Sequence record: NC_094493.1
Length of the DNA stretch: 64,000 nt
Source of the DNA: a phage
Reading direction: 5' to 3' (one strand)
Within the stretch, counting starts at the first letter, position 1, and each line of letters opens with the position of its first letter. Below the pieces are notes generated by a model, which made no database searches, had not been told where the DNA came from, and saw only the letters and a list, made by a program, of their open reading frames with translations. This document shows positions 1 to 64,000 of the stretch, piece by piece. The translations under genes were made by a program, and so were the position numbers.

Positions 1-1212
1 ATAAGCGATCTGCAGCAGAAGCGAATGCCTGACTGCAAGATACCTATGAAAATCAGCAATCAGGACGACATTAAGCGATACCTGATCAGTGCTGGTTGGC
101 TTCCGACAATGTGGAGAACTAAGGATGTAACTAAAGACAGCAAGAAGAAAGCTCTACCTGATGCAGATGTTGATGCACGAGTATATGCATACATGGACGA
201 GCTTTTAGAGTCAGAGTATTGTGACCTAATTATCAACTTCTGGAACAAAACTGATGCTAAGTTTCAGACAACAGTGCACAAGTTCCGAAGCTTTCCTAAC
301 TCCGAAAGGATTAAAAAGGAAGTATTCGGGAAAATACGTAGAAAAGCTAGGGCACTTATTACTTCTCCGCAACTGAAAGATACGTTTGGACACCTATGTC
401 CGAATCTTGAAAAATTGAACGGAGAGATGGCTAAGGATATCGTCTTGTGGTTATCCTTGCGAAACCGCAGATCGGTCCTTGATCCAATCAAGGAGGATAA
501 GGTTGATACTGGTCTTCTTAATCACCCACGCTTGAAGATTGACCATAAGCTTCCTGCTAAAAGCTCCGGATTAACAAACACTTCCAGACAGAAACACAGC
601 ATTTGTGCAAACATGCCTAAACCCTCTCCTAAAGTGGTTATGGGTAAGGAGATGCGTAGCTTGTGGGGTGTTCCTCCTGGATACTTTGAGATCGGTATTG
701 ACGGGTCCAACTTAGAGCAGCTTATCGGGGCTTGGGGTGCCTTTGAGTTCGACAACGGCTTGTATTATGATGTTGTAAGTAACGGGGACGCACACCAAAA
801 CAATGCTGAGGCATATACAAAAGTAGCAGGCAGAGAGGTGTCTCGTAACGACGGTAAACCTATCACGTATGGGGTTATGTACGGGGCACAAAAAGATAAA
901 GTTGCAGATATGCTGGACATCTCTCCAGAGTTGGGACAAAGGGTAATCGATGCACTCTGGGATGCCAACCCTGGTCTTAAGGGGCGCAAAGAGGATCTGG
1001 AGAAATTCTGGGAAGCAACAGGTAAGAAGTTTATCTACTCTTTTGATGGTCATGCTATCTGGACCCGATCTAAACACTCTTTACTTAATGCATACCAACA
1101 GAATGGTGGTGCATCGCTGTGTGACTTGGTTGGGATACTTATGCACCACCAAATGGTGAAGCGTGGGTGGTACGATGAAGGTGTTCGTCGTATTATTTAT
1201 TACCATAAATAA
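1..1212 (+). CDS. DNA polymerase, family A (Pol I/T7-like), C-terminal region; 5' end lies outside the window
   Basis: Frame is open from base 1. Motif A-like IDGSNLEQL and motif B-like RxxxxGKxITYGVMYG; segment after motif B aligns by eye with T7/Klenow up to just before motif C. No HDE motif before the stop. Confidence 0.65.
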   Translation: MSDLQQKRMPDCKIPMKISNQDDIKRYLISAGWLPTMWRTKDVTKDSKKKALPDADVDARVYAYMDELLESEYCDLIINFWNKTDAKFQTTVHKFRSFPNSERIKKEVFGKIRRKARALITSPQLKDTFGHLCPNLEKLNGEMAKDIVLWLSLRNRRSVLDPIKEDKVDTGLLNHPRLKIDHKLPAKSSGLTNTSRQKHSICANMPKPSPKVVMGKEMRSLWGVPPGYFEIGIDGSNLEQLIGAWGAFEFDNGLYYDVVSNGDAHQNNAEAYTKVAGREVSRNDGKPITYGVMYGAQKDKVADMLDISPELGQRVIDALWDANPGLKGRKEDLEKFWEATGKKFIYSFDGHAIWTRSKHSLLNAYQQNGGASLCDLVGILMHHQMVKRGWYDEGVRRIIYYHK

Positions 1213-1458
1213 CATTGTGGCTTCATAGAGTAATCTATGTCGAATAACCTCTTTAACTGCGGGAAGCCTAAACCTTATGGCAAGGTAATCCGCAACGAAG
1301 CGCTCAAAAGAGCGAACGCTCAGAGGCCATTCCGAAAGGAAGTAGACCAGCAAGTGCGGTCGAAATGGGAGGATTCCTGTGGTTGCTTATCATAGGAATA
1401 TGAGATGGTCCGATCCTACGTGAAAACGTATGGCTATGCACGTAATGGTGCGGGGTAG
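1213..1458 (+). other. Structured non-coding insert between the two polymerase ORFs; candidate group I intron
   Basis: In-frame stops separate two same-frame polymerase ORFs. Contains P-like TGCGGGAAG and Q-like AATCCGCAA elements in canonical order, plus several short hairpins with GAAA/GCAA loops. Confidence 0.3.
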
Positions 1459-1479
1459 CTTAACGACCTACCTGAACTA

Positions 1480-1836
1480 TTGGATGAGTACCAACTTCAA
1501 GTGCCTGACACACCGAAGTATAAGACTGTGTACACCTTCGACACAATTGAAGAACTGGAAGCATTTAAGGCAGAGCAGGAAGCCAAACTTCATGTGTTCG
1601 ACGGTCATAAGTACAAAAAGGCACGCAAGGATGAGGACGGAAACGAAGTGGTTGACAGAGACGGAAACACGGTGTACGATCCTATCCTGAACGATAACGG
1701 AAAGCTTGAACTTATCTGGAGCCCTGTGGGTGAAATGGTGGTGCATTGCTTCTGGCAAGCTTCTAAAATGATGGGAGTCCCGTTCCAGATCACAGGTGAA
1801 TACTTGTGTGGTAGTAACTGGGGTGATTGTCACTAA
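1480..1836 (+). CDS. DNA polymerase C-terminal segment (second ORF or exon 2)
   Basis: Same frame as 1-1212. Ends GVPFQITGEYLCGSNWGDCH, resembling family-A termini (T7 ...GPNWAICH, Klenow ...GENWDQAH). Listed start is TTG; frame is open back to 1459. Confidence 0.45.
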   Translation: MDEYQLQVPDTPKYKTVYTFDTIEELEAFKAEQEAKLHVFDGHKYKKARKDEDGNEVVDRDGNTVYDPILNDNGKLELIWSPVGEMVVHCFWQASKMMGVPFQITGEYLCGSNWGDCH

Positions 1837-1885
1837 TGTAAACTATCAGCACAGGGAGGTGCTGTTGAGCAAAGAGGAGACTTTT

Positions 1886-2170
1886 ATGGTAGTAGAGCCA
1901 ACAAAAACATTTACATCCATGACCATTCCTGTTATTATGCAGGTGGAGTGTGTTCAGGTATCTCAAGTGTGGCCTGGCACCAAAATCCCAACAGGGCCTG
2001 ATTTCTTTCAGGTTGGGAAAGTGTACAATGTCTGGAAGGCACCAGATTGTTACCCTTTCATTAAAGATGAACGTGGGATGCTGTGGTATCTTGGAAATGA
2101 CTTGACACTGCACCTTGGGAATGCTATTATTGCAGTATTCAGATTTAACAAGAAGGAGACCGATCAATGA
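1886..2170 (+). CDS. hypothetical protein
   Basis: ORF with RBS aagaggaga before internal ATG at 1886; same-strand gene-dense context. Confidence 0.4.
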   Translation: MVVEPTKTFTSMTIPVIMQVECVQVSQVWPGTKIPTGPDFFQVGKVYNVWKAPDCYPFIKDERGMLWYLGNDLTLHLGNAIIAVFRFNKKETDQ

Positions 2171-2394
2171 CGACTTTGGTTAAAGCTACCTTTGTAGAAG
2201 AAAAGATGACAGACATGTCATTCTTTAAAGAAGGAAAGACCTACGAGGTTTATTACGATAAAGCTCGTGCAAACAAAATGATTAAAGACGAGGAAGGGGT
2301 TGACTGGTATATCTCTCACCTGGCAAACGGTGAGTATCATATCTACGGAACCACTTTGCTTGCCAAGTTTGTAGTTGTTGAAGAGGACCTATGA
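2167..2394 (+). CDS. hypothetical protein
   Basis: ORF, RBS aaggaga, ATGA overlap with upstream gene. Confidence 0.5.
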   Translation: MTTLVKATFVEEKMTDMSFFKEGKTYEVYYDKARANKMIKDEEGVDWYISHLANGEYHIYGTTLLAKFVVVEEDL

Positions 2395-2585
2395 AAGTAA
2401 AGTATCTTGCTGAAGGTATGAATAGGTATTTTACCCTTGGTGAAGAATATTGGCCCTTTACAAACAACGGCGATGTCTACGTGAAAGATAATTTCGGCAC
2501 GCCGTGGTTTCTGCACTCTAATGGGCTGGGATACTCCATTTACTGCGGTGCAGTGAACAACACAACTCTTGCAGAGTTCGTTTAG
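2391..2585 (+). CDS. hypothetical protein
   Basis: ORF with ATGA stop-start overlap to upstream gene. Confidence 0.45.
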   Translation: MKVKYLAEGMNRYFTLGEEYWPFTNNGDVYVKDNFGTPWFLHSNGLGYSIYCGAVNNTTLAEFV

Positions 2586-2595
2586 AGGAGGTAGG

Positions 2596-2967
2596 ATGTT
2601 AGTAAAAGGTACCCACACAGTCAAACAACGTATTGAAGTTGAGATTGATGATTGTGAGCTGAAGCATATTTTACGGTCATGCTCCAACGTTTTGCTCCTT
2701 AGTATTCTTCAGGAGCGAGCGGAGAATGAGTTCTTAAATGCATTGGCAGGCCGTCCCGGTGACTTCTGTGTGCGTAAGCGTGGTGACAACAAGTCATGGT
2801 TGTGGGAAATCGATGCCGACTGGGATTACCACAAAAATGAGGGTATAGATGAGCCTATTCGTGAACTGACTGAAAACGAAGTTCAGATGTACGAAGATGT
2901 TTGCCAGTGGGCAAAAAGTCAACAAACCTACCTTGATCCTTGGTGGATGATTGAAAATAGTCGTTGA
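2596..2967 (+). CDS. hypothetical protein
   Basis: ORF; start moved to ATG at 2596, preceded by RBS gaggaggtagg. Confidence 0.5.
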   Translation: MLVKGTHTVKQRIEVEIDDCELKHILRSCSNVLLLSILQERAENEFLNALAGRPGDFCVRKRGDNKSWLWEIDADWDYHKNEGIDEPIRELTENEVQMYEDVCQWAKSQQTYLDPWWMIENSR

Positions 2968-3043
2968 CAAGAAGTAAGGTTAGATGTAAGATACTCCTCA
3001 CAAACAGAGTATTGATTGTTAAATAATTAAGGAGACCTCTAAG

Positions 3044-3298
3044 ATGAAAATCATGTTGAAACCAGAATGCGTTGCAAACGACCGAGCTTTTAAAGATTGC
3101 ACACTTGGCGCTACTTATGAAGCAGAGTTTTGTGAGAACCCTTTGGTAAAAGCCCTTTTGGAAGAAGGGGCCCCTCTATCACAAGAAGAGCTTGATGAGC
3201 TGGAAAACTCAGCACAGTGCCTTACCTTTAAAGATGATGAAGGAGACTCTGTCTGGTGCACTGTTAACGAAGTAGTTTTTGTAAAAACTGAACATTAA
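3044..3298 (+). CDS. hypothetical protein (paralogue of 3362-3619)
   Basis: Promoter-like TTGACA ~2962 upstream; RBS taaggaga; shares AF(K/R)DCT and C-terminal (V/F)CT motifs with the next gene. Confidence 0.55.
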   Translation: MKIMLKPECVANDRAFKDCTLGATYEAEFCENPLVKALLEEGAPLSQEELDELENSAQCLTFKDDEGDSVWCTVNEVVFVKTEH

Positions 3299-3361
3299 TA
3301 CTTGACAACAGCGATAGGACCTAATACAATGGTCCTATCAAAACGAAAGGGGACCACAGCA

Positions 3362-3619
3362 ATGACCAAACAATATCAACGAATTAAAGCCAAGGTTAAG
3401 CCAGACTACCTAGAGAAGGACTCTGCTTTTCGGGACTGCACAGCTGACAAAGTTTACACAGGGGCCGTCCTGTTGAACGATAAACTTGAAGTAGATGTGC
3501 TGGGTAAAGAGGCCGTTATCGAGGATGACAACGGTGACTGTGTTTTCTGCACCACACGGGAGCTAGAAGTCTTAGAATACTTCGGTGAAATCTTCAACTC
3601 CTTAGACGAGGAAGCGTAA
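3362..3619 (+). CDS. hypothetical protein (paralogue of 3044-3298)
   Basis: Start placed downstream of promoter 3302-3330; RBS aaagggga; paralogous motifs with upstream gene. Confidence 0.5.
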   Translation: MTKQYQRIKAKVKPDYLEKDSAFRDCTADKVYTGAVLLNDKLEVDVLGKEAVIEDDNGDCVFCTTRELEVLEYFGEIFNSLDEEA

Positions 3620-4008
3620 TGAAAAATATTTGGGATATCGATATCTTTGAAGCCTCTAAGCTTGACGGTGCTGATGGAGTGATTATGGTGTCTGATGGTA
3701 AGGCAACACTAACTTCCGGAGATATCATCTATGCCTTGGACGAGCTGGCGCTTCTGAAATCTACCGGTAACACTTTGGAGGAGCGTCTTCAAGGATTCGC
3801 TTTCAAAGAAGGTACAAATACAGCCATGATGTGCACCACGCGGACAGTTCAGGTTGGTAACGGTGTCTATATGATTATTGCTGTGTGTCCTAAATTCAGC
3901 AACGTCAACAAAGATGATGCTGACGCGGTCAACGATGTGGTTGTTCTCTTCGTGGGTGACGCTATGGCAGATCTGATGAATGCAGGAGAAGCAGCAAATG
4001 AAGACTGA
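3619..4008 (+). CDS. hypothetical protein
   Basis: ORF, start overlaps upstream stop (TAATG). Confidence 0.5.
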   Translation: MKNIWDIDIFEASKLDGADGVIMVSDGKATLTSGDIIYALDELALLKSTGNTLEERLQGFAFKEGTNTAMMCTTRTVQVGNGVYMIIAVCPKFSNVNKDDADAVNDVVVLFVGDAMADLMNAGEAANED

Positions 4009-4300
4009 AAACATCACCCCAGCAGGGTTCTTAAAAGTATACCGTGAACTGCTATATACTACAGAGGACAGTGTTCTAGAGTATCCAGAATATCTTTTGC
4101 TGTATAAGTATCTGCAGGAGGCTGGTGAAAATCTGCCAGTTAGTGCAGAAGGTGGTCCAAACTGGATATACAGCGCATGGAGAAAGGTTGACATTCTCCC
4201 AGACCCAGGTAAAGATATGGTAGTTTGGCAGCTTATCAACAACATCGGGATTCCAATCTTTGATGAAGCTGTTAAAATCTATTTTGAACTTGACGATTAA
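3998..4300 (+). CDS. hypothetical protein
   Basis: ORF; RBS aggagaagc before ATG at 3998. Confidence 0.45.
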   Translation: MKTENITPAGFLKVYRELLYTTEDSVLEYPEYLLLYKYLQEAGENLPVSAEGGPNWIYSAWRKVDILPDPGKDMVVWQLINNIGIPIFDEAVKIYFELDD

Positions 4301-4317
4301 TATCAGGAGACCTTAAG

Positions 4318-4563
4318 ATGGCTGAAGTAGTTGCTCGCGCAGGACAGAAAGTACGTTGTGTGGAAGTAGGTTTTGGTGGCAAAGGGTGTCAAAACTTGAC
4401 TCAAGGTAAGGAATACGCTGTTATTTCTGGTGGTGGCGACGAGAGTATTGTGTTCGAGGGCCACATCCTGGATGCTGAAAACTTTGAAATCTTTGACGAC
4501 GATGGAGATCCGATCACCTGCCTGCTGGACGGGAATTGGGGAACTTTCGAAGTGATTGGCTAA
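4318..4563 (+). CDS. hypothetical protein
   Basis: ORF with RBS caggagacc. Confidence 0.5.
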   Translation: MAEVVARAGQKVRCVEVGFGGKGCQNLTQGKEYAVISGGGDESIVFEGHILDAENFEIFDDDGDPITCLLDGNWGTFEVIG

Positions 4564-4646
4564 CAAATACCTATTGTAATTTACAGAAGGGGATGCTAAA
4601 ATAGTGTCTCCTTCTATGTTGTTCAAATAAAATCGGAGATTCCATA

Positions 4647-5012
4647 ATGGAACAAATGAACGATCAAGCGTCGGTTGCGATGAACGAGCAAGAACAACCT
4701 CAAGAATTTTTCTTAGGGTTAAGTAAAGATCAAGTGTCTCTTCTGCTAGTGCTTTCTTCTTTCATGGGAAGACTTCAGGAGCTCACACAACAGCCAGAGG
4801 CTGAACAATTATTCCAAGCTTTGCGTGAAGAAGAAAAATATCGTCGTTTGGACTATGCCTTAGGTTGGGTAGCTCAACAACGGGATATGCTGATGGCCCT
4901 CTCTGGGACCACAAGTTTTGCAATGGGCCTGTTGGCTCAAGTTCAGGACAAATTAATTCAAGCAGGGTTCGCACACACGGCAAGCACTAACGAAGAACAA
5001 GGAGACAAATAA
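4647..5012 (+). CDS. hypothetical protein
   Basis: ORF with RBS aatcggaga; ATGA overlap with next gene. Confidence 0.5.
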   Translation: MEQMNDQASVAMNEQEQPQEFFLGLSKDQVSLLLVLSSFMGRLQELTQQPEAEQLFQALREEEKYRRLDYALGWVAQQRDMLMALSGTTSFAMGLLAQVQDKLIQAGFAHTASTNEEQGDK

Positions 5013-6238
5013 TGAGCGTTATTCAACAATTCGCTAACCCAATGAATCCGCGTGAAACTGTTTTACTAGCTCACGGCATGATTAAACGTGTTAGCATCAA
5101 GCCTATTAAAGGTGCTGATCCTACAACAGGTATTAAAACCACTGTGTGGCAAGGTAAGAAAATTGAATCCAGCCACACCATCTCTTTACTGATTTCTGAA
5201 CTGGATTCCTCTGATAACCTGCTTCAAGGTGGTGAAGAAGTCTGGATCAGCATGGGTGATAAGCTGCTTAAACCAGGTCATCAAGACTCTGTCTCTGTTA
5301 AGATTGATGACAAGTGGGAAACCGTAACGCCAGGATGGATCGTAAATATCCCTTTGAAGGCAAACGAGCATAACGGTAAGACCTATTACAAGGGCTCACT
5401 GGCTAAGATGGTTAAGCTGGGTGCAGGAGAGGCTCCAGCAGCGACTCAGCAGCAAAAACAGCAACAAGGTGCACAATCACAAGGCCAGAAGCAGAAACCT
5501 CAGCAGAATGCCAATCAGGACGTTTTACGCATCTATGGTGATGTGACTCAGATTGTTGGCAACGTGGTTACTGTTAATGACCACAAGATTGGCGAAGGTG
5601 CTATGGTTGTAACTGATGAGCAGCTTAAAGACCTGGTGGTAGGTGGTCGTGTTGCAGCCATTGTTGACAAAGACACCGGAAACATTATCAGTGGTTTCAA
5701 GGCCTATCCCCCTAAGGCAGAGAACGGCACTCAAGGATCTGGTGGCAAGCGTAAATCCTCTTACGACCCTATCGGTGTGGAAACGGGGCATAGCATCAAT
5801 GCGTTGCAGATCATCCTGGATCGCGGGTTTAAGGTAGACGACCCACTGGGCGTGGCTAAAACACTGCACGTAGTCACCATTGAGCTTAAGAAAGAGTATG
5901 CTCAAGCCACCAACCGAACTGAAGATGAAGTAGGTGCCAGTGTCGGTAATGCGGTGTTGAACGCTTGTCGCCGTATTGACAAGAAAACGAAAGTTGATGA
6001 TTTTGCAGCGGCAATTACTGCAGAAGCAAAAGATGTCTTGACTAATCTGGCTGAACCGTTGTACGATTGGATCAAGAACGGTGCTGGGTCAACCGACCAT
6101 CAAGAACCTCAGGCTGCCAAACAGGAAGCAGCTCCACAGCAAAACACTGTAGACGCTCCTCCTGTAAATGATGCGGAAGATGACCCAATGGATCAGAATC
6201 CAGCACAGTACGCCTTTGATGATGACATCCCTTTTTAA
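5012..6238 (+). CDS. Hypothetical protein with Gln-rich linker and host-SSB-like acidic C-terminal tail (possible ssDNA-binding or SSB-mimic protein)
   Basis: 408 aa ORF; C-terminus ...YAFDDDIPF matches the conserved E. coli SSB C-terminal peptide; Q-rich low-complexity linker; hairpin plus T-run after the stop. Confidence 0.6.
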   Translation: MSVIQQFANPMNPRETVLLAHGMIKRVSIKPIKGADPTTGIKTTVWQGKKIESSHTISLLISELDSSDNLLQGGEEVWISMGDKLLKPGHQDSVSVKIDDKWETVTPGWIVNIPLKANEHNGKTYYKGSLAKMVKLGAGEAPAATQQQKQQQGAQSQGQKQKPQQNANQDVLRIYGDVTQIVGNVVTVNDHKIGEGAMVVTDEQLKDLVVGGRVAAIVDKDTGNIISGFKAYPPKAENGTQGSGGKRKSSYDPIGVETGHSINALQIILDRGFKVDDPLGVAKTLHVVTIELKKEYAQATNRTEDEVGASVGNAVLNACRRIDKKTKVDDFAAAITAEAKDVLTNLAEPLYDWIKNGAGSTDHQEPQAAKQEAAPQQNTVDAPPVNDAEDDPMDQNPAQYAFDDDIPF

Positions 6239-6252
6239 CAATTAGTTAACAT

Positions 6253-6282
6253 AGCCCTGCCCGAAAGGGTGGGGCATTTTTG
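6253..6282 (+). terminator. Putative intrinsic terminator
   Basis: GC hairpin (ctgccc gaaa gggtgg) followed by a T-run, directly after the stop at 6238. Confidence 0.4.
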
Positions 6283-6300
6283 TATAAGGAGATCTGAAAA

Positions 6301-6717
6301 ATGACATTAGAAGATATCATTGTTAAACCTGAGAACTATGACCAATACAACCTGTCAACTCAATCTGTAGACCTCGGATGCGCCACAGTCAGTGCATGGC
6401 TGGTTAACGGAAAAGAGCTTGACGAGTGCCTAGAAGCACACATGTCGGTGAATAAATTTCTTGATGAAAATACCCACTGGCTAGAGGGTGCAGGAGTATA
6501 TGCTTCATGGTTGGAGAGTATGGGATTCGACTACCAATCTGAAGAGGGGTGGTGGAGCTATTTAGCTATCTGCCCAGAGACGCTGCAATGCTTCATGAAA
6601 TATTCTGAAGATTTGGAGTACCGGGCGGTGGTTGATAGTGCCATTGCCCGTTATAGCCGTAAACCTTTTTCCCACGACATTAAAACTGTGGAAGAATTTG
6701 TTGAAGTTTTCTGTTGA
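6301..6717 (+). CDS. hypothetical protein
   Basis: ORF with RBS aaggagatctgaaaa ATG. Confidence 0.5.
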   Translation: MTLEDIIVKPENYDQYNLSTQSVDLGCATVSAWLVNGKELDECLEAHMSVNKFLDENTHWLEGAGVYASWLESMGFDYQSEEGWWSYLAICPETLQCFMKYSEDLEYRAVVDSAIARYSRKPFSHDIKTVEEFVEVFC

Positions 6718-6813
6718 CACAGGTTGAAAGGTGTGCAATTATAACTTCATATAACGGGAGGACGCGATGAACGAAGAAAACTGGGATGTATAACTAACAG
6801 GAGGCCACTGCCC

Positions 6814-7011
6814 ATGATTTATCGAATCCGTGTAAGAGAAGATGCACCAGGCTGTTACTTTGACTGGCGTGGGTGGTGGTTTCTCCACCCAATGGATGGA
6901 CTCACAGATAGAATGCTGGATGCTGCCCTTTACACAGATACCGACATAGAATATAATCTCTATCTGAAGGACGGTATAGATAACGGCCTGTTTGAAGCAA
7001 TTCCTGTGTAA
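6814..7011 (+). CDS. hypothetical protein
   Basis: ORF with RBS acaggagg; promoter-like TTGACA at ~6714. Confidence 0.45.
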   Translation: MIYRIRVREDAPGCYFDWRGWWFLHPMDGLTDRMLDAALYTDTDIEYNLYLKDGIDNGLFEAIPV

Positions 7012-7079
7012 GAGACTGTGATAACTATGTTTTATGATCTTCCTGTAGCGCCACCACCTGTTGAACCCGGAGAACTAAG

Positions 7080-7505
7080 ATGATTTATGAAATGCCAAAA
7101 CTGATTCGTGACGATGCCCAAAACGCTCACACCATTATTATGGGCAAACGCATGGATATTATTTGTCATAAAGATTTCTGGGAAGGAAGTTACTTCACAG
7201 AGTATTTTGGTAAACTGGACAATGGTCTGCTGATCCAGTTCTACACCGATGCGGAAAACAATATCTGCTGGGAGTTCGAAACTGAAGATATCCATAAACT
7301 TTTCACCTTCCTCGGTATTAAGGTTGAGGCCAAGTTTGAAGAAGGTGAGTGCGACGATTGTGGATTCTACGAGGTAACAGATTTCTACCTCCCGAGCGGT
7401 GAGAACCTTTACTATGAAAGCCACTTCGGTAACTCCAATATGCCACAGTGCTGGACTGAGTTTTTTGAAATTGCGGAAGAGGAGCTGGCATACCGTGATT
7501 ATTGA
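7080..7505 (+). CDS. hypothetical protein
   Basis: ORF with RBS ccggagaac. Confidence 0.5.
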   Translation: MIYEMPKLIRDDAQNAHTIIMGKRMDIICHKDFWEGSYFTEYFGKLDNGLLIQFYTDAENNICWEFETEDIHKLFTFLGIKVEAKFEEGECDDCGFYEVTDFYLPSGENLYYESHFGNSNMPQCWTEFFEIAEEELAYRDY

Positions 7506-7953
7506 TACTGTAGGGGGAGATCTAATCTCTCTTTTCAAGAAAGGGTCGGGCCACATGATCCACGGTTGTAACTGCTTTCACACAATGGGTGCAGGCATAG
7601 CGAAAGACATTGCCCGTGAGTTCCCTCAAGCACTGGCAGCCGACAAAGAGACTGCTTATGGTAATCTAGACAAGCTGGGTATGTTTTCTTGTTGGGAGCA
7701 TTTTGCCAAGAACAGGGTCGTATATGGAATCAACCTGTATACCCAGTTCTACCCAGGGCCCAATGCTGAATACTTCTCAATCATGAAAGGTTTTGAGCGA
7801 GTCAACGAGGTATTCAAAGGTGTGTCATTGCCGTTCTACATTCCTAAAATCGGATGCGGTATTGGCGGTCTAAAGTGGGAACATGTAGAAGATGTAATTA
7901 ATCTTGCAACCACAGATATTGATGTGGTTGTAGTAGAGTACAAAAAGTGTTGA
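7495..7953 (+). CDS. Macro domain protein (ADP-ribose binding / putative ADP-ribosyl hydrolase)
   Basis: Macro-domain signature VIIDTVGGDL...HGCNCFHTMGAGIAKDIA and GCGIGG. Start uncertain: GTG at 7495 overlapping the upstream stop, or ATG at 7552. Confidence 0.55.
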   Translation: MIIDTVGGDLISLFKKGSGHMIHGCNCFHTMGAGIAKDIAREFPQALAADKETAYGNLDKLGMFSCWEHFAKNRVVYGINLYTQFYPGPNAEYFSIMKGFERVNEVFKGVSLPFYIPKIGCGIGGLKWEHVEDVINLATTDIDVVVVEYKKC

Positions 7954-8007
7954 CGACCATCTTCTGAGGTGATATAGTCTCCACAACAACTAAGAGAGGA
8001 GAGCACT

Positions 8008-8178
8008 GTGGAGACTAAAATCTTAATTCTTGCTGTGGTAGATACAACCGAAGGAGCTATATTCGAATCTGCAGGAGGGTATTTCTACCTACCATACGGA
8101 AAAAGAACTTCCGAGCCAAGTAAAGATTCAATCCGCAAAGTGTTCCCGTGTGCTTTCTGGCTGGAGATTTTGGTATAA
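8008..8178 (+). CDS. small hypothetical protein
   Basis: 56 aa ORF, GTG start after RBS gagaggagagc; promoter-like TTGACG at ~7951. Below the ORF-track size cut-off. Confidence 0.25.
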   Translation: METKILILAVVDTTEGAIFESAGGYFYLPYGKRTSEPSKDSIRKVFPCAFWLEILV

Positions 8179-8204
8179 GATTGCAGAGGATTTGGGAGAG
8201 AATT

Positions 8205-8399
8205 ATGAGAAACAAGAAAGAGCTTTACTCTGGTGAGTGGATCAACGATCAACAGGTGGGAGAGGTAACCTGCTTCCGATGTTTTACCAGGTACAATCTT
8301 AAAACTGCACCAAAAAGTGTTCCAAAGACTGATGGTTATTACATAAAAGAACCTTATTGCCCAAAATGTAAATGCCGATTATACTGGAGTAACCTGTAA
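8205..8399 (+). CDS. small zinc-ribbon protein
   Basis: RBS gggagag before ATG at 8205; CxxC...CPKCKC cysteine pairs. Confidence 0.45.
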   Translation: MRNKKELYSGEWINDQQVGEVTCFRCFTRYNLKTAPKSVPKTDGYYIKEPYCPKCKCRLYWSNL

Positions 8400-8403
8400 A
8401 AGA

Positions 8404-8432
8404 TTGACATCTGAAAACTGCAGTGTATAATA
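8404..8432 (+). promoter_or_regulatory. sigma70 consensus promoter
   Basis: TTGACA, 17 bp spacer, TATAAT; perfect consensus, T5-early-promoter-like. Confidence 0.55.
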
Positions 8433-8462
8433 TATGCATAAACTAACAGAGAGTGATGTATT

Positions 8463-8654
8463 ATGGTAATTTTTAACCGGGATGGTATCATAGTTAGACA
8501 GCACCCGTTCCTTGAATACTATCAAATTGAGCAATGGTGCTACGGGGATTGCAGTCACTCCTATGGGCAAAGTTGGGGATATCGTACAGTTTTTGAATCC
8601 ACAGACCTTGACAAAGTAAGACAGAAAGTTTTAGAACTTATTAACAACAAGTGA
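8463..8654 (+). CDS. hypothetical protein
   Basis: ORF downstream of consensus promoter 8404-8432. Confidence 0.5.
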   Translation: MVIFNRDGIIVRQHPFLEYYQIEQWCYGDCSHSYGQSWGYRTVFESTDLDKVRQKVLELINNK

Positions 8655-8661
8655 GTATGAT

Positions 8662-8994
8662 ATGGTAACATTAGAAAGACGTAAAGCTATCGCCGCCACA
8701 CTGGCAGACATCTTTTGGGAGTGCAATTTAAAAGATACTAGATATTGTGGCGCATCTGTAGATGCATTGTTCCCACGGCCTACTATTGTTGCAATGGGCA
8801 ACCTGCTCGATGTGGTATATGGAGCATGGGACAAGGAAGGTGGATTCTATATCTGGCAACCTGACTACGGGACTTGGAAAGAGGTTAGTGGTTCTTCGGA
8901 CTTCACTCCTGCAGTGGCTAAAATGGATGGCTGGAAAATCTATGTCGGTAACGACATGGAACTGAAAGGCGAAATTGTTTACTGGTTACCTTAA
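8662..8994 (+). CDS. hypothetical protein
   Basis: ORF, same-strand context. Confidence 0.5.
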   Translation: MVTLERRKAIAATLADIFWECNLKDTRYCGASVDALFPRPTIVAMGNLLDVVYGAWDKEGGFYIWQPDYGTWKEVSGSSDFTPAVAKMDGWKIYVGNDMELKGEIVYWLP

Positions 8995-9015
8995 GAAAGT
9001 CCAGGAGATAAAGTT

Positions 9016-9261
9016 ATGAACAAAGGGTGGACATTTGTAGACGGCGTTAAAAACATGCCTCTAGGAAAGTATATTGTAGCCATGGCAGATGAGAATGGCA
9101 ATGTGGATTTCGGAGCTTGCGAGGTTGTTCTTGCAGGATCTGGTAACTATGTGGACAAAACCGGGATAATTAACGGTCAGTTCTACTTTGATCACAACCC
9201 TGTTGTAGCGTATATGGCTATGCCAGAGTTCAAGTTCCCAAAGGAGGGTGCAGATGTTTAA
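9016..9261 (+). CDS. hypothetical protein
   Basis: ORF with RBS caggagataaagtt ATG. Confidence 0.5.
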   Translation: MNKGWTFVDGVKNMPLGKYIVAMADENGNVDFGACEVVLAGSGNYVDKTGIINGQFYFDHNPVVAYMAMPEFKFPKEGADV

Positions 9262-9451
9262 GCTTAAATCTGCATGGAACATCGCTGTGGGGGACGAGAT
9301 CCGTATCCCAGGTGGAAAGACCATTATGAAGATATCTCGTATCGAGTACGAAGGTGATCGTGTATTTCATATCTTTGCAGAGGATGGTCGAGAAATTTAT
9401 ATACAGGCAGGCTCTCACATCTATATTCGTAAGAAAGGGGACGACAAATGA
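9254..9451 (+). CDS. hypothetical protein
   Basis: RBS aaggaggg before ATG at 9254. Confidence 0.5.
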   Translation: MFKLKSAWNIAVGDEIRIPGGKTIMKISRIEYEGDRVFHIFAEDGREIYIQAGSHIYIRKKGDDK

Positions 9452-9777
9452 CAGAGATCATCATTTCAACTGCAGGGTATGTGTTCCTGACAATCATTGC
9501 ACTGACCATTCTGGTGGTGGTATATGGAATTGTTATTCTCCCTATTCTTGAGACAATTAGTTTGTGTCGGTGTTGGAGAAAGGCTTACGGTCCACAGCCG
9601 TGGAAGGACTGGCCCCACCTGGTGCACATAGCGTTCTCTTATGCTTATGATCACGCCAGCAGTGCATGCATAACCGGGTATCACGCCCACAACTGGAGCT
9701 GGGAAGGGTTGAGGAAATGGAATGTTACAAAGACCATACCTCTGCGCATGTACAAACCTAAAAACAAAGACAGCTGA
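9448..9777 (+). CDS. putative membrane protein
   Basis: ORF with ATGA overlap; hydrophobic N-terminal helix (AGYVFLTIIALTILVVVYGIVILPIL). Confidence 0.5.
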   Translation: MTEIIISTAGYVFLTIIALTILVVVYGIVILPILETISLCRCWRKAYGPQPWKDWPHLVHIAFSYAYDHASSACITGYHAHNWSWEGLRKWNVTKTIPLRMYKPKNKDS

Positions 9778-9779
9778 TA

Positions 9780-10790
9780 CTTGAAAATTCCTGGCATATC
9801 AAGTATAAGGGGGATTTCTAAAATGGATTTCCTCCTTTTGATATTTCACCGGGCCGGATATTTTAAAATTCTTAGAAAATCAGAAAATGGATCGAAAACT
9901 AAAATGGATTTTTCAGAGTAGGCGCGACAAGCTGAATAACTCATCCTATCGTTTGCACCATATTCCAGGCCACCATTATAGATTTCCCACACATGCTAAC
10001 CTCCCTCTACTAGAACTTCCTCCACTTACCCTTGACCTTCTATGGTAACAATCTAACCACTATCTTGAAGTTGCGGTGCAGCTTTCCAGGTACTCGATCT
10101 ACTTTTCATTTCAGGGCTTGGATTTTCTGAAAATTTTTCTCGATAAATTTCTCAGTACTCGATCTGTTTTTCGTTTTCTGAATCGGATTTTCTGGAAATC
10201 GTTCCGGCTCTCGACCTGAAATTTTTGGGGACGAAATCGATTTTTCGTTTTCAGAAATGGATTTTTAAAATTTCTATATGGGAATATTTTAGTGGATACT
10301 ATTTTATAGGAAATTGTTACGGAGGGTAATTAGCGTGCTAATTAAATTTATTAAATGCGAGGAGTTCTCATTTAGAATTTTGAATGATAATCATTCTCGT
10401 TTGCAGAATAACGGGCAGGCCCGGTGATTGTCTCCCGGCCCCTACTGCCCCGGCTTGTTATTATAGTAACACACAGGACAAAGAAAGCAAGAAGTTTTTG
10501 CATAAATTTTTAGACGATAATGATAATCGTTCTCATTTCATGCAGCGCCCATCCCCGGTGGTTGTCTCCCCCGTCACCGGTGCCTGCCGTCCTTTCGATA
10601 GGTATATTTTGCCACCTGGCGGGGCCGCTGTCAACACTTTTCAAAAAAAAAAAATTCTAACCTGATGCGCTGACCGCTGCAACCTGGCGGGGCCAGCCTG
10701 GCAGGGCCTAACTGACCAGGTAGGAGAGAATGAAGGCTTGCAAACCTGGTGGGCCTATGCTATAGGATAGGTAACAATTGAAGAGGAGGT
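9780..10790. repeat. Repeat-rich non-coding region (iteron-like short repeats, tandem ~60-bp repeats, duplicated ~70-bp units)
   Basis: AAAATGGATTT recurs at least four times; tandem repeats at 10088-10275 (GTACTCGATCT...TTTTCGTTTTC...GGATTTTCTG); two related units 10383-10454 and 10515-10590; CCTGGCGGGGCC recurs. Confidence 0.6.
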
Positions 10791-10796
10791 ACAAAA

Positions 10797-10973
10797 ATGG
10801 AAGGTAATATGATCCCCCTGGAAAATGTAGCTATTAATGACGCTGAGGCTATCGCCCTGGTTGAAAAGGCTATGGCGGGAGCGTTGGAACATAAAGAAGA
10901 GTACGAAAAAATGATGGTTAACCTGGCAGGGGCGGCGGCTGGAGAATTCTACCCAAAAAATAATTTTAACTAA
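10797..10973 (+). CDS. small hypothetical protein
   Basis: 58 aa ORF with strong RBS gaggaggt, 7 nt before the ATG. Confidence 0.35.
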   Translation: MEGNMIPLENVAINDAEAIALVEKAMAGALEHKEEYEKMMVNLAGAAAGEFYPKNNFN

Positions 10974-11058
10974 TGGTTGACAGCTCGGACAGTTCTTGTT
11001 ATTCTTATCCTCGCAAGGTGAACAACACCACACCAATTAACAGAGAGGATAAAAAATC

Positions 11059-11256
11059 ATGAACGCCTACGGAATTAAAGTACGTCGCAACACTCGCCAG
11101 GTGGTCACCAATCAAGTGATTTGCCGGGTGGATGTAACCATCAACAACGGGCAAGGCCTTTATAAATTTCGTCGCGGTCATAGCTATACCCTGCAACAGC
11201 TTAACCGTTGCGCCCTGACAAAAGGTCAGATCAACCACTGGTTTAATAAAAAATAA
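11059..11256 (+). CDS. hypothetical basic protein
   Basis: Own TTGACA promoter (~10977); conserved RBS gaggataaaaaatc ATG. Confidence 0.5.
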   Translation: MNAYGIKVRRNTRQVVTNQVICRVDVTINNGQGLYKFRRGHSYTLQQLNRCALTKGQINHWFNKK

Positions 11257-11319
11257 TGTTGACATATGGTCTGACACAAAATACACTGAAATCGCAAAAG
11301 ACACTAAGAGGATAAAATC

Positions 11320-11718
11320 ATGAAAACCACTACCTTTAATTTTGATAATGCGGACTTTTCTTTTTCTGATGTCAAGAACTGCCGCCGTGATCGTGGATTT
11401 TACAAGTCTTATAATCTGGTGGGCCTGGACGATGACAATAATTTGCACGAAGTAGCTGAGATCCGGTATTATGCCGCCGCCAGTGGTAACACTCACTACT
11501 GCGTGTTTTGGATTCACGACAACAAGAACAATAAGTACGGTTATACTGGCGGCAAGGCGAGCGGTCACGGTTACGATAAAGCTAACGCAGCACTTGAGAG
11601 TGCATTAAATGCTATGGAGATCACTGCCGACGGCTGGATCTACGAAGAAGAGTTTTTGTCGGCACTTGCTGACCACCTGGGCTATAAAAAGCACATTGTG
11701 ACATGCGCCCACGAATAA
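11320..11718 (+). CDS. hypothetical protein
   Basis: Promoter TTGACA ~11258; RBS gaggataaaatc ATG. Confidence 0.55.
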   Translation: MKTTTFNFDNADFSFSDVKNCRRDRGFYKSYNLVGLDDDNNLHEVAEIRYYAAASGNTHYCVFWIHDNKNNKYGYTGGKASGHGYDKANAALESALNAMEITADGWIYEEEFLSALADHLGYKKHIVTCAHE

Positions 11719-11800
11719 AAATCATTGACACGCTGCAAAATTTAAGTAAACTAGACACAAAAGGCGGGAATGTTTCCCGCCAGCACAAAGGAAAAAGATC

Positions 11801-12205
11801 ATGAATAAGAACGTACGCCGCATCATGAACGAACTGGCAAACGATGAAAAAATTATTGACATGCACTTAGTGAACATTTGCCGCCGTTGTGTAACCTATA
11901 ACAACCGCGCCGCAAAAGCGCGTGAGATGAACGCAAAAGGCACCTTAAAGCCCTTCCAGGTGGTGGTAAAGGCCATTAAAGATGTAGCTAATACGGCAAA
12001 CCAGGTACAGGGGAACACCAACGAGAGTACCAATATTGATCCGGCTTACATCATGAAACGGATCCGGACCTGCAAGAACAAAGAGCAAGTGTATAACGTC
12101 ATAGACTGGTTGGATTCCATGGGCGACGTGGTTTATAATAGGTTTTCTGCAGCCATTGAGATCCAGCTAGACAGGTTGGACGGGAAAGTACTAAAAACTT
12201 ATTGA
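11801..12205 (+). CDS. hypothetical protein
   Basis: Promoter TTGACA ~11727; leader hairpin ggcgggaatgtttcccgcc (11763-11781); RBS. Confidence 0.55.
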   Translation: MNKNVRRIMNELANDEKIIDMHLVNICRRCVTYNNRAAKAREMNAKGTLKPFQVVVKAIKDVANTANQVQGNTNESTNIDPAYIMKRIRTCKNKEQVYNVIDWLDSMGDVVYNRFSAAIEIQLDRLDGKVLKTY

Positions 12206-12208
12206 GTT

Positions 12209-12252
12209 TATTTTTAGATGGCCTTGACTCCAGGGCCATCGATAAAGTAAAC
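12209..12252 (+). repeat. Conserved ~45-bp intergenic hairpin element, copy 1
   Basis: TATTTTTAGATGGCCTTGACTCCAGGGCCATCGATAAAGTAAAC; inverted repeat GATGGCC/GGCCATC around TTGACT; near-identical copies at 12829 and 16571. Confidence 0.6.
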
Positions 12253-12285
12253 TAATCTCAGTTAAGCGAAAAAGGGGGCTTTAAG

Positions 12286-12405
12286 ATGGGCACTACACGC
12301 CAATACACAAAGGTAACTATTATCGTCTGCGTTGTCGGTTACATCCTGGCGCAAATGTTAATGAGTAGCGCTAACAGTTTTGCAAAATTTTTCTTAAATT
12401 TTTAA
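12286..12405 (+). CDS. small hydrophobic peptide (39 aa)
   Basis: ATG after RBS aaaggggg; predicted single transmembrane helix; below ORF-track size cut-off. Confidence 0.3.
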   Translation: MGTTRQYTKVTIIVCVVGYILAQMLMSSANSFAKFFLNF

Positions 12406-12434
12406 TTGACAAGCTAACTTAGATCGGTATACTT
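12406..12434 (+). promoter_or_regulatory. sigma70-like promoter
   Basis: TTGACA, ~16-17 bp spacer, TATACT; followed by leader hairpin and RBS of gene 12485. Confidence 0.5.
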
Positions 12435-12484
12435 AAACCCGTAAACGGGAAAACTTCCCAGAACACACAAAAGGAGAAAACACC

Positions 12485-12826
12485 ATGACCACTATGACCG
12501 CCGCAGAAAAAGCTATTCAGGTTGCCGCACTGAAAAAACAGATCGCAGACCTTGAGAACAAGATCGATACCTTTGAAATCGACGAGGACAAGTACGACGA
12601 AAACTATGATGAATGGTTAGACGAGATCTACGGCGAAATCATGATCGGAAACATTTCTTTTCTTCCGTCGCGTATCCTCAAGGAGCTAGATCCTATCGCT
12701 TACCGCTGCGGATTTAGCGACTACATCGACAGCCTGGATATTGAGGACGATGAAGAATACCAGGAATTACAGACAGAGTTAGAAGAAGCAAAAGAAGAGC
12801 TTGCGGAGCTGGAAGAAAACGAGTAA
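12485..12826 (+). CDS. hypothetical acidic coiled-coil protein
   Basis: Promoter, hairpin leader, RBS aaaggagaaaacacc ATG; highly acidic. Confidence 0.55.
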   Translation: MTTMTAAEKAIQVAALKKQIADLENKIDTFEIDEDKYDENYDEWLDEIYGEIMIGNISFLPSRILKELDPIAYRCGFSDYIDSLDIEDDEEYQELQTELEEAKEELAELEENE

Positions 12827-12828
12827 GA

Positions 12829-12873
12829 TTATTTTTAGATGGCCTTGACTCCAGGGCCATCAATAAAGTAAAC
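12829..12873 (+). repeat. Conserved ~45-bp intergenic hairpin element, copy 2
   Basis: Near-identical to 12209-12252, placed directly after a stop codon. Confidence 0.6.
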
Positions 12874-12915
12874 TTTATACTGTTAACACTGAACTAATGC
12901 ATAGGAGTTAAAACC

Positions 12916-13161
12916 ATGGCAGCACTAATCACCAAATATTATGCCCCTACCAACACCAAAAGCGCCCGTATCATGGTAAAAGGCTTCGGACGTAAAAAGG
13001 TTTACACCTGGGATTATGCCTTAGACACGGAAGACAACTACACCAACGCGATGACAGATTTTATTAATGAGCTGAACACGCGGATCTTGACAAATTATAA
13101 AATTACCGATATTGCCTATATAGGGGAAGGCGGGATCTGTTTTGTCGGTATCGTCAAATAA
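12916..13161 (+). CDS. hypothetical protein
   Basis: RBS/start region ataggagttaaaaccatggc identical to that of gene 17188. Confidence 0.55.
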   Translation: MAALITKYYAPTNTKSARIMVKGFGRKKVYTWDYALDTEDNYTNAMTDFINELNTRILTNYKITDIAYIGEGGICFVGIVK

Positions 13162-13236
13162 ACTGTTTTTTCGGTGGTCCTGGTAGCAGGGCCATCTATA
13201 AAGATAGTTTATCAATACAATGAAAGGAGAAAGTAC

Positions 13237-13590
13237 ATGATCAGCGGGGCAAGTTTTATTATTGGCGCTATTGCTACGGCTTTAATTGTAAACAAGATCC
13301 AATCTAAAAATGAAAAAGAGAGCAACGCGCTCACAGAATACCCATTTTGGGTATTCAACGACAATGAAGACTACATTATCAAGTACAAGAATGAGAAGGG
13401 CGACCAGGTAACACCGCGACCGATCCCAGCTTACAAGATGCAAGAAACACTATACCGCCTAAAGGCTGGAGGCGCAAAAATCGTAGACTTTTGGGGATAT
13501 GATTGCAAGGATCAGGAGGTTATAAAGCGCCGTATCCGGGCTATTCAGGCCAATATTGAAGTTAGCAAGGGGGGAATATATGAAGATTAA
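13237..13590 (+). CDS. hypothetical protein with N-terminal transmembrane helix
   Basis: RBS aaaggagaaagtac ATG; preceded by a degenerate copy of the 45-bp element (13168-13205). Confidence 0.5.
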   Translation: MISGASFIIGAIATALIVNKIQSKNEKESNALTEYPFWVFNDNEDYIIKYKNEKGDQVTPRPIPAYKMQETLYRLKAGGAKIVDFWGYDCKDQEVIKRRIRAIQANIEVSKGGIYED

Positions 13591-13777
13591 TTTTGAGAAG
13601 ATTGTAAAGCGATCTCATGATTCCAAAGAGCTGCCGGAACGACGCCAGCGCAACAATAAACTGAATAAGCCAAAAAGATTTGGGAAGATCTGGCGGAATC
13701 ATTATGATCGTAAATTGCCGGGCCTACTTTTGGAACGTGAACGACAGGCGGAACGATACCGCCACAAAGGCAAATAA
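13580..13777 (+). CDS. hypothetical basic protein
   Basis: RBS aaggggggaatat ATG; R/K-rich; followed by terminator. Confidence 0.4.
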   Translation: MKINFEKIVKRSHDSKELPERRQRNNKLNKPKRFGKIWRNHYDRKLPGLLLERERQAERYRHKGK

Positions 13778-13784
13778 CAACCAA

Positions 13785-13812
13785 CGCCCCGCCATTGTGC
13801 GGGGCTTTTTTA
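13785..13812 (+). terminator. Intrinsic terminator
   Basis: Hairpin cgccccgccattgtgcggggc followed by TTTTTT. Confidence 0.6.
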
Positions 13813-14023
13813 TTTCTATCCTACGAATAGCGCCCCTGGTTGGCCCTGTAAACGCCATAAAAGCCCCTACCTATGCAATCCCCTTTCTTAACCTGAAAAC
13901 AGCGTCTAGGGCCGTTTTATGGCGTTAAAAATGTTATTGACAGTGATTTTATTTAAAGCTTGACACCTTGGAATAGTCCGGATATACTGACCACATCAAA
14001 GCAAGAAGGAAGGAGTAAACGCC

Positions 14024-14284
14024 ATGCGTAAATTGAAAAATTTTGATAAGGTAGATGTAGTACTGAATAATTTTTACTACTGCAATAATAAAGCCGTTTG
14101 GTGGCGTGATAGTTCCACCGATAAAGTTAAGGCGCGCTTTCTCCAAGGGCACTGGCAAGGCCGTCCAGTGATTAAAATCATGGGGCAATTGGTAGCGTTT
14201 AAAAATTGCCGCCGTGTTGATGACGTTGAAGAGATTTTAAGCATTTTGCGCCACAATAATTTAAAAAATAGTGTTGACAAGTAA
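14024..14284 (+). CDS. hypothetical protein
   Basis: Promoter-like TTGACA at ~13938/13962; RBS aaggaagga. Confidence 0.5.
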   Translation: MRKLKNFDKVDVVLNNFYYCNNKAVWWRDSSTDKVKARFLQGHWQGRPVIKIMGQLVAFKNCRRVDDVEEILSILRHNNLKNSVDK

Positions 14285-14300
14285 ATCTCGATAAGTATAC
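14273..14300 (+). promoter_or_regulatory. sigma70-like promoter
   Basis: TTGACA, 16 bp spacer, TATACT; leader begins with hairpin ggcgggaaaacttcccgcc (14311-14329). Confidence 0.5.
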
Positions 14301-14358
14301 TTAAACACACAGGCGGGAAAACTTCCCGCCACTAACAAAGAAAATAGGAGAAAATATC

Positions 14359-14982
14359 ATGACCACCGTTAACATTACCACAGGTTACAATTTATCTTTC
14401 GACGTGCTGACCGATGAACAAAAAGAAAAAGCTATTGAAATGGTCCGCGAAAGAGAAGAACACAGCGGGGATAACTTTTTTGCAGAAAGTGTAATTGAAG
14501 ACTATAAAGAACATATCTTTCCAGAGTATGGCCTTGAAGATACCAAGGTACATTGGTCCGGCTTTTGGTGCCAGGGCGACGGCGCGTCAATCAGTGCGGA
14601 AAACGTGGATTTAGAAAAATTCTTGCGTAAAGTCAAGTCTCTGACTAAATTCCGCTCAATTCGTCACTTGTTCGGCACAATGCACGATGGCGAGCTATCC
14701 GCAAGTGTTGAGCGTGATCCATATAGCCGCTATAGTCACGAAAACACTGTAAGCGGGTACATCGATACTACATGGCTAGACCTGACAGCCAAGCAAGAAA
14801 GTAAGGTTGAAGAGCTGGAAGAGCTGATCACCGAGACGGTACGGGAGCTATCCCGCAAGGTTTATGTAGACCTGGAGGAGGCCTATCTTGAACAGTTTAC
14901 TACCGAAAACCTGATCGGCCTTATTGAAGCCAATGATTGGCGGTTTAATGTGGATGAATATGGGGAGATGAGTTTTTCATAA
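14359..14982 (+). CDS. hypothetical acidic protein
   Basis: 207 aa ORF behind promoter, leader hairpin and RBS ataggagaaaatatc ATG. Confidence 0.6.
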   Translation: MTTVNITTGYNLSFDVLTDEQKEKAIEMVREREEHSGDNFFAESVIEDYKEHIFPEYGLEDTKVHWSGFWCQGDGASISAENVDLEKFLRKVKSLTKFRSIRHLFGTMHDGELSASVERDPYSRYSHENTVSGYIDTTWLDLTAKQESKVEELEELITETVRELSRKVYVDLEEAYLEQFTTENLIGLIEANDWRFNVDEYGEMSFS

Positions 14983-15071
14983 ATAAAGTGTTGCAATAAT
15001 CTAAAAACCTGCTATATTAAAACTCAAGGGGCGAGATGACTTGCCCCACACAAAACAAAGAGGAAAACATC

Positions 15072-15452
15072 ATGAAAAACACCACCAAGGCTATTGACAC
15101 CGTTATGTTTAACCTGGTTACATTCCGTGAAGATATGAAAGATCTTCCACGTGAAACTGTGTGCGACCATATCGAAAACTATCGCAAACTAATCAAAGAG
15201 TTGCCTTTAAAACGTGACCAATATGCGGCTAACGCTATGCTTAACGCCATGATCAAAAAGATGATTCAGTGTGATTTAACTCTGGCCTATGATTATGCAG
15301 GTGGTCGTTTTGCAGTATACAATCAGCCCGTGCCTGGTATGAGCACCACCGAAGAATTGCACGCGCTCAATCTAAAACAAGATGTGTGGGATAGTATGCC
15401 CCGCGTGGTGGTATGGGTAGAAAGCGGAAAGATTTACGGCGATAATTTTTAA
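15072..15452 (+). CDS. hypothetical protein
   Basis: Leader hairpin ggggcgagatgacttgcccc (15028-15047); RBS gaggaaaacatc ATG. Confidence 0.55.
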   Translation: MKNTTKAIDTVMFNLVTFREDMKDLPRETVCDHIENYRKLIKELPLKRDQYAANAMLNAMIKKMIQCDLTLAYDYAGGRFAVYNQPVPGMSTTEELHALNLKQDVWDSMPRVVVWVESGKIYGDNF

Positions 15453-15462
15453 TCAGGTAACA

Positions 15463-15491
15463 GGCGGCGGCATATTTGCCGCCTTATTGTT
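15463..15491 (+). terminator. Putative intrinsic terminator
   Basis: Hairpin ggcggcggcatatttgccgcc followed by a T-rich tract. Confidence 0.45.
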
Positions 15492-15519
15492 AATCAGAAC
15501 TGTAAAAGAGGTACATAGA

Positions 15520-15891
15520 ATGGAATTTATTATTTTGGCTATATTAGTTGCCTTGTTTAACGCCTGGATCGCTGGCAAGATGGGCAGATCCGCCTTTTTA
15601 TGGTTTATTATATCTATTTTCCTGGGAGTGGTTGCAACTATTGTATTGGTTATCCTTGCAATTGTTGACAAGGGGAATAATAGAAAGGGTAAAGTATTTT
15701 CAGACCTGTACGACGCTCAAACATTTGTCAACGCCTACTACAGCGATCTTCCAGTCTCCCTACGTTGCAGCCTTGCACAACAGGTTTTCGATGAAGCTAA
15801 AACCAGAGATCACGCCCATGAGATTTGTTTAACTGAGGCGGATCGCCTATTTGAGAGGAATAGAAAATATGTGGACCAGCCGTTTAAATAA
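15520..15891 (+). CDS. putative membrane protein
   Basis: RBS aaagaggtacatag ATG; two predicted transmembrane helices followed by a soluble C-terminal domain. Confidence 0.5.
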   Translation: MEFIILAILVALFNAWIAGKMGRSAFLWFIISIFLGVVATIVLVILAIVDKGNNRKGKVFSDLYDAQTFVNAYYSDLPVSLRCSLAQQVFDEAKTRDHAHEICLTEADRLFERNRKYVDQPFK

Positions 15892-16090
15892 TGCCACGTT
15901 AATTAATCCCTTTAGTGAAGATTTGAAGCCAGCCGCCTGGCGCGATGGATTCAATAACGAAAGCTTTATTTTCAGGCCTGATCTTAAGGAATTTTATAAC
16001 AATGGATCGAACAACGACAGAGATAATTTTTCTTGTAATGTGCGTGGTGATAATACTCCTGGGGGCCATTGCAAACCACGTCACTGCTAA
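15869..16090 (+). CDS. hypothetical protein
   Basis: ORF overlapping upstream gene end, RBS gagga; frame assignment uncertain; other small transmembrane-peptide ORFs overlap here. Confidence 0.3.
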   Translation: MWTSRLNNATLINPFSEDLKPAAWRDGFNNESFIFRPDLKEFYNNGSNNDRDNFSCNVRGDNTPGGHCKPRHC

Positions 16091-16234
16091 CAGGAGGGAA
16101 GGGGGAGACGATGACAACCAAGGATAAGCCCCGCACCGATAAGGTGCGCCGTGTTATGGTATGGCTTGAGATCATCGCCCTTGAAATATTGTTAGGCGTA
16201 GGGATGTACTTTATCGCTGTAAGTAACTGATAAC

Positions 16235-16265
16235 GGCCCCCAATCCCTGGGGGCTTAACTTTTTC
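16235..16265 (+). terminator. Intrinsic terminator
   Basis: Hairpin ggcccccaatccctgggggc followed by a T-rich tract. Confidence 0.55.
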
Positions 16266-16366
16266 AAAAATTTTTCTTCCCGGGTGTTGCAATCCGGTCC
16301 GGAATATGGATAATAACAATCAACGGGGAGCAATCCCCACCACAAAGACTAGAAAGGAGAAACAAA

Positions 16367-16567
16367 ATGAGCAATAATATCCGCGTTATTAACTTCAAAA
16401 AAGAAGAAAAAATTGCCGTGCTGATTGACGGTCAAGAAATCTTTAAAGGTGATTATGAAGATCATCAAACGGCGATTAGTATCACTCGCGTGATTGGTTA
16501 CCACAATTTTTACCCTCAAGGCGCTGAGGCAGCAGTAAAACGAATTAAAGAGATTGTAGGCCTGTAA
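16367..16567 (+). CDS. hypothetical protein
   Basis: Promoter-like TTGCAA ~16287; leader hairpin ggggagcaatcccc; RBS aaaggagaaacaaa ATG. Confidence 0.5.
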   Translation: MSNNIRVINFKKEEKIAVLIDGQEIFKGDYEDHQTAISITRVIGYHNFYPQGAEAAVKRIKEIVGL

Positions 16568-16570
16568 AAT

Positions 16571-16614
16571 TTATTTTTAGATGGCCTTGACTCCAGGGCC
16601 ATCGATAAAGTAAA
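16571..16614 (+). repeat. Conserved ~45-bp intergenic hairpin element, copy 3
   Basis: Near-identical to copies at 12209 and 12829. Confidence 0.6.
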
Positions 16615-16658
16615 TTTAAACCCTGTTAAAATAATCAGTGCAAAAAGGAGTAATGATC

Positions 16659-16958
16659 ATGTTTATCCAGGCTAATAATCTTTATTTCTTTGATGGTCAG
16701 ATCGTAGACGGCGTGGAAGTAGAGATCACTGGGTGCCCCGGTGGTCAGGCTATGATGTTCCGTAATAATGCCTTTGATGATCCCTGTATCCTCCTGGCGA
16801 TGGAAGTTACCAAGCTGGATGATAAGAAAACGCTGATTGACTATTCTATTAAAGATCATCCTGATTATCATATGATTCATGGCGATCTGTGTATCGTTGA
16901 CCGTGACAAGGTGGGCGGCATTGTGATCGCTATTGTGAACGATGTTTTCTCTAAATAA
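16659..16958 (+). CDS. hypothetical protein
   Basis: RBS aaaggagtaatgatc ATG at 16659. Confidence 0.5.
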   Translation: MFIQANNLYFFDGQIVDGVEVEITGCPGGQAMMFRNNAFDDPCILLAMEVTKLDDKKTLIDYSIKDHPDYHMIHGDLCIVDRDKVGGIVIAIVNDVFSK

Positions 16959-17187
16959 TTCCGGCAAATGATGCAAAATAAGGCCCCTGGCAGGGCCTGC
17001 AGCGATATAATCACATAAAGGCTATGCGGTTGCATGGCCTTTATTATTTTAGCGTTACAGCTGCCCCCAAGGCGCTTAAAAAATTTTTAAAGAAGTACTT
17101 GCATCAAGTCCTACAATATGGATAATAAAGGGTGTCGGGGGGCGGTGAGGCCTCCAATCATTAACCAGATAGATAGGAGTTAAAACC

Positions 17188-17472
17188 ATGGCTATTGTTA
17201 CCGTTGGCGATGTAGTAGAAATGGAAGCCAAATACTTAAAAGCGGGTATGCATATCATACGGAATGATCAAGAATTGTTATTAACCATGGTTGAATATAA
17301 TCCCGGTCAGGATTATCCTAGCGTTGACTACTTTTTCCAGTATGTTGATGAAGAATTAAAAGAGGATGAGGCTTATCAGGGTGAATTTTGTAATTTCTTT
17401 TGCCCTGATGAGGTTGTAAAAGTTATTTATCAACCTGGCGTACCTTTCCCGTTGCACGCCATCAATAAATAA
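17188..17472 (+). CDS. hypothetical protein
   Basis: Promoter-like TTGCAT ~17098; RBS/start region identical to gene 12916. Confidence 0.55.
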   Translation: MAIVTVGDVVEMEAKYLKAGMHIIRNDQELLLTMVEYNPGQDYPSVDYFFQYVDEELKEDEAYQGEFCNFFCPDEVVKVIYQPGVPFPLHAINK

Positions 17473-17534
17473 GCCTGGCGGGGCCGAAAAGGCCCCTCCT
17501 GAAATTATGAAAAAATAAAGAGGGGTAAATCATC

Positions 17535-17762
17535 ATGATTGAACAAGTTAAACGCGCCGAGGCTATTAATGGCAATGTGATCTATTTTGTCAGCAAAAAC
17601 GAAAAAGTACCATATGCGGCGGTAATAGTACAGCCTGACGGCAATTATTGGTTTACTGTATACGGATCTTATTCTTTTGGGCGTCCGGTGCATGATAGAA
17701 TTTTGAAAGTAGCGAACCCTACCGGGAAGAATATCACAGCAGAAAAATTTTTTGAAAAATAG
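17535..17762 (+). CDS. hypothetical protein
   Basis: RBS aagaggggtaaatcatc ATG. Confidence 0.5.
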   Translation: MIEQVKRAEAINGNVIYFVSKNEKVPYAAVIVQPDGNYWFTVYGSYSFGRPVHDRILKVANPTGKNITAEKFFEK

Positions 17763-17793
17763 TTGACATGACCGTATAAGACTGTAGTATATA
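17763..17793 (+). promoter_or_regulatory. sigma70-like promoter
   Basis: TTGACA, then TATATA-like -10; leader hairpin gggggcaagcccc follows. Confidence 0.45.
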
Positions 17794-17838
17794 AATCAAA
17801 GGGGGCAAGCCCCACCAACCACAAAGAGGATAAAAACC

Positions 17839-18018
17839 ATGGCTATTATTGCAAAGACCGAGATTGTAGGGTTAGATTCTATTCTCCTGGCATATGAGGA
17901 AGCTATAGAAATGTATGTGGTTTCCTACGGTGAATATATCCGTGAATATAAATCTGTTGATCTAGCTTTTGAATGTTATATTCGCCAGGTCAATAAAGCA
18001 TATGATGATTATCGTTAA
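17839..18018 (+). CDS. small hypothetical protein (59 aa)
   Basis: Conserved RBS aagaggataaaaacc ATG behind promoter and hairpin; below ORF-track size cut-off. Confidence 0.4.
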   Translation: MAIIAKTEIVGLDSILLAYEEAIEMYVVSYGEYIREYKSVDLAFECYIRQVNKAYDDYR

Positions 18019-18103
18019 AATAGTTTGACAACAATTATAAATCGGGTAGAATGTATTTCGTAGGGCGGCAATGATGCCGCTCACAACTAGAAGAGGGGTC
18101 ATC

Positions 18104-18298
18104 ATGGCGCTTAAAAAACTAACAAGCAATACTCGTTGGGATGAAATCGACGGGGAAGTTTACATTTTCGCCCGTAAACCAGGGGATCAAAAATGGTCAA
18201 AGGCTTTTACTTGCCACCCTGCAACAATAGACCTGATAAAAAGGGAAGGTCTACGTGAAGCAGTATCAAGAAGCCTACTGATCCCTTGTAAAAAATAG
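18104..18298 (+). CDS. hypothetical protein
   Basis: Promoter TTGACA ~18026; leader hairpin gcggcaatgatgccgc; RBS gaggggtcatc ATG. Confidence 0.45.
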   Translation: MALKKLTSNTRWDEIDGEVYIFARKPGDQKWSKAFTCHPATIDLIKREGLREAVSRSLLIPCKK

Positions 18299-18494
18299 TT
18301 GGACAATACGCGGTTACCTGGTAAAGTGTACGACATAGGGCGGGGCAATAAGGCAACGCCCATTAATGAGGGTGGAATCATGTTAGAGAAAATTTTCACG
18401 GTTGTAGTAGTGGGCCTGGCGTTATCGGTTGGAGTAGTTGCAACTATGGCTAACATGATCCTATCTTCCCACGGTATTGGATAAGGTGAATCAA

Positions 18495-18710
18495 ATGATC
18501 ACGAATAAAACAGGTAAAACAGAATTTTTACGCGGCTTGCAGATCGGCAAGCCTGAGATCTGGTATTGCACTAAAACACCACGTGACGAAATGAAAGATT
18601 TTACCGCCACGCTGAAGCGGGTAAAGATATCTATCACGCAGAAAAAAGCCTTGATAGTGGTTGAAGGTGAGATCCCCCAAACCGTTGTTATAGTTGAGCG
18701 TACAGCATAG
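18495..18710 (+). CDS. hypothetical protein
   Basis: RBS aaggtgaatcaa ATG. Confidence 0.4.
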   Translation: MITNKTGKTEFLRGLQIGKPEIWYCTKTPRDEMKDFTATLKRVKISITQKKALIVVEGEIPQTVVIVERTA

Positions 18711-18798
18711 TTTAATTTATAGAGATACCTGAAAATTAACCAATAAAGCATAAACAGGCGGTAACCGCCTTAAACGTAGCAGAAAGAGGATAGACACA

Positions 18799-19083
18799 AT
18801 GAAAAAGATGATCGCAGTGGTTGCCCTGGTTGTTGGACTTAATGCGCCTGTAATGGCTAAAGAGCTGGCAAAAGAGGTTAATCTAACGGATATTCATGCC
18901 GTCAATCAAATCGGGGTTACTTATCGCTTATGCCTTGCCGCTAAAACTTTTAATGACGGCACAACAGAGTACTACGGATTCGAGGGTATCCGGTGCGGTG
19001 AGCTTGCTCGCGACCTTAAGGAAGATCCAGATCTGGAAGATCTACCCATCACCGTAAACGGTAAAGCTTACGTAAACCGTTAA
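18799..19083 (+). CDS. putative secreted/periplasmic protein
   Basis: N-terminal signal-peptide-like MKKMIAVVALVVGLNAPVMA; leader hairpin ggcggtaaccgcc; RBS agaggatagacaca ATG. Confidence 0.55.
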   Translation: MKKMIAVVALVVGLNAPVMAKELAKEVNLTDIHAVNQIGVTYRLCLAAKTFNDGTTEYYGFEGIRCGELARDLKEDPDLEDLPITVNGKAYVNR

Positions 19084-19233
19084 CCATGAGAAAGATAACC
19101 ATCACCTTGGGGATTGTGGTAGCAATACTGGCGCTCTTTCCCCTTATGGTTAGGTATGTGCTGATCAGTGTTGTCCTGATAGTCAGTGATCTATTGGAAA
19201 CGGTTGGCACCTTGTTTTAAAGAGCGATAAAAA

Positions 19234-19425
19234 ATGAATATCGAACAAGTTAGAAAGGTATTAGCGGTACTGCGTTATCATAATCATAGAAAGGTCATAG
19301 ACGATCCTGATTATGTTGATTCAAGCCTGGAAGAGGATACACTACAAGCCATAAGTAACATGCAAGAATTGCTAAAGCGCATGACAGAGAAAAACCGACC
19401 GGACTACATAGGCGAAAAAATATAA
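19234..19425 (+). CDS. hypothetical protein
   Basis: ORF; followed by a hairpin plus T-run (19441-19472). Confidence 0.45.
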   Translation: MNIEQVRKVLAVLRYHNHRKVIDDPDYVDSSLEEDTLQAISNMQELLKRMTEKNRPDYIGEKI

Positions 19426-19440
19426 TATTTATAAACTACA

Positions 19441-19472
19441 AAACAGGGCTTGCAATGGTCCTGTTTTTTGTT
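19441..19472 (+). terminator. Putative intrinsic terminator
   Basis: Imperfect hairpin acagggcttgcaatggtcctgt followed by TTTTTT. Confidence 0.45.
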
Positions 19473-19484
19473 ATACTTATTCCA

Positions 19485-19530
19485 CGGCAGGCACCTGGCG
19501 ACGGGGGGAGACAATCACCGGGCCTGCCTG
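19485..19530. repeat. Inverted copy of the element found at 10413-10454 and 10553-10589
   Basis: Reverse complement matches core CCGGTGATTGTCTCCC plus flanking GGCAGG and GGTGCCTGCC; the element is itself a long hairpin. Confidence 0.5.
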
Positions 19531-19640
19531 TCATATAAGAACTATAAAAACCGTTGACATCTGCCATGGGGTGGGGTAACATTTATCTTGAAGGGGCAAG
19601 ACGTTTGCCCCACACAACAACCAGAAGAGAGGAAAACATC

Positions 19641-19913
19641 ATGTCAAGCTGGATTAATCAAGAGGTCGAATCACGTTTTAATGCTATATGGGATCTCATC
19701 GAAAAAGAGGACGGAACATCAAGCCCTTACCTCAATAATCTTGAATTCCATTTTGTGGAAGCGATGAACGCAGAACATGATCACGAAGGTGGTGCGGACG
19801 AGTTCGCTAAAGGGTATGGCTTCAACAATGCCAACGAAATGATCGAGGCGGTTGTACTCCAGGCTGAGGAAGATTATCAATTAAAAACGCTTGAATTCTG
19901 CCGCCGTAAGTAA
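19641..19913 (+). CDS. hypothetical protein
   Basis: Promoter TTGACA 19555 with -10 TAACAT; leader hairpin ggggcaagacgtttgcccc (19593-19611); RBS gaggaaaacatc ATG. Confidence 0.55.
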   Translation: MSSWINQEVESRFNAIWDLIEKEDGTSSPYLNNLEFHFVEAMNAEHDHEGGADEFAKGYGFNNANEMIEAVVLQAEEDYQLKTLEFCRRK

Positions 19914-19974
19914 TAAGATAATGACACGGGCCAAAAGGCCCACTAAACCAGGACCACATAAAGAGGAAAACATC

Positions 19975-20238
19975 ATGAAACGTCTTGACCAGCTCAAACT
20001 AGTTCAGTACATGGCTTACAGAATTCTTGAAGTCCAAAAAGGTAGCAAAAAAGAAGTTTGCGAGAAAGCGTACAAGATCTTTACTCGCAAAAAAGACGAT
20101 TGGATGTTACGCCAGACTAAAAAGGCTGACATCTTGGGGTACCTGGAAGAAGAGATCCGGCTTGAAGAACAAGAAGAGATCCGCCGTAGTGAGGCAGATT
20201 ATCAGGCAGCTTGGGAAAACTGGATGAGCAACAAATAA
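19975..20238 (+). CDS. hypothetical protein (basic, coiled-coil-like)
   Basis: Leader hairpin gggccaaaaggccc; RBS gaggaaaacatc ATG identical to gene 19641. Confidence 0.55.
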   Translation: MKRLDQLKLVQYMAYRILEVQKGSKKEVCEKAYKIFTRKKDDWMLRQTKKADILGYLEEEIRLEEQEEIRRSEADYQAAWENWMSNK

Positions 20239-20382
20239 TACAACAAGTTACATGGTCAGGGGCAATAAAGCCCCTTGATTACATAAAAATTATGCTATCC
20301 CTTGTTGACAGGGATCGGCAGTTTTGCTATATTCTTTTTTGAAGGGAAGTTGTAAGAAAATTAACTAAGAGGTAAAAACACC

Positions 20383-20802
20383 ATGAACATTAAATCTGAT
20401 AATCCGGCATATAGCTTTGATAACGCTTTTTGTCACGGTCCGGCGGCGAAAGGATTCGAAATCGATGGTAAACTAGTTATTGTTAATGTTGACGGGGAAG
20501 AGGTTGCAGTATATCCGGTGGCAGACGTTAAAAGCCGTCTACAATGCCGCATGGATGTTACCGCCTATCAGCTTGATCCGGTCCGGGTAGTTGCCCTGGT
20601 CCTGGAAGAAGAAATTAAAGCAATGCACCACAGCAACAAGTTTATTGGTGACGCTCAAGATAATATGCAGGTATGCCGCTATAAAGTTAATGAAGTGCTT
20701 AAAGAGTACGGCTATAAGGATTTAATGATCAAGCGTGATGAAAAATTCCGCTACCGTAACGACCTGGCAAATCGGATTTTTGAAATATACGAATCATTAT
20801 AA
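20383..20802 (+). CDS. hypothetical protein
   Basis: Promoter TTGACA ~20305 with -10 TATATT; RBS agaggtaaaaacacc ATG; terminator follows. Confidence 0.55.
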   Translation: MNIKSDNPAYSFDNAFCHGPAAKGFEIDGKLVIVNVDGEEVAVYPVADVKSRLQCRMDVTAYQLDPVRVVALVLEEEIKAMHHSNKFIGDAQDNMQVCRYKVNEVLKEYGYKDLMIKRDEKFRYRNDLANRIFEIYESL

Positions 20803-20820
20803 TTTTTTAACTGAATTATC

Positions 20821-20846
20821 AAGGGGCTTAGGCCCCTTTCTTTTTG
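20821..20846 (+). terminator. Intrinsic terminator closing the + strand block
   Basis: Hairpin aggggcttaggcccct followed by TTTCTTTTT. Confidence 0.65.
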
Positions 20847-20849
20847 TCT

Positions 20850-23290
20850 GCTCTTCCCCCTACCATAAACGGCCCTACCTGGCAAGTGGAATAATTGACG
20901 AGCCATCAATCCCACACACTGTACAAATATACATGTAAAATAGCTATTGCATAACCTTTCATTGTGTGGTAGCAGGGCTATTTTTACCCGTTTTCCCTTC
21001 CAAAATTGCACGTAATGCCGCTATTGCACAAATTTTAACCTGATGCACATCTCCAATATCTTGTCAACAACTAAAAATCTTTATAAGTCATACACTTACA
21101 CAACATAGAAAGCGTGTCCTACGCGAAAAATCGAGTATAACTATAGCCGCCAGATCTCAGAATTCACGTACGCACGCCATTCTATAGCCTGCAAAGTATT
21201 TATTCCAACCACAGAATAACGGAATAGTCAATACCTGCATAAAATAATTATTCGTGTAAACTGCATAACATAAATCAGCTCAGGTGTCAACATTTTTCGT
21301 AAACAGTCCGAAATTATCACGATGAGTTATCATAAACAGAGAAATCTTTAGTCGTCTAATGTTTACTGTACATTACTATACTGACTGGAATCATTAGATG
21401 ACTAAGAGAAAGATAAGAAATAATTAATAATGTGATTATTTTACCTGTAACAATAAGGCAACTATGCAAACGAATGGCATGGCGCGACGGAGTCGCGACA
21501 TAATATAAAAGCAGTAACCATCACCCCCGTGATAGTTTGTCTGCAATCTATTAATCAGATCATAGTTGCCTTGTATTTAGTTAATCATGACATAACAAGC
21601 AAGGCAACTATAGATCTTCTAATAGTTGCCCTGCTTTTATATTATGTCATAGAAACACCCGAAGGGGTGACCAAAGGTCACCTGGCATAGCCAGCGAAAG
21701 ATTATTAACTTGCTAATCGTTATCATGCAAACGAATGGCATGGCTTATAATTTTTGAGCAAATAGTCTATACGTGAACAGTGAGGCATGCAATAGTAACA
21801 ATTGTTATTATATCCAGTGTTTAGTTTGCCCAGTGTGTCACTATTATGTCATATTATGTCACAGTATGTCAGACAAGTTTTTCTCCTCTTTGTCAAGTGC
21901 TGCATGAAAAATTTACAAGCTGGTATGGTAGCATTTTTGCGGTCCTGTTTACATTCAGTAATGTATGTATAATCCTTGTTGTGTGGGCGTTTAGACGTCT
22001 AGACGGTTGGAAGTCCACAGGTCAATATCTAATCTATCGGCTGCTAACTATATCCCACACAAATAGTAAGAAATATGATTGTTATATGCGTAAACAGTAA
22101 CTCATGTTATCAATCCCTGTATGTATCGCCAGTGGTGCGCATAATGGGTATTATGTTAAATTGCCCGTAATGATAATGGTTCTCACAATGATATGTATTC
22201 TCATTCCCCCACACAAAATAGATTGCAAATGTTGTGCCACTATGTGAACGGCCTCACCTATTAATTTGCCTCACTGCCTCGATATTTGAGAATTGTTATA
22301 AGAATGAGAATGATTCCCATTTCGTCCGCCTGGCAGCACTCCTGTAGGACAAGCACAAAATCGTGGCATAGCTGGACCTGTTCAGATATTTCTGGCTGGC
22401 TCTTCAGGTCTGTGTGGGAAAAGCCAACCCCCTCCGGCGGCGGGGAGGGTGTCAATTAAAAAATTTATGGGGTATATGAAGCGCTCTTCAGGTAAGGCAT
22501 GTACTATGGGATGAAACCCTCTTCAGGCAATGATATTTGTGGGTGTGATATTTGCTGGAAAGCCAGATATGACGGGACTCCCGGCGGGGCAGGGGTAGTA
22601 CAGACAGGGAAAATATGGGGATGTAGTTGGGTGAATTGATCGGGCAGGTAGAGTACGGAATATGTTACAAGTATGTTAAATATGGAGGGTGAATATCTGC
22701 AGGATTTGTGTGTAAAATCAAAGACTTAAGTAGTGTTGTGGTATTTTCTATAAATAATTCAAGTTTAATAGGTAATATTTGTCTCTATCCACTTTGTGTG
22801 GTAAACAAATTCAAATGAGATTGGTTTACAAGTGTATACATAATATGCAAATTAAAGATACAAGAAACCCCCCTCCCCCTTCGGCTACCATTCACCTTTT
22901 CCTCTGACTGGTACTTAAACACTTATTCAGACTCTTCAGGTTATCACCCATACACCATATGGCAGTGACTGGTGTCCTCCGGCCCCTCTTTCGTCACCCG
23001 TCCGCTTCGCCATGCTAATGCCATAGCCAAATGTTCGGTTGTTCACCCTGTTCACTCAGGTGTATCTCCATACCCCTTCAAACCGAAGAGAACAGAAAAC
23101 CCGAATTACTCGGTAAAAGAAAAGAGAAGAACTTAATTTTATCAGGATAGGCAAGAATGTCAAGGCATGACTGCTCACTAAACAAGCAAACAGTCATGTG
23201 TGGGAGGTAAGTGATTGTGGTGGTAGGAAATTTAGTTGAAAGATGTGTTATAGGTGCTTCCAGCACTTTAGCCTGGCAGCTAATTGTGTG
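20850..23290. other. ~2.4 kb non-coding, repeat-rich convergence region between the + and - gene blocks
   Basis: No convincing ORF. Short direct repeats (AACGAATGGCATGGC x2; GGCAACTAT/ATAGTTGCC in both orientations; TATGTCA x3; CTCTTCAGG x3); GC hairpins around 22430 and 22580. Confidence 0.5.
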
Positions 23291-23572
23291 TCAGTCCAGC
23301 GGTTCATCCTCTACTTCACTGAAATCAATGTTCATGGTCTCTTCCCAACCATCGATCTCAGCACAAGAGTGGAGTTCTTTAGGGTTTACTCCCAAAGCCT
23401 CAGCAACAGAGTCTATATTTAACACCTCTGGCAGGTATGATTCATCGAATTCAAGGTAAATCAGGCCACGAGTGTTGTCAACTCCACCAAATATTTCTAT
23501 CTTCATGAAATCTCCTCTGGAAATGAGAGTGTGAACAGGGTTTATACGTTCCAATGCACTGGAATTATGCAC
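23291..23572 (-). CDS. hypothetical acidic protein
   Basis: ORF; true start may be the internal ATG at 23506 (MKIEIFGG...), matching N-termini of neighbouring paralogues. Confidence 0.45.
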   Translation of the reverse strand: MHNSSALERINPVHTLISRGDFMKIEIFGGVDNTRGLIYLEFDESYLPEVLNIDSVAEALGVNPKELHSCAEIDGWEETMNIDFSEVEDEPLD

Positions 23573-23626
23573 GTTTGCCTCTTCAGACCATGCTTTAGCA
23601 TGAGGAACCTGTGTGGGCTCGGTGCT

Positions 23627-24040
23627 TCATAGTCTACCACCCCTGAACTCTTCGTGCTCAGGCATAATAGAGAACCAGATATCTACGATGTCTTCCCACG
23701 TTAGGTCATCAGCCTCAGGATCTACCTGGAGCGAAGATGGAGAATCTTCAGAATCGAAGTTTTCCTCTTTCACTGGCTCAGCCAAGGGACATATAGTCAC
23801 TCCTTTGGATGTCTCTTCAAATGCATGTGTGTTTATCATGTTCCACCCGTGAGTATTCCGGCAACAGCCACTATGGACGTAATGATCATCAGGATCACCA
23901 CCAAAACCTCTGACAATGTTTTCATTGTGTGTCCCATATTCTCCAAACGATGTGTGGATACTATCACTGGAGCGGAAATGTGTCAACAGAAACGTCGCGA
24001 GGGTTTGGTTAAAATCCGAGCGTATGGTGATTTGGGTCAA
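23627..24040 (-). CDS. hypothetical protein
   Basis: ORF in - strand gene-dense block. Confidence 0.45.
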   Translation of the reverse strand: MTQITIRSDFNQTLATFLLTHFRSSDSIHTSFGEYGTHNENIVRGFGGDPDDHYVHSGCCRNTHGWNMINTHAFEETSKGVTICPLAEPVKEENFDSEDSPSSLQVDPEADDLTWEDIVDIWFSIMPEHEEFRGGRL

Positions 24041-24199
24041 AACGGACGTGCGTTCTCGCTACGCTCGAAATATAAAGTTGTTTGTAGGAAGCTCTTAAAC
24101 GCTCTGTAATGAGATTAACTACCCAAGGTATTCAATCGTGCACCAGACAAAGAAAAGGACGCCACAGAGCGTCCTAGGTGTCTTAAATTTGATATTTTG

Positions 24200-24511
24200 C
24201 TATACCCATGAGGGCTTATCAAGATTGGAGTAGCTAAAAGGTGTCAAAAGGTGACTGTCAAAATCTCTCAAACTATCCAGATCTTTTTCCTCGTCCTGGC
24301 ACCATCTGTGCCTACATTTATTGTTGTAGTGCATAGAATGCATAGCGTTCTGCAACTTAACAGGTACAAGTGATTCAGGAGTAGATAGTATTGTTGGGTA
24401 TGCCAGAACCACCTCAAACAGTGGAAACACATCGAAACTAAAGTCTACCTCTGCAGAGGTTGATGGCATATAGGAGTATTTAGCCGCCTTTGTAGACATA
24501 ATCCACCTCAC
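24200..24511 (-). CDS. hypothetical protein
   Basis: ORF; 4-nt overlap with upstream gene. Confidence 0.5.
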   Translation of the reverse strand: MRWIMSTKAAKYSYMPSTSAEVDFSFDVFPLFEVVLAYPTILSTPESLVPVKLQNAMHSMHYNNKCRHRWCQDEEKDLDSLRDFDSHLLTPFSYSNLDKPSWV

Positions 24512-24834
24512 ACAGGTTTGATAATACCTTTACCGAATAACTCTTTGTATCTAATCTTGTCCGGATCCCCCTCCTGGATAATTTCGAAGACAATATCCAA
24601 CCCTGGGATAATCACTTCTCCAGTGTCAAGTTTGGCAAGAACAAAACCAGAAGGTTGAATGGTTTCCCAGTTGCGACGATTGGAATAGAAGACCTCGAAA
24701 ATATCACCGACCTTGATCTGTTGATCAAGATGTTCAAGATTCTCTTTCATATAGACGCAGCGTATTTTTCGTGCAGGCCATAGACCACCTGCATCACGTT
24801 CATTCAATTCTTTTACAGTGATCGGTATACCCAT
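24508..24834 (-). CDS. hypothetical protein
   Basis: ORF, coupled arrangement. Confidence 0.5.
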   Translation of the reverse strand: MGIPITVKELNERDAGGLWPARKIRCVYMKENLEHLDQQIKVGDIFEVFYSNRRNWETIQPSGFVLAKLDTGEVIIPGLDIVFEIIQEGDPDKIRYKELFGKGIIKPV

Positions 24835-24856
24835 CTCAAATCTCCTTCATAGATAG

Positions 24857-24884
24857 TAAAAAGAGGGGCCCAAGCCCCTCTTTG
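24857..24884 (-). terminator. Putative intrinsic terminator
   Basis: Hairpin agaggggcttgggcccctct followed by a T-run on the - strand. Confidence 0.5.
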
Positions 24885-24887
24885 TCA

Positions 24888-25193
24888 TTATTCTACAGAG
24901 CGTTTGAACAGAATGTCTGCCTCAGACATGTGCTCAACCTCTTCTTCGATTTTAGCTCGACGTTTTTCAGCCTCATAGCGAATATCGAACTCGGTAGCCA
25001 CCAGAGATTTGATGAATTTAGGAGAATACAGGTGATCCTGCTTCTCAACGAGAATGATATCCTTAATGGCATCTTTCAGATCTTTAATCTGAAGCTGGAG
25101 TTCCACCAGTTCTTCGATTGTTTTGCGAAGGCGATCACGTTCTGCAGTGTCAGAAGGAAGAGAGGTGAACAGTTCAACTTTAGATTTAGCCAT
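24888..25193 (-). CDS. hypothetical coiled-coil protein
   Basis: ORF with charged heptad-like sequence. Confidence 0.5.
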   Translation of the reverse strand: MAKSKVELFTSLPSDTAERDRLRKTIEELVELQLQIKDLKDAIKDIILVEKQDHLYSPKFIKSLVATEFDIRYEAEKRRAKIEEEVEHMSEADILFKRSVE

Positions 25194-25221
25194 AGTAAGA
25201 GTCTCCTTATGTTGTTTTAAA

Positions 25222-25473
25222 TTAACGTTCTACAAAAATACCGTTCAGTTCAATAACCAAGAATTTCTGGTCTTCACTATCGTCTCGTGCCAGCACCTCA
25301 CAGACGTATCGGTCATCCCCATCATCATCGCAGTCAAATACAAGACTGAGGACTTTATCATGATAAACTTTCGCCACTACCGCCTCGTAAGTATTGCCGA
25401 TTGTGAATCCAAGATAATCTCCAATGCATTTGACAACAACATGATCACCAGCATTCAAGTCAATCTTCGTCAT
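25222..25473 (-). CDS. hypothetical protein
   Basis: ORF; start placed at internal ATG (MTKIDLNAGD). Confidence 0.45.
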   Translation of the reverse strand: MTKIDLNAGDHVVVKCIGDYLGFTIGNTYEAVVAKVYHDKVLSLVFDCDDDGDDRYVCEVLARDDSEDQKFLVIELNGIFVER

Positions 25474-25628
25474 TACTGCGCTCCTTGGGTAATAATACTG
25501 TATGTAAAACTTTAACCAGAGATGTGAATAACGCCCCAAAACACACCGATAGCGCTAAAACAGACAAGGCCATCATTAAAGCTTCAGTAAAATCAGTCAC
25601 CCCTCACCTCTTGTTAGTCACTATACTG

Positions 25629-25892
25629 TCATTTATCCTTGCCGTCAAGAACTTTTTTAAATCTTTCAGGGATATCGCCTGTTCTTAGATAGCTCATGAC
25701 CTCACAAGGTTCCCACTTAAATTTCTTACAAAGCAGGGCGGCTGAGATTGTTTCATTGCGAAAAGAAAGGATATTAATATCCCATTCTGAGAACCCCAAC
25801 TTCCGAAGGGTAGCTACAGAAATCCTCACCGCAACCCAGCAGCAAAAACATGCAACAAACGCCACTGCTATAACCCACATCAGGATGTTCAT
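25629..25892 (-). CDS. putative membrane protein
   Basis: N-terminal hydrophobic helix MNILMWVIAVAFVACFCCWVAV. Confidence 0.45.
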   Translation of the reverse strand: MNILMWVIAVAFVACFCCWVAVRISVATLRKLGFSEWDINILSFRNETISAALLCKKFKWEPCEVMSYLRTGDIPERFKKVLDGKDK

Positions 25893-25981
25893 ACAAGCAC
25901 CTTACTGAAATACAAGACACAGTGTTAAGGTTACTGACCAGCAAATAATTAATAGTGCCGTTGCAACCTTGGCAAGATTTA

Positions 25982-26269
25982 TCATAGTGCCTCTAAGATT
26001 TCATATCCTTCTGGTCGGAATACAAGCCACTCCGTGGCTCCGTTTGGTCGATACGCTTTATACAGAACAACCTGATCTCGGCACATGCACATGGCTACAT
26101 AGTTTTCATCCACACCTGCAGCCTGCATTGCATCTTCTTCTCCGGCAACCGCCTTGCTTACAACTTCCTTGGTAGGAAGGTGTGCGATCAGCTCGTCACC
26201 ATCATTAATTCCAAAATGGCTTAGTTCTCCATTGGTATCTTTAATCTTAATCTTAACCAGATCTTTCAT
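25982..26269 (-). CDS. hypothetical protein
   Basis: ORF, coupled to neighbours. Confidence 0.5.
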   Translation of the reverse strand: MKDLVKIKIKDTNGELSHFGINDGDELIAHLPTKEVVSKAVAGEEDAMQAAGVDENYVAMCMCRDQVVLYKAYRPNGATEWLVFRPEGYEILEAL

Positions 26270-26598
26270 TAGTCTTTCTCCAGGTTCAAAGGCCCTAAGA
26301 TTTCATATGCCAGATTAGAAGTTACCAGAGGATCTTCTGCATCTTTAGTATTGTACCACCCGTGAATAACCAGAGTCCCACTTTGTTTCATGTCCAACTG
26401 GAACTCTTCTGCCGTTTCCTCATCCAGCTCCAAGATTTCCATAAGGTATTTGATGTTAGGAAGGTATGCAGCTGTTACAGTTCCCTCCACCAAACCTTCG
26501 GGCCAACCTACATCTGGATGACAAGTAGGAACCAGGTTGGTCAGCTTAATGGTGTACGCTTTTTCTGCACGAGCCTTCAGTAACGGGTCAATCTTCAT
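26269..26598 (-). CDS. hypothetical protein
   Basis: ORF, 1-nt overlaps on both sides. Confidence 0.5.
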   Translation of the reverse strand: MKIDPLLKARAEKAYTIKLTNLVPTCHPDVGWPEGLVEGTVTAAYLPNIKYLMEILELDEETAEEFQLDMKQSGTLVIHGWYNTKDAEDPLVTSNLAYEILGPLNLEKD

Positions 26599-26948
26599 TA
26601 TTCGTCCTCCTCTTCGGTGCCTGCTTCCAGCAATAAGTTAAGAATATCTTCTGCACAAGGCTCATAGAACTCTTGGCCTTCATTATCGATGATTTTGTAG
26701 TCATCTCCACGAATAATCAGAGGATCACTCTCAAAATTATCAAGACCTTTAACAACGACAACACGATCAATTGCCATCATTGTAAGAACTTTATCGACAT
26801 CTTCCTCTGCTACACCATACTGCAGCAGAATGTCTTTAGTAGGAGGAACAGCATCCACCACAACACCGTTACCAAAACCTTCCGGGAGTTTAGCTAAAAT
26901 ATCTTCCGGAACCACATTCACATCAAAACCGGTAATTTCTACTTTCAT
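26598..26948 (-). CDS. small acidic protein (MK(V/I)-hairpin paralogue family)
   Basis: N-terminus MKVEITGF and acidic C-terminus; resembles 26949, 28373, 29899, 30143, 33798. Confidence 0.55.
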   Translation of the reverse strand: MKVEITGFDVNVVPEDILAKLPEGFGNGVVVDAVPPTKDILLQYGVAEEDVDKVLTMMAIDRVVVVKGLDNFESDPLIIRGDDYKIIDNEGQEFYEPCAEDILNLLLEAGTEEEDE

Positions 26949-27209
26949 TTACAGCACCTCTTCGTCAACTACTTCATAAAAATGGCCTGGGATTGCAATA
27001 GCGTTCTCACCTTCACCTACAAACACAGTTCCGTCAAGAATCAACATCATAAGAATTTCTGGAATATCCTCTTCCGGAACGTTGCCAAAACCTTTAATCA
27101 GCGTGTAGGTTGGAAGATTTACCTCTAAGATGCCACCATCTTTAGAGCGGAAATCAACACCATCCTGAATCTCTGCCATTTCAAGGTTTTTCAGTTTAAT
27201 CTTCATCAA
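26949..27209 (-). CDS. small acidic protein (paralogue family)
   Basis: MMKIKLKNL... ending ...FYEVVDEEVL. Confidence 0.55.
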   Translation of the reverse strand: MMKIKLKNLEMAEIQDGVDFRSKDGGILEVNLPTYTLIKGFGNVPEEDIPEILMMLILDGTVFVGEGENAIAIPGHFYEVVDEEVL

Positions 27210-27285
27210 TCAGTCTCCCGTCTTGTTAAGATGAAGGTATTATTTCACACAGGGTTGGTGTTGTCAACACCTGTGTGCAAGAAAA

Positions 27286-27681
27286 TTACTGAAACAGTGC
27301 GGATAAATTACCTTCTGGTGGGAACTTATCTGCCAAAAACGGTGTTAGCACAGTAGCCTTCTGAAGATCTGGGGTCCACTCGTTGTTCAGAACATCCCAG
27401 TAGTACGCAATGTTGCTGTGTGGGTGCCGCATTACGAACTTTTTCCCTTCGTAGTCATCTGAAACCTCTACAGAAGAAATAACAACAGAATCTTCAAGGG
27501 TTTCTTCATAGAAAGATCCGCCTTCAAATTTCCAACGAGATGCAAGAGCCCCTGCCTTGAACGCTGCAGATAACGGACTGTCGGCAAGAACATACATTTC
27601 TTGCACTCTGCCGCTGCGATCTTTACTTCTTACGTTGTACACAGTATCTGAGCTATACTCAACACGGTATAGGCTTACCAT
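27286..27681 (-). CDS. hypothetical protein (paralogue of 29488-29886)
   Basis: Shares HPxSxxxxYWxxxxxxWTP motif with the 132 aa protein at 29488. Confidence 0.55.
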   Translation of the reverse strand: MVSLYRVEYSSDTVYNVRSKDRSGRVQEMYVLADSPLSAAFKAGALASRWKFEGGSFYEETLEDSVVISSVEVSDDYEGKKFVMRHPHSNIAYYWDVLNNEWTPDLQKATVLTPFLADKFPPEGNLSALFQ

Positions 27682-28013
27682 TACCGCACCTCCTCAATAA
27701 CTTCCACATCTGAACCTACCACAAATGCAAAAGGACAGGTTTCATGAAAGACATCCGGATCGCCGCCAAGCTTGCTAACAATTTCTCCACCACTAATAAA
27801 CACAAGCTCACCGATATTCATCAGATTGCTGAAATAGTATCCATAATGATTGAAGAATGCAGCAGGGTCAGGTAGACTAGTAGCCTCAAGTTCTACATCT
27901 GTTGAGATTACTTTCTTATCATAACCTCTCGCCTTCTGAGATGCAAGATCCGCAGAATCTTCAGGCGACCGGAGATGCACAGGAATTGTTTCACCAATAA
28001 AGCGTACTTTCAT
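27681..28013 (-). CDS. hypothetical protein
   Basis: ORF; start placed at ATG 28013 (MKVRFIG), immediately after the upstream stop. Confidence 0.45.
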   Translation of the reverse strand: MKVRFIGETIPVHLRSPEDSADLASQKARGYDKKVISTDVELEATSLPDPAAFFNHYGYYFSNLMNIGELVFISGGEIVSKLGGDPDVFHETCPFAFVVGSDVEVIEEVR

Positions 28014-28017
28014 ATTA

Positions 28018-28281
28018 TCACCCAACAACCATAGCTTCAAAAGGGGTCATGAACGAATAAACGGCATCATCATCTGCTTCAGGGAATGCTCCCAAAGACT
28101 TCATGTCTGAGCCCTTGACAAATACAAGGTTTTGATCAAAAGCTTCTTGGGGATCAATCCGATACATATTTCGTAGAATGTCGCTTACCTCCTCATCAAG
28201 AGGTGAGTATGCTGTGCACGTTTTTCCGATCAAGCTTTGAGAATCAGGGTATCCACCTGAAGTTTTAAAATAAACAATCAT
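28018..28281 (-). CDS. hypothetical protein
   Basis: ORF in coupled array. Confidence 0.5.
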   Translation of the reverse strand: MIVYFKTSGGYPDSQSLIGKTCTAYSPLDEEVSDILRNMYRIDPQEAFDQNLVFVKGSDMKSLGAFPEADDDAVYSFMTPFEAMVVG

Positions 28282-28372
28282 ATAGTATCACCTCTGGTAA
28301 GAGATTGGGATTCCTTTCCCACAAATAATTACAAATCTTCCTTATCGAGGAAGTATGCTAATCCAAGCAGGA

Positions 28373-28642
28373 TTATTCCTCTACAATCTCATACACATCA
28401 GGAGTTACAATCAACTCTTCTCCGTTACCCGGTGCAACAAACACCACCAAACCTTCAGGTGTGTGCTTTTTAGCCATCTCGATAACATCTTCGCGCAGAG
28501 CTGGCTCCATCAGATCAAAACCTTCACCCAGGGCATCACTAACCACCTTCATATAGTCCACTGGTTGTGCTTCAACAATCATGCCTTCAACCAGTCCACA
28601 GTTTTTGTCTGCCAGCTCAGTTTTGAATAATTTAATTTTCAT
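28373..28642 (-). CDS. small acidic protein (paralogue family)
   Basis: MKIKLFKTEL... ending ...TPDVYEIVEE. Confidence 0.55.
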   Translation of the reverse strand: MKIKLFKTELADKNCGLVEGMIVEAQPVDYMKVVSDALGEGFDLMEPALREDVIEMAKKHTPEGLVVFVAPGNGEELIVTPDVYEIVEE

Positions 28643-28779
28643 TTAGAGGTCTCCTCAATTATTTGATATTAATAGCCGTAACCTAACACATTAACTACAA
28701 TTGCGATTGCAAACATAATTTCAAAGCATGCAATCTCTACATTTGGGACTAATTTCTTAATCACACCCATTGTAGCACC

Positions 28780-29097
28780 TCATTCTCCAAAGTCAATCTT
28801 TACTTTGCCTTTCCCCTTACCTTTCTTTCCACCACATTTAGCCAGCTGACGTGCTGCAACATCTACCATACGGTCAGTTGCCTCGTAAGCATCACTGCCT
28901 TTAGCTTTGGCAATAACTTCTTTTCCAGAATTGTCAAAAATGAACGCCATAACTTCCTGGTGATCATTTTCAACTTTTACACTCACACGTGCATAGTTGG
29001 CAGAGGGGTGCAAACGCTCCAGCTTAGACATTTTGTGGGAAATGAAAGACACCATACCTTCAGTGATTTCTACGTTGCCAGTGATTTCAATTTGCAT
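28780..29097 (-). CDS. hpf: Ribosome hibernation promoting factor / ribosome-associated inhibitor (HPF/RaiA, YfiA family) homologue
   Basis: MQIEITGNVEITEGM...KLE...VSVKVEN...AKGSDAYEATDRMVDVAARQL aligns by eye with E. coli HPF (MQLNITGNNVEITEAL...KLE...VLKVEK...AEGQDMYAAIDGLIDKLARQL); extra Lys/Gly-rich C-terminal tail. Confidence 0.7.
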   Translation of the reverse strand: MQIEITGNVEITEGMVSFISHKMSKLERLHPSANYARVSVKVENDHQEVMAFIFDNSGKEVIAKAKGSDAYEATDRMVDVAARQLAKCGGKKGKGKGKVKIDFGE

Positions 29098-29179
29098 AAC
29101 GTGTTCCTTTTAAAGAAGAGGGAACCAAACCCTCTTTGAAAACAATGATACTAAATCTGAAGCGTTGTGTCAACAGTTT

Positions 29180-29470
29180 TTACAGATTGTTGTCGATAGT
29201 ATTTAAAATATCTACAGCAAGATCTGCCATTTTTCGAACATACTCTGCAAACTCAACAGGATCCTTGATCAAAGAATTTACAGGGTCGTACCCTAGAGCG
29301 TTCAAAATGGCTGCAGCATCTACAACCTTTTCATCATTTGCAAAGATCTCTCCGTCAAACTTATAGGTCCATTTTGAGTCAATCTTGGCAGGGCATGGCT
29401 GGTCCATGCTTGTTACACCATCGTCTTTAACCTCTCCTGCGTTATCAATATTCAGAACTAAATCCATCAT
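29180..29470 (-). CDS. hypothetical acidic protein
   Basis: ORF in coupled array. Confidence 0.5.
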   Translation of the reverse strand: MMDLVLNIDNAGEVKDDGVTSMDQPCPAKIDSKWTYKFDGEIFANDEKVVDAAAILNALGYDPVNSLIKDPVEFAEYVRKMADLAVDILNTIDNNL

Positions 29471-29487
29471 AGTGGCACCTCACTGTT

Positions 29488-29886
29488 TCAGTTTAGCTTT
29501 TCTTCAACAACCCCATAGCTTGGGACAGAATCAAGAGCTTTCTGGTTTAAAAGTGGTGTAGCAGAATCTGCAAACGGTGTCCAAGTTTTTGTTCTGGAAT
29601 TCCAGTAATGCTTCACTCTGGAATCTGGATGCACTATAACAAAAACTTTTTCACTTGTCAACACATTAATTTCTTCTACACCCTTGCTGATAATTTCTCC
29701 GTCATAGCCCCCAGTCTGGTATCCTTCGTACCAGGTTCTTGCATAGGCATAGCCAGCCTGCCAGCATGCAGCCTCCTCCGAGGTGGAGACTACGTAGAAG
29801 TCCTTCTCAAATTCCGGAATACGCCCTTGCTTTACGCTCCAAGCTCCGCGAATTTTCATTGTAACTTTGAACAGTTTATTTTTCAC
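29488..29886 (-). CDS. hypothetical protein (paralogue of 27286-27681)
   Basis: Shared HP..S...YW......WTP motif. Confidence 0.55.
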   Translation of the reverse strand: MKNKLFKVTMKIRGAWSVKQGRIPEFEKDFYVVSTSEEAACWQAGYAYARTWYEGYQTGGYDGEIISKGVEEINVLTSEKVFVIVHPDSRVKHYWNSRTKTWTPFADSATPLLNQKALDSVPSYGVVEEKLN

Positions 29887-29898
29887 AACGGTTACCCA

Positions 29899-30153
29899 TC
29901 ACAGCTCTACAATATCTGCATCTGACCCTACCCCAAAGGCATAATAGGACTCTTCCCCGAAATAATATTCAGGTGCACCAGCGGTGATCAGGTCTGATCC
30001 TAAGATAAACACCACGTTGTGGCCTACATAACTGTGATGTTGCCGCACAGGATCATCCCACGGCAACCCTTCAAAGTATACCGCAGGGACGACCTTTCCT
30101 TTCAGGAAGGATTGCCCCAAGTAGACGTTAGAATCAAGAATTTTAACCTTCAT
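29899..30153 (-). CDS. small acidic protein (MKVK-LD paralogue)
   Basis: MKVKILDSNVYLGQ...DLITAGA...; closely related to 30143 and 33798. Confidence 0.55.
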   Translation of the reverse strand: MKVKILDSNVYLGQSFLKGKVVPAVYFEGLPWDDPVRQHHSYVGHNVVFILGSDLITAGAPEYYFGEESYYAFGVGSDADIVEL

Positions 30154-30370
30154 GATCGTCCTCCACTATCTCTACATCCTCACCTAGGGCAAAGTTGTAG
30201 GTCCACTGACTGTCAAAGCATTCCTGAGATGCACCAGCGGCAATAAGATCTGCCCCTTTTATTTTTAAAAGGTCAGGGTAATCTTCGTTAGGGACAGCAG
30301 TAAACACTTTCCCCACTAAAGGCTCCTGACCAATATAGAATCTTGAATCTAAAACTTTAACTTTCATCAA
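30143..30370 (-). CDS. small acidic protein (MKVK-LD paralogue)
   Basis: MMKVKVLDSRFYIGQ...DLIAAGA...; tandem with 29899. Confidence 0.55.
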   Translation of the reverse strand: MMKVKVLDSRFYIGQEPLVGKVFTAVPNEDYPDLLKIKGADLIAAGASQECFDSQWTYNFALGEDVEIVEDDHEG

Positions 30371-30654
30371 CGGTCTCCATCAGGTGGTTGTGGGACGTAA
30401 ACACTGTTACGAATATCGTCCGCAGTATAGTAATAAGTGTCTCCAACCCTATCTCTGGCTGCAATGTACTCTGCTATACCAATAAGTGCCATTGATTTGG
30501 TGGCGTATCTTCCCCACTCGTTAGCTCCCCAGTAGAATTTAGACCAATAGGGAATAAGACCGAACAAATATACCTTTTGACGAACTTCCCAGTAAGTGCC
30601 TTTCCCGACAAGTTTAAACTCAACTTCACCACTGTTAATCTTTTTCATTATCAA
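30367..30654 (-). CDS. hypothetical protein
   Basis: ORF, 4-nt overlap coupling. Confidence 0.5.
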   Translation of the reverse strand: MIMKKINSGEVEFKLVGKGTYWEVRQKVYLFGLIPYWSKFYWGANEWGRYATKSMALIGIAEYIAARDRVGDTYYYTADDIRNSVYVPQPPDGDR

Positions 30655-30947
30655 TCTCCCTCTACCGTGGTCGGATTGTCAGTAAGAAATTGAGCATTAG
30701 CTGGAGGCACACCTGACATTTTCCACACGACCATAAGTTTGTAACCAGGCACTCTATTAAGCGCAGATCGAGTAGAGTTTGTGCACGTATACTTTCGCTT
30801 TCCAAACCCGTTCTCCATCATAATCCAGTACCCAGTATCTTTGTCACCAGGTATTGGTAGACCACCTTCATCAACCCACTGAATGGACCACGGCACGATG
30901 GCTACAGCTTTATATTTAAACTTTTTAAACCACTCAAAAAGTTTCAT
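30651..30947 (-). CDS. hypothetical protein
   Basis: ORF, coupled. Confidence 0.5.
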   Translation of the reverse strand: MKLFEWFKKFKYKAVAIVPWSIQWVDEGGLPIPGDKDTGYWIMMENGFGKRKYTCTNSTRSALNRVPGYKLMVVWKMSGVPPANAQFLTDNPTTVEGD

Positions 30948-31042
30948 AATTCAGCCTCGCATAGACATAATCACTATAAACAGGCAAACAATGAATCCGA
31001 ATGCCACGCCACCCATAAACGTTAATATTGATGCAATCATAG

Positions 31043-31228
31043 TCAATCAGCCTCGCTTGGCAACTCTTCCACCTTAACATGCCGAAAAGTGTTACCGTAA
31101 TGGTTGATCCATGACATCAGCTCACTTTCTTGCTCTTCCTCTGGGATGAACTCTCGAATACTGACAAGTTTTAAGAAAACCCAATCACAATCTGCACCCA
31201 TTCTACCAGACAGACAATAGTGCTTCAT
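31043..31228 (-). CDS. hypothetical protein
   Basis: Short ORF in array. Confidence 0.35.
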   Translation of the reverse strand: MKHYCLSGRMGADCDWVFLKLVSIREFIPEEEQESELMSWINHYGNTFRHVKVEELPSEAD

Positions 31229-31247
31229 AAAAACCCTCCATCCTGGT

Positions 31248-31448
31248 TTAGAATACTGCCTCTTTTAATGATCCAAGGAGCAGCAGGTGTGAAATCTGAT
31301 CCACATCCATGGTAGATTCAATCTCCTCTTTTTTGAAAGGTTCTCGGCAAAACAGTACTACATTTGGGTTTTCGCTACGCACTATATAATACAGATCGTT
31401 CAAATCATTCTCATAGTAGGTATTAAATTTAAGAATTTTGTCACTCAT
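31248..31448 (-). CDS. hypothetical protein
   Basis: ORF; 4-nt overlap with upstream gene. Confidence 0.45.
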   Translation of the reverse strand: MSDKILKFNTYYENDLNDLYYIVRSENPNVVLFCREPFKKEEIESTMDVDQISHLLLLGSLKEAVF

Positions 31449-31732
31449 TTTCTAATCCTCTTCTTAGATTTTTGTGCAGAAACGCTTTCTGCAATACGAG
31501 ACAGGCGTTCTTCTGAAGCTTTACCTACCCCAGGTTTCTTGAGCGGGTTATCTTTATGACCGCAATCCAATTGGATGCTAGATACCTCCCCAACCTTGTA
31601 AGTCAATTCTAACAAAAGGTTGTCGTCCTTGTCAAATGTTTTTACGATAAATTTTTTATCGTCCTCCTGAACTTCATACCTAGTACCTGCAGTATACAGC
31701 ATGGTGCCATCAGTGTAGGATATCCAAATCAT
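31445..31732 (-). CDS. hypothetical protein
   Basis: ORF, coupled. Confidence 0.5.
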   Translation of the reverse strand: MIWISYTDGTMLYTAGTRYEVQEDDKKFIVKTFDKDDNLLLELTYKVGEVSSIQLDCGHKDNPLKKPGVGKASEERLSRIAESVSAQKSKKRIRK

Positions 31733-32076
31733 TGCACCTCCTTCTGCTGCAACAGCATTAACTCTTTGTTGGAAATCTTTACTGCTGTCTTTATTGTTCC
31801 ATCTTCACGGAACCACGACCAGAATTCTACAGTGTCACCACTATCAAGCAAGGCATGACCATGGTAAAAATCCTTGTCCTTAGACAGTTTCTCATCTATA
31901 TCTGCATCGACACATTCGTGATCCATAGCATTTTGCCTGAATGCATCGGTTATGCCAATGCATGCCTTGCTCTCAAGACTGGTATATCCGATATCTTTTA
32001 ATTCAGTTTCCCAAGTCCAGTATCCTACAAAAGCCACAACAGCTACCCACATTAATATCGATTTAATCTTTGACAT
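31729..32076 (-). CDS. hypothetical protein with N-terminal signal/anchor
   Basis: Hydrophobic N-terminus MSKIKSILMWVAVVAFVGYWTW. Confidence 0.5.
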   Translation of the reverse strand: MSKIKSILMWVAVVAFVGYWTWETELKDIGYTSLESKACIGITDAFRQNAMDHECVDADIDEKLSKDKDFYHGHALLDSGDTVEFWSWFREDGTIKTAVKISNKELMLLQQKEVQ

Positions 32077-32136
32077 TCTCTCTACCTCTTTCTTAATTTG
32101 TTTAATTATGGCACATCCTTTGTGCCTTGTTGCACA

Positions 32137-32598
32137 CTACTTAAACAACAGTTCAAAATAGTGCAAAATTAACAGAAGTTGAATTACGCCTAGCACAACA
32201 GCAAGTATGTTAATCTTAGAATCAAAAAACTTCTTAACTTTTACCCTAAAAGGTTCCTTAATGTCCTTTACGATCCTATCTATAGATGACCTCATATCCC
32301 TGATTACCATCCTGAACATTAAAGACGGATGATCCCTCTCTGTAACGGAATCGAAAACATACTCTCTTTGATCACAAGGGCCGCCAGCTCTGCGTATTAA
32401 CCTCTCCACAGAGACCTCGTACGACACACCTGTAACGTAATCATCTATGACAAGGAGTGACGGGTCTTTATCGTCCAAGGGTATCAAAGTTATCTTTCCA
32501 GATTTTGTTAAAATTTCTCCTTTTTCAAGTAAGGTGTACCAATGCTCTCTGCCAAGACTGTTGAGGCACGTTTTTACATATTTAACAAACATCGTCAC
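32137..32598 (-). CDS. hypothetical protein with C-terminal transmembrane helix
   Basis: 153 aa ORF; hydrophobic C-terminus ILAVVLGVIQLLLILHYF. Confidence 0.5.
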   Translation of the reverse strand: MTMFVKYVKTCLNSLGREHWYTLLEKGEILTKSGKITLIPLDDKDPSLLVIDDYVTGVSYEVSVERLIRRAGGPCDQREYVFDSVTERDHPSLMFRMVIRDMRSSIDRIVKDIKEPFRVKVKKFFDSKINILAVVLGVIQLLLILHYFELLFK

Positions 32599-32780
32599 CC
32601 CTCATCGCACGTCTGATATAACCACTCTATAAAATCTTGATACCATTCGCCCTCTGAGCGCTCCGTAGGCCAATAATCTTCACCCTCTCGTGCATTAAAA
32701 TCTGAGTATTCAACTTTCCACTCCTTTACCAGCTCGTGGAGAAGGTTTTCAGCCTGCTCTAAAGATTTATTTTTTGCCAT
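32595..32780 (-). CDS. hypothetical protein
   Basis: ORF; start placed at ATG 32780 after RBS aaggaga (MAKNKSLEQ...). Confidence 0.45.
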   Translation of the reverse strand: MAKNKSLEQAENLLHELVKEWKVEYSDFNAREGEDYWPTERSEGEWYQDFIEWLYQTCDEG

Positions 32781-32999
32781 TGCTGTCTCCTTTTTCAAGA
32801 TAGTTATACATCAGAACTGCACCACCTAAGATGGCTACCAGTAACAATACCCCAGATAGCATCTCAATAAACATGGCTTGAAACACTGGAAGGTCTCCCT
32901 AAATTAACGCACCATTTTAAATACATGCTCTTTTCCCATAAAGGTGCCTGGCTAAGATCTGCGTAGAACGCAATCTCTTTAAGAACAGTATAAACAGTT

Positions 33000-33236
33000 T
33001 TAGGTGCGGTCTCCATCCCTACTCTCCTTTTTCTCCTTACGGATATTCTTGTAGTAATCAACTAGGCACATTATTACAATGAAGATAACAATAGGCCAAA
33101 AAGGTGCAGCAGTGATGATGGTGATAAAATCATCAAACTTCACCTTTCGTCTAGCTACTATGCATACACCTGTCAAGAATACCGCTGTTATAACGGCTAT
33201 TACCAGGTAACCTATTAGCACAGCATTTATACTCAT
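33000..33236 (-). CDS. putative membrane protein (two transmembrane helices)
   Basis: Strongly hydrophobic, with a basic C-terminus. Confidence 0.45.
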   Translation of the reverse strand: MSINAVLIGYLVIAVITAVFLTGVCIVARRKVKFDDFITIITAAPFWPIVIFIVIMCLVDYYKNIRKEKKESRDGDRT

Positions 33237-33267
33237 TAGTCCTCCCTTTTGTAGGTTAAATTATATA

Positions 33268-33801
33268 CTACAGATGGTTGCTTATGGTGTCAAGAAAATT
33301 ATCTCGTTCTTTCTCGGAGTTTTCACGGGTGTAGCTGAAAAACATATCTAGAATAACCTTATTGATATATTCCAGCTCCTCTGTGTTCAGGTACTTAGCA
33401 GGATCTACAATGACATCCCAAATATCATACAGACCACACTCATGATATCCATAACGCCACTCAATTGTCAAGCTGAGCGGCAAATCTTTACCGTCACAAA
33501 CAACCTTCCATCTACATATGTTGGTATCTGGGCGTATCTGTGCACGGTATACCTGTACAAAATCCAATTTGAATTTGAGGTATTCGTCATACAATTTAAG
33601 CACAAAGCTCTCGATTTGTGGAGACACTTTTGCAGCAAACTGTGCGTATTTGTATTTGCACTGGATGATCTTTCTGCGTTTTGCAGTTAAATTTTTTGCC
33701 GCCAGTTGTTCTTCAGTGTATCTCCACCTACGATCAACAAACGCAACAGGGTCTTTGTCCCCATAGAGGTCTTCCCAGTTAATCAGAAGCATACCTGTCA
33801 C
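33268..33801 (-). CDS. hypothetical protein
   Basis: 177 aa ORF. Confidence 0.5.
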   Translation of the reverse strand: MTGMLLINWEDLYGDKDPVAFVDRRWRYTEEQLAAKNLTAKRRKIIQCKYKYAQFAAKVSPQIESFVLKLYDEYLKFKLDFVQVYRAQIRPDTNICRWKVVCDGKDLPLSLTIEWRYGYHECGLYDIWDVIVDPAKYLNTEELEYINKVILDMFFSYTRENSEKERDNFLDTISNHL

Positions 33802-34031
33802 TCCTCCACAACTTCAAGGCCTTTACCGCCTCGCTCTGGCAGATTACTTAAAGATAGGTAATACATATAATCAGGAGAGATCCTGCCAGACTCTGCACCT
33901 GCAGATAGTAAATCTTTTCCCTTAACCATGACAACATTATCGTTTGCAGATAGTCGTTTTGCTTCCACAATTTTACCAACGCAGTCAACCAAGGAAGGGT
34001 ACCCTAAATCTGTAAGAAATTTAACTTTCAT
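33798..34031 (-). CDS. small acidic protein (MKVK-LD paralogue)
   Basis: MKVKFLTDLGYPSL...DLLSAGA...GLEVVEE. Confidence 0.55.
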   Translation of the reverse strand: MKVKFLTDLGYPSLVDCVGKIVEAKRLSANDNVVMVKGKDLLSAGAESGRISPDYMYYLSLSNLPERGGKGLEVVEE

Positions 34032-34070
34032 GCTACCTCCTACCTCTACCGTCCCTGGTAAGATAAATTA

Positions 34071-34469
34071 TTACTGAACAAAGCGCGGAGCTGGGAAGGA
34101 TAACTCTTCTAAAGAGAAGATTTCATTCCCCACAATCCATGTTGCAGGATCATCTGGGTTGACTGGATAGATAATCATCACCTCGTCAGTGTTACATACC
34201 CGCTTTTTACCTGTGGAGTCATCAGCAACCAGCATGCGCGGTTCTTCAGAAATGCACAGGTAGCCTCCTCGGCCCACTGTTCCTTCCACAGGGTCTTGCC
34301 CTTTGATCACGATGATTATCTTCTCTCCTGTGGTGATATTACCTTGCACACTCACCGTTTGACCAACTTTAGATGTGCCGAACTTGGTGGTTTCAAACAT
34401 TAAATCTCGAATTACTGTTGCATAGTCTCCAGACACTTTCTTACCTTCTTTAGTGATCTCAATCTTCAT
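34071..34469 (-). CDS. hypothetical protein
   Basis: 132 aa ORF. Confidence 0.5.
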   Translation of the reverse strand: MKIEITKEGKKVSGDYATVIRDLMFETTKFGTSKVGQTVSVQGNITTGEKIIIVIKGQDPVEGTVGRGGYLCISEEPRMLVADDSTGKKRVCNTDEVMIIYPVNPDDPATWIVGNEIFSLEELSFPAPRFVQ

Positions 34470-34732
34470 ACACTGGGCTCCTTAAATGAATCTATGTAAT
34501 CAATTAAATCCCAAGCATCCCTATGACCTGTCAGAGGGTATACTTCTCCAAGAGGGATCATAGCAATAAGTCTATCAAAAACCCAATCTGGGCGCAACAT
34601 TTTATGGTGATACTCCCACTCACCTTCTACAGATTTTTTCTGAGTAATCAGGATCTCTGTGTAGTGTTTCGCCTGTCTTGAGTAAATTGAAAATGACTTG
34701 TACATAAATGACCCCCTTGTTGAGAACAACAA
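34466..34732 (-). CDS. hypothetical protein
   Basis: ORF, 4-nt overlap. Confidence 0.45.
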   Translation of the reverse strand: MLFSTRGSFMYKSFSIYSRQAKHYTEILITQKKSVEGEWEYHHKMLRPDWVFDRLIAMIPLGEVYPLTGHRDAWDLIDYIDSFKEPSV

Positions 34733-34739
34733 TACATAA

Positions 34740-35021
34740 CTACCAGGTTACTGTCAAGTAGGCAACCGTGTTATTTTTCTCTGGAGAGATGCCAACAACA
34801 TCTACCTGCAGACCTCCTGCCCTCAAATCCCCAACAATATGCGGGAAGTAATCTGAGAGATGTGAGGGTAGATTTATCGAAAATCCGCATCCCAGAAAGC
34901 CTGCTAACGCTTTATTTTGTATCTCCCCTACAATCGCATCATAAATGGAGTTAAGCTCGTCAGGGAGCGTTACAGGACGTTTTAGCGCTAACTGGTGCAA
35001 CTTGTCCTTAGCACTCATTTT
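34740..35021 (-). CDS. hypothetical protein
   Basis: Start placed at ATG overlapping the upstream stop by 1 nt (MKMSAKD...). Confidence 0.45.
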   Translation of the reverse strand, partial: KMSAKDKLHQLALKRPVTLPDELNSIYDAIVGEIQNKALAGFLGCGFSINLPSHLSDYFPHIVGDLRAGGLQVDVVGISPEKNNTVAYLTVTW

Positions 35022-35554
35022 CATTTCAAATCTGCCTCTGGTGGTGCCAACCACATAAATGGCGGCAAGTTTAGACGGTTTTTCTTGTCCCATACAAAAT
35101 ATGCATATGCCTGCCCATCCGTTCTACCATTGGATTGGAATGACGGGCGCTTAGATATTGTGATCACAGTGGTAGGTGCATTATCAAGCCACCATTCAAA
35201 TCTGGCCTTGCTTTCCAGAAAATTAAGACGCAAAAGCATAATAACTACGTCGGCATCTTTCAACGCCTTGTCCACAAACTCACGAGCCAGGCTGTACGGC
35301 GGGTTGGTGATAATACAGTCAACATGGTTGTATTCTGTATTCAGATAGTCAACACCTTCTTGGATTTCTCCCCATGCAGATCCTAATGGCATACGGGAGT
35401 AGAACACACCTGAGGCACTATTCCTGCAAGGCTCTAAGTAGGTCCAGTCTTCTGGGAACGTAATAAGGTCATACAGCCCTTCTGCACACCACTCCGGTGT
35501 CACATACTCATCGTAGGCGTTACGTTGTTCATCAGGTTTTCTAGCACAAGTCAT
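35021..35554 (-). CDS. DNA methyltransferase (amino-methyltransferase, NPPY motif)
   Basis: IITNPPYS catalytic motif IV of N6-adenine/N4-cytosine methyltransferases; 177 aa. Confidence 0.55.
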   Translation of the reverse strand: MTCARKPDEQRNAYDEYVTPEWCAEGLYDLITFPEDWTYLEPCRNSASGVFYSRMPLGSAWGEIQEGVDYLNTEYNHVDCIITNPPYSLAREFVDKALKDADVVIMLLRLNFLESKARFEWWLDNAPTTVITISKRPSFQSNGRTDGQAYAYFVWDKKNRLNLPPFMWLAPPEADLK

Positions 35555-35564
35555 GCAAATCTCC

Positions 35565-35596
35565 AGATCATAAAAGCCCTCCGAAGAGGGCTTTAG
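35565..35596 (-). terminator. Putative intrinsic terminator
   Basis: - strand hairpin agccctcttcggagggct followed by TTTAT. Confidence 0.5.
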
Positions 35597-35605
35597 AATT
35601 AATGT

Positions 35606-36655
35606 TTAAGCTTCTTCGACAATTCCTGCACCCAGGATTTTTTCATTGAGCTCTTTTGCTGTTTTAATGATATTGTCCATCAGACGCTTGCGGGTCTTAT
35701 CTTTCACCTTAACCTCTTCACCGCCGTTCAGAGTAGTCTTCAATTGAGACAGAATATCCTGAAGTTCAACGACAGAGAATCTCTGCAGATCTTCTGAAGT
35801 AATCTCACCCAGGGCAATTCTGACGGTCTCGCCACTTTCCATCTGCAGATTCAGGAACACAGTGTGAACATCACCTTTCGAACCACCCGCTTTTGCAGAT
35901 TCAACCGCATGAACTAACTCATCTAAAGATGTGCACTGGTGAATCTCCGGAAGACCTGCTTCACCTAACACGCCTTCTTCATCACCTTTTGCCAGAAGCT
36001 TTTTCGGTTTTTGTCCGTTCTGGATGCGTTGTATGTTGCCTTCATCCAGAATAATAGCTCCAGTGCGTGCTGCCAGCTCTTCTCCGTCCAACCACACTTC
36101 GCCACCAGCTGTGATGGATGCGATCTCATCTTCTGTTAGCACCCCACCGTAGTATTTTTCGATCAGGCGTTCAAAACGTTTTTTCCAGTAGCTGACCTGA
36201 GTATTCATGTTCACACCGTTACCATAAGTGCCACCTTGATAGTAGTGGAACATAAACTCTGTGTCCGGAGCCACAGTACGTTCTTTACAACCAAGCCATA
36301 AGATTGTTCCAGCAGAGCAGCACATCCCTTCAGCATGTGCAACAACGCTTGCCTGAGACTCTCGGAATGCCTGCAGATAAGCCATTGCAATGTGCACGCA
36401 ACCCCCAGGGCTATTGATGATCACCCGAATGCTTTCTTCCGGCTGAGCCATACGGATCGTCTGCAGACGAGACATATGATCTTGTAAGTCTTCCAAATCG
36501 TCGATATAAAGAACGTGGTCAACAACAGGTGTTGGGTAGCTGTATGTTTCCATGATACCGCCCGGCATACCAAACATTTTATTACTCATAGGTTCGAAAC
36601 CGTTCTGTTTTTCTTTCATGCCGTGTACCATGGCTCTGCGAGGTGTTAAATTCAT
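35606..36655 (-). CDS. ClpP-family serine peptidase with N- and C-terminal extensions
   Basis: VINSPGGCV...GMCCSAG (Ser site) ...FMFHYYQGG (His) aligns with ClpP INSPGG...GQAASMG...MIHQPLGG. Confidence 0.6.
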   Translation of the reverse strand: MNLTPRRAMVHGMKEKQNGFEPMSNKMFGMPGGIMETYSYPTPVVDHVLYIDDLEDLQDHMSRLQTIRMAQPEESIRVIINSPGGCVHIAMAYLQAFRESQASVVAHAEGMCCSAGTILWLGCKERTVAPDTEFMFHYYQGGTYGNGVNMNTQVSYWKKRFERLIEKYYGGVLTEDEIASITAGGEVWLDGEELAARTGAIILDEGNIQRIQNGQKPKKLLAKGDEEGVLGEAGLPEIHQCTSLDELVHAVESAKAGGSKGDVHTVFLNLQMESGETVRIALGEITSEDLQRFSVVELQDILSQLKTTLNGGEEVKVKDKTRKRLMDNIIKTAKELNEKILGAGIVEEA

Positions 36656-36715
36656 GAGAAATCCTTAATATTGGAAGTTGAAAGCTATTTATTTAAACCT
36701 GATTCACATTTACCT

Positions 36716-37027
36716 TTATTTAGCAATCACTATGGAATACTTACGATTGTCAGAAGCATCACAACTCAATGATTGCCAGTCTACCACATACCACGTATCA
36801 TTGTCAACAATTACTTTATCGCCTGTTCTGTAGCAAGTGCTGCTTTCAATAATTCTAGACTCGATAAAGAATCTGTGTCGGCGCTCACGTAGCAACGCTA
36901 AGTTAATTATATTACCACCGCTGTCCTTGGTCCACACATTCTTGGATCCCTTATTTGCCAAAATTGTCTCTCCGTTATAGACAAACAGGCAGTATATTTT
37001 ATTCAGTTTCTCTTGTATTGTAGCCAT
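36716..37027 (-). CDS. hypothetical protein
   Basis: ORF with its own promoter at 37056-37084. Confidence 0.5.
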   Translation of the reverse strand: MATIQEKLNKIYCLFVYNGETILANKGSKNVWTKDSGGNIINLALLRERRHRFFIESRIIESSTCYRTGDKVIVDNDTWYVVDWQSLSCDASDNRKYSIVIAK

Positions 37028-37055
37028 ACTGTCCTTCTCTCTGTTTTGTCCGATA

Positions 37056-37084
37056 ATAATATCTAAAGCTTACCTATTTGTCAA
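37056..37084 (-). promoter_or_regulatory. sigma70-like promoter (- strand)
   Basis: - strand reads TTGACA, 17 bp spacer, TATTAT. Confidence 0.5.
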
Positions 37085-37128
37085 CAACTGTTTTAGATAT
37101 TTAAGGGTGGAATAACCACCCTTCTGTA

Positions 37129-37917
37129 TTACTCGGAAACAGGGGTCCAAATATGATTTGCACGATCCTCAATAAGATTGAGTGCGATCTGACGACCCAA
37201 CCCAGAACGAACGACATCGTCTGGACTATCAAAGCTGATCATTCCAACCTCAGGATCTGGATGACGAGTAAAGAAATCCGTCACCCATGCAAGGCCAGAT
37301 TTACCAGGGATGTCACGTTGGCTATTATCACCCATAATTACAAGGGTGGCTTGATCAGAGATCCTTGTGATAATTGACAACATTTCTTCAGGGTTAGTTT
37401 GCTGTGCCTCGTCAATCAGGACAAAGCATCGCTCATCGAAACTACGACCACGAATGCTTTCAACTTCACAAATCTCGATACGGCTGTTCTGACCGTCTCC
37501 CAGCATTGCGGCAAAAGCACCTTTGCCAACACGACGACAAATCGTGTCCATCATGCTTCGAAGATAGGGCCACAGTTTCTGCATTGCATTTCCAGGTTTA
37601 AATCCTGAAGTCTTTCCTGTCTGAACGTAAGGACGTGCAACAATAATCTTATCAATCTCGTTCTTACGCAGAAGATCACCTGCATATGCAGATGCCATGA
37701 ATGTCTTACCGGATCCAAACACACCGTTTACAATAATAATCTTACGTGACCCTAGATAATCAAGATACTTTTGCTGCTTCTTATTCATTGGTCGGAGAGC
37801 TGGAGCGGTGTGCTCTCTTTCGTCAGCAAATTTCTCAGCAGCCTTACGCAGGCGATCAGATTTGCGAGCCTCTCTAGCTTCATCACGCATGCGTTTTGTT
37901 TCTTTAGCTCGACCCAT
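37129..37917 (-). CDS. phoH: PhoH-like ATPase
   Basis: Walker A GVFGSGKT; PhoH-type conserved blocks (IVARP, DEAQ, GDxxQ). Confidence 0.8.
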   Translation of the reverse strand: MGRAKETKRMRDEAREARKSDRLRKAAEKFADEREHTAPALRPMNKKQQKYLDYLGSRKIIIVNGVFGSGKTFMASAYAGDLLRKNEIDKIIVARPYVQTGKTSGFKPGNAMQKLWPYLRSMMDTICRRVGKGAFAAMLGDGQNSRIEICEVESIRGRSFDERCFVLIDEAQQTNPEEMLSIITRISDQATLVIMGDNSQRDIPGKSGLAWVTDFFTRHPDPEVGMISFDSPDDVVRSGLGRQIALNLIEDRANHIWTPVSE

Positions 37918-37955
37918 GTTGGGACTCCTTTCAGATTGAGATGTGCCAAGTACTT

Positions 37956-38306
37956 TTACTGCAACAGTTTTTCAATAGCCGCTTCCATGCTGCTTGCAAC
38001 AGCCTGAACTCGGATATTCATCTCTTCTTGGTGGATCAGCTCCTTAAGCTCTTTAATGGTAAATTCTTTAGAGAAACCTTCCACCATAATCTTGTGCAAG
38101 GCTTCTTGCGTGTCTACTTGCAAGAACTTTTCCAGTTTGTTGGCAGAGGCTTCTAAATCAGCCCGAATACGAGGGTCATCTGTGCGATTCAGCATTAGGC
38201 GTAAGCCATCAAGATTAGTAGAAATAGCATCTGCATGTTGAGTAACTAACCGTGGCAAAATGAGATCTACAAACTTATTAGCCAAATCGATACGTTCTTG
38301 TGTCAC
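37956..38306 (-). CDS. hypothetical protein
   Basis: ORF with GTG start overlapping the upstream small ORF stop. Confidence 0.45.
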   Translation of the reverse strand: MTQERIDLANKFVDLILPRLVTQHADAISTNLDGLRLMLNRTDDPRIRADLEASANKLEKFLQVDTQEALHKIMVEGFSKEFTIKELKELIHQEEMNIRVQAVASSMEAAIEKLLQ

Positions 38307-38416
38307 TGTTGCACCCCCTCTTCATCTTCATGATGTTTCTTTTCACGCTTGTGTTTTTTCTTAAGCTCAAGCGCAATCTCTTTCTTGTACGCCTTCTTCA
38401 AGGCTTTTTTAGCCAT
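38303..38416 (-). CDS. small Lys-rich protein (37 aa)
   Basis: Strong RBS aggaggtgccaa ATG; MAKKALKKAYKKEIALELKKKHKREKKHHEDEEGVQQ; below ORF-track cut-off. Confidence 0.35.
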   Translation of the reverse strand: MAKKALKKAYKKEIALELKKKHKREKKHHEDEEGVQQ

Positions 38417-38478
38417 TTGGCACCTCCTCTGCTTTCATTACGGCAATTATAACCAACTCAACAAAGCTTTGTCAACAA

Positions 38479-38952
38479 CTAGTCTACCTGAACCCAACCG
38501 CCTGATACTTTTTTAAACATTCTTTGGTTATCACTGCCTCGGAACGGTTTCTTGGTTGGTAAATCTTTTACATACTTACCGTCAATGATGATATCAGCCA
38601 GTTTAAGAACATCACTAGAGATATGGTCAAATGTGAACCCAGTATATACAAGAATAGTTTTCTTGTCACCAAATTTTTCCTTAATTTTCTCCATCAGGCT
38701 AATAATATCTGGCTCATTATAGTATGCTAAGGGTTCTCCACCCAGCAGAGAGATACCGCACACAGACGGGTTATCTAAATCTGACAAGATTTTTTGCAAG
38801 TCTTCTTCAGTAAACTCTCTCCCCTTATCTTTTGACCAAAATGCCTGATTAAAGCAACCATGGCAAGCGTGTGGGCACCCAGATACCCATAAGGCAGTTC
38901 TAATACCTGGCCCTTCGGTGTAAGATATTTCTGTGTATCCGGCAATATTCAT
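38479..38952 (-). CDS. nrdG: Anaerobic ribonucleotide reductase activating protein (radical SAM)
   Basis: CPHACHGC radical-SAM cluster motif; directly downstream of nrdD. Confidence 0.75.
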   Translation of the reverse strand: MNIAGYTEISYTEGPGIRTALWVSGCPHACHGCFNQAFWSKDKGREFTEEDLQKILSDLDNPSVCGISLLGGEPLAYYNEPDIISLMEKIKEKFGDKKTILVYTGFTFDHISSDVLKLADIIIDGKYVKDLPTKKPFRGSDNQRMFKKVSGGWVQVD

Positions 38953-39065
38953 AGATACTCCGCATCACATTTAGGGCAATGCCAAATAAAATCGTCCAGT
39001 GCCTTGCACCAACGAAGATTGCAACGACAACCACACTTGCAAATTTTATAAATACCTGTAGACAT
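38949..39065 (-). CDS. small Cys-rich (zinc-ribbon-like) protein, 38 aa
   Basis: RBS aggaggtacagt ATG; MSTGIYKICKCGCRCNLRWCKALDDFIWHCPKCDAEYL; stop overlaps the nrdG start (ATGA). Confidence 0.4.
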   Translation of the reverse strand: MSTGIYKICKCGCRCNLRWCKALDDFIWHCPKCDAEYL

Positions 39066-39128
39066 ACTGTACCTCCTAGCTCACTGTATGTCAATAATAT
39101 GCCACATCCTTGTGGCTTTTGTCAAGTA

Positions 39129-41252
39129 TCAGCAACCACAACTTCCGTAGTGCTTAACCCGTTCTATAACTTCCGCTTGCTTACCTTTATTGTAAGGACG
39201 GGAGTTTGGACTAGACAGGTACCCGGATACACGTCTGATCACACTGATCGTTCCCTCTTCATGGTTTCCACACTCTGGGCATACGAATCCCTTAGCTGTT
39301 GCACTGAACTCACCAGAGAAACCACACTTAAGACATTTATCCACAGGCTGGTTGATACCAAAATACATAATGTGTTTATATCCGAAATCAACAAGAGCTT
39401 CCAAAGCATCTAAGTTGTTTTTCAGATTTGGTGTCTCTACGTATCCGATGTTGCCACCAGAAGAGATCATAGCAAAACCTTCCTCATACTCCCACTTATC
39501 AAAAGGAGAGCTATTGATCCATACTGGCTGATGGAAACTGTTGGTGAGATATTCATGCTCGTGCTTCAACACTTCAGGATATTCACGATCCAGACAGGTT
39601 GCAGCTTTATAGCATAGACTCTCAGAAGGGGTGCCGTACAAGCTAAACGCTAGTCTACTTTCCTTCTTGTATCGCTCACAAGCATCTCTCATGTGCTGAA
39701 GTATTCCAAGAGCTAAAGCCTTGTCACCCTCCCTGCCCAAAATCTGACAGGTTTCATACACACCAATATACCCAATACTGATGGAAGCGTACCCGTCATA
39801 GAAGAGTTTATCAATACTCTCTTCAGGATCCAGGCGAGCAAGAGCGCCTTCACACCACATGATAGGGTTCTGCCCTGCCTTTGTTCCTTTTAGACGGTTA
39901 ACCCTTACAAGGTGAGCTTCATACGCCAAATCCAGATACTCGTCAAGAACTGCAAAGAAATCAACACCTTCCGTTTTAGCTTTTGCCGCAATCATTGGTA
40001 GGTTAAGGCTAACAACGCCTAAGTTAAATCTGCCAAGGTATTTCTCCTCGCCTGTTTCCAAGTCATTATATTTGCTAAGAAAACTCCGGCAACCCATGCT
40101 CGTTACTTTACCATCTGTCGAGCCTGTCACTTTACGATTTAGTGGAACAGAAACAAAGTCAGGATAAATCCGCTCTGCAGAGCATTCCAGAGCTAATCGT
40201 TTCAAATCATAGTTAGGATCTCCAGGGTTCATGTTGACACCCTCTTCTAGGAAGAACAGCACTTTAGGGAACACAGGTGTGATACGTTCTTCACCAAGAC
40301 CCATTTTGTGGACTTTCAAGTAATTTTTGGTAATCATTCTACCAAAGACCGAGGTATCCAGTCCTAAACTTAATGTGATGAATGGAGTTTGCCCGTTGAC
40401 AGAAGTTAACGTATTGATTTGATAGAGCAAAGTCTGCATGCTGTCAAATACGTCTTTATCTGTCATTTGCATTGCAACAGTCTCAGCATCTGGCAACCAA
40501 TGTTCCTGGCAAAATTTAAGGTTCTTCTCATAGGTCGCTTCAGCATACTGTGCCAGATAATGATCAATATGGCTCATAGTCTGACCCCCATATTGAGCAC
40601 TAGCTACTGCACTAGAGATTTGGCTAAGGATTGTTGTTGCAACCCCTATTGACTTAGGCTTACTGACATGGGCGTTACCAATGTTGAATCCGTTTTCCAA
40701 CATATCTGGATAATTTACCAAACAACAGTTTGTTAACGGACTGATCAAGTAGTCAAGATCATGCACATGGATGAAGCCTCTATTGTGCTCTTCTGAGACA
40801 CGGTCTGGCAGGATCTGTGTTGATGCAAGGTGTTTGCTAAGGATGCCTGCAAGCAGGTCACGATGAGTGTGTACATGATTGGTAGGCTTATTTGCGTTTT
40901 CTTTTGTAAATTCATCACAAGTGCGATCCAAGAAGCCACTAATATCTGCAAGCAGTTTTCCACCTGCCTCTCTGTTATTATCTCTTGTCTGCCTATACTG
41001 GATGTATTCTCTGGCTGCACATTTTAAACCCATATCCATAAGAGCGTCTTCAACAAGGATATGGATATTTTTTACAGAGATCGTGCACTGGTCGGTTGGT
41101 AGATTGTTAGCAACAACTTCATTAACCGCGCAGGCGATCCGGTAAGCTTCTTCTTCAGTATGCCCAGACTCAAGTAAGGCGGACTCTGCCGCCTTGATCA
41201 CCTTAATTCCGTTATAGACCTCTTCTCTACCATCCCGTTTTACAACTTTCAC
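39129..41252 (-). CDS. nrdD: Anaerobic ribonucleoside-triphosphate reductase (class III)
   Basis: 707 aa; N-terminal ATP-cone-like; C-terminal glycyl-radical region RVSGYL and terminal Cys cluster. Confidence 0.8.
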   Translation of the reverse strand: MKVVKRDGREEVYNGIKVIKAAESALLESGHTEEEAYRIACAVNEVVANNLPTDQCTISVKNIHILVEDALMDMGLKCAAREYIQYRQTRDNNREAGGKLLADISGFLDRTCDEFTKENANKPTNHVHTHRDLLAGILSKHLASTQILPDRVSEEHNRGFIHVHDLDYLISPLTNCCLVNYPDMLENGFNIGNAHVSKPKSIGVATTILSQISSAVASAQYGGQTMSHIDHYLAQYAEATYEKNLKFCQEHWLPDAETVAMQMTDKDVFDSMQTLLYQINTLTSVNGQTPFITLSLGLDTSVFGRMITKNYLKVHKMGLGEERITPVFPKVLFFLEEGVNMNPGDPNYDLKRLALECSAERIYPDFVSVPLNRKVTGSTDGKVTSMGCRSFLSKYNDLETGEEKYLGRFNLGVVSLNLPMIAAKAKTEGVDFFAVLDEYLDLAYEAHLVRVNRLKGTKAGQNPIMWCEGALARLDPEESIDKLFYDGYASISIGYIGVYETCQILGREGDKALALGILQHMRDACERYKKESRLAFSLYGTPSESLCYKAATCLDREYPEVLKHEHEYLTNSFHQPVWINSSPFDKWEYEEGFAMISSGGNIGYVETPNLKNNLDALEALVDFGYKHIMYFGINQPVDKCLKCGFSGEFSATAKGFVCPECGNHEEGTISVIRRVSGYLSSPNSRPYNKGKQAEVIERVKHYGSCGC

Positions 41253-41527
41253 TTTTTCTCTCCAAAACCATTCTTAACAAAAGAGATGAAATCGTCGGCA
41301 CCGCCTATATGGACACTTTCAAGATTGCTTTCTAAGAAGATCTGCGGCAACGTTCTGGGTACGATTGGACTGCACTTCTCAATAAGCTCTTCTTTTGTGT
41401 AACCCTCGCCAAGTGTCTTATATACAAAAGGCAGACCTTTACTGACTGCAAATTCTTTTGCTCTTACACAATGTGGGCAGTTATCTTTACCGTAAATAAT
41501 AAAGAAAAAAGATTTTTCACAGCTCAT
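41249..41527 (-). CDS. Glutaredoxin/NrdH-like redoxin
   Basis: CPHC active-site motif in a thioredoxin-fold-sized protein next to nrd genes. Confidence 0.6.
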   Translation of the reverse strand: MSCEKSFFFIIYGKDNCPHCVRAKEFAVSKGLPFVYKTLGEGYTKEELIEKCSPIVPRTLPQIFLESNLESVHIGGADDFISFVKNGFGEKK

Positions 41528-41530
41528 GTA

Positions 41531-42619
41531 TTAAAACTCCCAAATTTCTTCTTCAGCGTCATTAACAGTTGTGTTGACGCGGTAGTCAGTGTTCGACATT
41601 TCTTGGTTCGCCGTCTGTTGCAATGAAGGTTTCATCCACACCTGCATAAACGGTAGAGGGTCCTTTGTTGGCGGCACAAAGTCTTTGTCGATGCCGTAGT
41701 AATCATAAATCGGTGAGCAGTTATAGTCAACCCATTCTTTAAGCAACGGTGAGTTAAGACCTATAATCGCTCTTCCTTCGCTGAAAATATAGTCACTCCA
41801 ACCGTACTCTTTGGTTCGTACTTCATCAAGAATCTCTTTTAACTCCCCTTTTATCTCAAGGAAGCTTTTCTCCCATGCCGGATCATTAAGCAGGATATCA
41901 ATGATGGCAAAATCACCTTTCGAATGTAGCATTTCGTCAAGCATGATTTTTTGAACAAGCTGCGCCACCTGAACAAAAATACCCTGTTCAGCTACTGCGA
42001 AAGTGCATGCAAAACTTGCAATAAACTCAATACTTTCCAGGGCTAAAAGTGCAAAAAGCGCTCTAAGAATGCATTTCCGCACAATATCTTCTTCAACACT
42101 AGAAGGATCCAGTCGGTATTTTGCACCAATAACCTCAAGCTCTTGCATGTATTTGACAATAACGCCGGATCTGCTCAGAACGTTTTGGTTTTCCTGAATC
42201 TCTTCTATAATCTCACGGGCATTGGGGAGGCATTGTCTAACAATCTCTGAGTAAGTTAGTGCGTGAAGAACTTCAATCTCTGACTGTTTCATCAATAGAG
42301 TGAAAAGCTCACTATTGGTGATAAATGGTGAAAACAGACAAATGATAGATCTTGCCGCAACGCTATCAGCCTCCCATTGCCACATCAAGGTCTGCACCAT
42401 CACGTCATAAGTTGACTTTGAGCATGTTACAAAATCTGAAATAGATTGCGACAAATCCACTTCATCCTCTGCCCAGTCTTGTTCTTTTTGTTTTTTGTAT
42501 AGTTCAAACAGTTGTGGATATTTTTTGTTGATAGAGTCGTACATACCCATTTGCTGTCCTAGAAACAGCGGATAGTCACCAGTTTTATGAGCGGTGTTCT
42601 CAGCATTAAATACAGCCAT
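41531..42619 (-). CDS. nrdB: Ribonucleotide reductase class Ia beta subunit
   Basis: 362 aa; RNR small-subunit-like conserved helices; adjacent to nrdA. Confidence 0.75.
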   Translation of the reverse strand: MAVFNAENTAHKTGDYPLFLGQQMGMYDSINKKYPQLFELYKKQKEQDWAEDEVDLSQSISDFVTCSKSTYDVMVQTLMWQWEADSVAARSIICLFSPFITNSELFTLLMKQSEIEVLHALTYSEIVRQCLPNAREIIEEIQENQNVLSRSGVIVKYMQELEVIGAKYRLDPSSVEEDIVRKCILRALFALLALESIEFIASFACTFAVAEQGIFVQVAQLVQKIMLDEMLHSKGDFAIIDILLNDPAWEKSFLEIKGELKEILDEVRTKEYGWSDYIFSEGRAIIGLNSPLLKEWVDYNCSPIYDYYGIDKDFVPPTKDPLPFMQVWMKPSLQQTANQEMSNTDYRVNTTVNDAEEEIWEF

Positions 42620-42626
42620 TATTCTA

Positions 42627-42655
42627 ACCTCTAAAATGGGGCCGAAGCCCCTTTA
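42627..42655 (-). terminator. Putative attenuator/terminator between nrdA and nrdB
   Basis: - strand hairpin aggggcttcggcccct (UUCG loop) followed by ATTTTAG. Confidence 0.45.
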
Positions 42656-42658
42656 AAA

Positions 42659-44974
42659 TTATAGTGCACAACTTTCGCAATACTGATCTTCAACTGAACT
42701 ATCTGCAGTCAAAGGATAGTTCTTTCTGGTTTCATCTTCAGCCTGTTTCTTGGCATGAAGTTCCTCTGCCAAGGAGTCACCAGCACCAACCCTAGAGTTT
42801 AAATAATACCATGTCTTCATTCCGAATTTAGTGGCACGGATAAGGTACCCTAGCTGCTCCTTCATTGAAATTTTACCATCTTTCAACTTGGTGTAGTCTA
42901 TGTACAAATCCGCGCTGATTGCCTGACCTGTGAATTTTTGAATCACAGCATACATATCGATCATGTCGTTAGTATCAACGTCCCAAGCCGAAGTGTAATA
43001 CTCTTTCAACTCATCATAGTCAGGAACGATAAACAGCACCTGCCCTTGTGGCGACTTTTTAAAGATAATGTGCTCACGGACAGGATAGACCCCGTTAGTG
43101 GTGTTTGTTGCCAGCGAAGAGCTTTCATTAGGCATATATGCTTCAAGAACGCTATTACGTAGCCCACCATTTTCAATGATTTCTTTACGTAACCCTTCCC
43201 AATCCTGTTTAAGAGAAGGATCTTTCACCACGCTATCGACCTCTTTGTTATAGGTGTCGATTGGTAACCAACCTTCTGGATATTTTGTTTTATGCATCCA
43301 CTCGCAGACACCACGCTCTTTTGCCAACCGTAAACTTGCCTTATGCAAGCTGTAGCTGTGAAGTTCTGCAAGATCGTGAACGAGCTGTTTACTTTCAGGA
43401 GATCCGTAAGTAACCTTGTGGCTGGCAATAAAATGTGCAACATTGGTAAGGCCAACCCCGATGGATCTGCGTTTTTTAACTGTGCTTTCCATATTTTCAT
43501 ACGGATATGTCATGATTTCCATAACATTGTCAATCATAAGCACCGTATAGTATGCAACATCCTCATACTCCTCTGGAGTAACCCTCCCAGCTACAAGAGA
43601 TGACAGGAAGCACAATGCAACCTCTCCATCATCAGCATCGTACTTGAAGATATTACGCATATCTGAATAGCCTTTTGTCGGGAGGGCTATTTCTGCACAC
43701 AGGTTACTTGAATAGATCACATCTTTAAAAGGTGTATGTCTATTCATCTCATCTGTCCAGTATACATACAGCCTTCCCACCTCAGTACGCTGCGTGATCA
43801 GTTCAACAGCAAGATCTCTAGCCCGGATCCATGTTTTAGGAATACTGTCATCTTTAGCAATACGATCAACCTCTGCATCAAACTCCTCCATAGACATGGT
43901 GAAGATACCCTCATGCAGTTGAGGCGCGTGCTTATAAGAAACAAGCATCCAATCCAAATTCTTAGCCACACGGTTGATAAACGACCTATTAATACCGATG
44001 GAGTAGTCCATGGTGTTGATTCTTTTTGAAGCAACAGTCATAGGGTTTCTCAAACGGATTAGCTCATCAATCTGCGGGTCCAGTGCAAGGAATGATACTG
44101 TTGCAGAACCGCCACGTGATTGTTGTCTGTTCTCCTTAACACCAGCATCAATACCTCGATAATATGGAATCTTACCCATATGTTTAATAGTGTTACCACG
44201 AACACCATCGCCTGCAGATCTTGAGGATAAGTAGTAGCCGATACCTGCCTGGTTAACCGTCATTGTGTACGCAACTTCACGTGCCACACCAATAGATTTT
44301 GCTGTATCGTCAGCTTTTATTACACAACAAGATGCATACCCTGTCTTACCTGTGCGCAGCCCGTTTAAGTACGGTGTCGGGGCATTGATCTTTAAGTCGG
44401 ACAGATAAGTGTATAATTTTACAACATCGTTGATACGACGTTCTTTCGGCATATTCTTCATGACAGCCATTGCTATCCCCATAAACATCATCTGGGGAGA
44501 TTCAAACAGGGTGTCTTTAAGAGTATCTTTGATCCCGTATTTGTCGCGAAACTGTTTAAGGACTGCATAGCCGTAACCGAGATCTTTACTGTGGTCAATA
44601 ACAGCGTCTAAAGTGTTTAGCTCGGTAAAGCTATAACCCATATCCTCCCAATAACCTTTCTCAACCATGTCATTGTAAAATGATGGTAAGGAAGGGATCT
44701 TTGTAAACCCTCCAAAAGCCTCTTTATAGATCTGACCAATAAGAACACGACCAGCCATACGGGAATGTGCTTCGTCTTTACGGCTAACACAAGAGTCTAT
44801 AATAGCTTGGTTAACTTCTTTGGTTGTACATCCATCATACAACCGCTTGTAGGCATCCAGTGCAATATGTGACCAATTGCCGTTACCATCGTCACCGAAA
44901 ATAGCTGCCTTATTTAAACGTTCTGGATCGAATGCCACTTCACATCCGTTGCTTTTAATTACCTTGGTGATCAA
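42659..44974 (-). CDS. nrdA: Ribonucleotide reductase class Ia alpha subunit
   Basis: 771 aa; N-terminal ATP cone; NLCAEIALP active-site region. Confidence 0.8.
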   Translation of the reverse strand: MITKVIKSNGCEVAFDPERLNKAAIFGDDGNGNWSHIALDAYKRLYDGCTTKEVNQAIIDSCVSRKDEAHSRMAGRVLIGQIYKEAFGGFTKIPSLPSFYNDMVEKGYWEDMGYSFTELNTLDAVIDHSKDLGYGYAVLKQFRDKYGIKDTLKDTLFESPQMMFMGIAMAVMKNMPKERRINDVVKLYTYLSDLKINAPTPYLNGLRTGKTGYASCCVIKADDTAKSIGVAREVAYTMTVNQAGIGYYLSSRSAGDGVRGNTIKHMGKIPYYRGIDAGVKENRQQSRGGSATVSFLALDPQIDELIRLRNPMTVASKRINTMDYSIGINRSFINRVAKNLDWMLVSYKHAPQLHEGIFTMSMEEFDAEVDRIAKDDSIPKTWIRARDLAVELITQRTEVGRLYVYWTDEMNRHTPFKDVIYSSNLCAEIALPTKGYSDMRNIFKYDADDGEVALCFLSSLVAGRVTPEEYEDVAYYTVLMIDNVMEIMTYPYENMESTVKKRRSIGVGLTNVAHFIASHKVTYGSPESKQLVHDLAELHSYSLHKASLRLAKERGVCEWMHKTKYPEGWLPIDTYNKEVDSVVKDPSLKQDWEGLRKEIIENGGLRNSVLEAYMPNESSSLATNTTNGVYPVREHIIFKKSPQGQVLFIVPDYDELKEYYTSAWDVDTNDMIDMYAVIQKFTGQAISADLYIDYTKLKDGKISMKEQLGYLIRATKFGMKTWYYLNSRVGAGDSLAEELHAKKQAEDETRKNYPLTADSSVEDQYCESCAL

Positions 44975-45201
44975 TTTGCTTCCTCCACTTCACTAACGTA
45001 TTTATCAAGGCAGGTATCAGTATCTTGCTGGATAAAAGTATCCTCTTCTACAGAGATATTTATAATTTTACCTGTATACTCGTCATAATAGACATCATCA
45101 TACATTTTAATATCGTTTGTCAGGCCATTGAACCAAAGCCAACCAACATACTCTGCCCGACTTGCAAAACCAAGATCCTTCCACTTGGAGTTATGACTCA
45201 T
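44971..45201 (-). CDS. hypothetical protein
   Basis: ORF; start placed at internal ATG (MSHNSKWKD) to avoid a long overlap. Confidence 0.4.
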   Translation of the reverse strand: MSHNSKWKDLGFASRAEYVGWLWFNGLTNDIKMYDDVYYDEYTGKIINISVEEDTFIQQDTDTCLDKYVSEVEEAN

Positions 45202-45211
45202 CTTCACCACC

Positions 45212-45712
45212 TTAGCTTTCAATACCGAATAATTTTTCCAGGCGATGCAGATCTTCAAAATTGAAAGGTTCATCAACAATATGAATATCTTCAGCCTTTT
45301 CAGATTGTTTTGTATACTTTCTTACATTAACACGATCCTCTACAGGGATATCATACGGGAGATCTTGAACAAGCATTGCCTCACCAGGTGCTTTATCTAC
45401 ATCTAAAATATCTACACCGTTATACATTTGTGGGTATCTAAAGTCTGCACGCATGACACCAGCAAATACATCTGCCTTTCGATAATGTGTTGGCTTATTT
45501 TTGCATCGAACGTTTTTTCCACGAAGAACATCAATACTTTTTAAATCAAACCCTACGGCAAAGAGTGCAGCTCGGAGACCGTTTCGTGTGCGAACGTTAA
45601 ACCCGGGGACGGTAGATAGAAAATCTAAAGTAACTGAAATAAATGTCTTTTTAGGAATCATAACATTACTCATATCTGTCTCCATTTCTGGCTCACCAAC
45701 AAAGTGAGCCAT
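45212..45712 (-). CDS. hypothetical protein
   Basis: 166 aa ORF behind consensus promoter 45714-45742. Confidence 0.5.
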   Translation of the reverse strand: MAHFVGEPEMETDMSNVMIPKKTFISVTLDFLSTVPGFNVRTRNGLRAALFAVGFDLKSIDVLRGKNVRCKNKPTHYRKADVFAGVMRADFRYPQMYNGVDILDVDKAPGEAMLVQDLPYDIPVEDRVNVRKYTKQSEKAEDIHIVDEPFNFEDLHRLEKLFGIES

Positions 45713-45713
45713 T

Positions 45714-45742
45714 ATTATAGATTATCTAATACTATTAGTCAA
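45714..45742 (-). promoter_or_regulatory. sigma70 consensus promoter (- strand)
   Basis: - strand reads TTGACT, 17 bp spacer, TATAAT. Confidence 0.55.
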
Positions 45743-45771
45743 CACAAAAGTTACCTATCGCTGTGATAGGA

Positions 45772-46755
45772 TTAACCTTTCACGAAGTGGTTATTAAGCA
45801 GTTGTCTGTGCTGAACCCACCCACAAAAGTTGGCAGACCAGAATTTACCATCACGGTCTTGATGGGTTACACCTTCCTGCCAAGTACTGATGTCTTGTGT
45901 GATTTCACATGAAGACAGGTAGTAGTTTAAACGTTCCATTGCGTTATCGTGATCCATAGGTGTTGCCTGGTGCTCGTAAGGGCTTGCATGAATACGATCC
46001 CCACCAATCAATTTTTTAGCCACACTATCTGCCTTTTCAAACGTGCTGTCAATATTTCGATAAGATACTTGTGCACAGCAACTAGCACTGATAGACAGAG
46101 CTTCTTTAGTATCGAGAATGCAGAGCTTTCCTTCTGTGTCACGTACAGCGTAGTTAAACTCTCCGTCCAAATAAACGTGCTCTACATATGGGGTGTGCCA
46201 TTGACCCGGTTTAAGGATTTCAGGAGTGCTATTCTCAAGAGCCTCCCACATACAATTAGCTAACATCTGAATCGTAGGATCCGCATCGTGCCAGCAACGG
46301 AGGTGGAAAAAATTATTCCACTCGGTGCTTGTTACAACTGTTTTCATGCGCTGGAACGGCTCCACTAAGCGGTTACATACTTGCTTATGGTAACCAGCAA
46401 GGGCGAACTTCTCTGCATGCCAAGCGGCGTTTTTTGCAGCTTCTTTCCAAAACTCTTCAGGAGTTAGCTCCATGTCAGTGTACTCTACACGGATCTTTTG
46501 ATCGTGTTCCCCACCATCTTCCATTCCTCGCTTATTTACACCGAAGCGAACTGGCATTGCCGGATTCTCCACAATCTGTTGCAGCATCTTGCCGACAGGT
46601 ACTGCACGGGAAGACATGGCGTTTCGGCTGAACACTCGGTGCGTCATAAGCTCTGAGTGAATAATTCGAGGATACTCTAGTTCAAAAGTGGTGATACGCT
46701 TACCTTTCTCGGAAATGCTGTCAGCAATAATCTTTGCAGTGCACAGTTTTAGCAT
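45772..46755 (-). CDS. thyX: Flavin-dependent thymidylate synthase (ThyX-like)
   Basis: THRVFSRNAMSSRA resembles the ThyX RHR-x7-S signature; sits in the nucleotide-metabolism cluster. Confidence 0.5.
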   Translation of the reverse strand: MLKLCTAKIIADSISEKGKRITTFELEYPRIIHSELMTHRVFSRNAMSSRAVPVGKMLQQIVENPAMPVRFGVNKRGMEDGGEHDQKIRVEYTDMELTPEEFWKEAAKNAAWHAEKFALAGYHKQVCNRLVEPFQRMKTVVTSTEWNNFFHLRCWHDADPTIQMLANCMWEALENSTPEILKPGQWHTPYVEHVYLDGEFNYAVRDTEGKLCILDTKEALSISASCCAQVSYRNIDSTFEKADSVAKKLIGGDRIHASPYEHQATPMDHDNAMERLNYYLSSCEITQDISTWQEGVTHQDRDGKFWSANFCGWVQHRQLLNNHFVKG

Positions 46756-46955
46756 TATTTAGCTCTCCTTGTTTTAATTTTGGAAATTTCGTCTGGGTTT
46801 ATGTTGGCCTTAAATGCAAGGTATCTGTTGAACATGTCAGAGCACATATCTTGGGTGATCCTAGAGGCATACACTAGCTTACCTCCTAGATCATACACCT
46901 CTAGCCAGTCACCGTATCTGACTACAGGATCGCCACCTTTAGAACATCTGCCCAT
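46755..46955 (-). CDS. hypothetical protein
   Basis: ORF, coupled. Confidence 0.45.
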   Translation of the reverse strand: MGRCSKGGDPVVRYGDWLEVYDLGGKLVYASRITQDMCSDMFNRYLAFKANINPDEISKIKTRRAK

Positions 46956-46956
46956 T

Positions 46957-47550
46957 TCAAATACCTTCTAAAAACTTTCCTATTTTATACCAGCTATTGG
47001 CGGTATAGTCAACACTGACCTTTAACTCCTCGAATTGCTCATAAGGCGTATCTTTTAGGATTTTAATAACTTCAGGTCGTGAAGCGAATTGGTTAAGGTA
47101 TTCATGCCTGTCGTCAATTATAACATCTACAGCCACATTTCCTTTGAAATGTGTGGCGTAGAAGCCGTGACCCTGGGTGTGATCGTCCAGATCCATAAAA
47201 TCACTGGTCCAACGCTTTAAGAACCTTGATTTAGATGCAAGGTGACCTTTCTTGCATACCGAGATAAATGCAAGCTTGTGACCACGAGCCACCAAATCTT
47301 TCATAACCTCAATAGCCCCCTCTTCAGGCTTAAGAAAGTCGTAGAGGAATGGGTCACTCCAGAAATCAAAAGGCCCTATGATGTTTTCTTTGGGGCGATC
47401 AGGCCAATACTTTGACAGATCGTAATACATCAGTCCATTAGAAGGTTTAGCGACTGTCTTACTGGCTGGACCATACAAACGCTCCAACCACTCCCACCAT
47501 GCTGTTCCTGAATCTACCAGTGTCAAATCTACATCAATTCCGATTAACAT
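46957..47550 (-). CDS. HAD-family phosphatase, putative 5'-(deoxy)nucleotidase
   Basis: N-terminal DxD motif (IGIDVDLTLVDSG) typical of HAD nucleotidases; next to dNMP kinase. Confidence 0.45.
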   Translation of the reverse strand: MLIGIDVDLTLVDSGTAWWEWLERLYGPASKTVAKPSNGLMYYDLSKYWPDRPKENIIGPFDFWSDPFLYDFLKPEEGAIEVMKDLVARGHKLAFISVCKKGHLASKSRFLKRWTSDFMDLDDHTQGHGFYATHFKGNVAVDVIIDDRHEYLNQFASRPEVIKILKDTPYEQFEELKVSVDYTANSWYKIGKFLEGI

Positions 47551-48161
47551 TCTTCTTGGGCCTCTTTAGCATCAATATACTTGCACACAATCTCCGATGC
47601 ACACTCCCAAGGTGCACCTTCAGGGTTTACAACATCGAACTCAATCCCTTTTATTCCGTTCTTTTCCAGACTTAGATAGGTTCTGGAATCATTTCCCCAG
47701 TCATATCCGACACGGTGAATACGGAACAACAACAGATCTCCACCTGTGCTGTATGCGTACTCGCTAAGGCATGCCAGCTCCTCTTTGAATCCACCATCGG
47801 AGTAAACAACAACCCCTTTACCTTTAGGGAAATCTTTCTTCAAGGATGTGACTGCGGCCTTACCGAAAGCATCTTCACCAAAGATAGGTTTAATCAGATT
47901 TTCACTACAATGGATCATCCACTCTCGCGGAGAAACATGCTTACCGTCTATCATTAAGAAAGGGCAAGGCTCTTCTTTGTAGTGGCGGTCATAAAGTGCA
48001 TTCCAGAGTTGAGGAGTTACACCAGCTGCCTTAATTGCCACGCTGAAGAGCATCTCCTTAACCTCACGATGGTGTGAGTTAGGAATAGCTTCCAACAAGA
48101 GATCTGCAATGTGATCCTTACCACTACTAGGTGGGGCGTTAAGAACAATAATATCCATCAA
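47544..48161 (-). CDS. Deoxynucleoside monophosphate kinase
   Basis: P-loop LNAPPSSGKDHIADL resembles T4 gp1 (GVKRSGKDTTADF). Confidence 0.6.
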   Translation of the reverse strand: MMDIIVLNAPPSSGKDHIADLLLEAIPNSHHREVKEMLFSVAIKAAGVTPQLWNALYDRHYKEEPCPFLMIDGKHVSPREWMIHCSENLIKPIFGEDAFGKAAVTSLKKDFPKGKGVVVYSDGGFKEELACLSEYAYSTGGDLLLFRIHRVGYDWGNDSRTYLSLEKNGIKGIEFDVVNPEGAPWECASEIVCKYIDAKEAQEEC

Positions 48162-48361
48162 AAACCTCCGTGGTATTCTTCAACTGCATCAATAATACTT
48201 TTACACTTATCTACCAGCTCGTTAGCCACTACAGCATCGTCTTCCCAAACAGCCTCTTCAATCTGATCAAGCAATGATCGCATCTTATCCATCATTTCTG
48301 GGATAAAGTTTTCTGAAAAGCTGTCTGGAACTGTTAACCTTAGTGTCATTGCGGTCTCCAA
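48158..48361 (-). CDS. hypothetical acidic protein
   Basis: ORF, coupled. Confidence 0.45.
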   Translation of the reverse strand: METAMTLRLTVPDSFSENFIPEMMDKMRSLLDQIEEAVWEDDAVVANELVDKCKSIIDAVEEYHGGF

Positions 48362-48376
48362 TCATACTATGCGTTA

Positions 48377-48835
48377 TTAGAAGTTTGTTTTTACACGTCC
48401 CTTTTCATCTACCTCATTGTTAGCTAAAAGCGTTACAAAGTCTGTGAAACGGACATGAAGAACTCTTTTCTTGTCAAGGTATCCTAAAGCCACCCCTGAA
48501 AAATTTAGCATCAAGGGGGCTAAAGAAGCTCTAGCACTGAAATGCTGTTGTTCTACTCTTCCTACACCCTTAGTGTAGGATGGGTTAAGATTGTAAGTTC
48601 TGAATCCCAGTTTTGTTGGAGCTTTAGAATTAAAAACAACTTTATAGCGTTTCTTACTCAACTTATGCTCCAGGATAAGAATTCCCTTATCACCCTTGAT
48701 AAGTTGAAAATCTGTAAAGTGCTCTTTTAAGACGAAAGGTAGTGCCAGTCCCATCGCCTGCCCTCTTTGTACCGCTGTCTCACCAAAAGCTTTCGCATCA
48801 GTGAGTTCTTTGGTCAAGTCTATGCTTTTGATCAT
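48377..48835 (-). CDS. hypothetical protein
   Basis: ORF with RBS ggagacc; overlaps the 3' end of the upstream methyltransferase ORF. Confidence 0.45.
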   Translation of the reverse strand: MIKSIDLTKELTDAKAFGETAVQRGQAMGLALPFVLKEHFTDFQLIKGDKGILILEHKLSKKRYKVVFNSKAPTKLGFRTYNLNPSYTKGVGRVEQQHFSARASLAPLMLNFSGVALGYLDKKRVLHVRFTDFVTLLANNEVDEKGRVKTNF

Positions 48836-49646
48836 ACCTGGTCTCCAAAATGTATTGTAGTTCTTTCTTGCCTATACTCTTCATTCCAGCAGTCTTACCT
48901 GCTTCTTCTTGAAAAGAAGAATAGCATTCAGCAAACACTCTGTCAACACCGTCAACTAAAGATTTTATGAAATATGTCGATTCTTCAGATTTTGGGTCAT
49001 CATCTCCCAATACTTTTCCAGCATTATACCCAACACGTCTTACACAGAAGTCGTAGTCATCTGGAGTGCTAAAAGAAAATAACTTATTCTCTCCAATCTC
49101 TACAGGATCCCTATTACACGCCTTTTTCTCCCAAATTTGGAAAACACACGGCACGTCATAAGGTTTGCCATTAAGTAAAAACGAATTCTTAGGGCACCTT
49201 TCGCTGTAGACAAGGTGCATCGACATGTCCAGTTTGTTTGCAAAAAATATTTTTTCAAATGTCCGTGGCAAGATGAAGGCTATAGCCCCTCCAAGCTCTA
49301 GCAATGATGCACAATGGTTGAAGAATTTGCAAGCTAAAGATGAATTCTTGCCAAATGGTGGGTTACCTATGAAGACATCTGCCTTGGGATGCACCTCCAA
49401 GAAGTTTGCCTGAATGCACGGTGTTGGTCCTTCAAATTCAGGATCTGGTACTAAATCGTACGACAGTATCTCTGAAAATAGTTTTGAAAAAGAACCCCTT
49501 CCAGCAGAAGGCTCAACGTATGCACAATTCCCATACTTATCTTTTACTTTACCAACAAGATATTCTGCATACTCAGGGTTTGTGTAATATTTGTCGTTGG
49601 ACTCTTTCTTACTCAAAGTGCCTCCAAAAGGAAAAGGGAGGCGCAA
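48798..49646 (-). CDS. DNA N6-adenine methyltransferase (NPPF motif)
   Basis: FIGNPPFG motif IV; 282 aa. Confidence 0.55.
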   Translation of the reverse strand: MRLPFPFGGTLSKKESNDKYYTNPEYAEYLVGKVKDKYGNCAYVEPSAGRGSFSKLFSEILSYDLVPDPEFEGPTPCIQANFLEVHPKADVFIGNPPFGKNSSLACKFFNHCASLLELGGAIAFILPRTFEKIFFANKLDMSMHLVYSERCPKNSFLLNGKPYDVPCVFQIWEKKACNRDPVEIGENKLFSFSTPDDYDFCVRRVGYNAGKVLGDDDPKSEESTYFIKSLVDGVDRVFAECYSSFQEEAGKTAGMKSIGKKELQYILETRYDQKHRLDQRTH

Positions 49647-49658
49647 GCCTCCCTCTAC
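49626..49658 (-). terminator. Putative intrinsic terminator
   Basis: - strand hairpin gggaggcttgcgcctccc followed by TTTTCC. Confidence 0.5.
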
Positions 49659-49661
49659 TTG

Positions 49662-50645
49662 TTAGATTATCTGAATCAGGGTGTTTTTCATCTCTTCTCT
49701 GGTACGGATGTTGTTACGATCACGAACAACAGATCCACAACCTTCGCAGCGGTATGTTTTAAATGCACTCAGCTGAGTATACGCCAAAGCTTCTTCCTCG
49801 TGAAGGTGTTCTCCACCACAGCGTGGGCAACGAACCTTTGGCTCCTCGTCCTGGTAGTACAATGACATGTTTGGGTGCTGCTTAGCAAACGGGCGAGCCA
49901 GCAAATACAAGCCTTCCAGAGACAGGATATCACCAACATTATACTCCCGCATCTGTTTAAATGCCTCAAGATCGCCATGGACACACTTGATCCACATTTC
50001 AAATGTGTGGTCAATCAGTTTCTGTCGGGCCAGTTGGAAGTATTTGCATGCATACTCTAAAGTGTTTGCATTCAAACGGAATGCCTTCTTGATCATTTTA
50101 AGGGTGTCAACCTCTTTGTAGGGGCTTGTTGGAGGCAACCCGTGAAATGCAAATCGTTGGTTGGCCCACCCGCAGTCAAAACCTGAATTGTGGGCTACTG
50201 CGACATCGCATTTATCCAGATAATACCACAAATCCTGAATCAATTCGAGATCATTGTGAATATCCTCATCCCACATTTTGTAATCTGGAAGAGCGCAGTC
50301 AACCACACTAGGGCTGTCTAACCACTTACCTGCGAAAGTTAGCATATAGGGCATAACTTCAATACCACAGGTTTGAATGTTGGTCTTATAGTGCCCAAAG
50401 AACCAGCCGTTTGTTGGGGATGTCTCTGTATCATACACCCAAACTTTAGCACCTTTGTGCTCTTCAAGGAAGCGCTCCGTTGCTTCTCCTACAATCTCCG
50501 ACATATTCTCTTGTGCACGTTTAAGCTGTAGTCGGATCCAGCTCTCACGTGACTCACGGCCTAAAAATTCACGAGCAATTTGTCTATTAGTGTATCCTTG
50601 TTGCTTTAGTGTTAAAATTTGCTCAAGAGTTAACTTTGTCATCAT
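49662..50645 (-). CDS. DnaQ-like 3'-5' exonuclease with C-terminal zinc ribbon
   Basis: VYDTETS (Exo I-like) and HNSGFD (Exo II-like) motifs; C-terminal CPRCGG...CEGCGS. Confidence 0.5.
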   Translation of the reverse strand: MMTKLTLEQILTLKQQGYTNRQIAREFLGRESRESWIRLQLKRAQENMSEIVGEATERFLEEHKGAKVWVYDTETSPTNGWFFGHYKTNIQTCGIEVMPYMLTFAGKWLDSPSVVDCALPDYKMWDEDIHNDLELIQDLWYYLDKCDVAVAHNSGFDCGWANQRFAFHGLPPTSPYKEVDTLKMIKKAFRLNANTLEYACKYFQLARQKLIDHTFEMWIKCVHGDLEAFKQMREYNVGDILSLEGLYLLARPFAKQHPNMSLYYQDEEPKVRCPRCGGEHLHEEEALAYTQLSAFKTYRCEGCGSVVRDRNNIRTREEMKNTLIQII

Positions 50646-50657
50646 CGTTAAGATTCC

Positions 50658-50879
50658 TTAGTAAAACTGAAGAATGTCTTTTAAAGCGAAGTCACGATAT
50701 TCGCCCTTGTCTACATCGAAGGCACGCATCAACCACTGCTCTTCTTTATGATACTCTGTAGAGCCAAACCATAAATTAGGCTCAGTAACGCAGCGATCTG
50801 CAACAACACCTTTCCAGTTACGGTATTTCATCCTGATCAGGACTGAGTCGCAAGGATTGAATACCTTTTTCATCCCCAT
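50658..50879 (-). CDS. hypothetical protein
   Basis: ORF with RBS gaggagag; overlaps the 3' end of the upstream ORF. Confidence 0.4.
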   Translation of the reverse strand: MGMKKVFNPCDSVLIRMKYRNWKGVVADRCVTEPNLWFGSTEYHKEEQWLMRAFDVDKGEYRDFALKDILQFY

Positions 50880-51423
50880 AGAAATCTCTCTCCTCAGTTT
50901 TCTTTATAAACTCCTGCATGTAGAGCTCAATAGCCTCATGCTTGGTGCACTCTGGATTAATGACAAGATTGAGATCTGATTCTGCTCGTGCAATAATCGT
51001 AGCTTTAGAGCATCTCCTCAAGAACTTTGTCATATCATCTCTGTAGTTTTTGTGGAGCGGGAAGTCGCTGTAGTCTTTCTCCAAATAGTCAGCCATCCGG
51101 CGCAACGCCTCTGATAAACTGCAATCTGTATACTCGTTACAGTATTTCATCCAGTATTTAAGCACATACCCCTCAAAGGTATTAGTGCATTGAGACAAAA
51201 CACCCCTGCAACGACCAGTCAGATGATCATGATCTAAACAAGGCTTACGAAGTGGCTCGCACAAGATCGGATCAAGACCATCCTGCTCCTCTGACAATTC
51301 TTTTCGAAAGTTGGCTATGTCCTTAGAATCTTTTAACCACCCGTTATGAACTGGGGCTTTGACAGCTTTCTTTCTTATTTTACGCTTTGCGATAATCCCT
51401 CCAGATGAGCCCTGCCTATCCAA
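50818..51423 (-). CDS. Endonuclease VII-like / HNH-type nuclease
   Basis: CEPLRKPCLDHDHLTGRCRGVLSQCTN resembles the T4 Endo VII zinc/His-Me finger core; start uncertain (overlaps neighbours). Confidence 0.45.
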   Translation of the reverse strand: MDRQGSSGGIIAKRKIRKKAVKAPVHNGWLKDSKDIANFRKELSEEQDGLDPILCEPLRKPCLDHDHLTGRCRGVLSQCTNTFEGYVLKYWMKYCNEYTDCSLSEALRRMADYLEKDYSDFPLHKNYRDDMTKFLRRCSKATIIARAESDLNLVINPECTKHEAIELYMQEFIKKTEERDFYGDEKGIQSLRLSPDQDEIP

Positions 51424-52004
51424 TAAGCATCTGCGAGATCGGCCTTACCTTGTACCAAATTGATCCCGTCTAGGAACCCAGGTTCAGATACTTCGCAGGC
51501 CTTAACCATCAACTTTTTATCCATTGTAACAGGTTTCTTCACAGTATGCTCTTTACCTGTCTTTTTGTCAAGCTTTTTCTTCTCCTCAAAAGCAAGTTCT
51601 TCAGGAAGATGACTACGAGCAAACTTTTTGGCAGTTGTTGGTGTCACTGTGTGGACCTTAAACAGGCCGTCATTTTCACAATCAGCTAAGGCATCCCAAA
51701 GCATAATTTCAAGACCGTAAAACAACCCAGCCAGTTCACGTGTGGCATCCCCGCGTGATCCAAAGGAAAGCCCTTCCATAACCACGGTGTCAACGTGATG
51801 CGTGTGGATATAATATCTGACCTGTTTGCAGATCCAGTCAATACGCTCAGCAGCTGTTGCAAAAGAAACCGTCCCTGGTTTCTTCTCTTTTGCAGATGAG
51901 CTTTGAGTTCGTAACACAACCTTATGAACAGGCTTTCCATCGTCCCATACAACGCAAGCTGTGTGTGTCAACGACTGGTCTATGGATAATAGACGCTCTC
52001 TCAT
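51375..52004 (-). CDS. RuvC-like Holliday junction resolvase (putative)
   Basis: N-terminal LSIDQSLTHTACVVWD and C-terminal DLADAYWIGRAHL resemble RuvC-fold catalytic blocks. Confidence 0.4.
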   Translation of the reverse strand: MRERLLSIDQSLTHTACVVWDDGKPVHKVVLRTQSSSAKEKKPGTVSFATAAERIDWICKQVRYYIHTHHVDTVVMEGLSFGSRGDATRELAGLFYGLEIMLWDALADCENDGLFKVHTVTPTTAKKFARSHLPEELAFEEKKKLDKKTGKEHTVKKPVTMDKKLMVKACEVSEPGFLDGINLVQGKADLADAYWIGRAHLEGLSQSVK

Positions 52005-52336
52005 GCTTCCTCATCCTCCTCTCCTTCATCAGGAGCATAAGCCTTATCTTTGAACAAGACGAGAGAGCAAAGCTTAACATCTGTTTCCACACTGGTGAAC
52101 ATGCATAACCGCTCGCCCTCAATCAACTCACAATCCTCTTTTAAAACAGCAGACCATACACGGTCATCTGCGTAATCATCTGTGTACAGGATGTATGAAA
52201 TAGTGTCATCTTCATACAACCGCCACATACCTGTGGCAACAATAAATGTATTTTTTGTTTTAATGGTCCCTGTTGTATGATCATCCTCAAAAACAGCTTC
52301 CATAATTGCATTATCTACAGAATTTTTAGTCATCAA
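52001..52336 (-). CDS. hypothetical acidic protein
   Basis: ORF, coupled. Confidence 0.45.
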   Translation of the reverse strand: MMTKNSVDNAIMEAVFEDDHTTGTIKTKNTFIVATGMWRLYEDDTISYILYTDDYADDRVWSAVLKEDCELIEGERLCMFTSVETDVKLCSLVLFKDKAYAPDEGEEDEEA

Positions 52337-53472
52337 ATTGCTCCAACATTTCTAAGAACGTTAACAAGTTTTGTTCGATCATTGAATGTTCGCTTCATAT
52401 ACAAACAGTCAAAAATTATACTCATCCACTGACCTACGGAAATTCTACGATCAATACCATTGAAGTCAGTATACTTAACAACACCTTTCGGGAACCACTT
52501 CTTGTACTGATCAATAATAGCCGCCCACATCTCCTTTGGAGTGCTGCACTGAGACAGTAGGTAGAATGCTGAGGCATCCCCGAACTTACCCTTACCGATA
52601 AGTCCTTGATACGGCTTGATGTTGTCAGCAGAGTCACCACACAGCATTTGGTATCCGAAGAACAGCATTCCGTAACCACCAACCTCTCCATTAGGCTTCA
52701 TGAAGATGTTACCCATACCGTTATCGATCAGCATAGGGGTTTCCCTTACAAAATCTCCCTTATCATTTCGCATGGGATCGAACACAAGCCCCGGTAGTGT
52801 TCTTTGGTCCTTATCAATAGAGATAATAAACTTGTTGAACTTACCTGTTTTTTGGTAGTGGTTCCAACCTTCAAATTGCTGGATAGCTAACCAGTCGTCA
52901 GCCTCGATACCGTTGATCACTTGAGCATTATACTGCTTTTGGAGATACTGTCTTGCATCTCCAAGCAGCAGTGGTCGAAGAGTATTGTTACGGTTGGCTT
53001 TATATCTTTCCGGCATTGGGAGATCTAGTCTGAAGTTACCTGTGCCTCCCAGCACCCCAACGCACCGATCTTCCGGAATACCGAGATAATTAAGGACTGC
53101 ATTAGCTTTACACTTAATTGTGTGCAAGCAGTTCTCTACAGGATCTGGGGTTTGGATATCCAAGACATCGAAATCTTCTCGTGTCCACGGAATAAACTCC
53201 TTGCCAGCCTTTTTACATGCAGCTTCACGGTTGGTATTCTCAGCTTTTAACCAACCACCAACGGTGTTCTTCTGCCGCCCCCAGAACTCTGTTCGTGTTT
53301 TAAACATCTTCTTACGTCCGGAGGCTTTGTGTGTTACCTCAATTGTCCTTTTTTCACAACTTGCTGCAGCTTGATATGCAACCTGATCGAAGTCATAATA
53401 AACTATAGCGTCAGGTTCAAGAAGATCAGCCAGACAATCTATGGACTCAATAAGCGGATATTCTCTACTCAA
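52333..53472 (-). CDS. 5'-3' exonuclease / flap endonuclease
   Basis: CGDSADNIKPYQGLIGKGKFGDA matches the helix-hairpin-helix region of T5 D15/FEN family (GDxxDNIxG). Confidence 0.6.
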   Translation of the reverse strand: MSREYPLIESIDCLADLLEPDAIVYYDFDQVAYQAAASCEKRTIEVTHKASGRKKMFKTRTEFWGRQKNTVGGWLKAENTNREAACKKAGKEFIPWTREDFDVLDIQTPDPVENCLHTIKCKANAVLNYLGIPEDRCVGVLGGTGNFRLDLPMPERYKANRNNTLRPLLLGDARQYLQKQYNAQVINGIEADDWLAIQQFEGWNHYQKTGKFNKFIISIDKDQRTLPGLVFDPMRNDKGDFVRETPMLIDNGMGNIFMKPNGEVGGYGMLFFGYQMLCGDSADNIKPYQGLIGKGKFGDASAFYLLSQCSTPKEMWAAIIDQYKKWFPKGVVKYTDFNGIDRRISVGQWMSIIFDCLYMKRTFNDRTKLVNVLRNVGAI

Positions 53473-53773
53473 AGACCCTCCTGTTAGTTATTCTGCAAGA
53501 TGGTTGGATGCTGTAATGGAATGCATCATCACTCTCTGCAATAAGTGACTCAACATCCCAATACTTTTCAAAAAGGAACGGATTAGACCCCCAGTGGTGG
53601 GTTATTTTCATCAAGGAGTCTGGTATCATATAACCACAGATCTTAATTACATCGCCAGGTTGAATTGTGTTTTCATGAAGGTTGCTTGCCTTCTTCAGAA
53701 TCATACCTTTATGATTCTCGTTTGCATACAACTGGACAATATCTTTATCTTCAATAATAAAAATTTTAAGCAT
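53465..53773 (-). CDS. hypothetical protein
   Basis: ORF, coupled. Confidence 0.45.
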   Translation of the reverse strand: MLKIFIIEDKDIVQLYANENHKGMILKKASNLHENTIQPGDVIKICGYMIPDSLMKITHHWGSNPFLFEKYWDVESLIAESDDAFHYSIQPSCRITNRRVFE

Positions 53774-53832
53774 ATCTAGTTCTCCTAGTTTATAGATATC
53801 TGACCGATAATATCAGATTAATAACACTTTTG

Positions 53833-54126
53833 TCAAGACTTTTTAGTCTTTCTTGGAGAGCTTTTTGTTGATCTTTTCCTTTTGTGGTAGATTCCAAGTG
53901 CAGCGTTTTCTTGGGCGCACGTTTTAACAGTTCTCAGACAAGAACTTTCAGCTTTAGGCAGGTTTAACTCCCACCAACCAAGCCAGTAAAGTTCTGATTC
54001 AGACAACTGCTCAGATTCAGCCTTCCGATACAAGGCTTGCATACCTCTGATGATATCGTCCAGAGGTGTATCGAATACAAAAGCTGTCTTATCGAATTTC
54101 TCTTTTACAGGTTTCTTAGCCATCAA
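53833..54126 (-). CDS. hypothetical protein
   Basis: ORF with basic C-terminus. Confidence 0.45.
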   Translation of the reverse strand: MMAKKPVKEKFDKTAFVFDTPLDDIIRGMQALYRKAESEQLSESELYWLGWWELNLPKAESSCLRTVKTCAQENAALGIYHKRKRSTKSSPRKTKKS

Positions 54127-54580
54127 GGTAACCCTCTATCCACGAAAAGTCAGTCTTCCATTCTGGAACTTTACTAAGCTCACGCCACTCTGCAAAGCAG
54201 TCTCGGTAATAGGCCTCTGCCATACCCTTGGTGATCTTATTCACCTTAGCTAACTGACTAACTGCCTGAGCATACTTTCCACGGATATTTGCTAACCCAG
54301 GATGCACCGATGTGTGACAATCTGGGCACAACGCTATCAGTCCGACAAGCCGGATCACTCCCTCTTCGAAAGTGTAAAGTTCATGACACTCCACTGGGTG
54401 TTTGCTGCCTTTACCGCCGCACACCTCACAGGTGTAGTTGGCTTCTCTATAGCACTTCTTGCGGATCTTATCCCACTCACTCTTCTTCACAGCGTTTCGG
54501 AGGTTATTATACCAAGCTGTTTCTGGGATCAGTTGCACAATAAGCCTGCGTTCAGACTTCATTAAACGTCCGTCTTCCAC
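54116..54580 (-). CDS. HNH endonuclease
   Basis: CEVCGG...HPVECHEL...CPDCH HNH/zinc motifs. Confidence 0.6.
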   Translation of the reverse strand: MEDGRLMKSERRLIVQLIPETAWYNNLRNAVKKSEWDKIRKKCYREANYTCEVCGGKGSKHPVECHELYTFEEGVIRLVGLIALCPDCHTSVHPGLANIRGKYAQAVSQLAKVNKITKGMAEAYYRDCFAEWRELSKVPEWKTDFSWIEGYLDG

Positions 54581-54589
54581 GTATTCTCC

Positions 54590-54796
54590 TCACTCAAAGA
54601 AATGGGTGCGAGGACAAGATCCAGCCTCGCCTTGTTTCACAAGCTCGTAGAGCTCACCTTGACTTGTCTCATAAAGGCAAATACGTTTACCATTGTCCCG
54701 ATATACATCGACAAGATACGCTGTTTCACCTGCAAACACGACACCACAGGCCAGACATGCTGCCATGAACAAAATTGCCAACAGAAAGTCTTTCAT
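54590..54796 (-). CDS. putative lipoprotein
   Basis: Signal peptide with lipobox-like LAC/AAC (MKDFLLAILFMAACLACG); 68 aa; beside the lysozyme gene. Confidence 0.5.
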   Translation of the reverse strand: MKDFLLAILFMAACLACGVVFAGETAYLVDVYRDNGKRICLYETSQGELYELVKQGEAGSCPRTHFFE

Positions 54797-54859
54797 GGTT
54801 AAACCCTCCTAAACATTTTATGAGGTAACAATACCACGTCCGTGTGGTTATGTCAATGA

Positions 54860-55330
54860 TCAATCAAGGACAACACCGCCTGCCTTTTTAAACACCTCGA
54901 TCAACTTCTCAATCTTCTGTTCATGCTGACCATATCCAGCACCAGGCAACGAAGCCCAGCGGGAACGGCATTTATGGATAGCCTCGTGGATACGCCCTTC
55001 GTCAATGTCGGCGAGAGCCTTGCACTCACGGATCAGTTGCAACGCAATCTTGTCCTGACTGGCAGGGCCAAAATCTGGCAATCCTAACTGTTCCATGTAG
55101 TGTTTAGCAAACTTCTCCAAAACCTGGTAACGCCCAGCAGCGGAGGAGGTAAGTTTAGCATTTAGCTTAACGTAAACACCGGGATGCTTGCTGTAATCGC
55201 TGAACAGCTTGCCTCCGACTATGACATCGTATCCCCGATCCTTGGTAGGTTGTCTACCATTATCTGTGCCTTCCGAATATGCGATCATATCCAAGAAAGC
55301 CTTTCGTTGAACATTTTTATCAAGTTTCAT
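54860..55330 (-). CDS. Endolysin, lambda R-type lytic transglycosylase
   Basis: Near-colinear by-eye match to lambda R (QRKAFLDMIAYSEGTDNGRQ...GYDVIVGG...AGRYQ...WASLPGAGYGQ). Confidence 0.8.
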   Translation of the reverse strand: MKLDKNVQRKAFLDMIAYSEGTDNGRQPTKDRGYDVIVGGKLFSDYSKHPGVYVKLNAKLTSSAAGRYQVLEKFAKHYMEQLGLPDFGPASQDKIALQLIRECKALADIDEGRIHEAIHKCRSRWASLPGAGYGQHEQKIEKLIEVFKKAGGVVLD

Positions 55331-55472
55331 TTTTCATACTCTCCAGTTCACTCATAACGAGCCCCGATCAGCACCACTGTGTGGTGTGGCTAGGTTGCAC
55401 AGTTCATACATCAGGGCATATGTAGGTGCAAATTGAAAACACTTATTCAATTGGCTACTAAACATACCTAAA

Positions 55473-56756
55473 TTATTCCAGCACCTCCCAAGTGTCTGGG
55501 TTAACATTTCGGACGCAGATACCGACAGGGAATTGGTAGTTGTTGTCTTCTGTCCTTGCTTGATATTTGAAGGTGACAAACTTGCCGATCATTTCCTGCA
55601 TTCTGTCATAGCTACGCTCCTCGTGCGTACCTTTCATCTTCATTTTAACAACAATACCTTCCTTGTCAACACAGATAAGAACACCTTCATCATTCTTATC
55701 TTTCTCAACGTCAATAACTTTCACCTCTGCGTCGTTGAACTTTTTCCATTTCAATGCTTCAGATGTTCTCTGACCGTACTCATATTTACCACAGAAGTTA
55801 CGCATAATGGTACCTTCATATCCTTCGGACATGAATATACCAACAGATTCTTCGCAATGATCAACTGTGTACGCAAGCTCTGCGTCAACAACCTTGATAT
55901 GGTCAAGCATCAGAGTGGTAACGGTATCCTCTGCATCCATAAGATCCTTGCAGCGTCCAGACTCTGTTTCGGGATCCCACCACACCTTGTCGCTAGGAAT
56001 ATCAAAAATGTGATACTCCAGATCGTAGCTACAGTACCCACCGTAACGCAAATCATCACGAACAGGCTCAACATCGACAGGAATATCTACCTTGTTGAAG
56101 TTTTTATATGTTGATAAGCCGGACTTAATTGCGGCATGACGGCGTTTTTTATCTGCCTCATAGTCTTTATCGATCTCGGCCTGAATCTCTTCCTGTGTGC
56201 GCCACCGTTTAGCAAGAGACACTATTTTCTGCAAAGGAAGACCATGAATGTATAGTTCCCCATCAAGTTGTTTAATCCCAGTGGTAGAATGGAAAGAACG
56301 AAGTTGCTCTAAAAGCTTTCCTTGAATAGGGTAGGACTTATTACCACGGGAAATAAATTTAGGCTCACCATTTTGGAAAACAACAAGCAGACGAAGGCCA
56401 TCTAACTTACGCAAGATCCAGCAAGGTAGTTTAAGTGCCTTGCCACGCTTCAGGTAGTCATGCACCAGCATGGGTAAAAGATCAACACCCTGCTCGCAAT
56501 CTTCCATGTTTTCAACATACCCCAGACGGACTTGTTTTTCCCACTTGCTGATAGCCTCAAGCTCGGCCTGTTGCTCAGCTGTAGTCTCATTGGCACGACC
56601 TACGTTCTTAGGTGTGCATACCGTCTCTTTGTACTGCAATTTACCGTCAAGCTTGCCAAACTCTACGATAACCTTTTCGCCATCAGTGAATACTTTCCAC
56701 TGTTGGTAGCTGCCATCTTTGTTCAGTGCGTACAGTGTTGTTTTGATTTGATGCAT
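55473..56756 (-). CDS. ATP-dependent DNA ligase
   Basis: Nucleotidyltransferase motif I KLDG (ILRKLDGLRLLV); 427 aa. Confidence 0.6.
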   Translation of the reverse strand: MHQIKTTLYALNKDGSYQQWKVFTDGEKVIVEFGKLDGKLQYKETVCTPKNVGRANETTAEQQAELEAISKWEKQVRLGYVENMEDCEQGVDLLPMLVHDYLKRGKALKLPCWILRKLDGLRLLVVFQNGEPKFISRGNKSYPIQGKLLEQLRSFHSTTGIKQLDGELYIHGLPLQKIVSLAKRWRTQEEIQAEIDKDYEADKKRRHAAIKSGLSTYKNFNKVDIPVDVEPVRDDLRYGGYCSYDLEYHIFDIPSDKVWWDPETESGRCKDLMDAEDTVTTLMLDHIKVVDAELAYTVDHCEESVGIFMSEGYEGTIMRNFCGKYEYGQRTSEALKWKKFNDAEVKVIDVEKDKNDEGVLICVDKEGIVVKMKMKGTHEERSYDRMQEMIGKFVTFKYQARTEDNNYQFPVGICVRNVNPDTWEVLE

Positions 56757-57025
56757 TACTCGGCCTCTTCCTTAAAAATTTTAAACATCTCTTCTTTACT
56801 CATTACCAACCAGTCTCCCATAAAGTCAACTAGCCAATCTCCCTGGTACAAGACAAGGTTACCAAAAGGCTCGACAAGCTCACACATGCGACGAAGATCT
56901 CTGGTCCGAACAGGTGACGATGTAAACACACCTGTATCAATCCACCGTTGCAGATCAGATACTGATGAAGAGCTTCCGTCAAACTGGTGGGCTTCTACAG
57001 GTTTAGCAAGATTAAATAACGGCAT
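56756..57025 (-). CDS. hypothetical protein
   Basis: ORF, coupled. Confidence 0.45.
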   Translation of the reverse strand: MPLFNLAKPVEAHQFDGSSSSVSDLQRWIDTGVFTSSPVRTRDLRRMCELVEPFGNLVLYQGDWLVDFMGDWLVMSKEEMFKIFKEEAE

Positions 57026-57320
57026 TGCAGTCCTCCTTCTGTAGTAGGTCTTTTATAGGATAAACAAGTAAGTGTGGATCGGAATAACGTATAGTCTTAT
57101 TCTGCCACACTATGAACTTTATTACAACCAAATTTACAATATCTTTATCACCATGTAGCCCAACACACACATTTGTCCATATTTTGTGGTTGAAGATCTT
57201 GCTATCGATGTAGATTTTAGTGTCAAACTTATCTTCCATTCTACCTATAAGTTTGATCAGCTCCTTCATCTGGTCGCCAAACACAGCATCTTTTTCAAGA
57301 TCTCTGGAATGCTTGTACAT
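57012..57320 (-). CDS. hypothetical protein
   Basis: ORF. Confidence 0.45.
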   Translation of the reverse strand: MYKHSRDLEKDAVFGDQMKELIKLIGRMEDKFDTKIYIDSKIFNHKIWTNVCVGLHGDKDIVNLVVIKFIVWQNKTIRYSDPHLLVYPIKDLLQKEDCNAVI

Positions 57321-57382
57321 AACTAACTACCTCGCTGCATACTTTCCATAATAAGTAAAGCCGGGATTACCCGGCTATGTTG

Positions 57383-58096
57383 TCAAATATACTCTGTTAC
57401 ATCCTTGAAGCTCGAAGGCTTCATGATCTTACCTTTACTGTCAAGGAATATGATAACTTTATTACCGTTGTAGAATTCTTCCTTAGCAACAAAACCTTCA
57501 TATCGACCATCAAAGCGTCGCTCAAGATCTTTAATCTCCAACTCGATGAGTTGTTCAGCAGGCATATCTGCACTGGCACCGTGTGAATACCGTAGATGGT
57601 TGACCCGTGCAAACTTGCTGTCATTCGATTTGAGAACCTTACGCATCATCCCGCACACATCGCCGCGAAGCTGGAACAGCAAAGCTGTTGACAACTCTGC
57701 TAAGCGGTAAGCAGACGCTCTTTGCTTAGAGGTGTTTTTCGCAGCGATCAGTGTATCATAGAACTCACCAATCTTGAACTTAATACCTCGTGGATTATCA
57801 AACAGGTTTGACCACTTTTCGTGATTGTCATTAACAAGATAAGCGGCATAACTTGTGACAACATGAAGATCGCAGGCCTCTTTTAGCAAGTGATCTCCAC
57901 CATCACCTTTCTCCAGCTCTTCCAAAACTTCATTGAACTCTTCCTCAATGAAGCTAAGCTGTAATTCGAATGGTGTGTATGATTTTTTCACCTTAGCTGC
58001 CACACGGTTCCAGTTTTCCACCCAGTTGGCAGACCAAAGGTAGTTTTCAGGCTGAGACAGTTTTTCCAGGTTGTCGATCAGTTTAGTATTCAGCAT
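57383..58096 (-). CDS. MazG-like nucleoside triphosphate pyrophosphohydrolase domain protein
   Basis: EEEFNEVLEELEKGD...KEACDLHV matches the MazG EExxE...E...D metal-binding helix pattern. Confidence 0.5.
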   Translation of the reverse strand: MLNTKLIDNLEKLSQPENYLWSANWVENWNRVAAKVKKSYTPFELQLSFIEEEFNEVLEELEKGDGGDHLLKEACDLHVVTSYAAYLVNDNHEKWSNLFDNPRGIKFKIGEFYDTLIAAKNTSKQRASAYRLAELSTALLFQLRGDVCGMMRKVLKSNDSKFARVNHLRYSHGASADMPAEQLIELEIKDLERRFDGRYEGFVAKEEFYNGNKVIIFLDSKGKIMKPSSFKDVTEYI

Positions 58097-58109
58097 TAAA
58101 GGTCTCCTT

Positions 58110-58871
58110 TTAAAGTTCCATAAAGTTTTCTACAGTTTCAATAAATACTTTATCAGAGAAAGCGTCAACAGCACCGTTAAACCATACAGGGATCCCGCGA
58201 TCCTCATATTGATAAAGGTCGCTACGTGAAATGCCACTTCCATCTGCACTCTGCGAATCATACTTGTTTACAATCAGCAGTTTTGTGCCTTTACAAGTAG
58301 CAGGAAACAATTCCCAGTTAAAATTAATAACTGTGTTAGAACAACCTACCAGGATAACCATATCATTGCTTGTGAGAGATGTCAACAGGTCATACATGTC
58401 TGTATACTTAGGAGCAACCTCACCGAAGAACACTACATTGGGCTTAACCCAGGTATACTTACCTGTATCTACCTCCGTGTATCCGATATTTTTAATTACA
58501 TCATTACCTTCAGCATCTTCGTAGGTGATTTCAGGCAAATACCCGTGGACATGTAAAATATCTTCATGTTTTACACCAGCACGCTCCAGCAAATCATCTA
58601 CATTGGTGGTAAGGTTGATCACACGACCAGACCAGCGGGAATACCACTCAGCGATCCGAAGATGTGCAAGGTTAGGATCAACACTGCCCAGAGCTACACG
58701 ACGTGCATTGTAAAAGTCATGCACCTTATAGTAGTTCTTGGCAAAGGTGTGGATGTTGCACACCTCATCTATGCTGAAATTCTCCCACATTGCAGTACTA
58801 CCAGATCGGAAAGTGGGAATACCAGATTCAGCGCTCAAACCAGCACCGGAGATAATAATCAGTCGTCGCAT
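58110..58871 (-). CDS. Sir2-family NAD-dependent protein (zinc-ribbon-less sirtuin-like)
   Basis: GAGLSAESGIPTFR, TTNVDDLLERAG, HVHG, PNVVFFGE, VILVGCS sirtuin motifs; no CxxC pairs. Confidence 0.65.
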   Translation of the reverse strand: MRRLIIISGAGLSAESGIPTFRSGSTAMWENFSIDEVCNIHTFAKNYYKVHDFYNARRVALGSVDPNLAHLRIAEWYSRWSGRVINLTTNVDDLLERAGVKHEDILHVHGYLPEITYEDAEGNDVIKNIGYTEVDTGKYTWVKPNVVFFGEVAPKYTDMYDLLTSLTSNDMVILVGCSNTVINFNWELFPATCKGTKLLIVNKYDSQSADGSGISRSDLYQYEDRGIPVWFNGAVDAFSDKVFIETVENFMEL

Positions 58872-58879
58872 AAGTGCCC

Positions 58880-59230
58880 TCAGTAGATGTTTTGTTTAAT
58901 CTCTATTCCAAACTTTTTAAACGAGTCAGCTGCAAGCATGAATTTACGAGCCGCTGATGGATTAGAAGTATGTACGAAAATCTTCACGTTGTCAACCACG
59001 GGAGGCTTACCGAATACAAATTTTTCCTCCAACATGGATAGGCAATCGTATCCTTCGAATACTTCTCCTAGGTCGTTGTCCATATGCCACTCAGAAACGC
59101 GTCTGTAGAGCTTTCCCTTATCGTTAATAAAATCCATAAACTCGGAGGAATTCTTCAGCCAAACAGCGTCTGGGAGCCCGTAATTTGACGGATCTCTTAA
59201 GTCATCTAGCCACACAATCAACTTCTTCAT
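58880..59230 (-). CDS. hypothetical protein
   Basis: 116 aa ORF between the Sir2-like and RNA ligase genes. Confidence 0.45.
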   Translation of the reverse strand: MKKLIVWLDDLRDPSNYGLPDAVWLKNSSEFMDFINDKGKLYRRVSEWHMDNDLGEVFEGYDCLSMLEEKFVFGKPPVVDNVKIFVHTSNPSAARKFMLAADSFKKFGIEIKQNIY

Positions 59231-60162
59231 TGCATATAGTTCTCGTTGTGGAAATAGTAATCAAGTATCTCACGGCGTTCCTGCTCCAGGAGGCAGTTCC
59301 ACACATCCTCTGTGTAATTGCTACGAATGAAGTTTACCATGCCGTAAAACTCTTCGTCAACACGTTTAAAGATATCATCATCCCAAATCTTCCAAGCTTT
59401 ACCCCTCATTACGGCCTTCCGTGCCAGATAGTATGGAGACTTGATCTTCAGCTGCAGATCATAAGGGTAGTAAGGCTTACGAATCATATACCCTTCACCT
59501 CTTGTTTCTGCAGCTAATTCTTTTGCATAGCTGAACGGAATTTCACGCACAGTGTGAGGACGTTTTGCACCAAGGTATTTGGCAATCCCATCTAAAGCTG
59601 CTTCTGGTAGCATTATTCCAGAATCATTATATCTGCAACCTATCAAATATGCGCCATGATCTTCCTGAACAATATGCGGATCTGAAGGGTGACAAATTTC
59701 AAACATGAATGTCATGTTTTCATTGCCCATAACCTTCTTGATAAGATCTAAATTACCACATTGCTCTTGGATGGTTTCCTTTGCAAGGTTACAATATGGA
59801 GAATCAAGAGACCCGGTTGTTGAGAACAATAGTTCACCTTTATGAGATGATACCACACCGAGGAATCCGTTCTTTTTCTCTACCGCAGTAACAAGTTTAC
59901 TGTCCGGTAGGTTGGTGGAGTTTTCTCCTAAGTTGAATACTTTTGTGAAAGGCCATGCCACAACATTCCCCTCATTGCCAACAACAATACCTCGGCACTC
60001 CAGTAAACGCGGAGACAAATGCCACAGATTGTTGTAGAATACTTTTCTGGCATATTTATAGATCTTTAATCCAAGATCTGGATAATACCGACTGGTTACA
60101 AGACCTTTGTCTACTAGGTCATCTGCATTAAAATACTTCATCATACGTTCCTCATTTGTCAT
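59227..60162 (-). CDS. RNA ligase, T4 Rnl1-like
   Basis: LLECRGIVV...KVFNLGEN...EKKNGFL...LFSTTGS aligns with T4 Rnl1 ALECRGIMF...KFFNLNEN...TKEDGSL...LFKSKGS; motif I reads KKNG rather than KxDG. Confidence 0.6.
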   Translation of the reverse strand: MTNEERMMKYFNADDLVDKGLVTSRYYPDLGLKIYKYARKVFYNNLWHLSPRLLECRGIVVGNEGNVVAWPFTKVFNLGENSTNLPDSKLVTAVEKKNGFLGVVSSHKGELLFSTTGSLDSPYCNLAKETIQEQCGNLDLIKKVMGNENMTFMFEICHPSDPHIVQEDHGAYLIGCRYNDSGIMLPEAALDGIAKYLGAKRPHTVREIPFSYAKELAAETRGEGYMIRKPYYPYDLQLKIKSPYYLARKAVMRGKAWKIWDDDIFKRVDEEFYGMVNFIRSNYTEDVWNCLLEQERREILDYYFHNENYMQ

Positions 60163-60262
60163 TTTGTCAGTCTATCCTGCCACACAAATAACCTAGTGTC
60201 AACACTTGAAATTAACAAAACAGTTAGGTATACTATCATTAAAATTAAAACGGAGGGTTGCT

Positions 60263-60673
60263 ATGTCTAAAATGCTATATATCGTGCGTGGTCTGCCAGG
60301 GTCTGGCAAATCAACACTGGCAAATGCGCTATCTTTAGAAGGTCTGTATCCACATTTTGAGAACGACATGTTCTGGTATGACGATGACGGCAATTACAAC
60401 TGGGATGCAAGTAAAGTAACACTCGCAGCAAAATGGTGCAAAGATAACGTAGAAGATATGATGCGTATGGGATACGACCGTATCGTGGTAAGTAATACGT
60501 TTACAAAAGAAAAACATGTGCAGGAATATGTTGACATGGCAATCAGTCACGGGTATAGTTATACCGTGATCGTGGTTGAAAACCGCCACGGTAATAAAAG
60601 CATTCATGATGTTCCAGACAAGGTTGTGGATCGTATGGAACGCCAGCTTAAAAACTGCATTAAACTTAAATGA
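60263..60673 (+). CDS. P-loop polynucleotide kinase-like protein
   Basis: Walker A GLPGSGKST resembles T4 Pnk kinase N-terminus; RBS ggaggg; divergent from the RNA ligase gene. Confidence 0.5.
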   Translation: MSKMLYIVRGLPGSGKSTLANALSLEGLYPHFENDMFWYDDDGNYNWDASKVTLAAKWCKDNVEDMMRMGYDRIVVSNTFTKEKHVQEYVDMAISHGYSYTVIVVENRHGNKSIHDVPDKVVDRMERQLKNCIKLK

Positions 60674-60680
60674 GGAATGT

Positions 60681-61235
60681 ATGAAATACTTTGTAACAAG
60701 CGACACACACTTTCTCCACCAGCGGGTCATGGAGTTTGATTCATGTCAAAAACACAGATCTCAGTATGATCACAATCTTGACAGTATGAATGCGGGAATC
60801 ATCACCAAGTGGAACTCTGTTGTGTCACCTGCAGACACTGTGTTTCACTTGGGAGATATTGCGTGCACTAATGATAAGAATATCAACAAATTGCTCCCAG
60901 ATGTTCTAAATATGTTGAACGGACATATTATTCTTGTTCGTGGTAACCATGACACAAGGACGACTGTCAGAATTATGAAAGAGTTCGGTCATGAGGTTGT
61001 AGATTATTACGAGCTTCGCCACAACAAGAATTTGATCTGTATGAGCCATTACCAGTTTGCAAAGTGGAACAGAAAGCCTCACGGATCAGTCCAACTGTTC
61101 GGTCATGCTCACGGAACCACACAGCAGTTGTTTGGCAGGCAGTTTGATGTCGGTTGGGATGTGTGGGGGAGACTCTTACCATTAGAAGAGGCATACCGTA
61201 TTGCAATGAGTCTTGCTATTGACAGCGGGGAGTAA
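60681..61235 (+). CDS. Calcineurin-like metallophosphoesterase
   Basis: SDTHF, HLGDI, GNHD, GHAHG metallophosphatase motifs; RBS aaatgagga. Confidence 0.65.
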   Translation: MKYFVTSDTHFLHQRVMEFDSCQKHRSQYDHNLDSMNAGIITKWNSVVSPADTVFHLGDIACTNDKNINKLLPDVLNMLNGHIILVRGNHDTRTTVRIMKEFGHEVVDYYELRHNKNLICMSHYQFAKWNRKPHGSVQLFGHAHGTTQQLFGRQFDVGWDVWGRLLPLEEAYRIAMSLAIDSGE

Positions 61236-61282
61236 TCCCTGCTATTTTAAAGAAAATTGCCACACAAGGAGAATCAGGAGAT

Positions 61283-61633
61283 ATGAAAGATGGGGATAAG
61301 CTGCTATATCTTAAAGTCCCCCTTGAAATACTGTCTATGTCAAAAGTTTTGAATGACACAACTGGGGAGGTTGTTGTTCTTGACTTATATGACAAGATCG
61401 TATACTGCTACCTGCACAACTGGTATAAGCTTGGAGGAAATTCACGCTTCACACCCAGCACAAGGAAAATTGCAGCAGATGTTGGGATAAAGAAAACAAA
61501 AGCAGCAGCGTGCGTTAAAACTTTAGAATGTGCAGGAGTGGTTGAAATATCCACACAAGGGAGAGGTAAAAGATGTACATTTTCCAAAGTTTTGCCACCA
61601 GAAGAGGTTATTCGAATGTCAACAACTGGTTAG
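61283..61633 (+). CDS. HTH DNA-binding protein (putative replication initiator or regulator)
   Basis: Helix-turn-helix-like STRKIAADVGIKKTKAAACVKTLECAGVVE; immediately upstream of the palindrome array. Confidence 0.5.
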   Translation: MKDGDKLLYLKVPLEILSMSKVLNDTTGEVVVLDLYDKIVYCYLHNWYKLGGNSRFTPSTRKIAADVGIKKTKAAACVKTLECAGVVEISTQGRGKRCTFSKVLPPEEVIRMSTTG

Positions 61634-61706
61634 ACCAGTAAAAACTTAAATATCTGTACTATAAGGATTCGTATGTTTTATGTTCGCTCTGGAACAGAGG
61701 TCAGTA

Positions 61707-61790
61707 ACTGTCCGTGATACGGACACTACTGTCCGTCACGCGGACACATCTGCCCGTAATACGGACACTAACTGTCCGTGATACGGACAC
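61707..61790. repeat. Four tandem 21-bp imperfect palindromes (iteron/operator array)
   Basis: ACTGTCCGTGATACGGACACT repeated four times head-to-tail with minor variation; each is a GTCCGT-N3-ACGGAC palindrome. Confidence 0.75.
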
Positions 61791-61920
61791 ATAAAGAATA
61801 TAACTAAAATAACTAAATAATAAAAATAAAAGATCTAGTACTTATGGTACTAAGTACATATACTTAACTTATGTAGAATATACTAGATCCTAAGTACCAT
61901 GTTTTAAAATTATTACTTAC
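61791..61920. other. AT-rich tract adjacent to the palindrome array (possible DNA unwinding element)
   Basis: About 80 percent A+T over ~130 bp, with palindromes AGTACTTA/TAAGTAC. Confidence 0.45.
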
Positions 61921-62160
61921 TATAGGTAGTGTCGGCCCTTCATTGGCACTCGCCTACGAGGGGCGAGATGCCGGGCCTCCTTGGTGCACACAATAACAGA
62001 AGTGCATACATGCAGGTCTGTTAACATGTGTGGGAGCGAAGCGATAGCGCAGGCCAAAGGCCGAGCACTGATGTGGACCACCGACGAAAGCTTGCCAGCG
62101 CCGTAAGGAGTCGGTTGAGAGTCTCCCGCGCGAGCTTGGATGAAGTTTATGTGTGGAAAC
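61921..62160. ncRNA. GC-rich structured island (candidate ncRNA)
   Basis: Sharp rise in G+C with many short complementary segments; the only ORF is a - strand R/P/C-rich artefact. Confidence 0.25.
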
Positions 62161-62292
62161 TGACAAGAAGGCCCCTAAATCGCTCCACAGCTATATAAAC
62201 TATACCAGGTAATGCAATCGCACCAGTTTGATAGAAAAGCTCGTTACAAAGTGATACAGTGAGTTTTTCTATAACTTGAAGAGGAGGCGGCT

Positions 62293-62871
62293 ATGGGTTC
62301 ACGCAAAGATGACCGTGAAAAGATTGCAAAACGTTATCAGAATGAAGAACAGATGGAGAAAACTTTCAAATGGAAGCCTGGTTTCCAGCGTAATCATTCT
62401 AACGCTCGTGATCGTAAGCATCCAGATAAGTGGCTAACACCGCCAAATGATGGCATGCAGGTTGGTGATGAGAAGGAGATGTCACCTGGAAAAGATGGCA
62501 ACTACATTCGCACTAAGGAAGCTGGTCCAAAGGATGACAGCTATCTTGTAGATAAGGTTCTTAATGGTATTGATGTAGATGTTGACACTGCACGAAACCT
62601 TTTTCTTGGTTGGTATCGTACAGGGTTTTTCGACATCAAGGCTATTCGTCGTGTTTGTGATATTAAAAAGTCTGCCTATGATGATGACTCCCTACATCGC
62701 ACTCTGAGACAATACTCAGAGAGATACGGTCATCCAGTTATCACTCTTGACGATATTAACGAAGTGATGTATCATGCAGAGGTTGTTGCAGGTAGATTCG
62801 GTGATGCATATCTAGATATCCTTTCTGCAAAGGATGAGGTAATGTTAAATAAGATTTACTATGAACGCTGA
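62293..62871 (+). CDS. hypothetical protein
   Basis: 192 aa ORF with strong RBS gaagaggaggcggct ATG. Confidence 0.55.
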   Translation: MGSRKDDREKIAKRYQNEEQMEKTFKWKPGFQRNHSNARDRKHPDKWLTPPNDGMQVGDEKEMSPGKDGNYIRTKEAGPKDDSYLVDKVLNGIDVDVDTARNLFLGWYRTGFFDIKAIRRVCDIKKSAYDDDSLHRTLRQYSERYGHPVITLDDINEVMYHAEVVAGRFGDAYLDILSAKDEVMLNKIYYER

Positions 62872-62881
62872 GGGGTGCTTA

Positions 62882-63070
62882 ATGAACAATCCGGTAGCAA
62901 AGAACTGTAATAAGTTCAACAAGTCTGCAATTCACACTGACAGGAAAAAGAGCTGGTCTCCTGACATTGACGAGGAGCTTGAGAGTTACTTTGAAGACAT
63001 GGTCACCAATGCAGATGAGGTTGCGATTAAAGAATACGCAGACAGGAAGGATAAGGCCGGAATCTGTTGA
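62882..63070 (+). CDS. hypothetical protein
   Basis: RBS gaggggtgctta ATG. Confidence 0.45.
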   Translation: MNNPVAKNCNKFNKSAIHTDRKKSWSPDIDEELESYFEDMVTNADEVAIKEYADRKDKAGIC

Positions 63071-63146
63071 CAAAAATAGTGTTACCTGATAAGATCTGCA
63101 ATATGATGTGATGCAATTTTAACTTACGAGGTCTACAGGTAATGCT

Positions 63147-63389
63147 ATGTTTAAGGTTAAGCTCGTTTTTCGTTCCATGAATGAGGATTATTTAGAAGAT
63201 GAAGGTGAATTTCGTGCACTGGATGATGCAATAGATTTTGCCAACGACTTAGCTTGTATGAATACAGGTTATGGGCTATGTTGTTGGGATGGTGGTGTTC
63301 AGATCGGTGATAGCAAGATCTTCTACTTCTACCCTGAGCCTGATAACAAACAAATTAAGTATGTTTTATTTATTTGTGCTTTACAATGA
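63147..63389 (+). CDS. hypothetical protein
   Basis: 80 aa ORF. Confidence 0.4.
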   Translation: MFKVKLVFRSMNEDYLEDEGEFRALDDAIDFANDLACMNTGYGLCCWDGGVQIGDSKIFYFYPEPDNKQIKYVLFICALQ

Positions 63390-63469
63390 GGTTGTTTTCG
63401 TGTATCATGATGAATATCCAATTTAAAGATGAATTTGATGGCTTTATCTCTGGATGCTTTGAAACAGGG

Positions 63470-63690
63470 TTCGGAGAAGGCTGAGTTCCCCTTAGAGGGC
63501 TTGATAGTGCACCACACTTAAAATGGTAGGGGCAGCCAGCACATGACGATGTGACCCCAGCCAACCTGTAACAAGGTCGAGCCGAAGCGCGGGTAATAGG
63601 CCTCTGGTAACCCACTTGTTGGGTCTTGCTGGTCCAGGACGCTGGACAAGTCGCAGGGAATACCACCCTGCGGCGAACTTGACAATCAGT
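63470..63690. ncRNA. GC-rich structured island (candidate ncRNA)
   Basis: High G+C with many complementary segments, upstream of promoter-like TTGACA at ~63679; - strand ORF there has artefactual composition. Confidence 0.25.
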
Positions 63691-63735
63691 ATTTGCTATG
63701 ATAAAATCCACCTATCACGTGATAATGGAGGAAAC

Positions 63736-64000
63736 ATGGCGGATACAACTAAAAAGCGTCGCCGTAGAGGCAGACCTCTGAAAGAGGAGTCCAACGCCAT
63801 TCAGCTAGAGAAGAACATCCTTGATATGAAGGAATCTTTTATAGCGATGGTTCCAGAAGCTCACAAAGTTTTAAGAGAGCTGATGTTGGACCCGAAAACC
63901 AAACAAAATATTCGTCAAAGCATTGCAGAGTATGTTCTTGATAAGGCAGACCGAATGCAGGAAGAATATGATGAGATGTTTGGTGAAGAGGAAGAGGTGG
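63736..64000 (+). CDS. hypothetical protein, partial (3' end outside the window)
   Basis: RBS ggaggaaac ATG; basic N-terminus (KKRRRRGRP) then acidic region; ORF open to window end. Confidence 0.5.
   Translation, partial: MADTTKKRRRRGRPLKEESNAIQLEKNILDMKESFIAMVPEAHKVLRELMLDPKTKQNIRQSIAEYVLDKADRMQEEYDEMFGEEEEV

What the first reader, a model, noticed from the sequence alone, without database searches (positions are those of the whole stretch)
28780..29097. Phage-encoded ribosome hibernation factor (HPF/RaiA) homologue
The 105 aa protein aligns by eye along its whole length with E. coli HPF (MQ-I/L-x-ITGNxVEITE, KLE, VxVKVE, AxGxDxYxAxDxxxDxxARQL) and adds a Lys/Gly-rich tail. It sits among small acidic early proteins. 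A phage copy of a ribosome-silencing factor suggests the phage alters host translation, for example by hibernating host ribosomes or reshaping the translating pool.
Basis: partly seen in the sequence, partly recalled or inferred. Interest (0 to 1): 0.75.

Follow-up and report, generated by a model that had tools for sequence, protein, structure and literature searches.

The report
Known phage rV5 ribosome-hibernation-factor homologue
The gene is a genuine but strongly diverged phage copy of the bacterial ribosome-silencing protein HPF; it was annotated in phage rV5 years ago and tested in a 2019 paper, so the finding is correct but not new, and its role in infection is still unknown.

Summary
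The ORF at 28780-29097 (- strand, 105 aa) is real. It belongs to the HPF/YfiA family: Pfam PF02482 at 48.3 bits against a cut-off of 23.7, and E. coli HPF in the PDB at E 5e-12, colinear over residues 1-89. [quoted passage not shown]

The window is an rV5-like coliphage (genus Vequintavirus). The protein is 100% identical to rV5 ORF144, deposited as 'sigma 54 modulation factor'. Mizuno et al. 2019 listed it as a phage HPF and expressed it in E. coli. They did not find it in 70S or 100S ribosomes after a 500 mM NH4Cl wash, and 100S levels did not change. The finding is therefore already known.

What I add:
- It is only about 40% identical to any bacterial HPF, so it is not a recent capture.
- It is under strong purifying selection (pN/pS 0.067) and occurs in about 117 cultured genomes and a 64%-identical sister lineage.
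- It keeps 24 of 32 family-conserved positions but loses the E. coli HPF contacts to E-site tRNA and h23 (R33, K93, H95).
- It carries a conserved Lys-rich tail ending K-[I/W]-D-[F/Y].
- A conserved sigma-70 promoter lies directly upstream.

The most likely function is binding the 30S decoding channel, with a RaiA-like tail effect. This is inferred, not shown.

The parts
28780..29097 (-). Complete CDS of the phage HPF/YfiA-family protein (105 aa plus stop). It is 100% identical to rV5 ORF144 / ABI79209.
   Evidence: ORF list and sequence; PF02482 at 48.3 bits; tblastn 100% identity to DQ832317; rV5 annotation
28837..29097 (-). [quoted passage not shown]
   Evidence: AlphaFold2 pLDDT mostly 85-97 in the core with two different alignments. 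Foldseek: the top 35 PDB hits are all HPF/YfiA/pY, with rmsd 1.1-1.2 A to V. cholerae and E. coli HPF. 24 of 32 family-conserved columns are retained.
28783..28836 (-). C-terminal tail, residues 88-105 (CGGKKGKGKGKVKIDFGE). It is Lys/Gly-rich, predicted disordered and 10 residues longer than the E. coli HPF tail.
   Evidence: pLDDT below 50 for residues 90-105; net charge about +3.8. The basic tract plus K-I-D-F is kept across rV5-like phages, and the sister lineage has K-W-D-Y. Phage Murica has a truncated tail.
29105..29109 (-). Shine-Dalgarno-like AAGGA, 7 nt upstream of the ATG.
   Evidence: Read from the sequence; AAAAGGA is nearly invariant in 9 rV5-like phages
29116..29136 (-). 7-bp hairpin (AAGAGGG / CCCUCUU) between the predicted promoter and the SD. 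It could be a 5'-end stem-loop of the mRNA or the upstream gene's terminator remnant. The evidence is weak.
   Evidence: MFE -9.9 kcal/mol, but z-score only -0.34 against shuffles; present in rV5-like phages
29145..29173 (-). Sigma-70-type promoter TTGACA-17-TATCAT (11 of 12 consensus positions), equivalent to promoter P144 annotated in rV5.
   Evidence: Promoter scan; rV5 record annotation. The -35 block AAACTGTTGACACA is invariant in 10 phages, including the 64%-identity sister lineage.

Best explanation
The gene encodes a phage-adapted descendant of a gammaproteobacterial short HPF (PF02482 family). Host RNA polymerase probably transcribes it from a consensus-like sigma-70 promoter within the non-structural gene block, rV5 transcription unit 82-163. 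Like HPF and RaiA/YfiA, the folded core probably sits in the 30S channel between h30 and h44 of vacant host ribosomes, covering the A- and P-site tRNA and mRNA positions. The lengthened Lys-rich tail probably runs along the mRNA path towards the E site and anti-SD region, where RMF binds. The expected outcome is RaiA-like: protected, translationally idle 70S particles rather than RMF/HPF-type 100S dimers. This would give the phage control over how many host ribosomes are parked and shielded from RNases during infection. Shown here: family membership, fold, purifying selection, conservation across the genus, and the promoter motif. Inferred only: ribosome binding, the path of the tail, expression timing and the benefit to the phage.
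For: - Family and fold: PF02482 at 48.3 bits (cut-off 23.7) and TIGR00741 at 45.9 bits (cut-off 40.9). E. coli HPF structures match at E about 5e-12, colinear over residues 1-89. [quoted passage not shown] All 35 best PDB matches are HPF/YfiA/pY.
- Conserved positions: the phage keeps 24 of 32 columns that are at least 70% conserved in 28 diverse bacterial homologues, against about 40% overall identity. These include K22, K25, E43, D69, Y71, D75, D79, R83, Q84, L85 and K87. Several are ribosome contacts in cryo-EM structures.
- Selection and distribution: pooled pN/pS is 0.067 among 12 rV5-like genes. The gene is in 117 cultured Vequintavirus-type records and sits syntenically in an uncultured sister lineage at 64% identity.
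- Tail: it is 10 residues longer than the HPF tail. RaiA's 18-residue extension is thought to reach the RMF site and block 100S formation (PMC7913689; bioRxiv 10.1101/2025.10.07.680626). The basic tract and the terminal K[IW]D[FY] are conserved between the two phage lineages.
- Promoter.
- Published data: no change in 100S when the protein was expressed, which fits a factor that does not promote 100S.
Against: - The identical protein was not detected by mass spectrometry in 70S or 100S fractions of E. coli, although it was present in the crude extract (PMC6375957). The ribosomes had been pelleted for 20 h through 500 mM NH4Cl from late-exponential cells. From my own knowledge, such washes strip loosely bound factors.
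- Several basic contact residues of enterobacterial HPF are lost: R33 to S, K80 to V, K89 to G, Y30 to L, T53 to F and the C-terminal H95.
- The score is far below the NCBIfam equivalog cut-offs for HPF (55.8 against 125) and RaiA (17.6 against 158).
- There are no expression-timing data. No phage knock-out or ribosome-binding study turned up in the paper searches.
- It is unclear why a lytic phage would idle ribosomes.
Confidence: 0.45

Rival explanations
1. Anti-hibernation competitor. The phage protein binds weakly or transiently at the HPF/RaiA site, or blocks RMF with its tail. This stops the starving or alarmed host from locking ribosomes into 100S dimers, or helps release them, so ribosomes stay available for phage mRNAs. 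The authors of the 2019 paper proposed this idea.
For: Mizuno et al. suggested that viral HPF might compete with the cellular homologue and prevent dimer formation. The phage protein lacks the HPF residues that hold E-site tRNA and stack on G693 (R33, K93, H95), which could make binding weaker and more reversible. The tail is longer than that of HPF, as in the 100S antagonist RaiA. Failure to survive a high-salt wash fits low-affinity binding. rmf, hpf and raiA are induced by (p)ppGpp under stress.
Against: Any occupant of the A/P-site channel is itself an inhibitor of translation, so competition alone does not free ribosomes. Expression did not visibly lower the small 100S peak, though cells were harvested when little 100S exists. 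There is no evidence that rV5 infection induces hibernation.
Confidence: 0.25
2. Repurposed fold. The protein keeps the HPF fold but no longer binds the ribosomal decoding channel. It acts instead as a small basic RNA- or protein-binding factor with a phage-specific target such as a phage mRNA, a tRNA or a host protein.
For: It was absent from purified ribosomes while present in the extract. It is highly diverged: at most 45% identity to any bacterial homologue among 1.84 billion cluster representatives, and a long branch in the tree. It falls below both equivalog cut-offs. Four conserved basic contacts are lost. The fold also gives weak matches to dsRNA-binding domains (Staufen, DCL4, PKR; E 1e-3 to 3e-2). 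Its PHROG family 12469 is labelled 'unknown function', separate from the phage S30AE family phrog_8990.
Against: The retained positions are those most conserved family-wide, and they include ribosome-contact residues K25, E43, D75, R83 and K87 (75% retained against about 40% overall). This pattern would not be expected if the ribosome-binding surface were released from constraint. The negative experiment used a stripping salt wash.
Confidence: 0.2
3. Classical host shut-off by 100S promotion. The protein acts like E. coli HPF and, together with host RMF, drives ribosomes into 100S dimers.
For: Enterobacterial short HPFs are the closest bacterial relatives (40-43% identity against 24% to YfiA), and the HPF equivalog model scores higher than the RaiA model (55.8 against 17.6 bits).
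Against: Expression had no discernible effect on 100S particles. The HPF-specific contacts to E-site tRNA and h23 are lost. The tail is lengthened towards the RMF site, and in RaiA such an extension is considered incompatible with RMF. 100S formation needs RMF, which is a stationary-phase protein.
Confidence: 0.07
4. Non-functional passenger gene or annotation artefact. This includes the historic label 'sigma-54 modulation protein' taken literally.
For: None beyond the absence of a demonstrated function. The sigma-54 label is inherited from the Klebsiella homologue named in the rV5 record.
Against: pN/pS is 0.067. An intact ORF is present in about 117 genomes and in a sister lineage at 64% identity in the same position. 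It has its own conserved promoter and SD. Peptides were detected when it was expressed.
Confidence: 0.03

Closest known systems
rV5 ORF144 / gp (ABI79209), the 'phage HPF' of Mizuno et al. 2019 (Nat Commun 10:752, PMC6375957)
   Same: The protein sequence is identical (100% over 105 aa). The mass-spectrometry peptides reported in that paper (GSDAYEATDR, VENDHQEVMAFIFDNSGK, VKIDFGE) all occur in the window protein. The genomic position and upstream promoter P144 are the same.
   Different: Nothing in the protein differs. The window comes from a closely related isolate, about 99% identical to Escherichia phage I29 and about 98% to rV5 at the DNA level.
E. coli short HPF (YhbH; PDB 2RQL, 4V8H, 6H4N)
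   Same: Same fold (rmsd 1.2 A to 6h4n_x) and colinear over residues 1-89. The N-terminal strand MQ[IL]xITGN(N)VEITE is almost identical. It shares K22/K25, E43, D69-x-Y71, D75, D79, R83-Q84-L85 and K87. It is closer to HPF than to RaiA.
   Different: Only 39-42% identical, and below the HPF equivalog cut-off (55.8 against 125 bits). R33, K80, K89, K93 and H95 are replaced, and the first, fourth and fifth of these contact E-site tRNA or G693 in the 100S structure. The tail KHKDKLKQH is replaced by an 18-residue Lys/Gly-rich tail. It has extra lysines on beta4 (K64, K66). It is phage-encoded with a sigma-70 promoter rather than lying in the rpoN operon.
E. coli RaiA / YfiA (protein Y)
   Same: Same fold and presumably the same binding site. 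Like RaiA, it has a C-terminal extension beyond the end of HPF. In RaiA that extension heads towards the RMF site and is thought to prevent 100S formation.
   Different: It scores 17.6 bits against a 158-bit cut-off on the RaiA equivalog model. The extension is 10 residues rather than 18, and it is basic (+4) where the RaiA tail is acidic.
Other phage S30AE/HPF-like proteins (phrog_8990; Cronobacter phage GAP32 AFC21633)
   Same: They are phage-encoded members of PF02482.
   Different: They form a separate lineage. The window protein hits phrog_8990 only weakly (E 1.5e-6) and belongs to its own PHROG 12469 (E 7.5e-71). tblastn at E<=1 finds no GAP32-type hit.

Membership tests
HPF/YfiA/RaiA superfamily (Pfam PF02482 Ribosomal_S30AE; TIGR00741) | Profile match above the curated cut-off | tested here: met
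   PF02482 at 48.3 bits against 23.7, E 1.8e-12, covering profile positions 1-83 of 88. TIGR00741 at 45.9 bits against 40.9.
HPF/YfiA/RaiA superfamily (Pfam PF02482 Ribosomal_S30AE; TIGR00741) | [quoted passage not shown] | tested here: met
   Two AF2 models (pLDDT 84.7 and 83.4) have elements E-H-E-E-E-H. Foldseek top 35 hits are all family members, with TM 0.8-0.9.
HPF/YfiA/RaiA superfamily (Pfam PF02482 Ribosomal_S30AE; TIGR00741) | Retention of family-wide conserved residues (helix-1 Lys pair, D-x-Y, D75, R-Q-L, K87) | tested here: met
   24 of 32 columns conserved at 70% or more are retained; K80 and K89 are lost.
HPF/YfiA/RaiA superfamily (Pfam PF02482 Ribosomal_S30AE; TIGR00741) | Binds the 30S subunit at the A/P-site channel of vacant ribosomes | not testable with these tools
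   The published test with the identical protein was negative after a 500 mM NH4Cl wash. That is not decisive.
Short HPF, 100S-promoting type (NCBIfam NF007780 equivalog) | Equivalog-level profile score | tested here: not met
   55.8 bits against a cut-off of 125.
Short HPF, 100S-promoting type (NCBIfam NF007780 equivalog) | Residues contacting E-site tRNA (R33, K93) and the C-terminal His stacking on G693 of h23 | tested here: not met
   The aligned residues are S32, G93 and G95, and the tail is replaced.
Short HPF, 100S-promoting type (NCBIfam NF007780 equivalog) | Promotes 100S formation together with RMF | not testable with these tools
   Published: no discernible effect on 100S in late-exponential cells.
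RaiA / YfiA (NCBIfam NF007654 equivalog) | Equivalog-level profile score | tested here: not met
   17.6 bits against a cut-off of 158.
RaiA / YfiA (NCBIfam NF007654 equivalog) | C-terminal extension beyond the end of HPF that reaches the RMF site | tested here: inconclusive
   An extension exists (10 residues beyond HPF, against 18 in RaiA). It has no sequence similarity to RaiA's and opposite charge. Its path on the ribosome cannot be tested here.
Long HPF (Gram-positive type with C-terminal dimerisation domain) | Second, C-terminal dimerisation domain (protein about 180-190 aa) | tested here: not met
   The protein is 105 aa with a single Pfam domain, and residues 90-105 are predicted disordered.

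The most novel reading that the evidence does not exclude
The rV5-type protein is not a hibernation promoter. It is a phage-evolved variant whose conserved Lys-rich tail with the K-[I/W]-D-[F/Y] end excludes RMF. It either shields vacant host ribosomes from RNases such as YbeY and RNase R, or counters dormancy-type host responses. That would make it a viral manipulator of the ribosome hibernation pathway with a mode distinct from both HPF and RaiA.
Probability: 0.25. Interest if true: 0.6.

Novelty: already known. Interest (0 to 1): 0.25.

Why it matters
The existence of the gene is known, so little rests on it. The open question is its function. It is a strongly conserved, purifying-selected HPF derivative in a widespread group of therapeutic-candidate coliphages (rV5-like, including several BASEL-collection phages). 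It would be a clean system for asking whether lytic phages manipulate ribosome hibernation. The only experiment so far was negative, under conditions that may have stripped the protein from ribosomes. The observations added here are deep divergence from host HPF, loss of the E-tRNA/h23 contacts, a conserved basic tail motif and a dedicated sigma-70 promoter. They turn a vague 'auxiliary gene' label into specific hypotheses testable by mutagenesis.

Tried and rejected
- The word-indexed protein search with the phage protein returned only near-identical sequences plus P0004.
- The exhaustive representative search gave 22 hits. The second best, P0126 (1160 aa, 8 stretches), is an unrelated repeat protein and was rejected as spurious.
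- The IMG/VR scan gave only two loci, so I fetched orthologues one at a time from GenBank phage records for dN/dS.
- dS between the two phage lineages is saturated, so no dN/dS could be calculated for that pair.
- Polikanov et al. 2012 could not be retrieved under the PMC id I recalled for it (PMC3377384). I took contact residues from Beckert et al. 2018 (bioRxiv) and a 2025 preprint instead.
- Literature searches found no functional follow-up, no phage knock-out and no Vequintavirus transcriptome.
- The 5'-UTR hairpin is no more stable than shuffled sequence (z -0.34), so I do not claim it as a regulatory element.
- Rfam found nothing near the gene.
- Nine neighbouring ORFs have no Pfam match. 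The label 'sigma 54 modulation factor' on the downstream 89-aa ORF in some records was rejected as an annotation error.
- 'Recent transfer from the host' (stated in the 2019 paper) is not supported. The best bacterial identity is 40-45%, lower than between HPFs of different gammaproteobacterial orders.

Full report
**1.

An ATG-initiated ORF of 105 codons occupies exactly 28780..29097 on the minus strand. Its product matches Pfam PF02482 (Ribosomal_S30AE, the HPF/YfiA family) at E 1.8e-12 and 48.3 bits, against a gathering cut-off of 23.7. It also passes the general NCBIfam model TIGR00741, with 45.9 bits against 40.9. Against the PDB, the best matches are E. coli HPF chains (2rql, 4v8h, 6h4n) at E 5e-12 to 2.5e-11. 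The Lys/Gly-rich tail and the acidic neighbours are also real. The protein has pI 8.7 and its tail carries about +4 charge. Most flanking ORFs have pI 4.0-4.9.

**2. Fold**

AlphaFold2 with an alignment that included bacterial HPFs gave pLDDT 84.7. The element order was E2-7, H13-29, E33-42, E47-55, E60-67, H70-89, with residues 90-105 disordered. That alignment could bias the result, so I repeated the prediction with four phage sequences only. The topology was the same, at pLDDT 83.4. Foldseek against the PDB returned HPF, YfiA, protein Y or plastid pY for all 35 significant hits. The rmsd was 1.1 A to V. cholerae HPF and 1.2 A to E. coli HPF inside the 100S ribosome.

**3. Where the window comes from, and what is already known**

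The surrounding 4 kb is 97-99% identical to about 115 rV5-like coliphages of genus Vequintavirus. The best match is Escherichia phage I29 at 99%. The protein is 100% identical to rV5 ORF144 (ABI79209). That entry is deposited as 'sigma 54 modulation factor', and RefSeq renames it 'ribosome-associated translation inhibitor RaiA'. Many other records call it 'ribosome hibernation (promoting) factor'.

- Mizuno et al. 2019 (Nat Commun 10:752, PMC6375957) list this exact protein as one of seven phage HPFs. They synthesised the gene and expressed it from pBAD24 in E. coli NM522. [quoted passage not shown]
- Their ribosomes came from cells at OD600 about 1. They had been pelleted for 20 h through 500 mM NH4Cl. 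The authors themselves name the salt wash and the growth phase as possible reasons for the negative result.
- Mathieu et al. 2020 (PMC6969025) again note hpf in five rV5-type gut phages.
- I found no later functional, structural or genetic study in the searchable library.

The finding is therefore correct but already known.

**4. What the analysis adds**

(a) Divergence.
- An exhaustive HMMER scan of 1.84 billion cluster representatives finds only one relative above 50% identity. This is P0004, at 64-65% identity and 103 aa.
- Every bacterial homologue is at or below 45%.
- Identity to enterobacterial HPFs is 37-43%, and to E. coli YfiA about 24%.
- HPFs within Enterobacterales are 77-100% identical to E. 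coli HPF. More distant bacterial representatives retrieved still share 53-65% with it.
- In a neighbour-joining tree the two phage proteins form one long branch.
- The 2019 statement that the transfer was 'relatively recent' is not supported by these numbers. The gene was either acquired long ago or has evolved fast.

(b) Orthology in a sister lineage. P0004 sits in the same position, in the same order of small genes, on uncultured contigs of about 126-137 kb. These contigs have no close match among cultured phages. The gene therefore predates the split of the two lineages.

(c) Selection. Twelve rV5-like genes give a pooled pN/pS of 0.067. Pairwise dN/dS values against the window are 0.02-0.18.

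(d) Distribution. tblastn finds the protein in 117 cultured rV5-type records. Nothing convincing appears outside them, only four hits below 60% identity.

(e) Residue pattern.
- Of 32 alignment columns at least 70% conserved in 28 diverse bacterial homologues, the phage retains 24. This is about twice its overall identity.
- The retained positions include K22, K25, E43, D69, Y71, D75, D79, R83, Q84, L85 and K87.
- Several of these are ribosome contacts in recent cryo-EM structures (bioRxiv 10.1101/2025.10.07.680626).
- Residues specific to the enterobacterial HPF mode are replaced. R33 and K93 contact the E-site tRNA, and H95 stacks on G693 of h23 (Beckert et al., bioRxiv 10.1101/382572). In the phage these align with S32, G93 and G95.
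- Y30, T53, K80 and K89 are also changed.

(f) Tail.
- After K87 the phage has 18 residues, CGGKKGKGKGKVKIDFGE, against 8 in HPF.
- Variants within the clade end KIDFGE, KIDFWD, KIDF or GKIDFE.
- The sister lineage has YSKSKGIDKRTAKWDY.
- A basic tract followed by K-[I/W]-D-[F/Y] is therefore the conserved feature.
- Phage Murica carries a truncated tail.

(g) Expression signals.
- A TTGACA-17-TATCAT promoter (11 of 12 consensus positions) lies at 29173..29145. It corresponds to promoter P144 in the rV5 record.
- Its -35 block is invariant in ten phages, including the sister lineage.
- An AAGGA Shine-Dalgarno sequence lies 7 nt before the ATG.
- A 7-bp hairpin lies between promoter and SD, but it is no more stable than shuffled sequence.
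- The rV5 genome paper places ORF144 in transcription unit 82-163, which also holds the nucleotide-metabolism genes (PMC3606486).

**5. Most likely mechanism**

- Shown: the protein is a constrained, expressed member of the HPF/YfiA family with an intact fold and the family's most conserved surface residues.
- Inferred: it binds where all characterised members bind, the channel between the 30S head and body over the A and P sites of vacant ribosomes.
- Further inferred: the tail matters. RaiA differs from HPF mainly by a C-terminal extension. That extension points towards the RMF pocket and is thought to block RMF binding and 100S formation (PMC7913689).
- The phage tail is 10 residues longer than the HPF tail and strongly basic. 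The phage protein has also lost the HPF residues that hold E-site tRNA.
- I therefore favour a RaiA-like outcome of idle, protected 70S particles over HPF-like 100S promotion. Confidence for the whole chain is about 0.45.
- Hibernation factors shield 16S rRNA from YbeY and RNase R. This offers one rationale for a phage: preserving ribosomes that become vacant when host mRNA disappears.
- The main rivals are an anti-hibernation competitor (about 0.25), a repurposed fold that no longer binds ribosomes (about 0.2) and classical 100S promotion (about 0.07). A non-functional relic is effectively excluded by the selection data.

**6. Membership**

The protein is a member of the PF02482/TIGR00741 superfamily: profile, fold and conserved residues were all tested and met. 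It is not an equivalog of HPF (55.8 bits against a cut-off of 125) or of RaiA (17.6 against 158). It lacks the C-terminal domain of long HPFs. Records that call it 'RaiA' or 'HPF' name it more precisely than the evidence allows. 'HPF/YfiA-family protein' is the accurate name.

**7. Verdict**

Novelty is 'already known'. Interest is low (0.25). The residual interest lies in the unresolved function and the testable tail hypothesis.

**Side observations**

- Rfam finds a group I intron at window 1197..1432 (64.7 bits against a gathering score of 50). It lies exactly at the annotated end of the family-A DNA polymerase CDS (window 25..1212 = rV5 ORF228).
- A downstream ORF ends in GSNWGDCH. From my own knowledge, this resembles the C-terminus of family-A DNA polymerases. 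RefSeq labels that ORF separately as 'DNA polymerase'.
- The rV5 paper reports introns only in the terminase gene. I did not resolve the splice junctions.
- Paralogous small acidic genes flank hpf.
- Several GenBank records mislabel hpf as 'ATP-dependent protease La'.

Noticed in passing
window 1197-1432 (+), with flanking ORFs 25-1212 and 1480-1836: Rfam group I intron (RF00028, 64.7 bits against a gathering score of 50, E 4e-14). It begins at the annotated 3' end of the family-A DNA polymerase CDS, rV5 ORF228. A downstream ORF ends ...GSNWGDCH*, which resembles a PolA C-terminus from my own knowledge, and RefSeq separately labels it 'DNA polymerase'. The polymerase gene therefore looks intron-split, but the records annotate no intron. 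The rV5 paper mentions introns only in the terminase gene. Splice junctions are unresolved: a stop at 1456-1458 lies in the exon-2 frame just after the Rfam match.
   Followed up: partly
window 27286-27681 / 29488-29886; 29899-30153 / 30143-30370; 27681-28040: The hpf gene is embedded among paralogous small acidic protein genes. Pairs share 31% identity (E 6e-10) and 41% identity (E 4e-15), with weaker links to 27681-28040 through a shared C-terminal ...D-V/I-E-I/V-V/I-E-E-like end. None has a Pfam match.
   Followed up: partly
window 28780-29097 and 28373-28642, as annotated in related GenBank records: Annotation errors are propagating in public records. Several O177 and bovine phage genomes label the hpf gene 'ATP-dependent protease La type I'. 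Phages nimi, pangalan, nomo, isim and APECc02 label the downstream 89-aa acidic ORF 'sigma 54 modulation factor', although it has no PF02482 match.
   Followed up: yes
related records MG0656xx (e.g. L010, Campylobacter phage A135): Eighteen records named 'Campylobacter phage' are 97-98% identical to rV5-like coliphages across this region; the one record opened (A135, MG065690) is marked UNVERIFIED. The host label is doubtful.
   Followed up: no
window 28769-28796 (-) and ORF 28669-28770 (-): A second sigma-70-like motif (TTGACT-16-TACAAT with an extended -10 TG, 10 of 12 positions) lies inside the last codons of hpf. It sits just upstream of a 33-aa hydrophobic ORF, rV5 ORF145, which starts 9 nt after the hpf stop.
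   Followed up: no
L008 (phage nomo) and L009 (phage Murica), hpf orthologues: The Murica-species phages carry an extra Asn (ITGNNVEIT), which restores the spacing seen in bacterial HPF. Murica itself has a tail truncated to ...GKGKAK*, so the K-I-D-F end is dispensable, or mis-sequenced, in at least one isolate.
   Followed up: no

What the first reader, a model, noticed from the sequence alone, without database searches (positions are those of the whole stretch)
57383..58871. Adjacent Sir2-like and MazG-like genes: possible NAD+ / alarmone manipulation
A zinc-ribbon-less Sir2-family protein is followed by a MazG-like NTP pyrophosphohydrolase. Sir2 domains can act as deacylases or as NAD+ hydrolases, and MazG homologues can degrade (p)ppGpp or modified nucleotides. 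Together with the macro-domain gene this suggests the phage carries several enzymes acting on NAD-derived or signalling nucleotides.
Basis: partly seen in the sequence, partly recalled or inferred. Interest (0 to 1): 0.5.

Follow-up and report, generated by a model that had tools for sequence, protein, structure and literature searches.

The report
Phage sirtuin in tRNA-repair operon
The two genes are real and correctly named, but they end a four-gene RNA-repair operon of an rV5-type E. coli phage that was described by computer analysis in 2022, and they are not a conserved pair, so this is a rediscovery with an untested mechanism.

Summary
Both ORFs exist exactly as reported, on the minus strand. 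The window is a Vequintavirus (rV5/Murica/JES2013-like).

**Sir2 (58871..58110, 253 aa).** It is a CobB/SIRT5-like class III sirtuin. Every catalytic motif and the YxxR dyad are invariant, none of the four zinc cysteines is present, and the small ribbon module is still modelled confidently.

**Context.** The genes are cistrons 3 and 4 of Rnl1 RNA ligase – cREC – Sir2 – MazG-like – terminator, divergent from a kinase–phosphoesterase pair. Iyer et al. 2022 described this neighbourhood with phage V5 as prototype and proposed the sirtuin as a Tpt1/KptA-like RNA phosphate remover.

**My census.** It supports the link between Sir2 and RNA end-healing genes (42 of 61 loci). The MazG-like gene tracks the DNA ligase block and persists without Sir2. 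The macro gene lies 50 kb away. The (p)ppGpp hydrolase Atd1, from a related phage, is not an orthologue.

**Verdict.** Observation confirmed, interpretation partly supported, already known, no biochemistry exists.

The parts
59227..60162 (-). T4 RnlA-type (Rnl1) RNA ligase, first cistron of the operon
   Evidence: Pfam RNA_lig_T4_1 55.5 bits; phrog_562 4e-66; KxNG motif I visible in the translation; its stop overlaps the cREC start by 4 nt
58880..59230 (-). cREC (cyclic-phosphate-processing receiver-like) protein, second cistron
   Evidence: Pfam PF20274 cREC_REC 54.9 bits against cutoff 27; phrog_1479
58110..58871 (-). Class III (CobB/SIRT5-like) sirtuin without zinc ligands, third cistron
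   Evidence: Pfam SIR2 98.2 bits; invariant GAGxS, FR, Y54-x-x-R57, T-N90-V-D92, H109-G, FGE and no Cys4 site; AF2 pLDDT 89.6; Foldseek best hit CobB, TM 0.83
57383..58096 (-). Two-domain all-alpha NTP pyrophosphohydrolase (MazG/PRA-PH/dimeric-dUTPase-like core, residues ~1-156, plus a conserved alpha/beta C-terminal module), fourth cistron
57359..57376 (-). Intrinsic-terminator-like hairpin closing the four-gene unit
   Evidence: 7-bp stem with 6 GC pairs followed by a T-rich tail; annotated as a terminator at the same place in phage Murica
60263..60673 (+). P-loop (AAA_33, polynucleotide-kinase-like) kinase, divergently transcribed
   Evidence: Pfam AAA_33 41.8 bits; phrog_2071 and phrog_505 polynucleotide kinase; the start is taken from the Murica annotation
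60681..61235 (+). Calcineurin-like metallophosphoesterase downstream of the kinase
   Evidence: Pfam Metallophos and Metallophos_2, 27.5 bits each; weak TIGR04123 ligase-associated PdeM hit; GD and GNHD motifs visible in the translation
55473..56756 (-). ATP-dependent DNA ligase; the gene the MazG-like gene is most consistently linked to across phages
   Evidence: Pfam DNA_ligase_A_M and OB_2; a DNA ligase lies within about 3 kb of the MazG-like gene in all 24 loci that carry one

Best explanation
The two genes are the last two cistrons of a tightly packed operon (Rnl1 RNA ligase - cREC - Sir2 - MazG-like - terminator) in a nucleic-acid end-repair block of a Vequintavirus. The Sir2 protein belongs to a phage-specific clade derived from CobB/SIRT5-type class III sirtuins. 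It has kept all the NAD+ chemistry and the anion-binding YxxR dyad and has lost the zinc ligands. Its most likely role is an NAD+-consuming step in repairing tRNAs cut by host anticodon nucleases. The inferred pathway is as follows. cREC opens the 2',3'-cyclic phosphate. The sirtuin transfers ADP-ribose from NAD+ onto the remaining 2' (or 3') phosphate and releases it as ADP-ribose cyclic phosphate plus nicotinamide, as Tpt1/KptA does. The kinase phosphorylates the 5'-OH, and Rnl1 seals the break. The MazG-like protein is a genuine all-alpha NTP pyrophosphohydrolase. It is an accessory gene of the DNA-ligase/replication block and not a dedicated partner of Sir2, and it most likely cleans or shapes the (d)NTP pool. 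Shown here: gene structure, family assignments, residue conservation and neighbourhood statistics. Inferred: every biochemical step.
For: Operon: 4-nt overlap, then 8-nt and 13-nt gaps, then a terminator. Family and residues; phage Y54 maps to CobB Y92 through the 6rxs Y92A variant. Sir2 clade context in 61 loci: 30 have HAD_SAK_2 (the 'Swiss-army-knife' RNA repair HAD) directly downstream and 12 have Rnl1 with cREC and/or kinase. Published prediction for this exact neighbourhood, with phage V5 as prototype: PMC9503650 section 3.7.3. Precedent for NAD+-dependent removal of terminal 2'/3' phosphates by Tpt1 enzymes: PMC6573784 (title and abstract). A NAMPT gene lies directly upstream of Sir2 in L061, and NAD+ salvage genes sit next to the block in Ro1 and CB7, consistent with real NAD+ turnover. 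MazG-like gene. It lies near DNA ligase in 24 of 24 loci and persists without Sir2, Rnl1, cREC or kinase in L005, L006, L066-L069 and L071. The four IMG/VR contigs among these (L066-L069) were not hit by the whole-collection Sir2 scan.
Against: No biochemical or genetic data exist for any member of the phage sirtuin clade. The 42 supporting loci come from only two phage lineages (T5-like and V5/Mydo-like), so there are few independent observations. Fourteen of 61 loci show Sir2 with no recognisable RNA-repair neighbour. Sequence and structure are equally compatible with a protein desuccinylase or deacetylase. Kinase, metallophosphoesterase and Rnl1 already form a complete Pnkp-type heal-and-seal set that needs no NAD+. 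From general knowledge, E. coli has its own KptA. The role proposed for the MazG-like protein is weak: it is co-transcribed with the repair genes in this phage, and its substrate is unknown.
Confidence: 0.45

Rival explanations
1. The sirtuin is a conventional protein lysine deacylase (CobB-like desuccinylase or deacetylase). It resets the acylation state of host or phage proteins during infection, and its position in the repair operon is incidental.
For: The best sequence and structure matches are E. coli CobB, Sir2-Af1 and SIRT5. The catalytic His109, the FGE loop and the succinyl-binding YxxR dyad are invariant. Fourteen of 61 loci have no RNA-repair neighbour. Public records annotate it as a deacetylase.
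Against: All four zinc ligands are lost across the whole clade, although from general knowledge canonical deacylases need the zinc site for activity. NCBIfam scores are far below every CobB cutoff (122.6 against 243). The gene is repeatedly linked to RNA end-healing genes in two gene orders that share no partner gene.
Confidence: 0.25
2. One reading: the sirtuin acts as an NADase or NAD+ modulator and the MazG-like enzyme degrades (p)ppGpp or other signalling nucleotides. Together they manipulate host NAD+ and alarmone signalling or counter abortive-infection defences.
For: Atd1, a MazG-like protein from Pectobacterium phage PcCB7V (Certrevirus, same subfamily), hydrolyses ppGpp and protects against TIR effectors (bioRxiv 10.1101/2022.06.09.495361). 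Sirtuins that lack zinc ligands include the defence NADases (general knowledge).
Against: No PADLOC defence-SIR2 model matches, and no defence sirtuin appears among the top 50 structural neighbours. Depleting NAD+ would harm the phage, and relatives carry NAD+ salvage genes. In the close relative CB7, the two short MazG-like ORFs match the window family over only 30-38 columns (hhalign probabilities 0.5% and 63%). A cyanophage MazG has no (p)ppGpp activity (PMC6850273). The two genes are not a conserved pair.
Confidence: 0.12
3. The MazG-like enzyme is an integral member of the sirtuin RNA-repair pathway. One possibility is that it stands in for the Nudix enzyme of the jumbo-phage version and breaks down ADP-ribose-derived by-products. 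Another is that it processes triphosphorylated or adenylylated RNA 5' ends.
For: It is co-transcribed with Rnl1, cREC and Sir2 in V5-type phages. Iyer et al. list it as a component of this neighbourhood. It stays within the same roughly 10-kb block in Mydo-like phages.
Against: It persists in related phages that lack Sir2, Rnl1, cREC and kinase, and it is about 25 kb from Sir2 in ECO340P2. From general knowledge, the characterised members of this superfamily release pyrophosphate from nucleoside triphosphates and are not known to cleave ADP-ribose-type diphosphate bridges.
Confidence: 0.15

Closest known systems
Sirtuin-centred phage RNA-repair neighbourhood, type 2 (Iyer, Burroughs, Anand, de Souza, Aravind 2022, Viruses 14:1977, section 3.7.3; prototypes Escherichia phage V5 and Proteus phage Mydo)
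   Same: Identical gene set: sirtuin, T4-like RNA ligase, cREC, nucleotide kinase, MazG-superfamily pyrophosphatase and calcineurin-like phosphoesterase. The window is 99% identical to phage V5 over the 900-bp stretch compared.
   Different: Nothing differs in the genes. My census adds that the MazG-like gene is not tied to the sirtuin and instead follows the DNA ligase block.
E. coli CobB and human SIRT5 (class III sirtuins, protein deacylases)
   Same: Full-length sequence and fold match (E 1e-29, TM 0.83). The catalytic His, the N/D of the TQNID motif, the FGE loop and the YxxR dyad are all present.
   Different: No Cys4 zinc site. The Q of TQNID is replaced by T. Scores are below all NCBIfam CobB cutoffs. 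It is phage-specific and embedded in RNA-repair contexts.
Tpt1/KptA RNA 2'-phosphotransferase
   Same: The proposed chemistry is the same: a phosphate oxygen attacks C1'' of NAD+, nicotinamide leaves, and ADP-ribose cyclic phosphate is released. The pathway position beside a tRNA ligase, a kinase and a cyclic phosphodiesterase is also the same.
   Different: Unrelated fold (ART superfamily versus Rossmann-type sirtuin), so the analogy is functional only and is untested.
Dimeric dUTPases of staphylococcal phages, with MazG and HisE (all-alpha NTP pyrophosphohydrolase superfamily)
   Different: There is an extra conserved alpha/beta C-terminal module of about 75 residues with invariant K223 and K226. 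No family member hit any Pfam family other than PRA-PH or MazG in meaningful numbers, so none hit the dimeric-dUTPase family. The substrate is unknown.
Atd1 (anti-TIR defence 1), the MazG-like (p)ppGpp hydrolase of Pectobacterium phage PcCB7V
   Same: Same superfamily and same phage subfamily (Vequintavirinae).
   Different: Atd1 is described as a MazG catalytic domain only. Its sequence and the PcCB7V genome were not examined; the comparison used the close relative CB7. There, the short MazG-like candidates (CB7_173, CB7_232) align to the window family over 30-38 columns only, so they are not orthologues.

Membership tests
Sirtuin / SIR2 (Pfam PF02146) | Profile score above the gathering threshold | tested here: met
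   98.2 bits against 24
Sirtuin / SIR2 (Pfam PF02146) | NAD+-binding GAGxS...FR motif, N and D of the TQNID motif, catalytic His in HG, FGE loop | tested here: met
   G9-A-G-x-S, F21-R22, N90, D92, H109-G110 and F149-G-E151 are invariant or at least 90% conserved in 55 clade members and align with CobB
Sirtuin / SIR2 (Pfam PF02146) | Cys4 zinc-binding site in the small domain | tested here: not met
   No cysteines at the CobB zinc positions in any of 55 members; the strand module is retained in the model
Class III sirtuins (CobB/SIRT5 deacylases) | YxxR dyad that binds the acyl carboxylate | tested here: met
   Y54 and R57 are invariant; Y54 aligns with CobB Y92 through the 6rxs Y92A variant
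Class III sirtuins (CobB/SIRT5 deacylases) | NCBIfam CobB model scores above their cutoffs | tested here: not met
   Best is NF001753 (a subfamily model), 122.6 against 243; NF040867 (equivalog), 104 against 320
Class III sirtuins (CobB/SIRT5 deacylases) | NAD+-dependent lysine deacylase activity | not testable with these tools
   Requires an enzyme assay
Defence-associated SIR2 NADases (ThsA, DSR, Sir2-HerA, SPARSA) | Match to PADLOC SIR2 models, or structural proximity | tested here: not met
   No PADLOC hit at E <= 0.01; none among the top 50 Foldseek hits
Macro-linked SirTM ADP-ribosyltransferases | Adjacent macro-domain gene | tested here: not met
   The macro gene is at window 7495-7953, about 50 kb away on the opposite strand
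Sirtuin-centred phage RNA-repair system, type 2 (Iyer et al. 2022) | Sirtuin linked to a T4-like RNA ligase, cREC, nucleotide kinase, MazG and optionally a calcineurin-like phosphoesterase | tested here: met
   All six genes lie within window 57383-61235; phage V5 is the named prototype
Sirtuin-centred phage RNA-repair system, type 2 (Iyer et al. 2022) | The sirtuin removes RNA 2'-phosphate using NAD+ | not testable with these tools
   This is a prediction only; no experimental paper was found
All-alpha NTP pyrophosphohydrolase superfamily (MazG / PRA-PH / dimeric dUTPase) | EExxE(x)n ExxD metal-binding helices | tested here: met
   E52, E53, E56 ... E73-x-x-D76; E53 and D76 are invariant in 60 diverse members
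All-alpha NTP pyrophosphohydrolase superfamily (MazG / PRA-PH / dimeric dUTPase) | Four-helix core fold | tested here: met
All-alpha NTP pyrophosphohydrolase superfamily (MazG / PRA-PH / dimeric dUTPase) | Pfam MazG or PRA-PH profile hit | tested here: inconclusive
   The window protein has no hit, but 41 of 60 family members hit PF01503 and 12 of 60 hit PF03819
Dimeric dUTPase | Sequence-family membership and dUTP specificity | tested here: inconclusive
Atd1-type (p)ppGpp hydrolase | Orthology to Atd1 of PcCB7V | tested here: not met
   Tested on the close relative CB7, not on PcCB7V itself. The CB7 short MazG candidates match the window family profile at hhalign probabilities of 0.5% and 63%, over 38 and 30 columns.

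The most novel reading that the evidence does not exclude
The phage sirtuin is a true RNA-phosphate:NAD+ ADP-ribosyltransferase, a non-homologous analogue of Tpt1/KptA, in which the class III YxxR dyad that binds succinyl carboxylate in SIRT5 and CobB has been re-used to bind an RNA 2' or 3' phosphate. With cREC, the kinase and Rnl1 it would form a complete NAD+-dependent tRNA healing pathway against host anticodon nucleases. The distant macro-domain 'phosphatase' would clear ADP-ribose-1''-phosphate.
Probability: 0.3. Interest if true: 0.75.

Novelty: already known. Interest (0 to 1): 0.33.

Why it matters
If the 2022 prediction is right, sirtuins would gain a new substrate class (RNA phosphate ends), and phages would have a second, independently evolved NAD+-dependent route for repairing tRNAs cut by host immunity. 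That would connect two active fields: tRNA-targeting defence systems and the fight over NAD+. The clade is abundant in T5-like, rV5-like and Mydo-like coliphages that can be manipulated genetically, so the question can be tested directly. As a scan finding, however, it repeats what public annotation and a published comparative-genomics survey already say. The specific claim that Sir2 and the MazG-like protein act together does not survive comparison across phages.

Tried and rejected
1. Sequence search of the MazG-like protein and its close-family profile against PDB: no hits. A 60-member profile gave only a marginal PRA-PH hit (E 0.016).
3. The search for related loci with the broad MazG-like alignment failed because it had no conserved stretch. 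The close alignment found 7 loci.
4. Hypothesis that Atd1 is the orthologue of the window's MazG-like protein: rejected after fetching the whole CB7 genome. This was a proxy test, since the PcCB7V genome itself was not examined.
5. Hypothesis that the sirtuin is a defence-type NADase: rejected on PADLOC and structural neighbours.
6. Hypothesis that Sir2 and the macro gene form a SirTM-like pair: rejected, as they are 50 kb apart on opposite strands.
7. Search for RNA-repair genes beside Sir2 in the 14 'alone' loci: none found.
8. Search for a canonical trimeric dUTPase, to see whether the MazG-like protein might fill that role: none detected.
9. Cluster name look-up for the nearest MazG-like relatives: uninformative.
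10. No tRNA genes in the window; the relative's tRNA cluster lies just beyond the window end.
Full report
**Observation.** The window comes from a Vequintavirus. A 4.1-kb stretch around the finding is 96-98% identical to Escherichia phages phiWec189, Murica, JES2013 and about 120 others. Another stretch is 99% identical to phage V5. The two ORFs lie on the minus strand at exactly the reported limits: 58871..58110 (253 aa) and 58096..57383 (237 aa). Public records already call them 'Sir2 (NAD-dependent deacetylase)' and 'nucleotide pyrophosphohydrolase'.

**The sirtuin.**
- It scores 98.2 bits on Pfam SIR2 and 1.6e-108 on phrog_2162.
- Its closest solved relatives by sequence are E. coli CobB, Sir2-Af1/2 and SIRT5.
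- A confident AlphaFold model (pLDDT 89.6) superposes best on CobB (TM 0.82-0.83), then Sir2-Af1 and SIRT5. No defence-type NADase sirtuin is among the top 50 hits, and no PADLOC model matches.
- Across 55 clade members at 50-93% identity, these residues are invariant or nearly so: GAGxS, F21-R22, N90, D92, H109-G110 and F-G-E151, plus Y54-x-x-R57.
- The CobB Y92A variant 6rxs aligns an alanine opposite the clade's tyrosine. Phage Y54 therefore corresponds to CobB Y92, and R57 to R95. From general knowledge, this dyad binds the distal carboxylate of succinyl-lysine in CobB and SIRT5.
- None of the four zinc cysteines is present in any member, yet the three-stranded small module is modelled at pLDDT 93-95. 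NCBIfam CobB models score far below their cutoffs.
- In short, this is a phage-specific offshoot of class III sirtuins with intact NAD+ chemistry and no zinc ligands.

**The MazG-like protein.**
- The window protein hits no Pfam, NCBIfam or PDB sequence, only phrog_671.
- Its close family is small: 16 clusters, three of them carrying a precomputed PF01503 hit. A whole-library profile search found 163 representatives, mostly 210-245 aa and matching over their full length.
- Of 60 diverse members, 41 hit PRA-PH and 12 hit MazG.
- Invariant residues are E53, D76, N158, K161, K223 and K226. E52, E56, R198, Y199 and P227 are at least 90% conserved. This is the EExxE...ExxD and NxxK signature, plus basic residues in a C-terminal module.
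- The AlphaFold model (pLDDT 76, pTM 0.79) has a helical core (residues ~4-156) followed by a small alpha/beta module.
- Superfamily membership is therefore secure. The substrate is not.

**Context in the window.**
- On the minus strand the genes are packed tightly. The Rnl1-type RNA ligase (60162..59227) overlaps the cREC gene (59230..58880) by 4 nt. An 8-nt gap precedes Sir2 and a 13-nt gap precedes the MazG-like gene. A GC-rich hairpin with a T-rich tail follows at 57376..57359, annotated as a terminator in Murica.
- A P-loop polynucleotide-kinase-like gene (60263..60673) and a calcineurin-like phosphoesterase (60681..61235) are transcribed divergently.
- Two small genes and an ATP-dependent DNA ligase lie downstream of the terminator.
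- The relative's tRNA cluster starts just past the window end.

[quoted passage not shown] They list the sirtuin, a T4-like tRNA ligase, cREC, a nucleotide kinase, a MazG pyrophosphatase and sometimes a calcineurin-like phosphoesterase. They propose that the sirtuin acts like KptA/Tpt1 in removing 2'-phosphates. I found no experimental study of any phage sirtuin of this clade.

**Independent test of linkage.** I collected 61 Sir2-clade loci from IMG/VR and other assemblies and scored their neighbours with local profiles.
- 30 loci, all T5-like, have a HAD_SAK_2 'Swiss-army-knife' RNA-repair phosphatase directly downstream.
- 12 loci, V5- or Mydo-like, have Rnl1 with cREC and/or the kinase.
- 5 loci have only the phosphoesterase and/or DNA ligase.
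- 14 loci have no recognisable partner. Their flanking genes are unknown or unrelated, except for a NAMPT directly upstream in L061.

The association of Sir2 with RNA end-healing genes is real, but it rests on two lineages, plus a third described in the literature.

**The MazG-like gene behaves differently.**
- In all 24 loci that carry it, a DNA ligase lies within about 3 kb.
- It is adjacent to Sir2 only in V5-type genomes.
- In Mydo-like phages the order is Kin-Sir2-DNA ligase-...-MazG-like, 2-3 kb apart.
- In ECO340P2 the two genes are about 25 kb apart.
- In L005, L006, L066-L069 and L071 it sits beside DNA ligase with no Sir2, Rnl1, cREC or kinase within 7 kb. The four IMG/VR contigs among these (L066-L069, 117-140 kb) were not hit by the whole-collection Sir2 scan.

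The Sir2-MazG pairing is therefore a lineage-specific juxtaposition.

**The alarmone idea.** Ho et al. (bioRxiv 10.1101/2022.06.09.495361) showed that Atd1, a MazG-like protein from Pectobacterium phage PcCB7V, hydrolyses ppGpp and blunts TIR-based defence. PcCB7V is a Certrevirus in Vequintavirinae, so I tested for orthology. I used the complete genome of the close relative CB7, because I did not have PcCB7V or the Atd1 sequence.
- CB7 has no Sir2, Rnl1, cREC, kinase or phosphoesterase homologues.
- It has only two short MazG-like ORFs: CB7_232 (120 aa, Pfam MazG) and CB7_173 (about 90 aa, two genes from the RlaP-type nucleotidyltransferase gene).
- These align to the window family over 38 and 30 columns, at hhalign probabilities of 0.5% and 63%.

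Atd1 is thus a superfamily-level precedent, not a relative close enough to transfer function from. A cyanophage MazG has no (p)ppGpp activity and prefers dGTP and dCTP (PMC6850273).

**The macro gene.** It exists (window 7495-7953, + strand; Pfam Macro 25.9 bits; 'phosphatase, contains Macro domain' in Murica). It is about 50 kb away, in a different transcription block.

**Mechanism, inferred.** Host anticodon nucleases leave 2',3'-cyclic phosphate and 5'-OH ends. The most economical assignment gives each operon member one step:
1. cREC opens the cyclic phosphate.
2. The sirtuin uses NAD+ to carry off the remaining phosphomonoester as ADP-ribose cyclic phosphate. Some Tpt1 enzymes do this for terminal 2'/3' phosphates (PMC6573784).
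3. The kinase phosphorylates the 5' end.
4. Rnl1 seals the break.

cREC and the distant macro phosphatase could then clear the ADP-ribose by-products. The invariant YxxR dyad would suit a phosphate as well as it suits a carboxylate.

Against this model, the kinase, the metallophosphoesterase and Rnl1 already form a Pnkp-type pathway that needs no NAD+. The protein also looks in every measurable respect like a deacylase that has lost its zinc.

For the MazG-like enzyme I favour (d)NTP pool cleaning. It has a dimeric-dUTPase-like core, it sits in the DNA ligase/replication block, and no trimeric dUTPase was detectable in the window, in Murica 52.9-126 kb or in CB7 (weak evidence). Confidence is low, because it is co-transcribed with the repair genes here.

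**Verdict.** The feature is already known from annotation and from a published prediction. The open and interesting question, whether a sirtuin can act on RNA phosphate ends, is not new to this scan but can be tested directly.

Noticed in passing
window 1197-1432 (+): A group I intron (Rfam RF00028, 64.7 bits) interrupts the family-A DNA polymerase gene: ORF 25..1212 ends inside it and the next ORF is 1480..1836. The same arrangement is found in phage V5, which has two 'DNA polymerase' CDS. Only 57 of 131 related records cover at least 80% of window 900-1800, so the intron appears to be polymorphic.
   Followed up: partly
window ~21000-23200: A gene-poor region where coding strand and GC skew switch (GC 0.389). 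It holds clustered ATAGTTGCC-type direct and inverted repeats at 21448-21648 and an exact 20-nt repeat at 21464 and 21725. It is a candidate replication origin or regulatory region.
   Followed up: no
window 7495-7953 (+): A macro-domain gene (Pfam Macro 25.9 bits; 'phosphatase' in Murica), about 50 kb from Sir2. It could clear ADP-ribose-1''-phosphate if the sirtuin works like Tpt1, but it is not linked to Sir2 on the genome.
   Followed up: partly
GenBank records MK883718, MH491969, MN850576, MN850612, MN850626, OY979426; protein P0053: Annotation errors have been propagated. The MazG-like gene is labelled 'Sir2-like protein' in several Vequintavirus records and 'RIIA lysis inhibitor' in one Klebsiella phage. 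A Sir2 homologue is labelled 'tail assembly protein' in Klebsiella phage vB_Kpn_3.
   Followed up: no
records MG0656xx ('Campylobacter phage' A147, A135, D1, C14 and others): About 20 unannotated records labelled as Campylobacter jejuni phages are 96-99% identical to E. coli Vequintaviruses over this region. The host label looks doubtful.
   Followed up: no
L004 (Raoultella phage Ro1) 1-1209 and 13608-14114; L077 (CB7) 35096-38932; L061 5057-6490: NAD+ salvage or reconstitution genes (NAPRTase/Nampt, a PRPP-synthetase-like gene, NADAR) lie next to the ligase/Sir2 block in relatives, and a NAMPT lies directly upstream of Sir2 in L061. The window phage shows none in the part of the genome that I read.
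   Followed up: partly
window 60681-61235 (+), with DNA ligase 55473-56756 (-): The metallophosphoesterase has a weak hit to TIGR04123 (ligase-associated PdeM). Together with DNA ligase and the MazG-like gene, it persists in phages that lack the RNA ligase, cREC, kinase and Sir2. The block may therefore be a DNA-end core with an RNA-repair add-on.
   Followed up: partly
L076 (CB7) 46424-47542 (-): The Certrevirus 'nucleotidyltransferase' near the short MazG-like ORF is an RlaP-family 'RNA repair pathway' Pol-beta NTase (Pfam PF10127, 63.7 bits), next to a tRNA nucleotidyltransferase-like gene. Certreviruses may carry a different RNA-repair toolkit in place of the Sir2 cassette.
   Followed up: no

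What the first reader, a model, noticed from the sequence alone, without database searches (positions are those of the whole stretch)
59227..61235. RNA repair module: Rnl1-like RNA ligase divergent from polynucleotide kinase-like and metallophosphoesterase genes
A T4-Rnl1-like ligase (- strand) sits back-to-back with a P-loop kinase and a calcineurin-type phosphoesterase (+ strand). Together these are the end-healing and end-sealing activities used to repair tRNAs cut by host anticodon nucleases. Here the healing functions are split into two proteins, and the phosphatase is a metallophosphoesterase rather than the HAD domain of T4 Pnk. The ligase motif I reads KKNG instead of KxDG, which is unusual.
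Basis: partly seen in the sequence, partly recalled or inferred. Interest (0 to 1): 0.6.

Follow-up and report, generated by a model that had tools for sequence, protein, structure and literature searches.

The report
Phage RNA break-repair gene cluster
An rV5-type E. coli phage carries neighbouring genes for an RNA ligase, a small kinase and a phosphoesterase (plus three helper genes) that most likely mend RNAs cut by host defence nucleases; this cluster had already been predicted in the literature but has not been tested in the laboratory.

Summary
The window comes from a Vequintavirus (rV5-like E. coli phage, 97-99.8% identical to published genomes). An Rnl1-like RNA ligase (59227-60162, -) is transcribed divergently from a 136-aa P-loop kinase (60263-60673, +) and a 184-aa binuclear metallophosphoesterase (60681-61235, +).

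All catalytic motifs are intact. Motif I is K96-K-N-G. KxNG is invariant across this ligase family and is also the normal motif I of fungal Trl1, so it is not an oddity.

The functional link is strong. Of 80 distant viral loci with this ligase, 71 have the kinase and 62 the phosphoesterase within 6 kb. Kinase-ligase fusions occur in phages and Cardiobacteriaceae. Leptolyngbyaceae cyanobacteria encode single kinase-metallophosphoesterase-ligase proteins with the same ligase type.

The ligase operon continues into a cREC domain protein, a zinc-less sirtuin and a MazG-like protein.

Iyer et al. 2022 described this neighbourhood with phage V5 as prototype, and GenBank records already carry these names. 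It is a well-supported but already predicted heal-and-seal RNA repair module. No biochemistry was found, and the target RNA is unknown. Interest is modest.

The parts
59227..60162 (-). Rnl1-like ATP-dependent RNA ligase, 311 aa. The motif I nucleophile is K96 (KKNG). Other catalytic residues: R57, K74/F76, E155, E223-G224, K239/K241. It has a short helical C-terminal domain (about residues 243-311).
60163..60262 (.). Divergent 100-bp intergenic region. It holds a promoter-like TTGAAA-17-TATACT at 60206-60234 (+) and a GGAGGG ribosome-binding site before ATG 60263.
   Evidence: Promoter-like sites in the wider region are not more frequent than in shuffles, so this is only suggestive.
60263..60673 (+). 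Small P-loop kinase, 136 aa, AAA_33, candidate polynucleotide 5'-kinase. It has the P-loop G10-x2-G13-x-G15-K16-S17, an invariant D35, and invariant E106-N107-R108-H109.
   Evidence: Pfam AAA_33 E=1e-10. phrog_2071 and phrog_505 'polynucleotide kinase'. hhalign to the T4 Pnk kinase domain: probability 96%, D35 aligned to Asp35. Best fold matches are CthPnkp kinase, T4 Pnk and PSTK, TM 0.70-0.77.
60681..61235 (+). Binuclear metallophosphoesterase, 184 aa, candidate 2',3'-cyclic phosphodiesterase/phosphatase. Motifs: D8-x-H10, G58-D59, G88-N89-H90, H123, G141-H142-x-H144.
   Evidence: Pfam Metallophos_2/Metallophos. phrog_547. The motifs are conserved in at least 97% of 91 homologues. The nearest solved structure is Aquifex aq_1665 (1xm7), E=6e-26, function unknown. 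It starts 7 nt after the kinase stop.
58880..59230 (-). cREC (cyclic-phosphate-processing receiver-like) protein, 116 aa. It is translationally coupled to the ligase by an ATGA overlap.
   Evidence: Pfam PF20274 E=1.5e-14. Overlap read directly. Conserved D9, D10, D51, T88/S89, K96. A cREC follows distant Rnl1-like ligases elsewhere, e.g. L144.
58110..58871 (-). Sirtuin (Sir2) family protein, 253 aa. The NAD-binding motif and catalytic His109 are present; the zinc-ribbon cysteines are absent.
   Evidence: Pfam SIR2 E=7e-28. phrog_2162. Conserved residues. Named as part of this neighbourhood in PMC9503650.
57383..58096 (-). MazG-like nucleotide pyrophosphohydrolase, 237 aa, the last gene of the ligase operon.
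   Evidence: phrog_671 E=5e-22 and no Pfam match. Conserved E52/E53/E56 cluster. Listed in the published neighbourhood.
57359..57376 (-). Terminator-like GC-rich hairpin immediately after the MazG-like gene; the likely 3' end of the ligase-cREC-Sir2-MazG transcription unit.
   Evidence: 7-bp stem with 6 GC pairs. The T tract is weak, and terminator-like sites are not enriched over shuffles.

Best explanation
This is a phage RNA 'heal-and-seal' repair module. [quoted passage not shown]

Proposed steps:
1. The small P-loop kinase phosphorylates the 5'-OH. Asp35 acts as general base and the P-loop Lys/Ser hold the NTP.
2. The binuclear metallophosphoesterase, and/or the cREC protein, opens and removes the cyclic or terminal phosphate to give a 3'-OH.
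3. The Rnl1-like ligase is adenylylated on Lys96, transfers AMP to the 5'-phosphate and seals the break.

In Vequintavirus the ligase operon also carries cREC, a zinc-less sirtuin and a MazG-like enzyme. These probably deal with 2'-phosphate or ADP-ribose-derived by-products, as proposed by Iyer et al. 2022.

Shown here: gene order, intact catalytic motifs, folds, conserved linkage and fusions. Inferred: every enzymatic activity, the order of steps and the RNA target.
For: Ligase:
- All T4 Rnl1 catalytic positions align: R57, K74, F76, K96, G99, E155, E223-G224, K239, K241.

Kinase:
- hhalign gives 96% probability to the T4 Pnk kinase domain, with invariant D35 on Asp35, the general base.
- The best fold matches are polynucleotide and tRNA kinases, TM 0.70-0.77, against about 0.5 for NMP kinases.

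Phosphoesterase:
- All five metal-binding motifs are conserved in 91 homologues.

Linkage:
- In 80 ligase-anchored viral loci (35-89% identity), the kinase is present in 71, the phosphoesterase in 62, and all three in 56.
- 11 loci encode a kinase-ligase fusion.
- Cardiobacteriaceae have a kinase-ligase fusion with the phosphoesterase adjacent.
- Leptolyngbyaceae chromosomes encode single AAA_33-Metallophos-Rnl1-like proteins. Their ligase domain aligns end to end with this one, including KxNG and the C-terminal domain. An RtcB gene lies 1.6 kb away in L173.
- Six loci have kinase + ligase + cREC and no phosphoesterase, which suggests cREC and the phosphoesterase are alternative 3'-end healers.

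Precedent and context:
- CthPnkp is a kinase-metallophosphoesterase-ligase RNA repair enzyme.
- Phage V5 is the published prototype of this neighbourhood.
- The phage tRNA cluster (Arg, Tyr, Ser, Lys, Thr, Met) lies about 3 kb downstream in a close relative.
Against: - No biochemical or genetic data for any of the six proteins were found.
- The kinase has an aromatic residue (W38) where T4 Pnk has Arg38. Only one invariant lid arginine (R108) is present, and it aligns with T4 R122 rather than Arg126.
- The phosphoesterase is not of the lambda-phosphatase/CthPnkp clade. Its nearest solved relative has no known function.
- Kinase + phosphoesterase pairs often occur with no Rnl1-like ligase within 5 kb (33-34 of 79 kinase-anchored loci). 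The pair may therefore also have a ligase-independent role.
- The ligase falls far below the NCBIfam T4 RnlA equivalog cut-off (38 versus 242 bits).
- Its C-terminal domain is not recognisably that of T4 Rnl1, so tRNA specificity cannot be assumed.
Confidence: 0.75

Rival explanations
1. A Trl1/Tpt1-like pathway (the Iyer et al. 2022 proposal in its strong form). cREC opens the cyclic phosphate to 3'-OH/2'-PO4. The KxNG ligase seals ends that bear a 2'-phosphate. The zinc-less sirtuin then removes the junction 2'-phosphate with NAD+, as Tpt1/KptA does. MazG, cREC or the phosphoesterase clear the ADP-ribose cyclic phosphate by-product.
For: - The ligase, cREC and Sir2 genes are tightly packed in one operon with an ATGA overlap.
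- KxNG is the Trl1 motif I.
- Conserved basic residues K248/K249/R253 follow motif V. This is roughly where Trl1 has Arg334/Arg337, proposed to bind the 2'-PO4.
- The idea is published.
Against: - Sir2 accompanies the ligase in only 11 of 80 loci and cREC in 13 of 80, whereas KxNG is invariant. The ligase family therefore works mostly without a sirtuin.
- Sequence profiles retrieve T4 Rnl1 (E=4e-26) and do not retrieve Trl1 at E up to 10.
- No sirtuin is known to have 2'-phosphotransferase activity.
- I could not superpose the basic patch on the Trl1 sulfate site.
Confidence: 0.15
2. The kinase, phosphoesterase, cREC, sirtuin and MazG-like proteins act on small nucleotides rather than on RNA ends. 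Candidate substrates are immune signalling molecules, NAD+/ADP-ribose derivatives, 2',3'-cyclic NMPs or the dNTP pool. On this reading the ligase is only a neighbour.
For: - The kinase-phosphoesterase pair is common without a nearby Rnl1-like ligase (33-34 of 79 loci).
- Iyer et al. call the kinase a 'nucleotide kinase'.
- cREC, sirtuin and MazG families are linked to NAD+/ADPr chemistry.
- A Nudix gene lies near several ligase-less kinase-phosphoesterase loci.
Against: - Kinase-ligase fusions, and kinase-metallophosphoesterase-ligase fusions carrying the same ligase type, argue for one pathway on one substrate.
- The kinase fold and profile are closest to polynucleotide and tRNA kinases.
- Linkage to the ligase reaches 71 of 80 loci.
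Confidence: 0.07
3. The kinase and phosphoesterase heal DNA ends (5'-OH/3'-phosphate nicks) for the phage ATP-dependent DNA ligase at 55473-56756. The 'RNA ligase' serves mainly as a T4 gp63-like tail-fibre attachment factor, as many GenBank records label it.
For: - A DNA ligase gene lies 2.5 kb away on the same strand as the RNA ligase and is within 6 kb in 31 of 80 ligase loci.
- T4 Pnkp also acts on DNA ends.
- The phosphoesterase gives weak hits to PdeM, a ligase-associated DNA-damage nuclease, and to 'Nuclease MPE' structures.
- The annotation 'RNA ligase and tail fiber protein attachment catalyst' appears in relatives.
Against: - The DNA ligase is near the kinase in only 9 of 79 kinase-anchored loci, against 25 of 79 for the RNA ligase.
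- The fusions are always to the Rnl1-like domain.
- The tail-fibre label is transferred by homology from T4 gp63. I found no support for it in this family.
Confidence: 0.03

Closest known systems
Sirtuin-centred RNA-repair gene neighbourhood, type 2, of Iyer, Burroughs, Anantharaman and Aravind 2022 (Viruses 14:1977, PMC9503650), prototyped by Escherichia phage V5 and Proteus phage Mydo
   Same: It is the same locus in the same phage genus: T4-like tRNA ligase, cREC, sirtuin, nucleotide kinase, MazG pyrophosphatase and a calcineurin-like phosphoesterase. All six are present here.
   Different: That paper centres the system on the sirtuin and calls the phosphoesterase 'occasional'. Anchored on the ligase, the constant core is ligase + kinase + phosphoesterase (71 and 62 of 80 loci). 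The sirtuin and cREC are lineage-restricted additions (11 and 13 of 80). Neither study has experiments.
Phage T4 tRNA repair pathway (Pnkp plus Rnl1) that counters the PrrC anticodon nuclease
   Same: Both have an Rnl1-type adenylyltransferase domain with all catalytic residues aligned. Both have a P-loop 5'-kinase with the Asp35 general base. Both are phage-encoded.
   Different: Here the kinase and phosphatase are separate proteins. The phosphatase is a binuclear metallophosphoesterase rather than a DxDxT/HAD acylphosphatase. Motif I is KxNG rather than KxDG. The ligase C-terminal domain is about 65 aa and not recognisably homologous to T4's tRNA-specificity domain. The kinase lacks the Arg38 equivalent.
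Bacterial Pnkp (Clostridium thermocellum CthPnkp/Hen1; Capnocytophaga Pnkp1-Rnl-Hen1)
   Same: The chemistry set is the same: P-loop polynucleotide kinase, binuclear metallophosphoesterase that removes 2',3'-cyclic, 2'- and 3'-phosphates, and an ATP-dependent ligase. The kinase fold is closest to the CthPnkp kinase (TM 0.77). Cyanobacterial relatives fuse all three domains, with a Pnkp-type kinase-phosphatase (TIGR04075 E=6e-53), to this ligase type.
Fungal/plant tRNA ligase Trl1 (Rnl6 clade) with Tpt1
   Different: There is no detectable sequence-profile similarity to Trl1. The C-terminal domain differs. The proteins are separate. The sirtuin is unrelated to Tpt1. A requirement for 2'-PO4 is untested.

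Membership tests
T4 Rnl1-type RNA ligase (Rnl1 clade) | Covalent nucleotidyltransferase motifs I, III, IV and V with a lysine nucleophile | tested here: met
   K96 (I), E155 (III), E223-G224 (IV) and K239/K241 (V) are invariant in 22 homologues and align to the T4 Rnl1 motifs.
T4 Rnl1-type RNA ligase (Rnl1 clade) | Rnl1-type N-terminal sub-domain carrying the Arg54, Lys75 and Phe76 equivalents that contact ATP | tested here: met
   R57, K74 and F76 are invariant and aligned (LECRGI and P-x-x-K-x-FN). The roles of the T4 residues are stated in PMC6379707.
T4 Rnl1-type RNA ligase (Rnl1 clade) | Motif I KxDG, with Asp two residues after the lysine | tested here: not met
   N98 replaces the Asp, and KxNG is invariant in the family. 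More distant phage Rnl1-like ligases paired with the same kinase keep KxDG.
T4 Rnl1-type RNA ligase (Rnl1 clade) | T4 Rnl1-type C-terminal domain (the paper cited says it confers tRNA anticodon-loop specificity; its extent, about 120 aa, is from my own knowledge) | tested here: inconclusive
T4 Rnl1-type RNA ligase (Rnl1 clade) | Curated family thresholds | tested here: inconclusive
   Pfam PF09511 is passed (55.5 bits versus 28.3). The NCBIfam TIGR02308 equivalog is not reached (38 versus 242.25 bits).
T4 Rnl1-type RNA ligase (Rnl1 clade) | ATP-dependent sealing of 3'-OH/5'-PO4 RNA ends | not testable with these tools
   This needs an enzyme assay.
Trl1-LIG (Rnl6 clade) | Motif I KxNG and a Trl1-specific C-terminal domain with the proposed 2'-PO4 site (Arg334/Arg337 in Chaetomium Trl1) | tested here: inconclusive
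   KxNG is met. Trl1 is not retrieved by sequence profiles at E up to 10. The fold similarity covers about 258 residues. K248/K249/R253 follow motif V but could not be superposed on the Trl1 site.
T4 Pnkp-type polynucleotide 5'-kinase domain | P-loop GxxGxGKS | tested here: met
   G10-L-P-G13-S-G15-K16-S17 is conserved in the family and aligned to the T4 P-loop. The motif definition is in PMC3592404.
T4 Pnkp-type polynucleotide 5'-kinase domain | General-base aspartate (T4 Asp35) | tested here: met
   D35 is invariant in 18 homologues and aligned to T4 Asp35 by hhalign.
T4 Pnkp-type polynucleotide 5'-kinase domain | Transition-state arginine (T4 Arg126) | tested here: inconclusive
   Invariant R108 aligns with T4 R122, and K112 (not invariant) aligns with Arg126. 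This loop has low model confidence (pLDDT 60-74).
T4 Pnkp-type polynucleotide 5'-kinase domain | Arg38, which binds the phosphate of the 5'-terminal nucleotide (from my own knowledge of the T4 Pnk mutational literature) | tested here: not met
   W38 here, and F/W/Y/H in homologues, aligns with T4 Arg38.
CthPnkp / lambda-phosphatase-type RNA end-healing metallophosphoesterase | Binuclear metal-binding motifs DxH, GD, GNH(D/E), H and GHxH | tested here: met
   D8, H10, G58-D59, G88-N89-H90, H123 and G141-H142-x-H144 are each conserved in at least 97% of 91 homologues and invariant in A5.
CthPnkp / lambda-phosphatase-type RNA end-healing metallophosphoesterase | Membership of the lambda-phosphatase/Pnkp clade by sequence | tested here: not met
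   The profile search finds Aquifex aq_1665 (E=6e-26), then GpdQ and 'Nuclease MPE'. No lambda-phosphatase or CthPnkp appears. No TIGR04075 hit was found. The Pnkp-type domain is what the cyanobacterial fusions carry.
cREC (PF20274) | Receiver-like fold with the acidic pair, central Asp, Thr/Ser and Lys | tested here: met
   PF20274 scores 54.9 bits against a cut-off of 27. D9, D10, D51, T88/S89 and K96 are conserved in 11 homologues.
Sirtuin (PF02146) | NAD-binding GAGxS motif, catalytic His and a Cys4 zinc ribbon | tested here: inconclusive
   PF02146 E=7e-28. G9-A-G11, N90/D92 and H109 are conserved. Only C38 and C177 are conserved cysteines, so the zinc ribbon is missing.
Published phage V5-type sirtuin/RNA-repair neighbourhood (PMC9503650) | Co-located sirtuin, T4-like ligase, cREC, kinase, MazG and, in some cases, a calcineurin-like phosphoesterase | tested here: met
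   All six genes lie within 57383-61235. The window is 97% identical to rV5-type genomes.

The most novel reading that the evidence does not exclude
The ligase-cREC-sirtuin-MazG operon may be a bacteriophage counterpart of the eukaryotic Trl1/Tpt1 pathway. On this reading cREC opens the cyclic phosphate to a 2'-phosphate. The KxNG ligase seals 2'-phosphate-bearing ends. The zinc-less sirtuin then acts as an NAD+-dependent RNA 2'-phosphotransferase. That would be a new activity for the sirtuin fold. It would also mean phages run two parallel 3'-end-healing routes, one through the metallophosphoesterase and one through cREC and the sirtuin. The idea was raised by Iyer et al. 2022 but has not been tested.
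Probability: 0.12. Interest if true: 0.75.

Novelty: already known. Interest (0 to 1): 0.3.

Why it matters
RNA-cutting defence systems such as anticodon nucleases and toxin RNases are common. T4 Pnkp/Rnl1 remains almost the only phage counter-measure that has been proven.

This cluster shows that a different, split version of the same chemistry is widespread: a small kinase, an uncharacterised metallophosphoesterase subfamily and a KxNG Rnl1-like ligase. It occurs in phages, and in fused form in cyanobacteria and Cardiobacteriaceae.

Testing it would do three things. It would assign a function to the aq_1665-type phosphoesterases and to the large family of roughly 130-aa 'predicted kinases'. 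It would show which host nucleases rV5-type therapeutic phages can resist. It would settle whether a sirtuin can replace Tpt1.

As a discovery, however, it repeats a published prediction and existing genome annotation.

Tried and rejected
- Single-sequence PDB searches with the ligase and the kinase gave only chance hits. Family profiles were needed.
- I tried to bring Trl1 into a sequence alignment with a broader ligase profile, to compare the proposed 2'-PO4 site. Trl1 was not retrieved even at E=10. The question is left open.
- The promoter and terminator scan found candidates, but no more than in shuffled sequence. The operon boundaries therefore rest on gene packing.
- ARAGORN and Rfam found no tRNA or known RNA in the window or in 55-64 kb. 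The phage tRNA cluster lies just beyond the window end in a relative.
- The Burroughs and Aravind 2016 RNA-repair survey could not be read.
- The homologue search with the phosphoesterase showed only stand-alone proteins and no fusions.
- The search for related loci with the broad alignment A4 failed for lack of a conserved stretch. A1 was used instead.
- I first submitted a structure job with a locus-derived sequence in the alignment.
- I considered the 'tail-fibre attachment' label and rejected it. It is transferred from T4 gp63 and I found no support for it in this family.
Full report
**Where the window comes from.** A 2.9-kb query spanning the finding matches 119 phage records. The best is Escherichia phage phiWec189 at 99.8% identity, and rV5-type genomes (genus Vequintavirus) match at about 97%. 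Those records already name the genes 'RNA ligase', 'phosphoesterase', 'AAA family ATPase' or '3'-phosphatase, 5'-polynucleotide kinase', and 'Sir2-like protein'.

**The observation.**
- The ligase is 59227-60162 on the minus strand (311 aa).
- The kinase is best started at ATG 60263, six bases after GGAGGG, and ends at 60673 (136 aa).
- The phosphoesterase is best started at ATG 60681 and ends at 61235 (184 aa). These starts agree with the annotation of phage Mangalyan.
- The ligase and kinase are divergent, head to head, across 100 bp. That spacer holds one promoter-like site for the plus strand. Such sites are not enriched over shuffles, so I give this little weight.
- Pfam gives RNA_lig_T4_1 (E=9.2e-15, full model), AAA_33 (E=1e-10) and Metallophos_2/Metallophos.

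**The ligase.**
- About 1,700 database clusters are related.
- In an alignment of 22 homologues at about 45% identity, the invariant residues include R57, K74, F76, K96, N98, G99, E155, E223, G224, K239 and K241.
- A profile of this alignment finds T4 Rnl1 (2C5U) at E=5e-13. A broader profile that adds more distant phage ligases reaches E=4e-26.
- The alignments put the conserved residues on the T4 motifs LECRGI, K-x-FN, KEDG, FE, EG and K-x-K. [quoted passage not shown]
- Homology to T4 stops at about residue 245. The remaining roughly 65 residues are helical and have their own invariant positions. This is an Rnl1-type catalytic domain with a different, shorter C-terminal domain.

**Motif I.** It reads KKNG as reported, but the Asn is invariant across the family. 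KxNG is explicitly the motif I of Trl1, where the Asn contacts the catalytic metal through water (PMC6379707). More distant phage Rnl1-like ligases that sit next to the same kinase family keep KxDG. The substitution is a clade trait, not a sign of lost activity.

**The kinase.**
- It belongs to a very large family of roughly 130-aa stand-alone proteins. Invariant residues are the P-loop, D35, N78-T79 and E106-N107-R108-H109.
- I checked that my recalled T4 Pnk kinase-domain sequence is identical to PDB 1LY1. I then aligned the family profile to it.
- The result is probability 96%, E=3e-9. D35 falls on Asp35, which is the general base according to PMC3592404.
- Arg38 of T4 is replaced by an aromatic residue. 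The invariant R108 aligns with R122 rather than Arg126, in a loop of low model confidence.
- The best structural matches by TM-score are the CthPnkp kinase, T4 Pnk and the tRNA kinase PSTK (0.70-0.77). Nucleotide kinases score about 0.5.
- I read this as a minimal polynucleotide-kinase-like enzyme whose substrate is still unproven.

**The phosphoesterase.**
- All five binuclear metal-binding motifs are conserved in 91 homologues.
- The closest solved protein is Aquifex aq_1665 (1XM7, E=6e-26), which has no known function. The lambda-phosphatase/CthPnkp clade is not retrieved.
- Its role rests on context only.

**Context: the main evidence.**
- I fetched 80 viral loci encoding relatives of the ligase (35-89% identity) and scanned their ORFs.
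  - With family HMMs, the kinase is present in 71, the phosphoesterase in 62 and all three in 56.
  - They are mostly on one strand and adjacent.
  - In 11 loci the kinase and ligase are one ORF, kinase first.
- Anchoring on the kinase instead (79 loci) gives the phosphoesterase in 51 and an Rnl1-like ligase in 25.
  - The kinase-phosphoesterase pair is therefore the more widespread unit.
  - It often lacks a nearby ligase.
- Six loci have kinase, ligase and cREC but no phosphoesterase. This suggests that cREC and the phosphoesterase are alternative 3'-end healers.
- In bacterial genomes:
  - Cardiobacteriaceae carry a kinase-ligase fusion followed by the phosphoesterase.
  - Many Leptolyngbyaceae cyanobacteria encode a single 710-790-aa protein with AAA_33, Metallophos and RNA_lig_T4_1 domains.
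  - The kinase-phosphatase part of that protein is of the bacterial Pnkp type.
  - Its ligase part aligns end to end with the phage ligase, including KxNG and the C-terminal domain.
  - In Leptolyngbya PCC 7375 an RtcB gene lies 1.6 kb away.
- These fusions are the strongest argument that the three phage proteins act in one pathway.

The ligase stop overlaps the start of a cREC protein (ATGA). It is followed, after 8 nt, by a sirtuin and, after 13 nt, by a MazG-like gene. A hairpin then follows. cREC keeps the receiver-type acidic residues. The sirtuin keeps its NAD-binding motif and catalytic His but has no zinc-ribbon cysteines.

**Prior description.**
- Iyer et al. [quoted passage not shown]
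- They propose that the sirtuin acts like KptA on 2'-phosphates.
- The 2021 jumbo-phage paper from the same group introduced cREC and its links to RNA ligases.
- My counts refine that picture. Around this ligase family the phosphoesterase is a regular partner. The sirtuin (11 of 80) and cREC (13 of 80) are restricted to rV5-like genomes of about 145 kb and a few others.

**Mechanism.**
- The best-supported model is a T4/CthPnkp-style heal-and-seal pathway split over separate proteins. CthPnkp is the precedent for a metallophosphoesterase that removes 2',3'-cyclic, 2'- and 3'-phosphates from RNA.
- The Trl1/Tpt1-like variant cannot be excluded for Vequintavirus. It is unlikely to be the general mode of this ligase family, because most members have no sirtuin nearby.
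- The RNA target is inferred. A phage tRNA cluster (Arg, Tyr, Ser, Lys, Thr, Met) lies about 3 kb downstream in a close relative. The ligase lacks a recognisable T4-type C-terminal domain, the one PMC6379707 credits with tRNA anticodon-loop specificity.
- I found no experimental work on these proteins in the searchable library.

**Verdict.** This is a real, coherent and widespread RNA repair module. It has already been predicted for this phage genus and is already reflected in genome annotation. The motif I 'anomaly' is normal for the clade. Interest is modest. The open experimental questions are the substrate of the small kinase, the activity of the aq_1665-type phosphoesterase, and the proposed sirtuin 2'-phosphotransferase.

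Noticed in passing
window 61699-61790: There are four copies, 21-22 nt apart, of a 17-nt palindrome (TGTCCGTGATACGGACA). They lie directly after the HTH/DUF6945 gene at 61283-61633, which relatives annotate as 'replication initiation protein' or 'transcriptional regulator'. An AT-rich stretch follows at 61795-61920. This looks like an iteron or operator array, possibly a replication origin. The GC skew changes sign near 60 kb.
   Followed up: partly
window 61920-62200: This is a GC-rich stretch without a convincing ORF. It has no Rfam match and no tRNA. As RNA it folds somewhat better than shuffles (MFE -104.4 kcal/mol, z = -2.76). Phage Mangalyan annotates two tiny hypothetical ORFs here. It may be an undescribed structured RNA.
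   Followed up: partly
window 58110-58871: The phage sirtuin keeps the NAD-binding motif and catalytic His109 but has no zinc-ribbon cysteines. Only C38 and C177 are conserved among 12 homologues.
   Followed up: partly
loci L084, L087, L096, L119, L159 (about 6030-7330 in each): In low-GC viral contigs the kinase-phosphoesterase pair has no ligase nearby. There a conserved ORF of about 415 aa, with an HExxH-like 'HE(I/L)KHKYDKQ' motif and no Pfam match, always follows the phosphoesterase. A Nudix gene lies about 2 kb upstream in several of these contigs.
   Followed up: partly
loci L166-L191 (Leptolyngbyaceae genomes), e.g. L173 3546-5861 and 7457-8644: These cyanobacterial chromosomes encode a trifunctional kinase-metallophosphoesterase-ligase. 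Its ligase domain is Rnl1-like (KxNG) rather than the Rnl4 type of CthPnkp. It scores far below the TIGR04075 Pnkp cut-off (180 versus 750 bits). An RtcB family gene lies 1.6 kb downstream in L173. This appears to be a distinct Pnkp variant.
   Followed up: partly
just beyond the window end (about 64.2-64.9 kb by correspondence with locus L001 11374-12098): The close relative Mangalyan has six tRNA genes (Arg, Tyr, Ser, Lys, Thr, Met) about 3 kb downstream of the phosphoesterase on the same strand. tRNA replacement and RNA repair functions are therefore neighbours. None of these tRNA genes falls inside the window.
   Followed up: no
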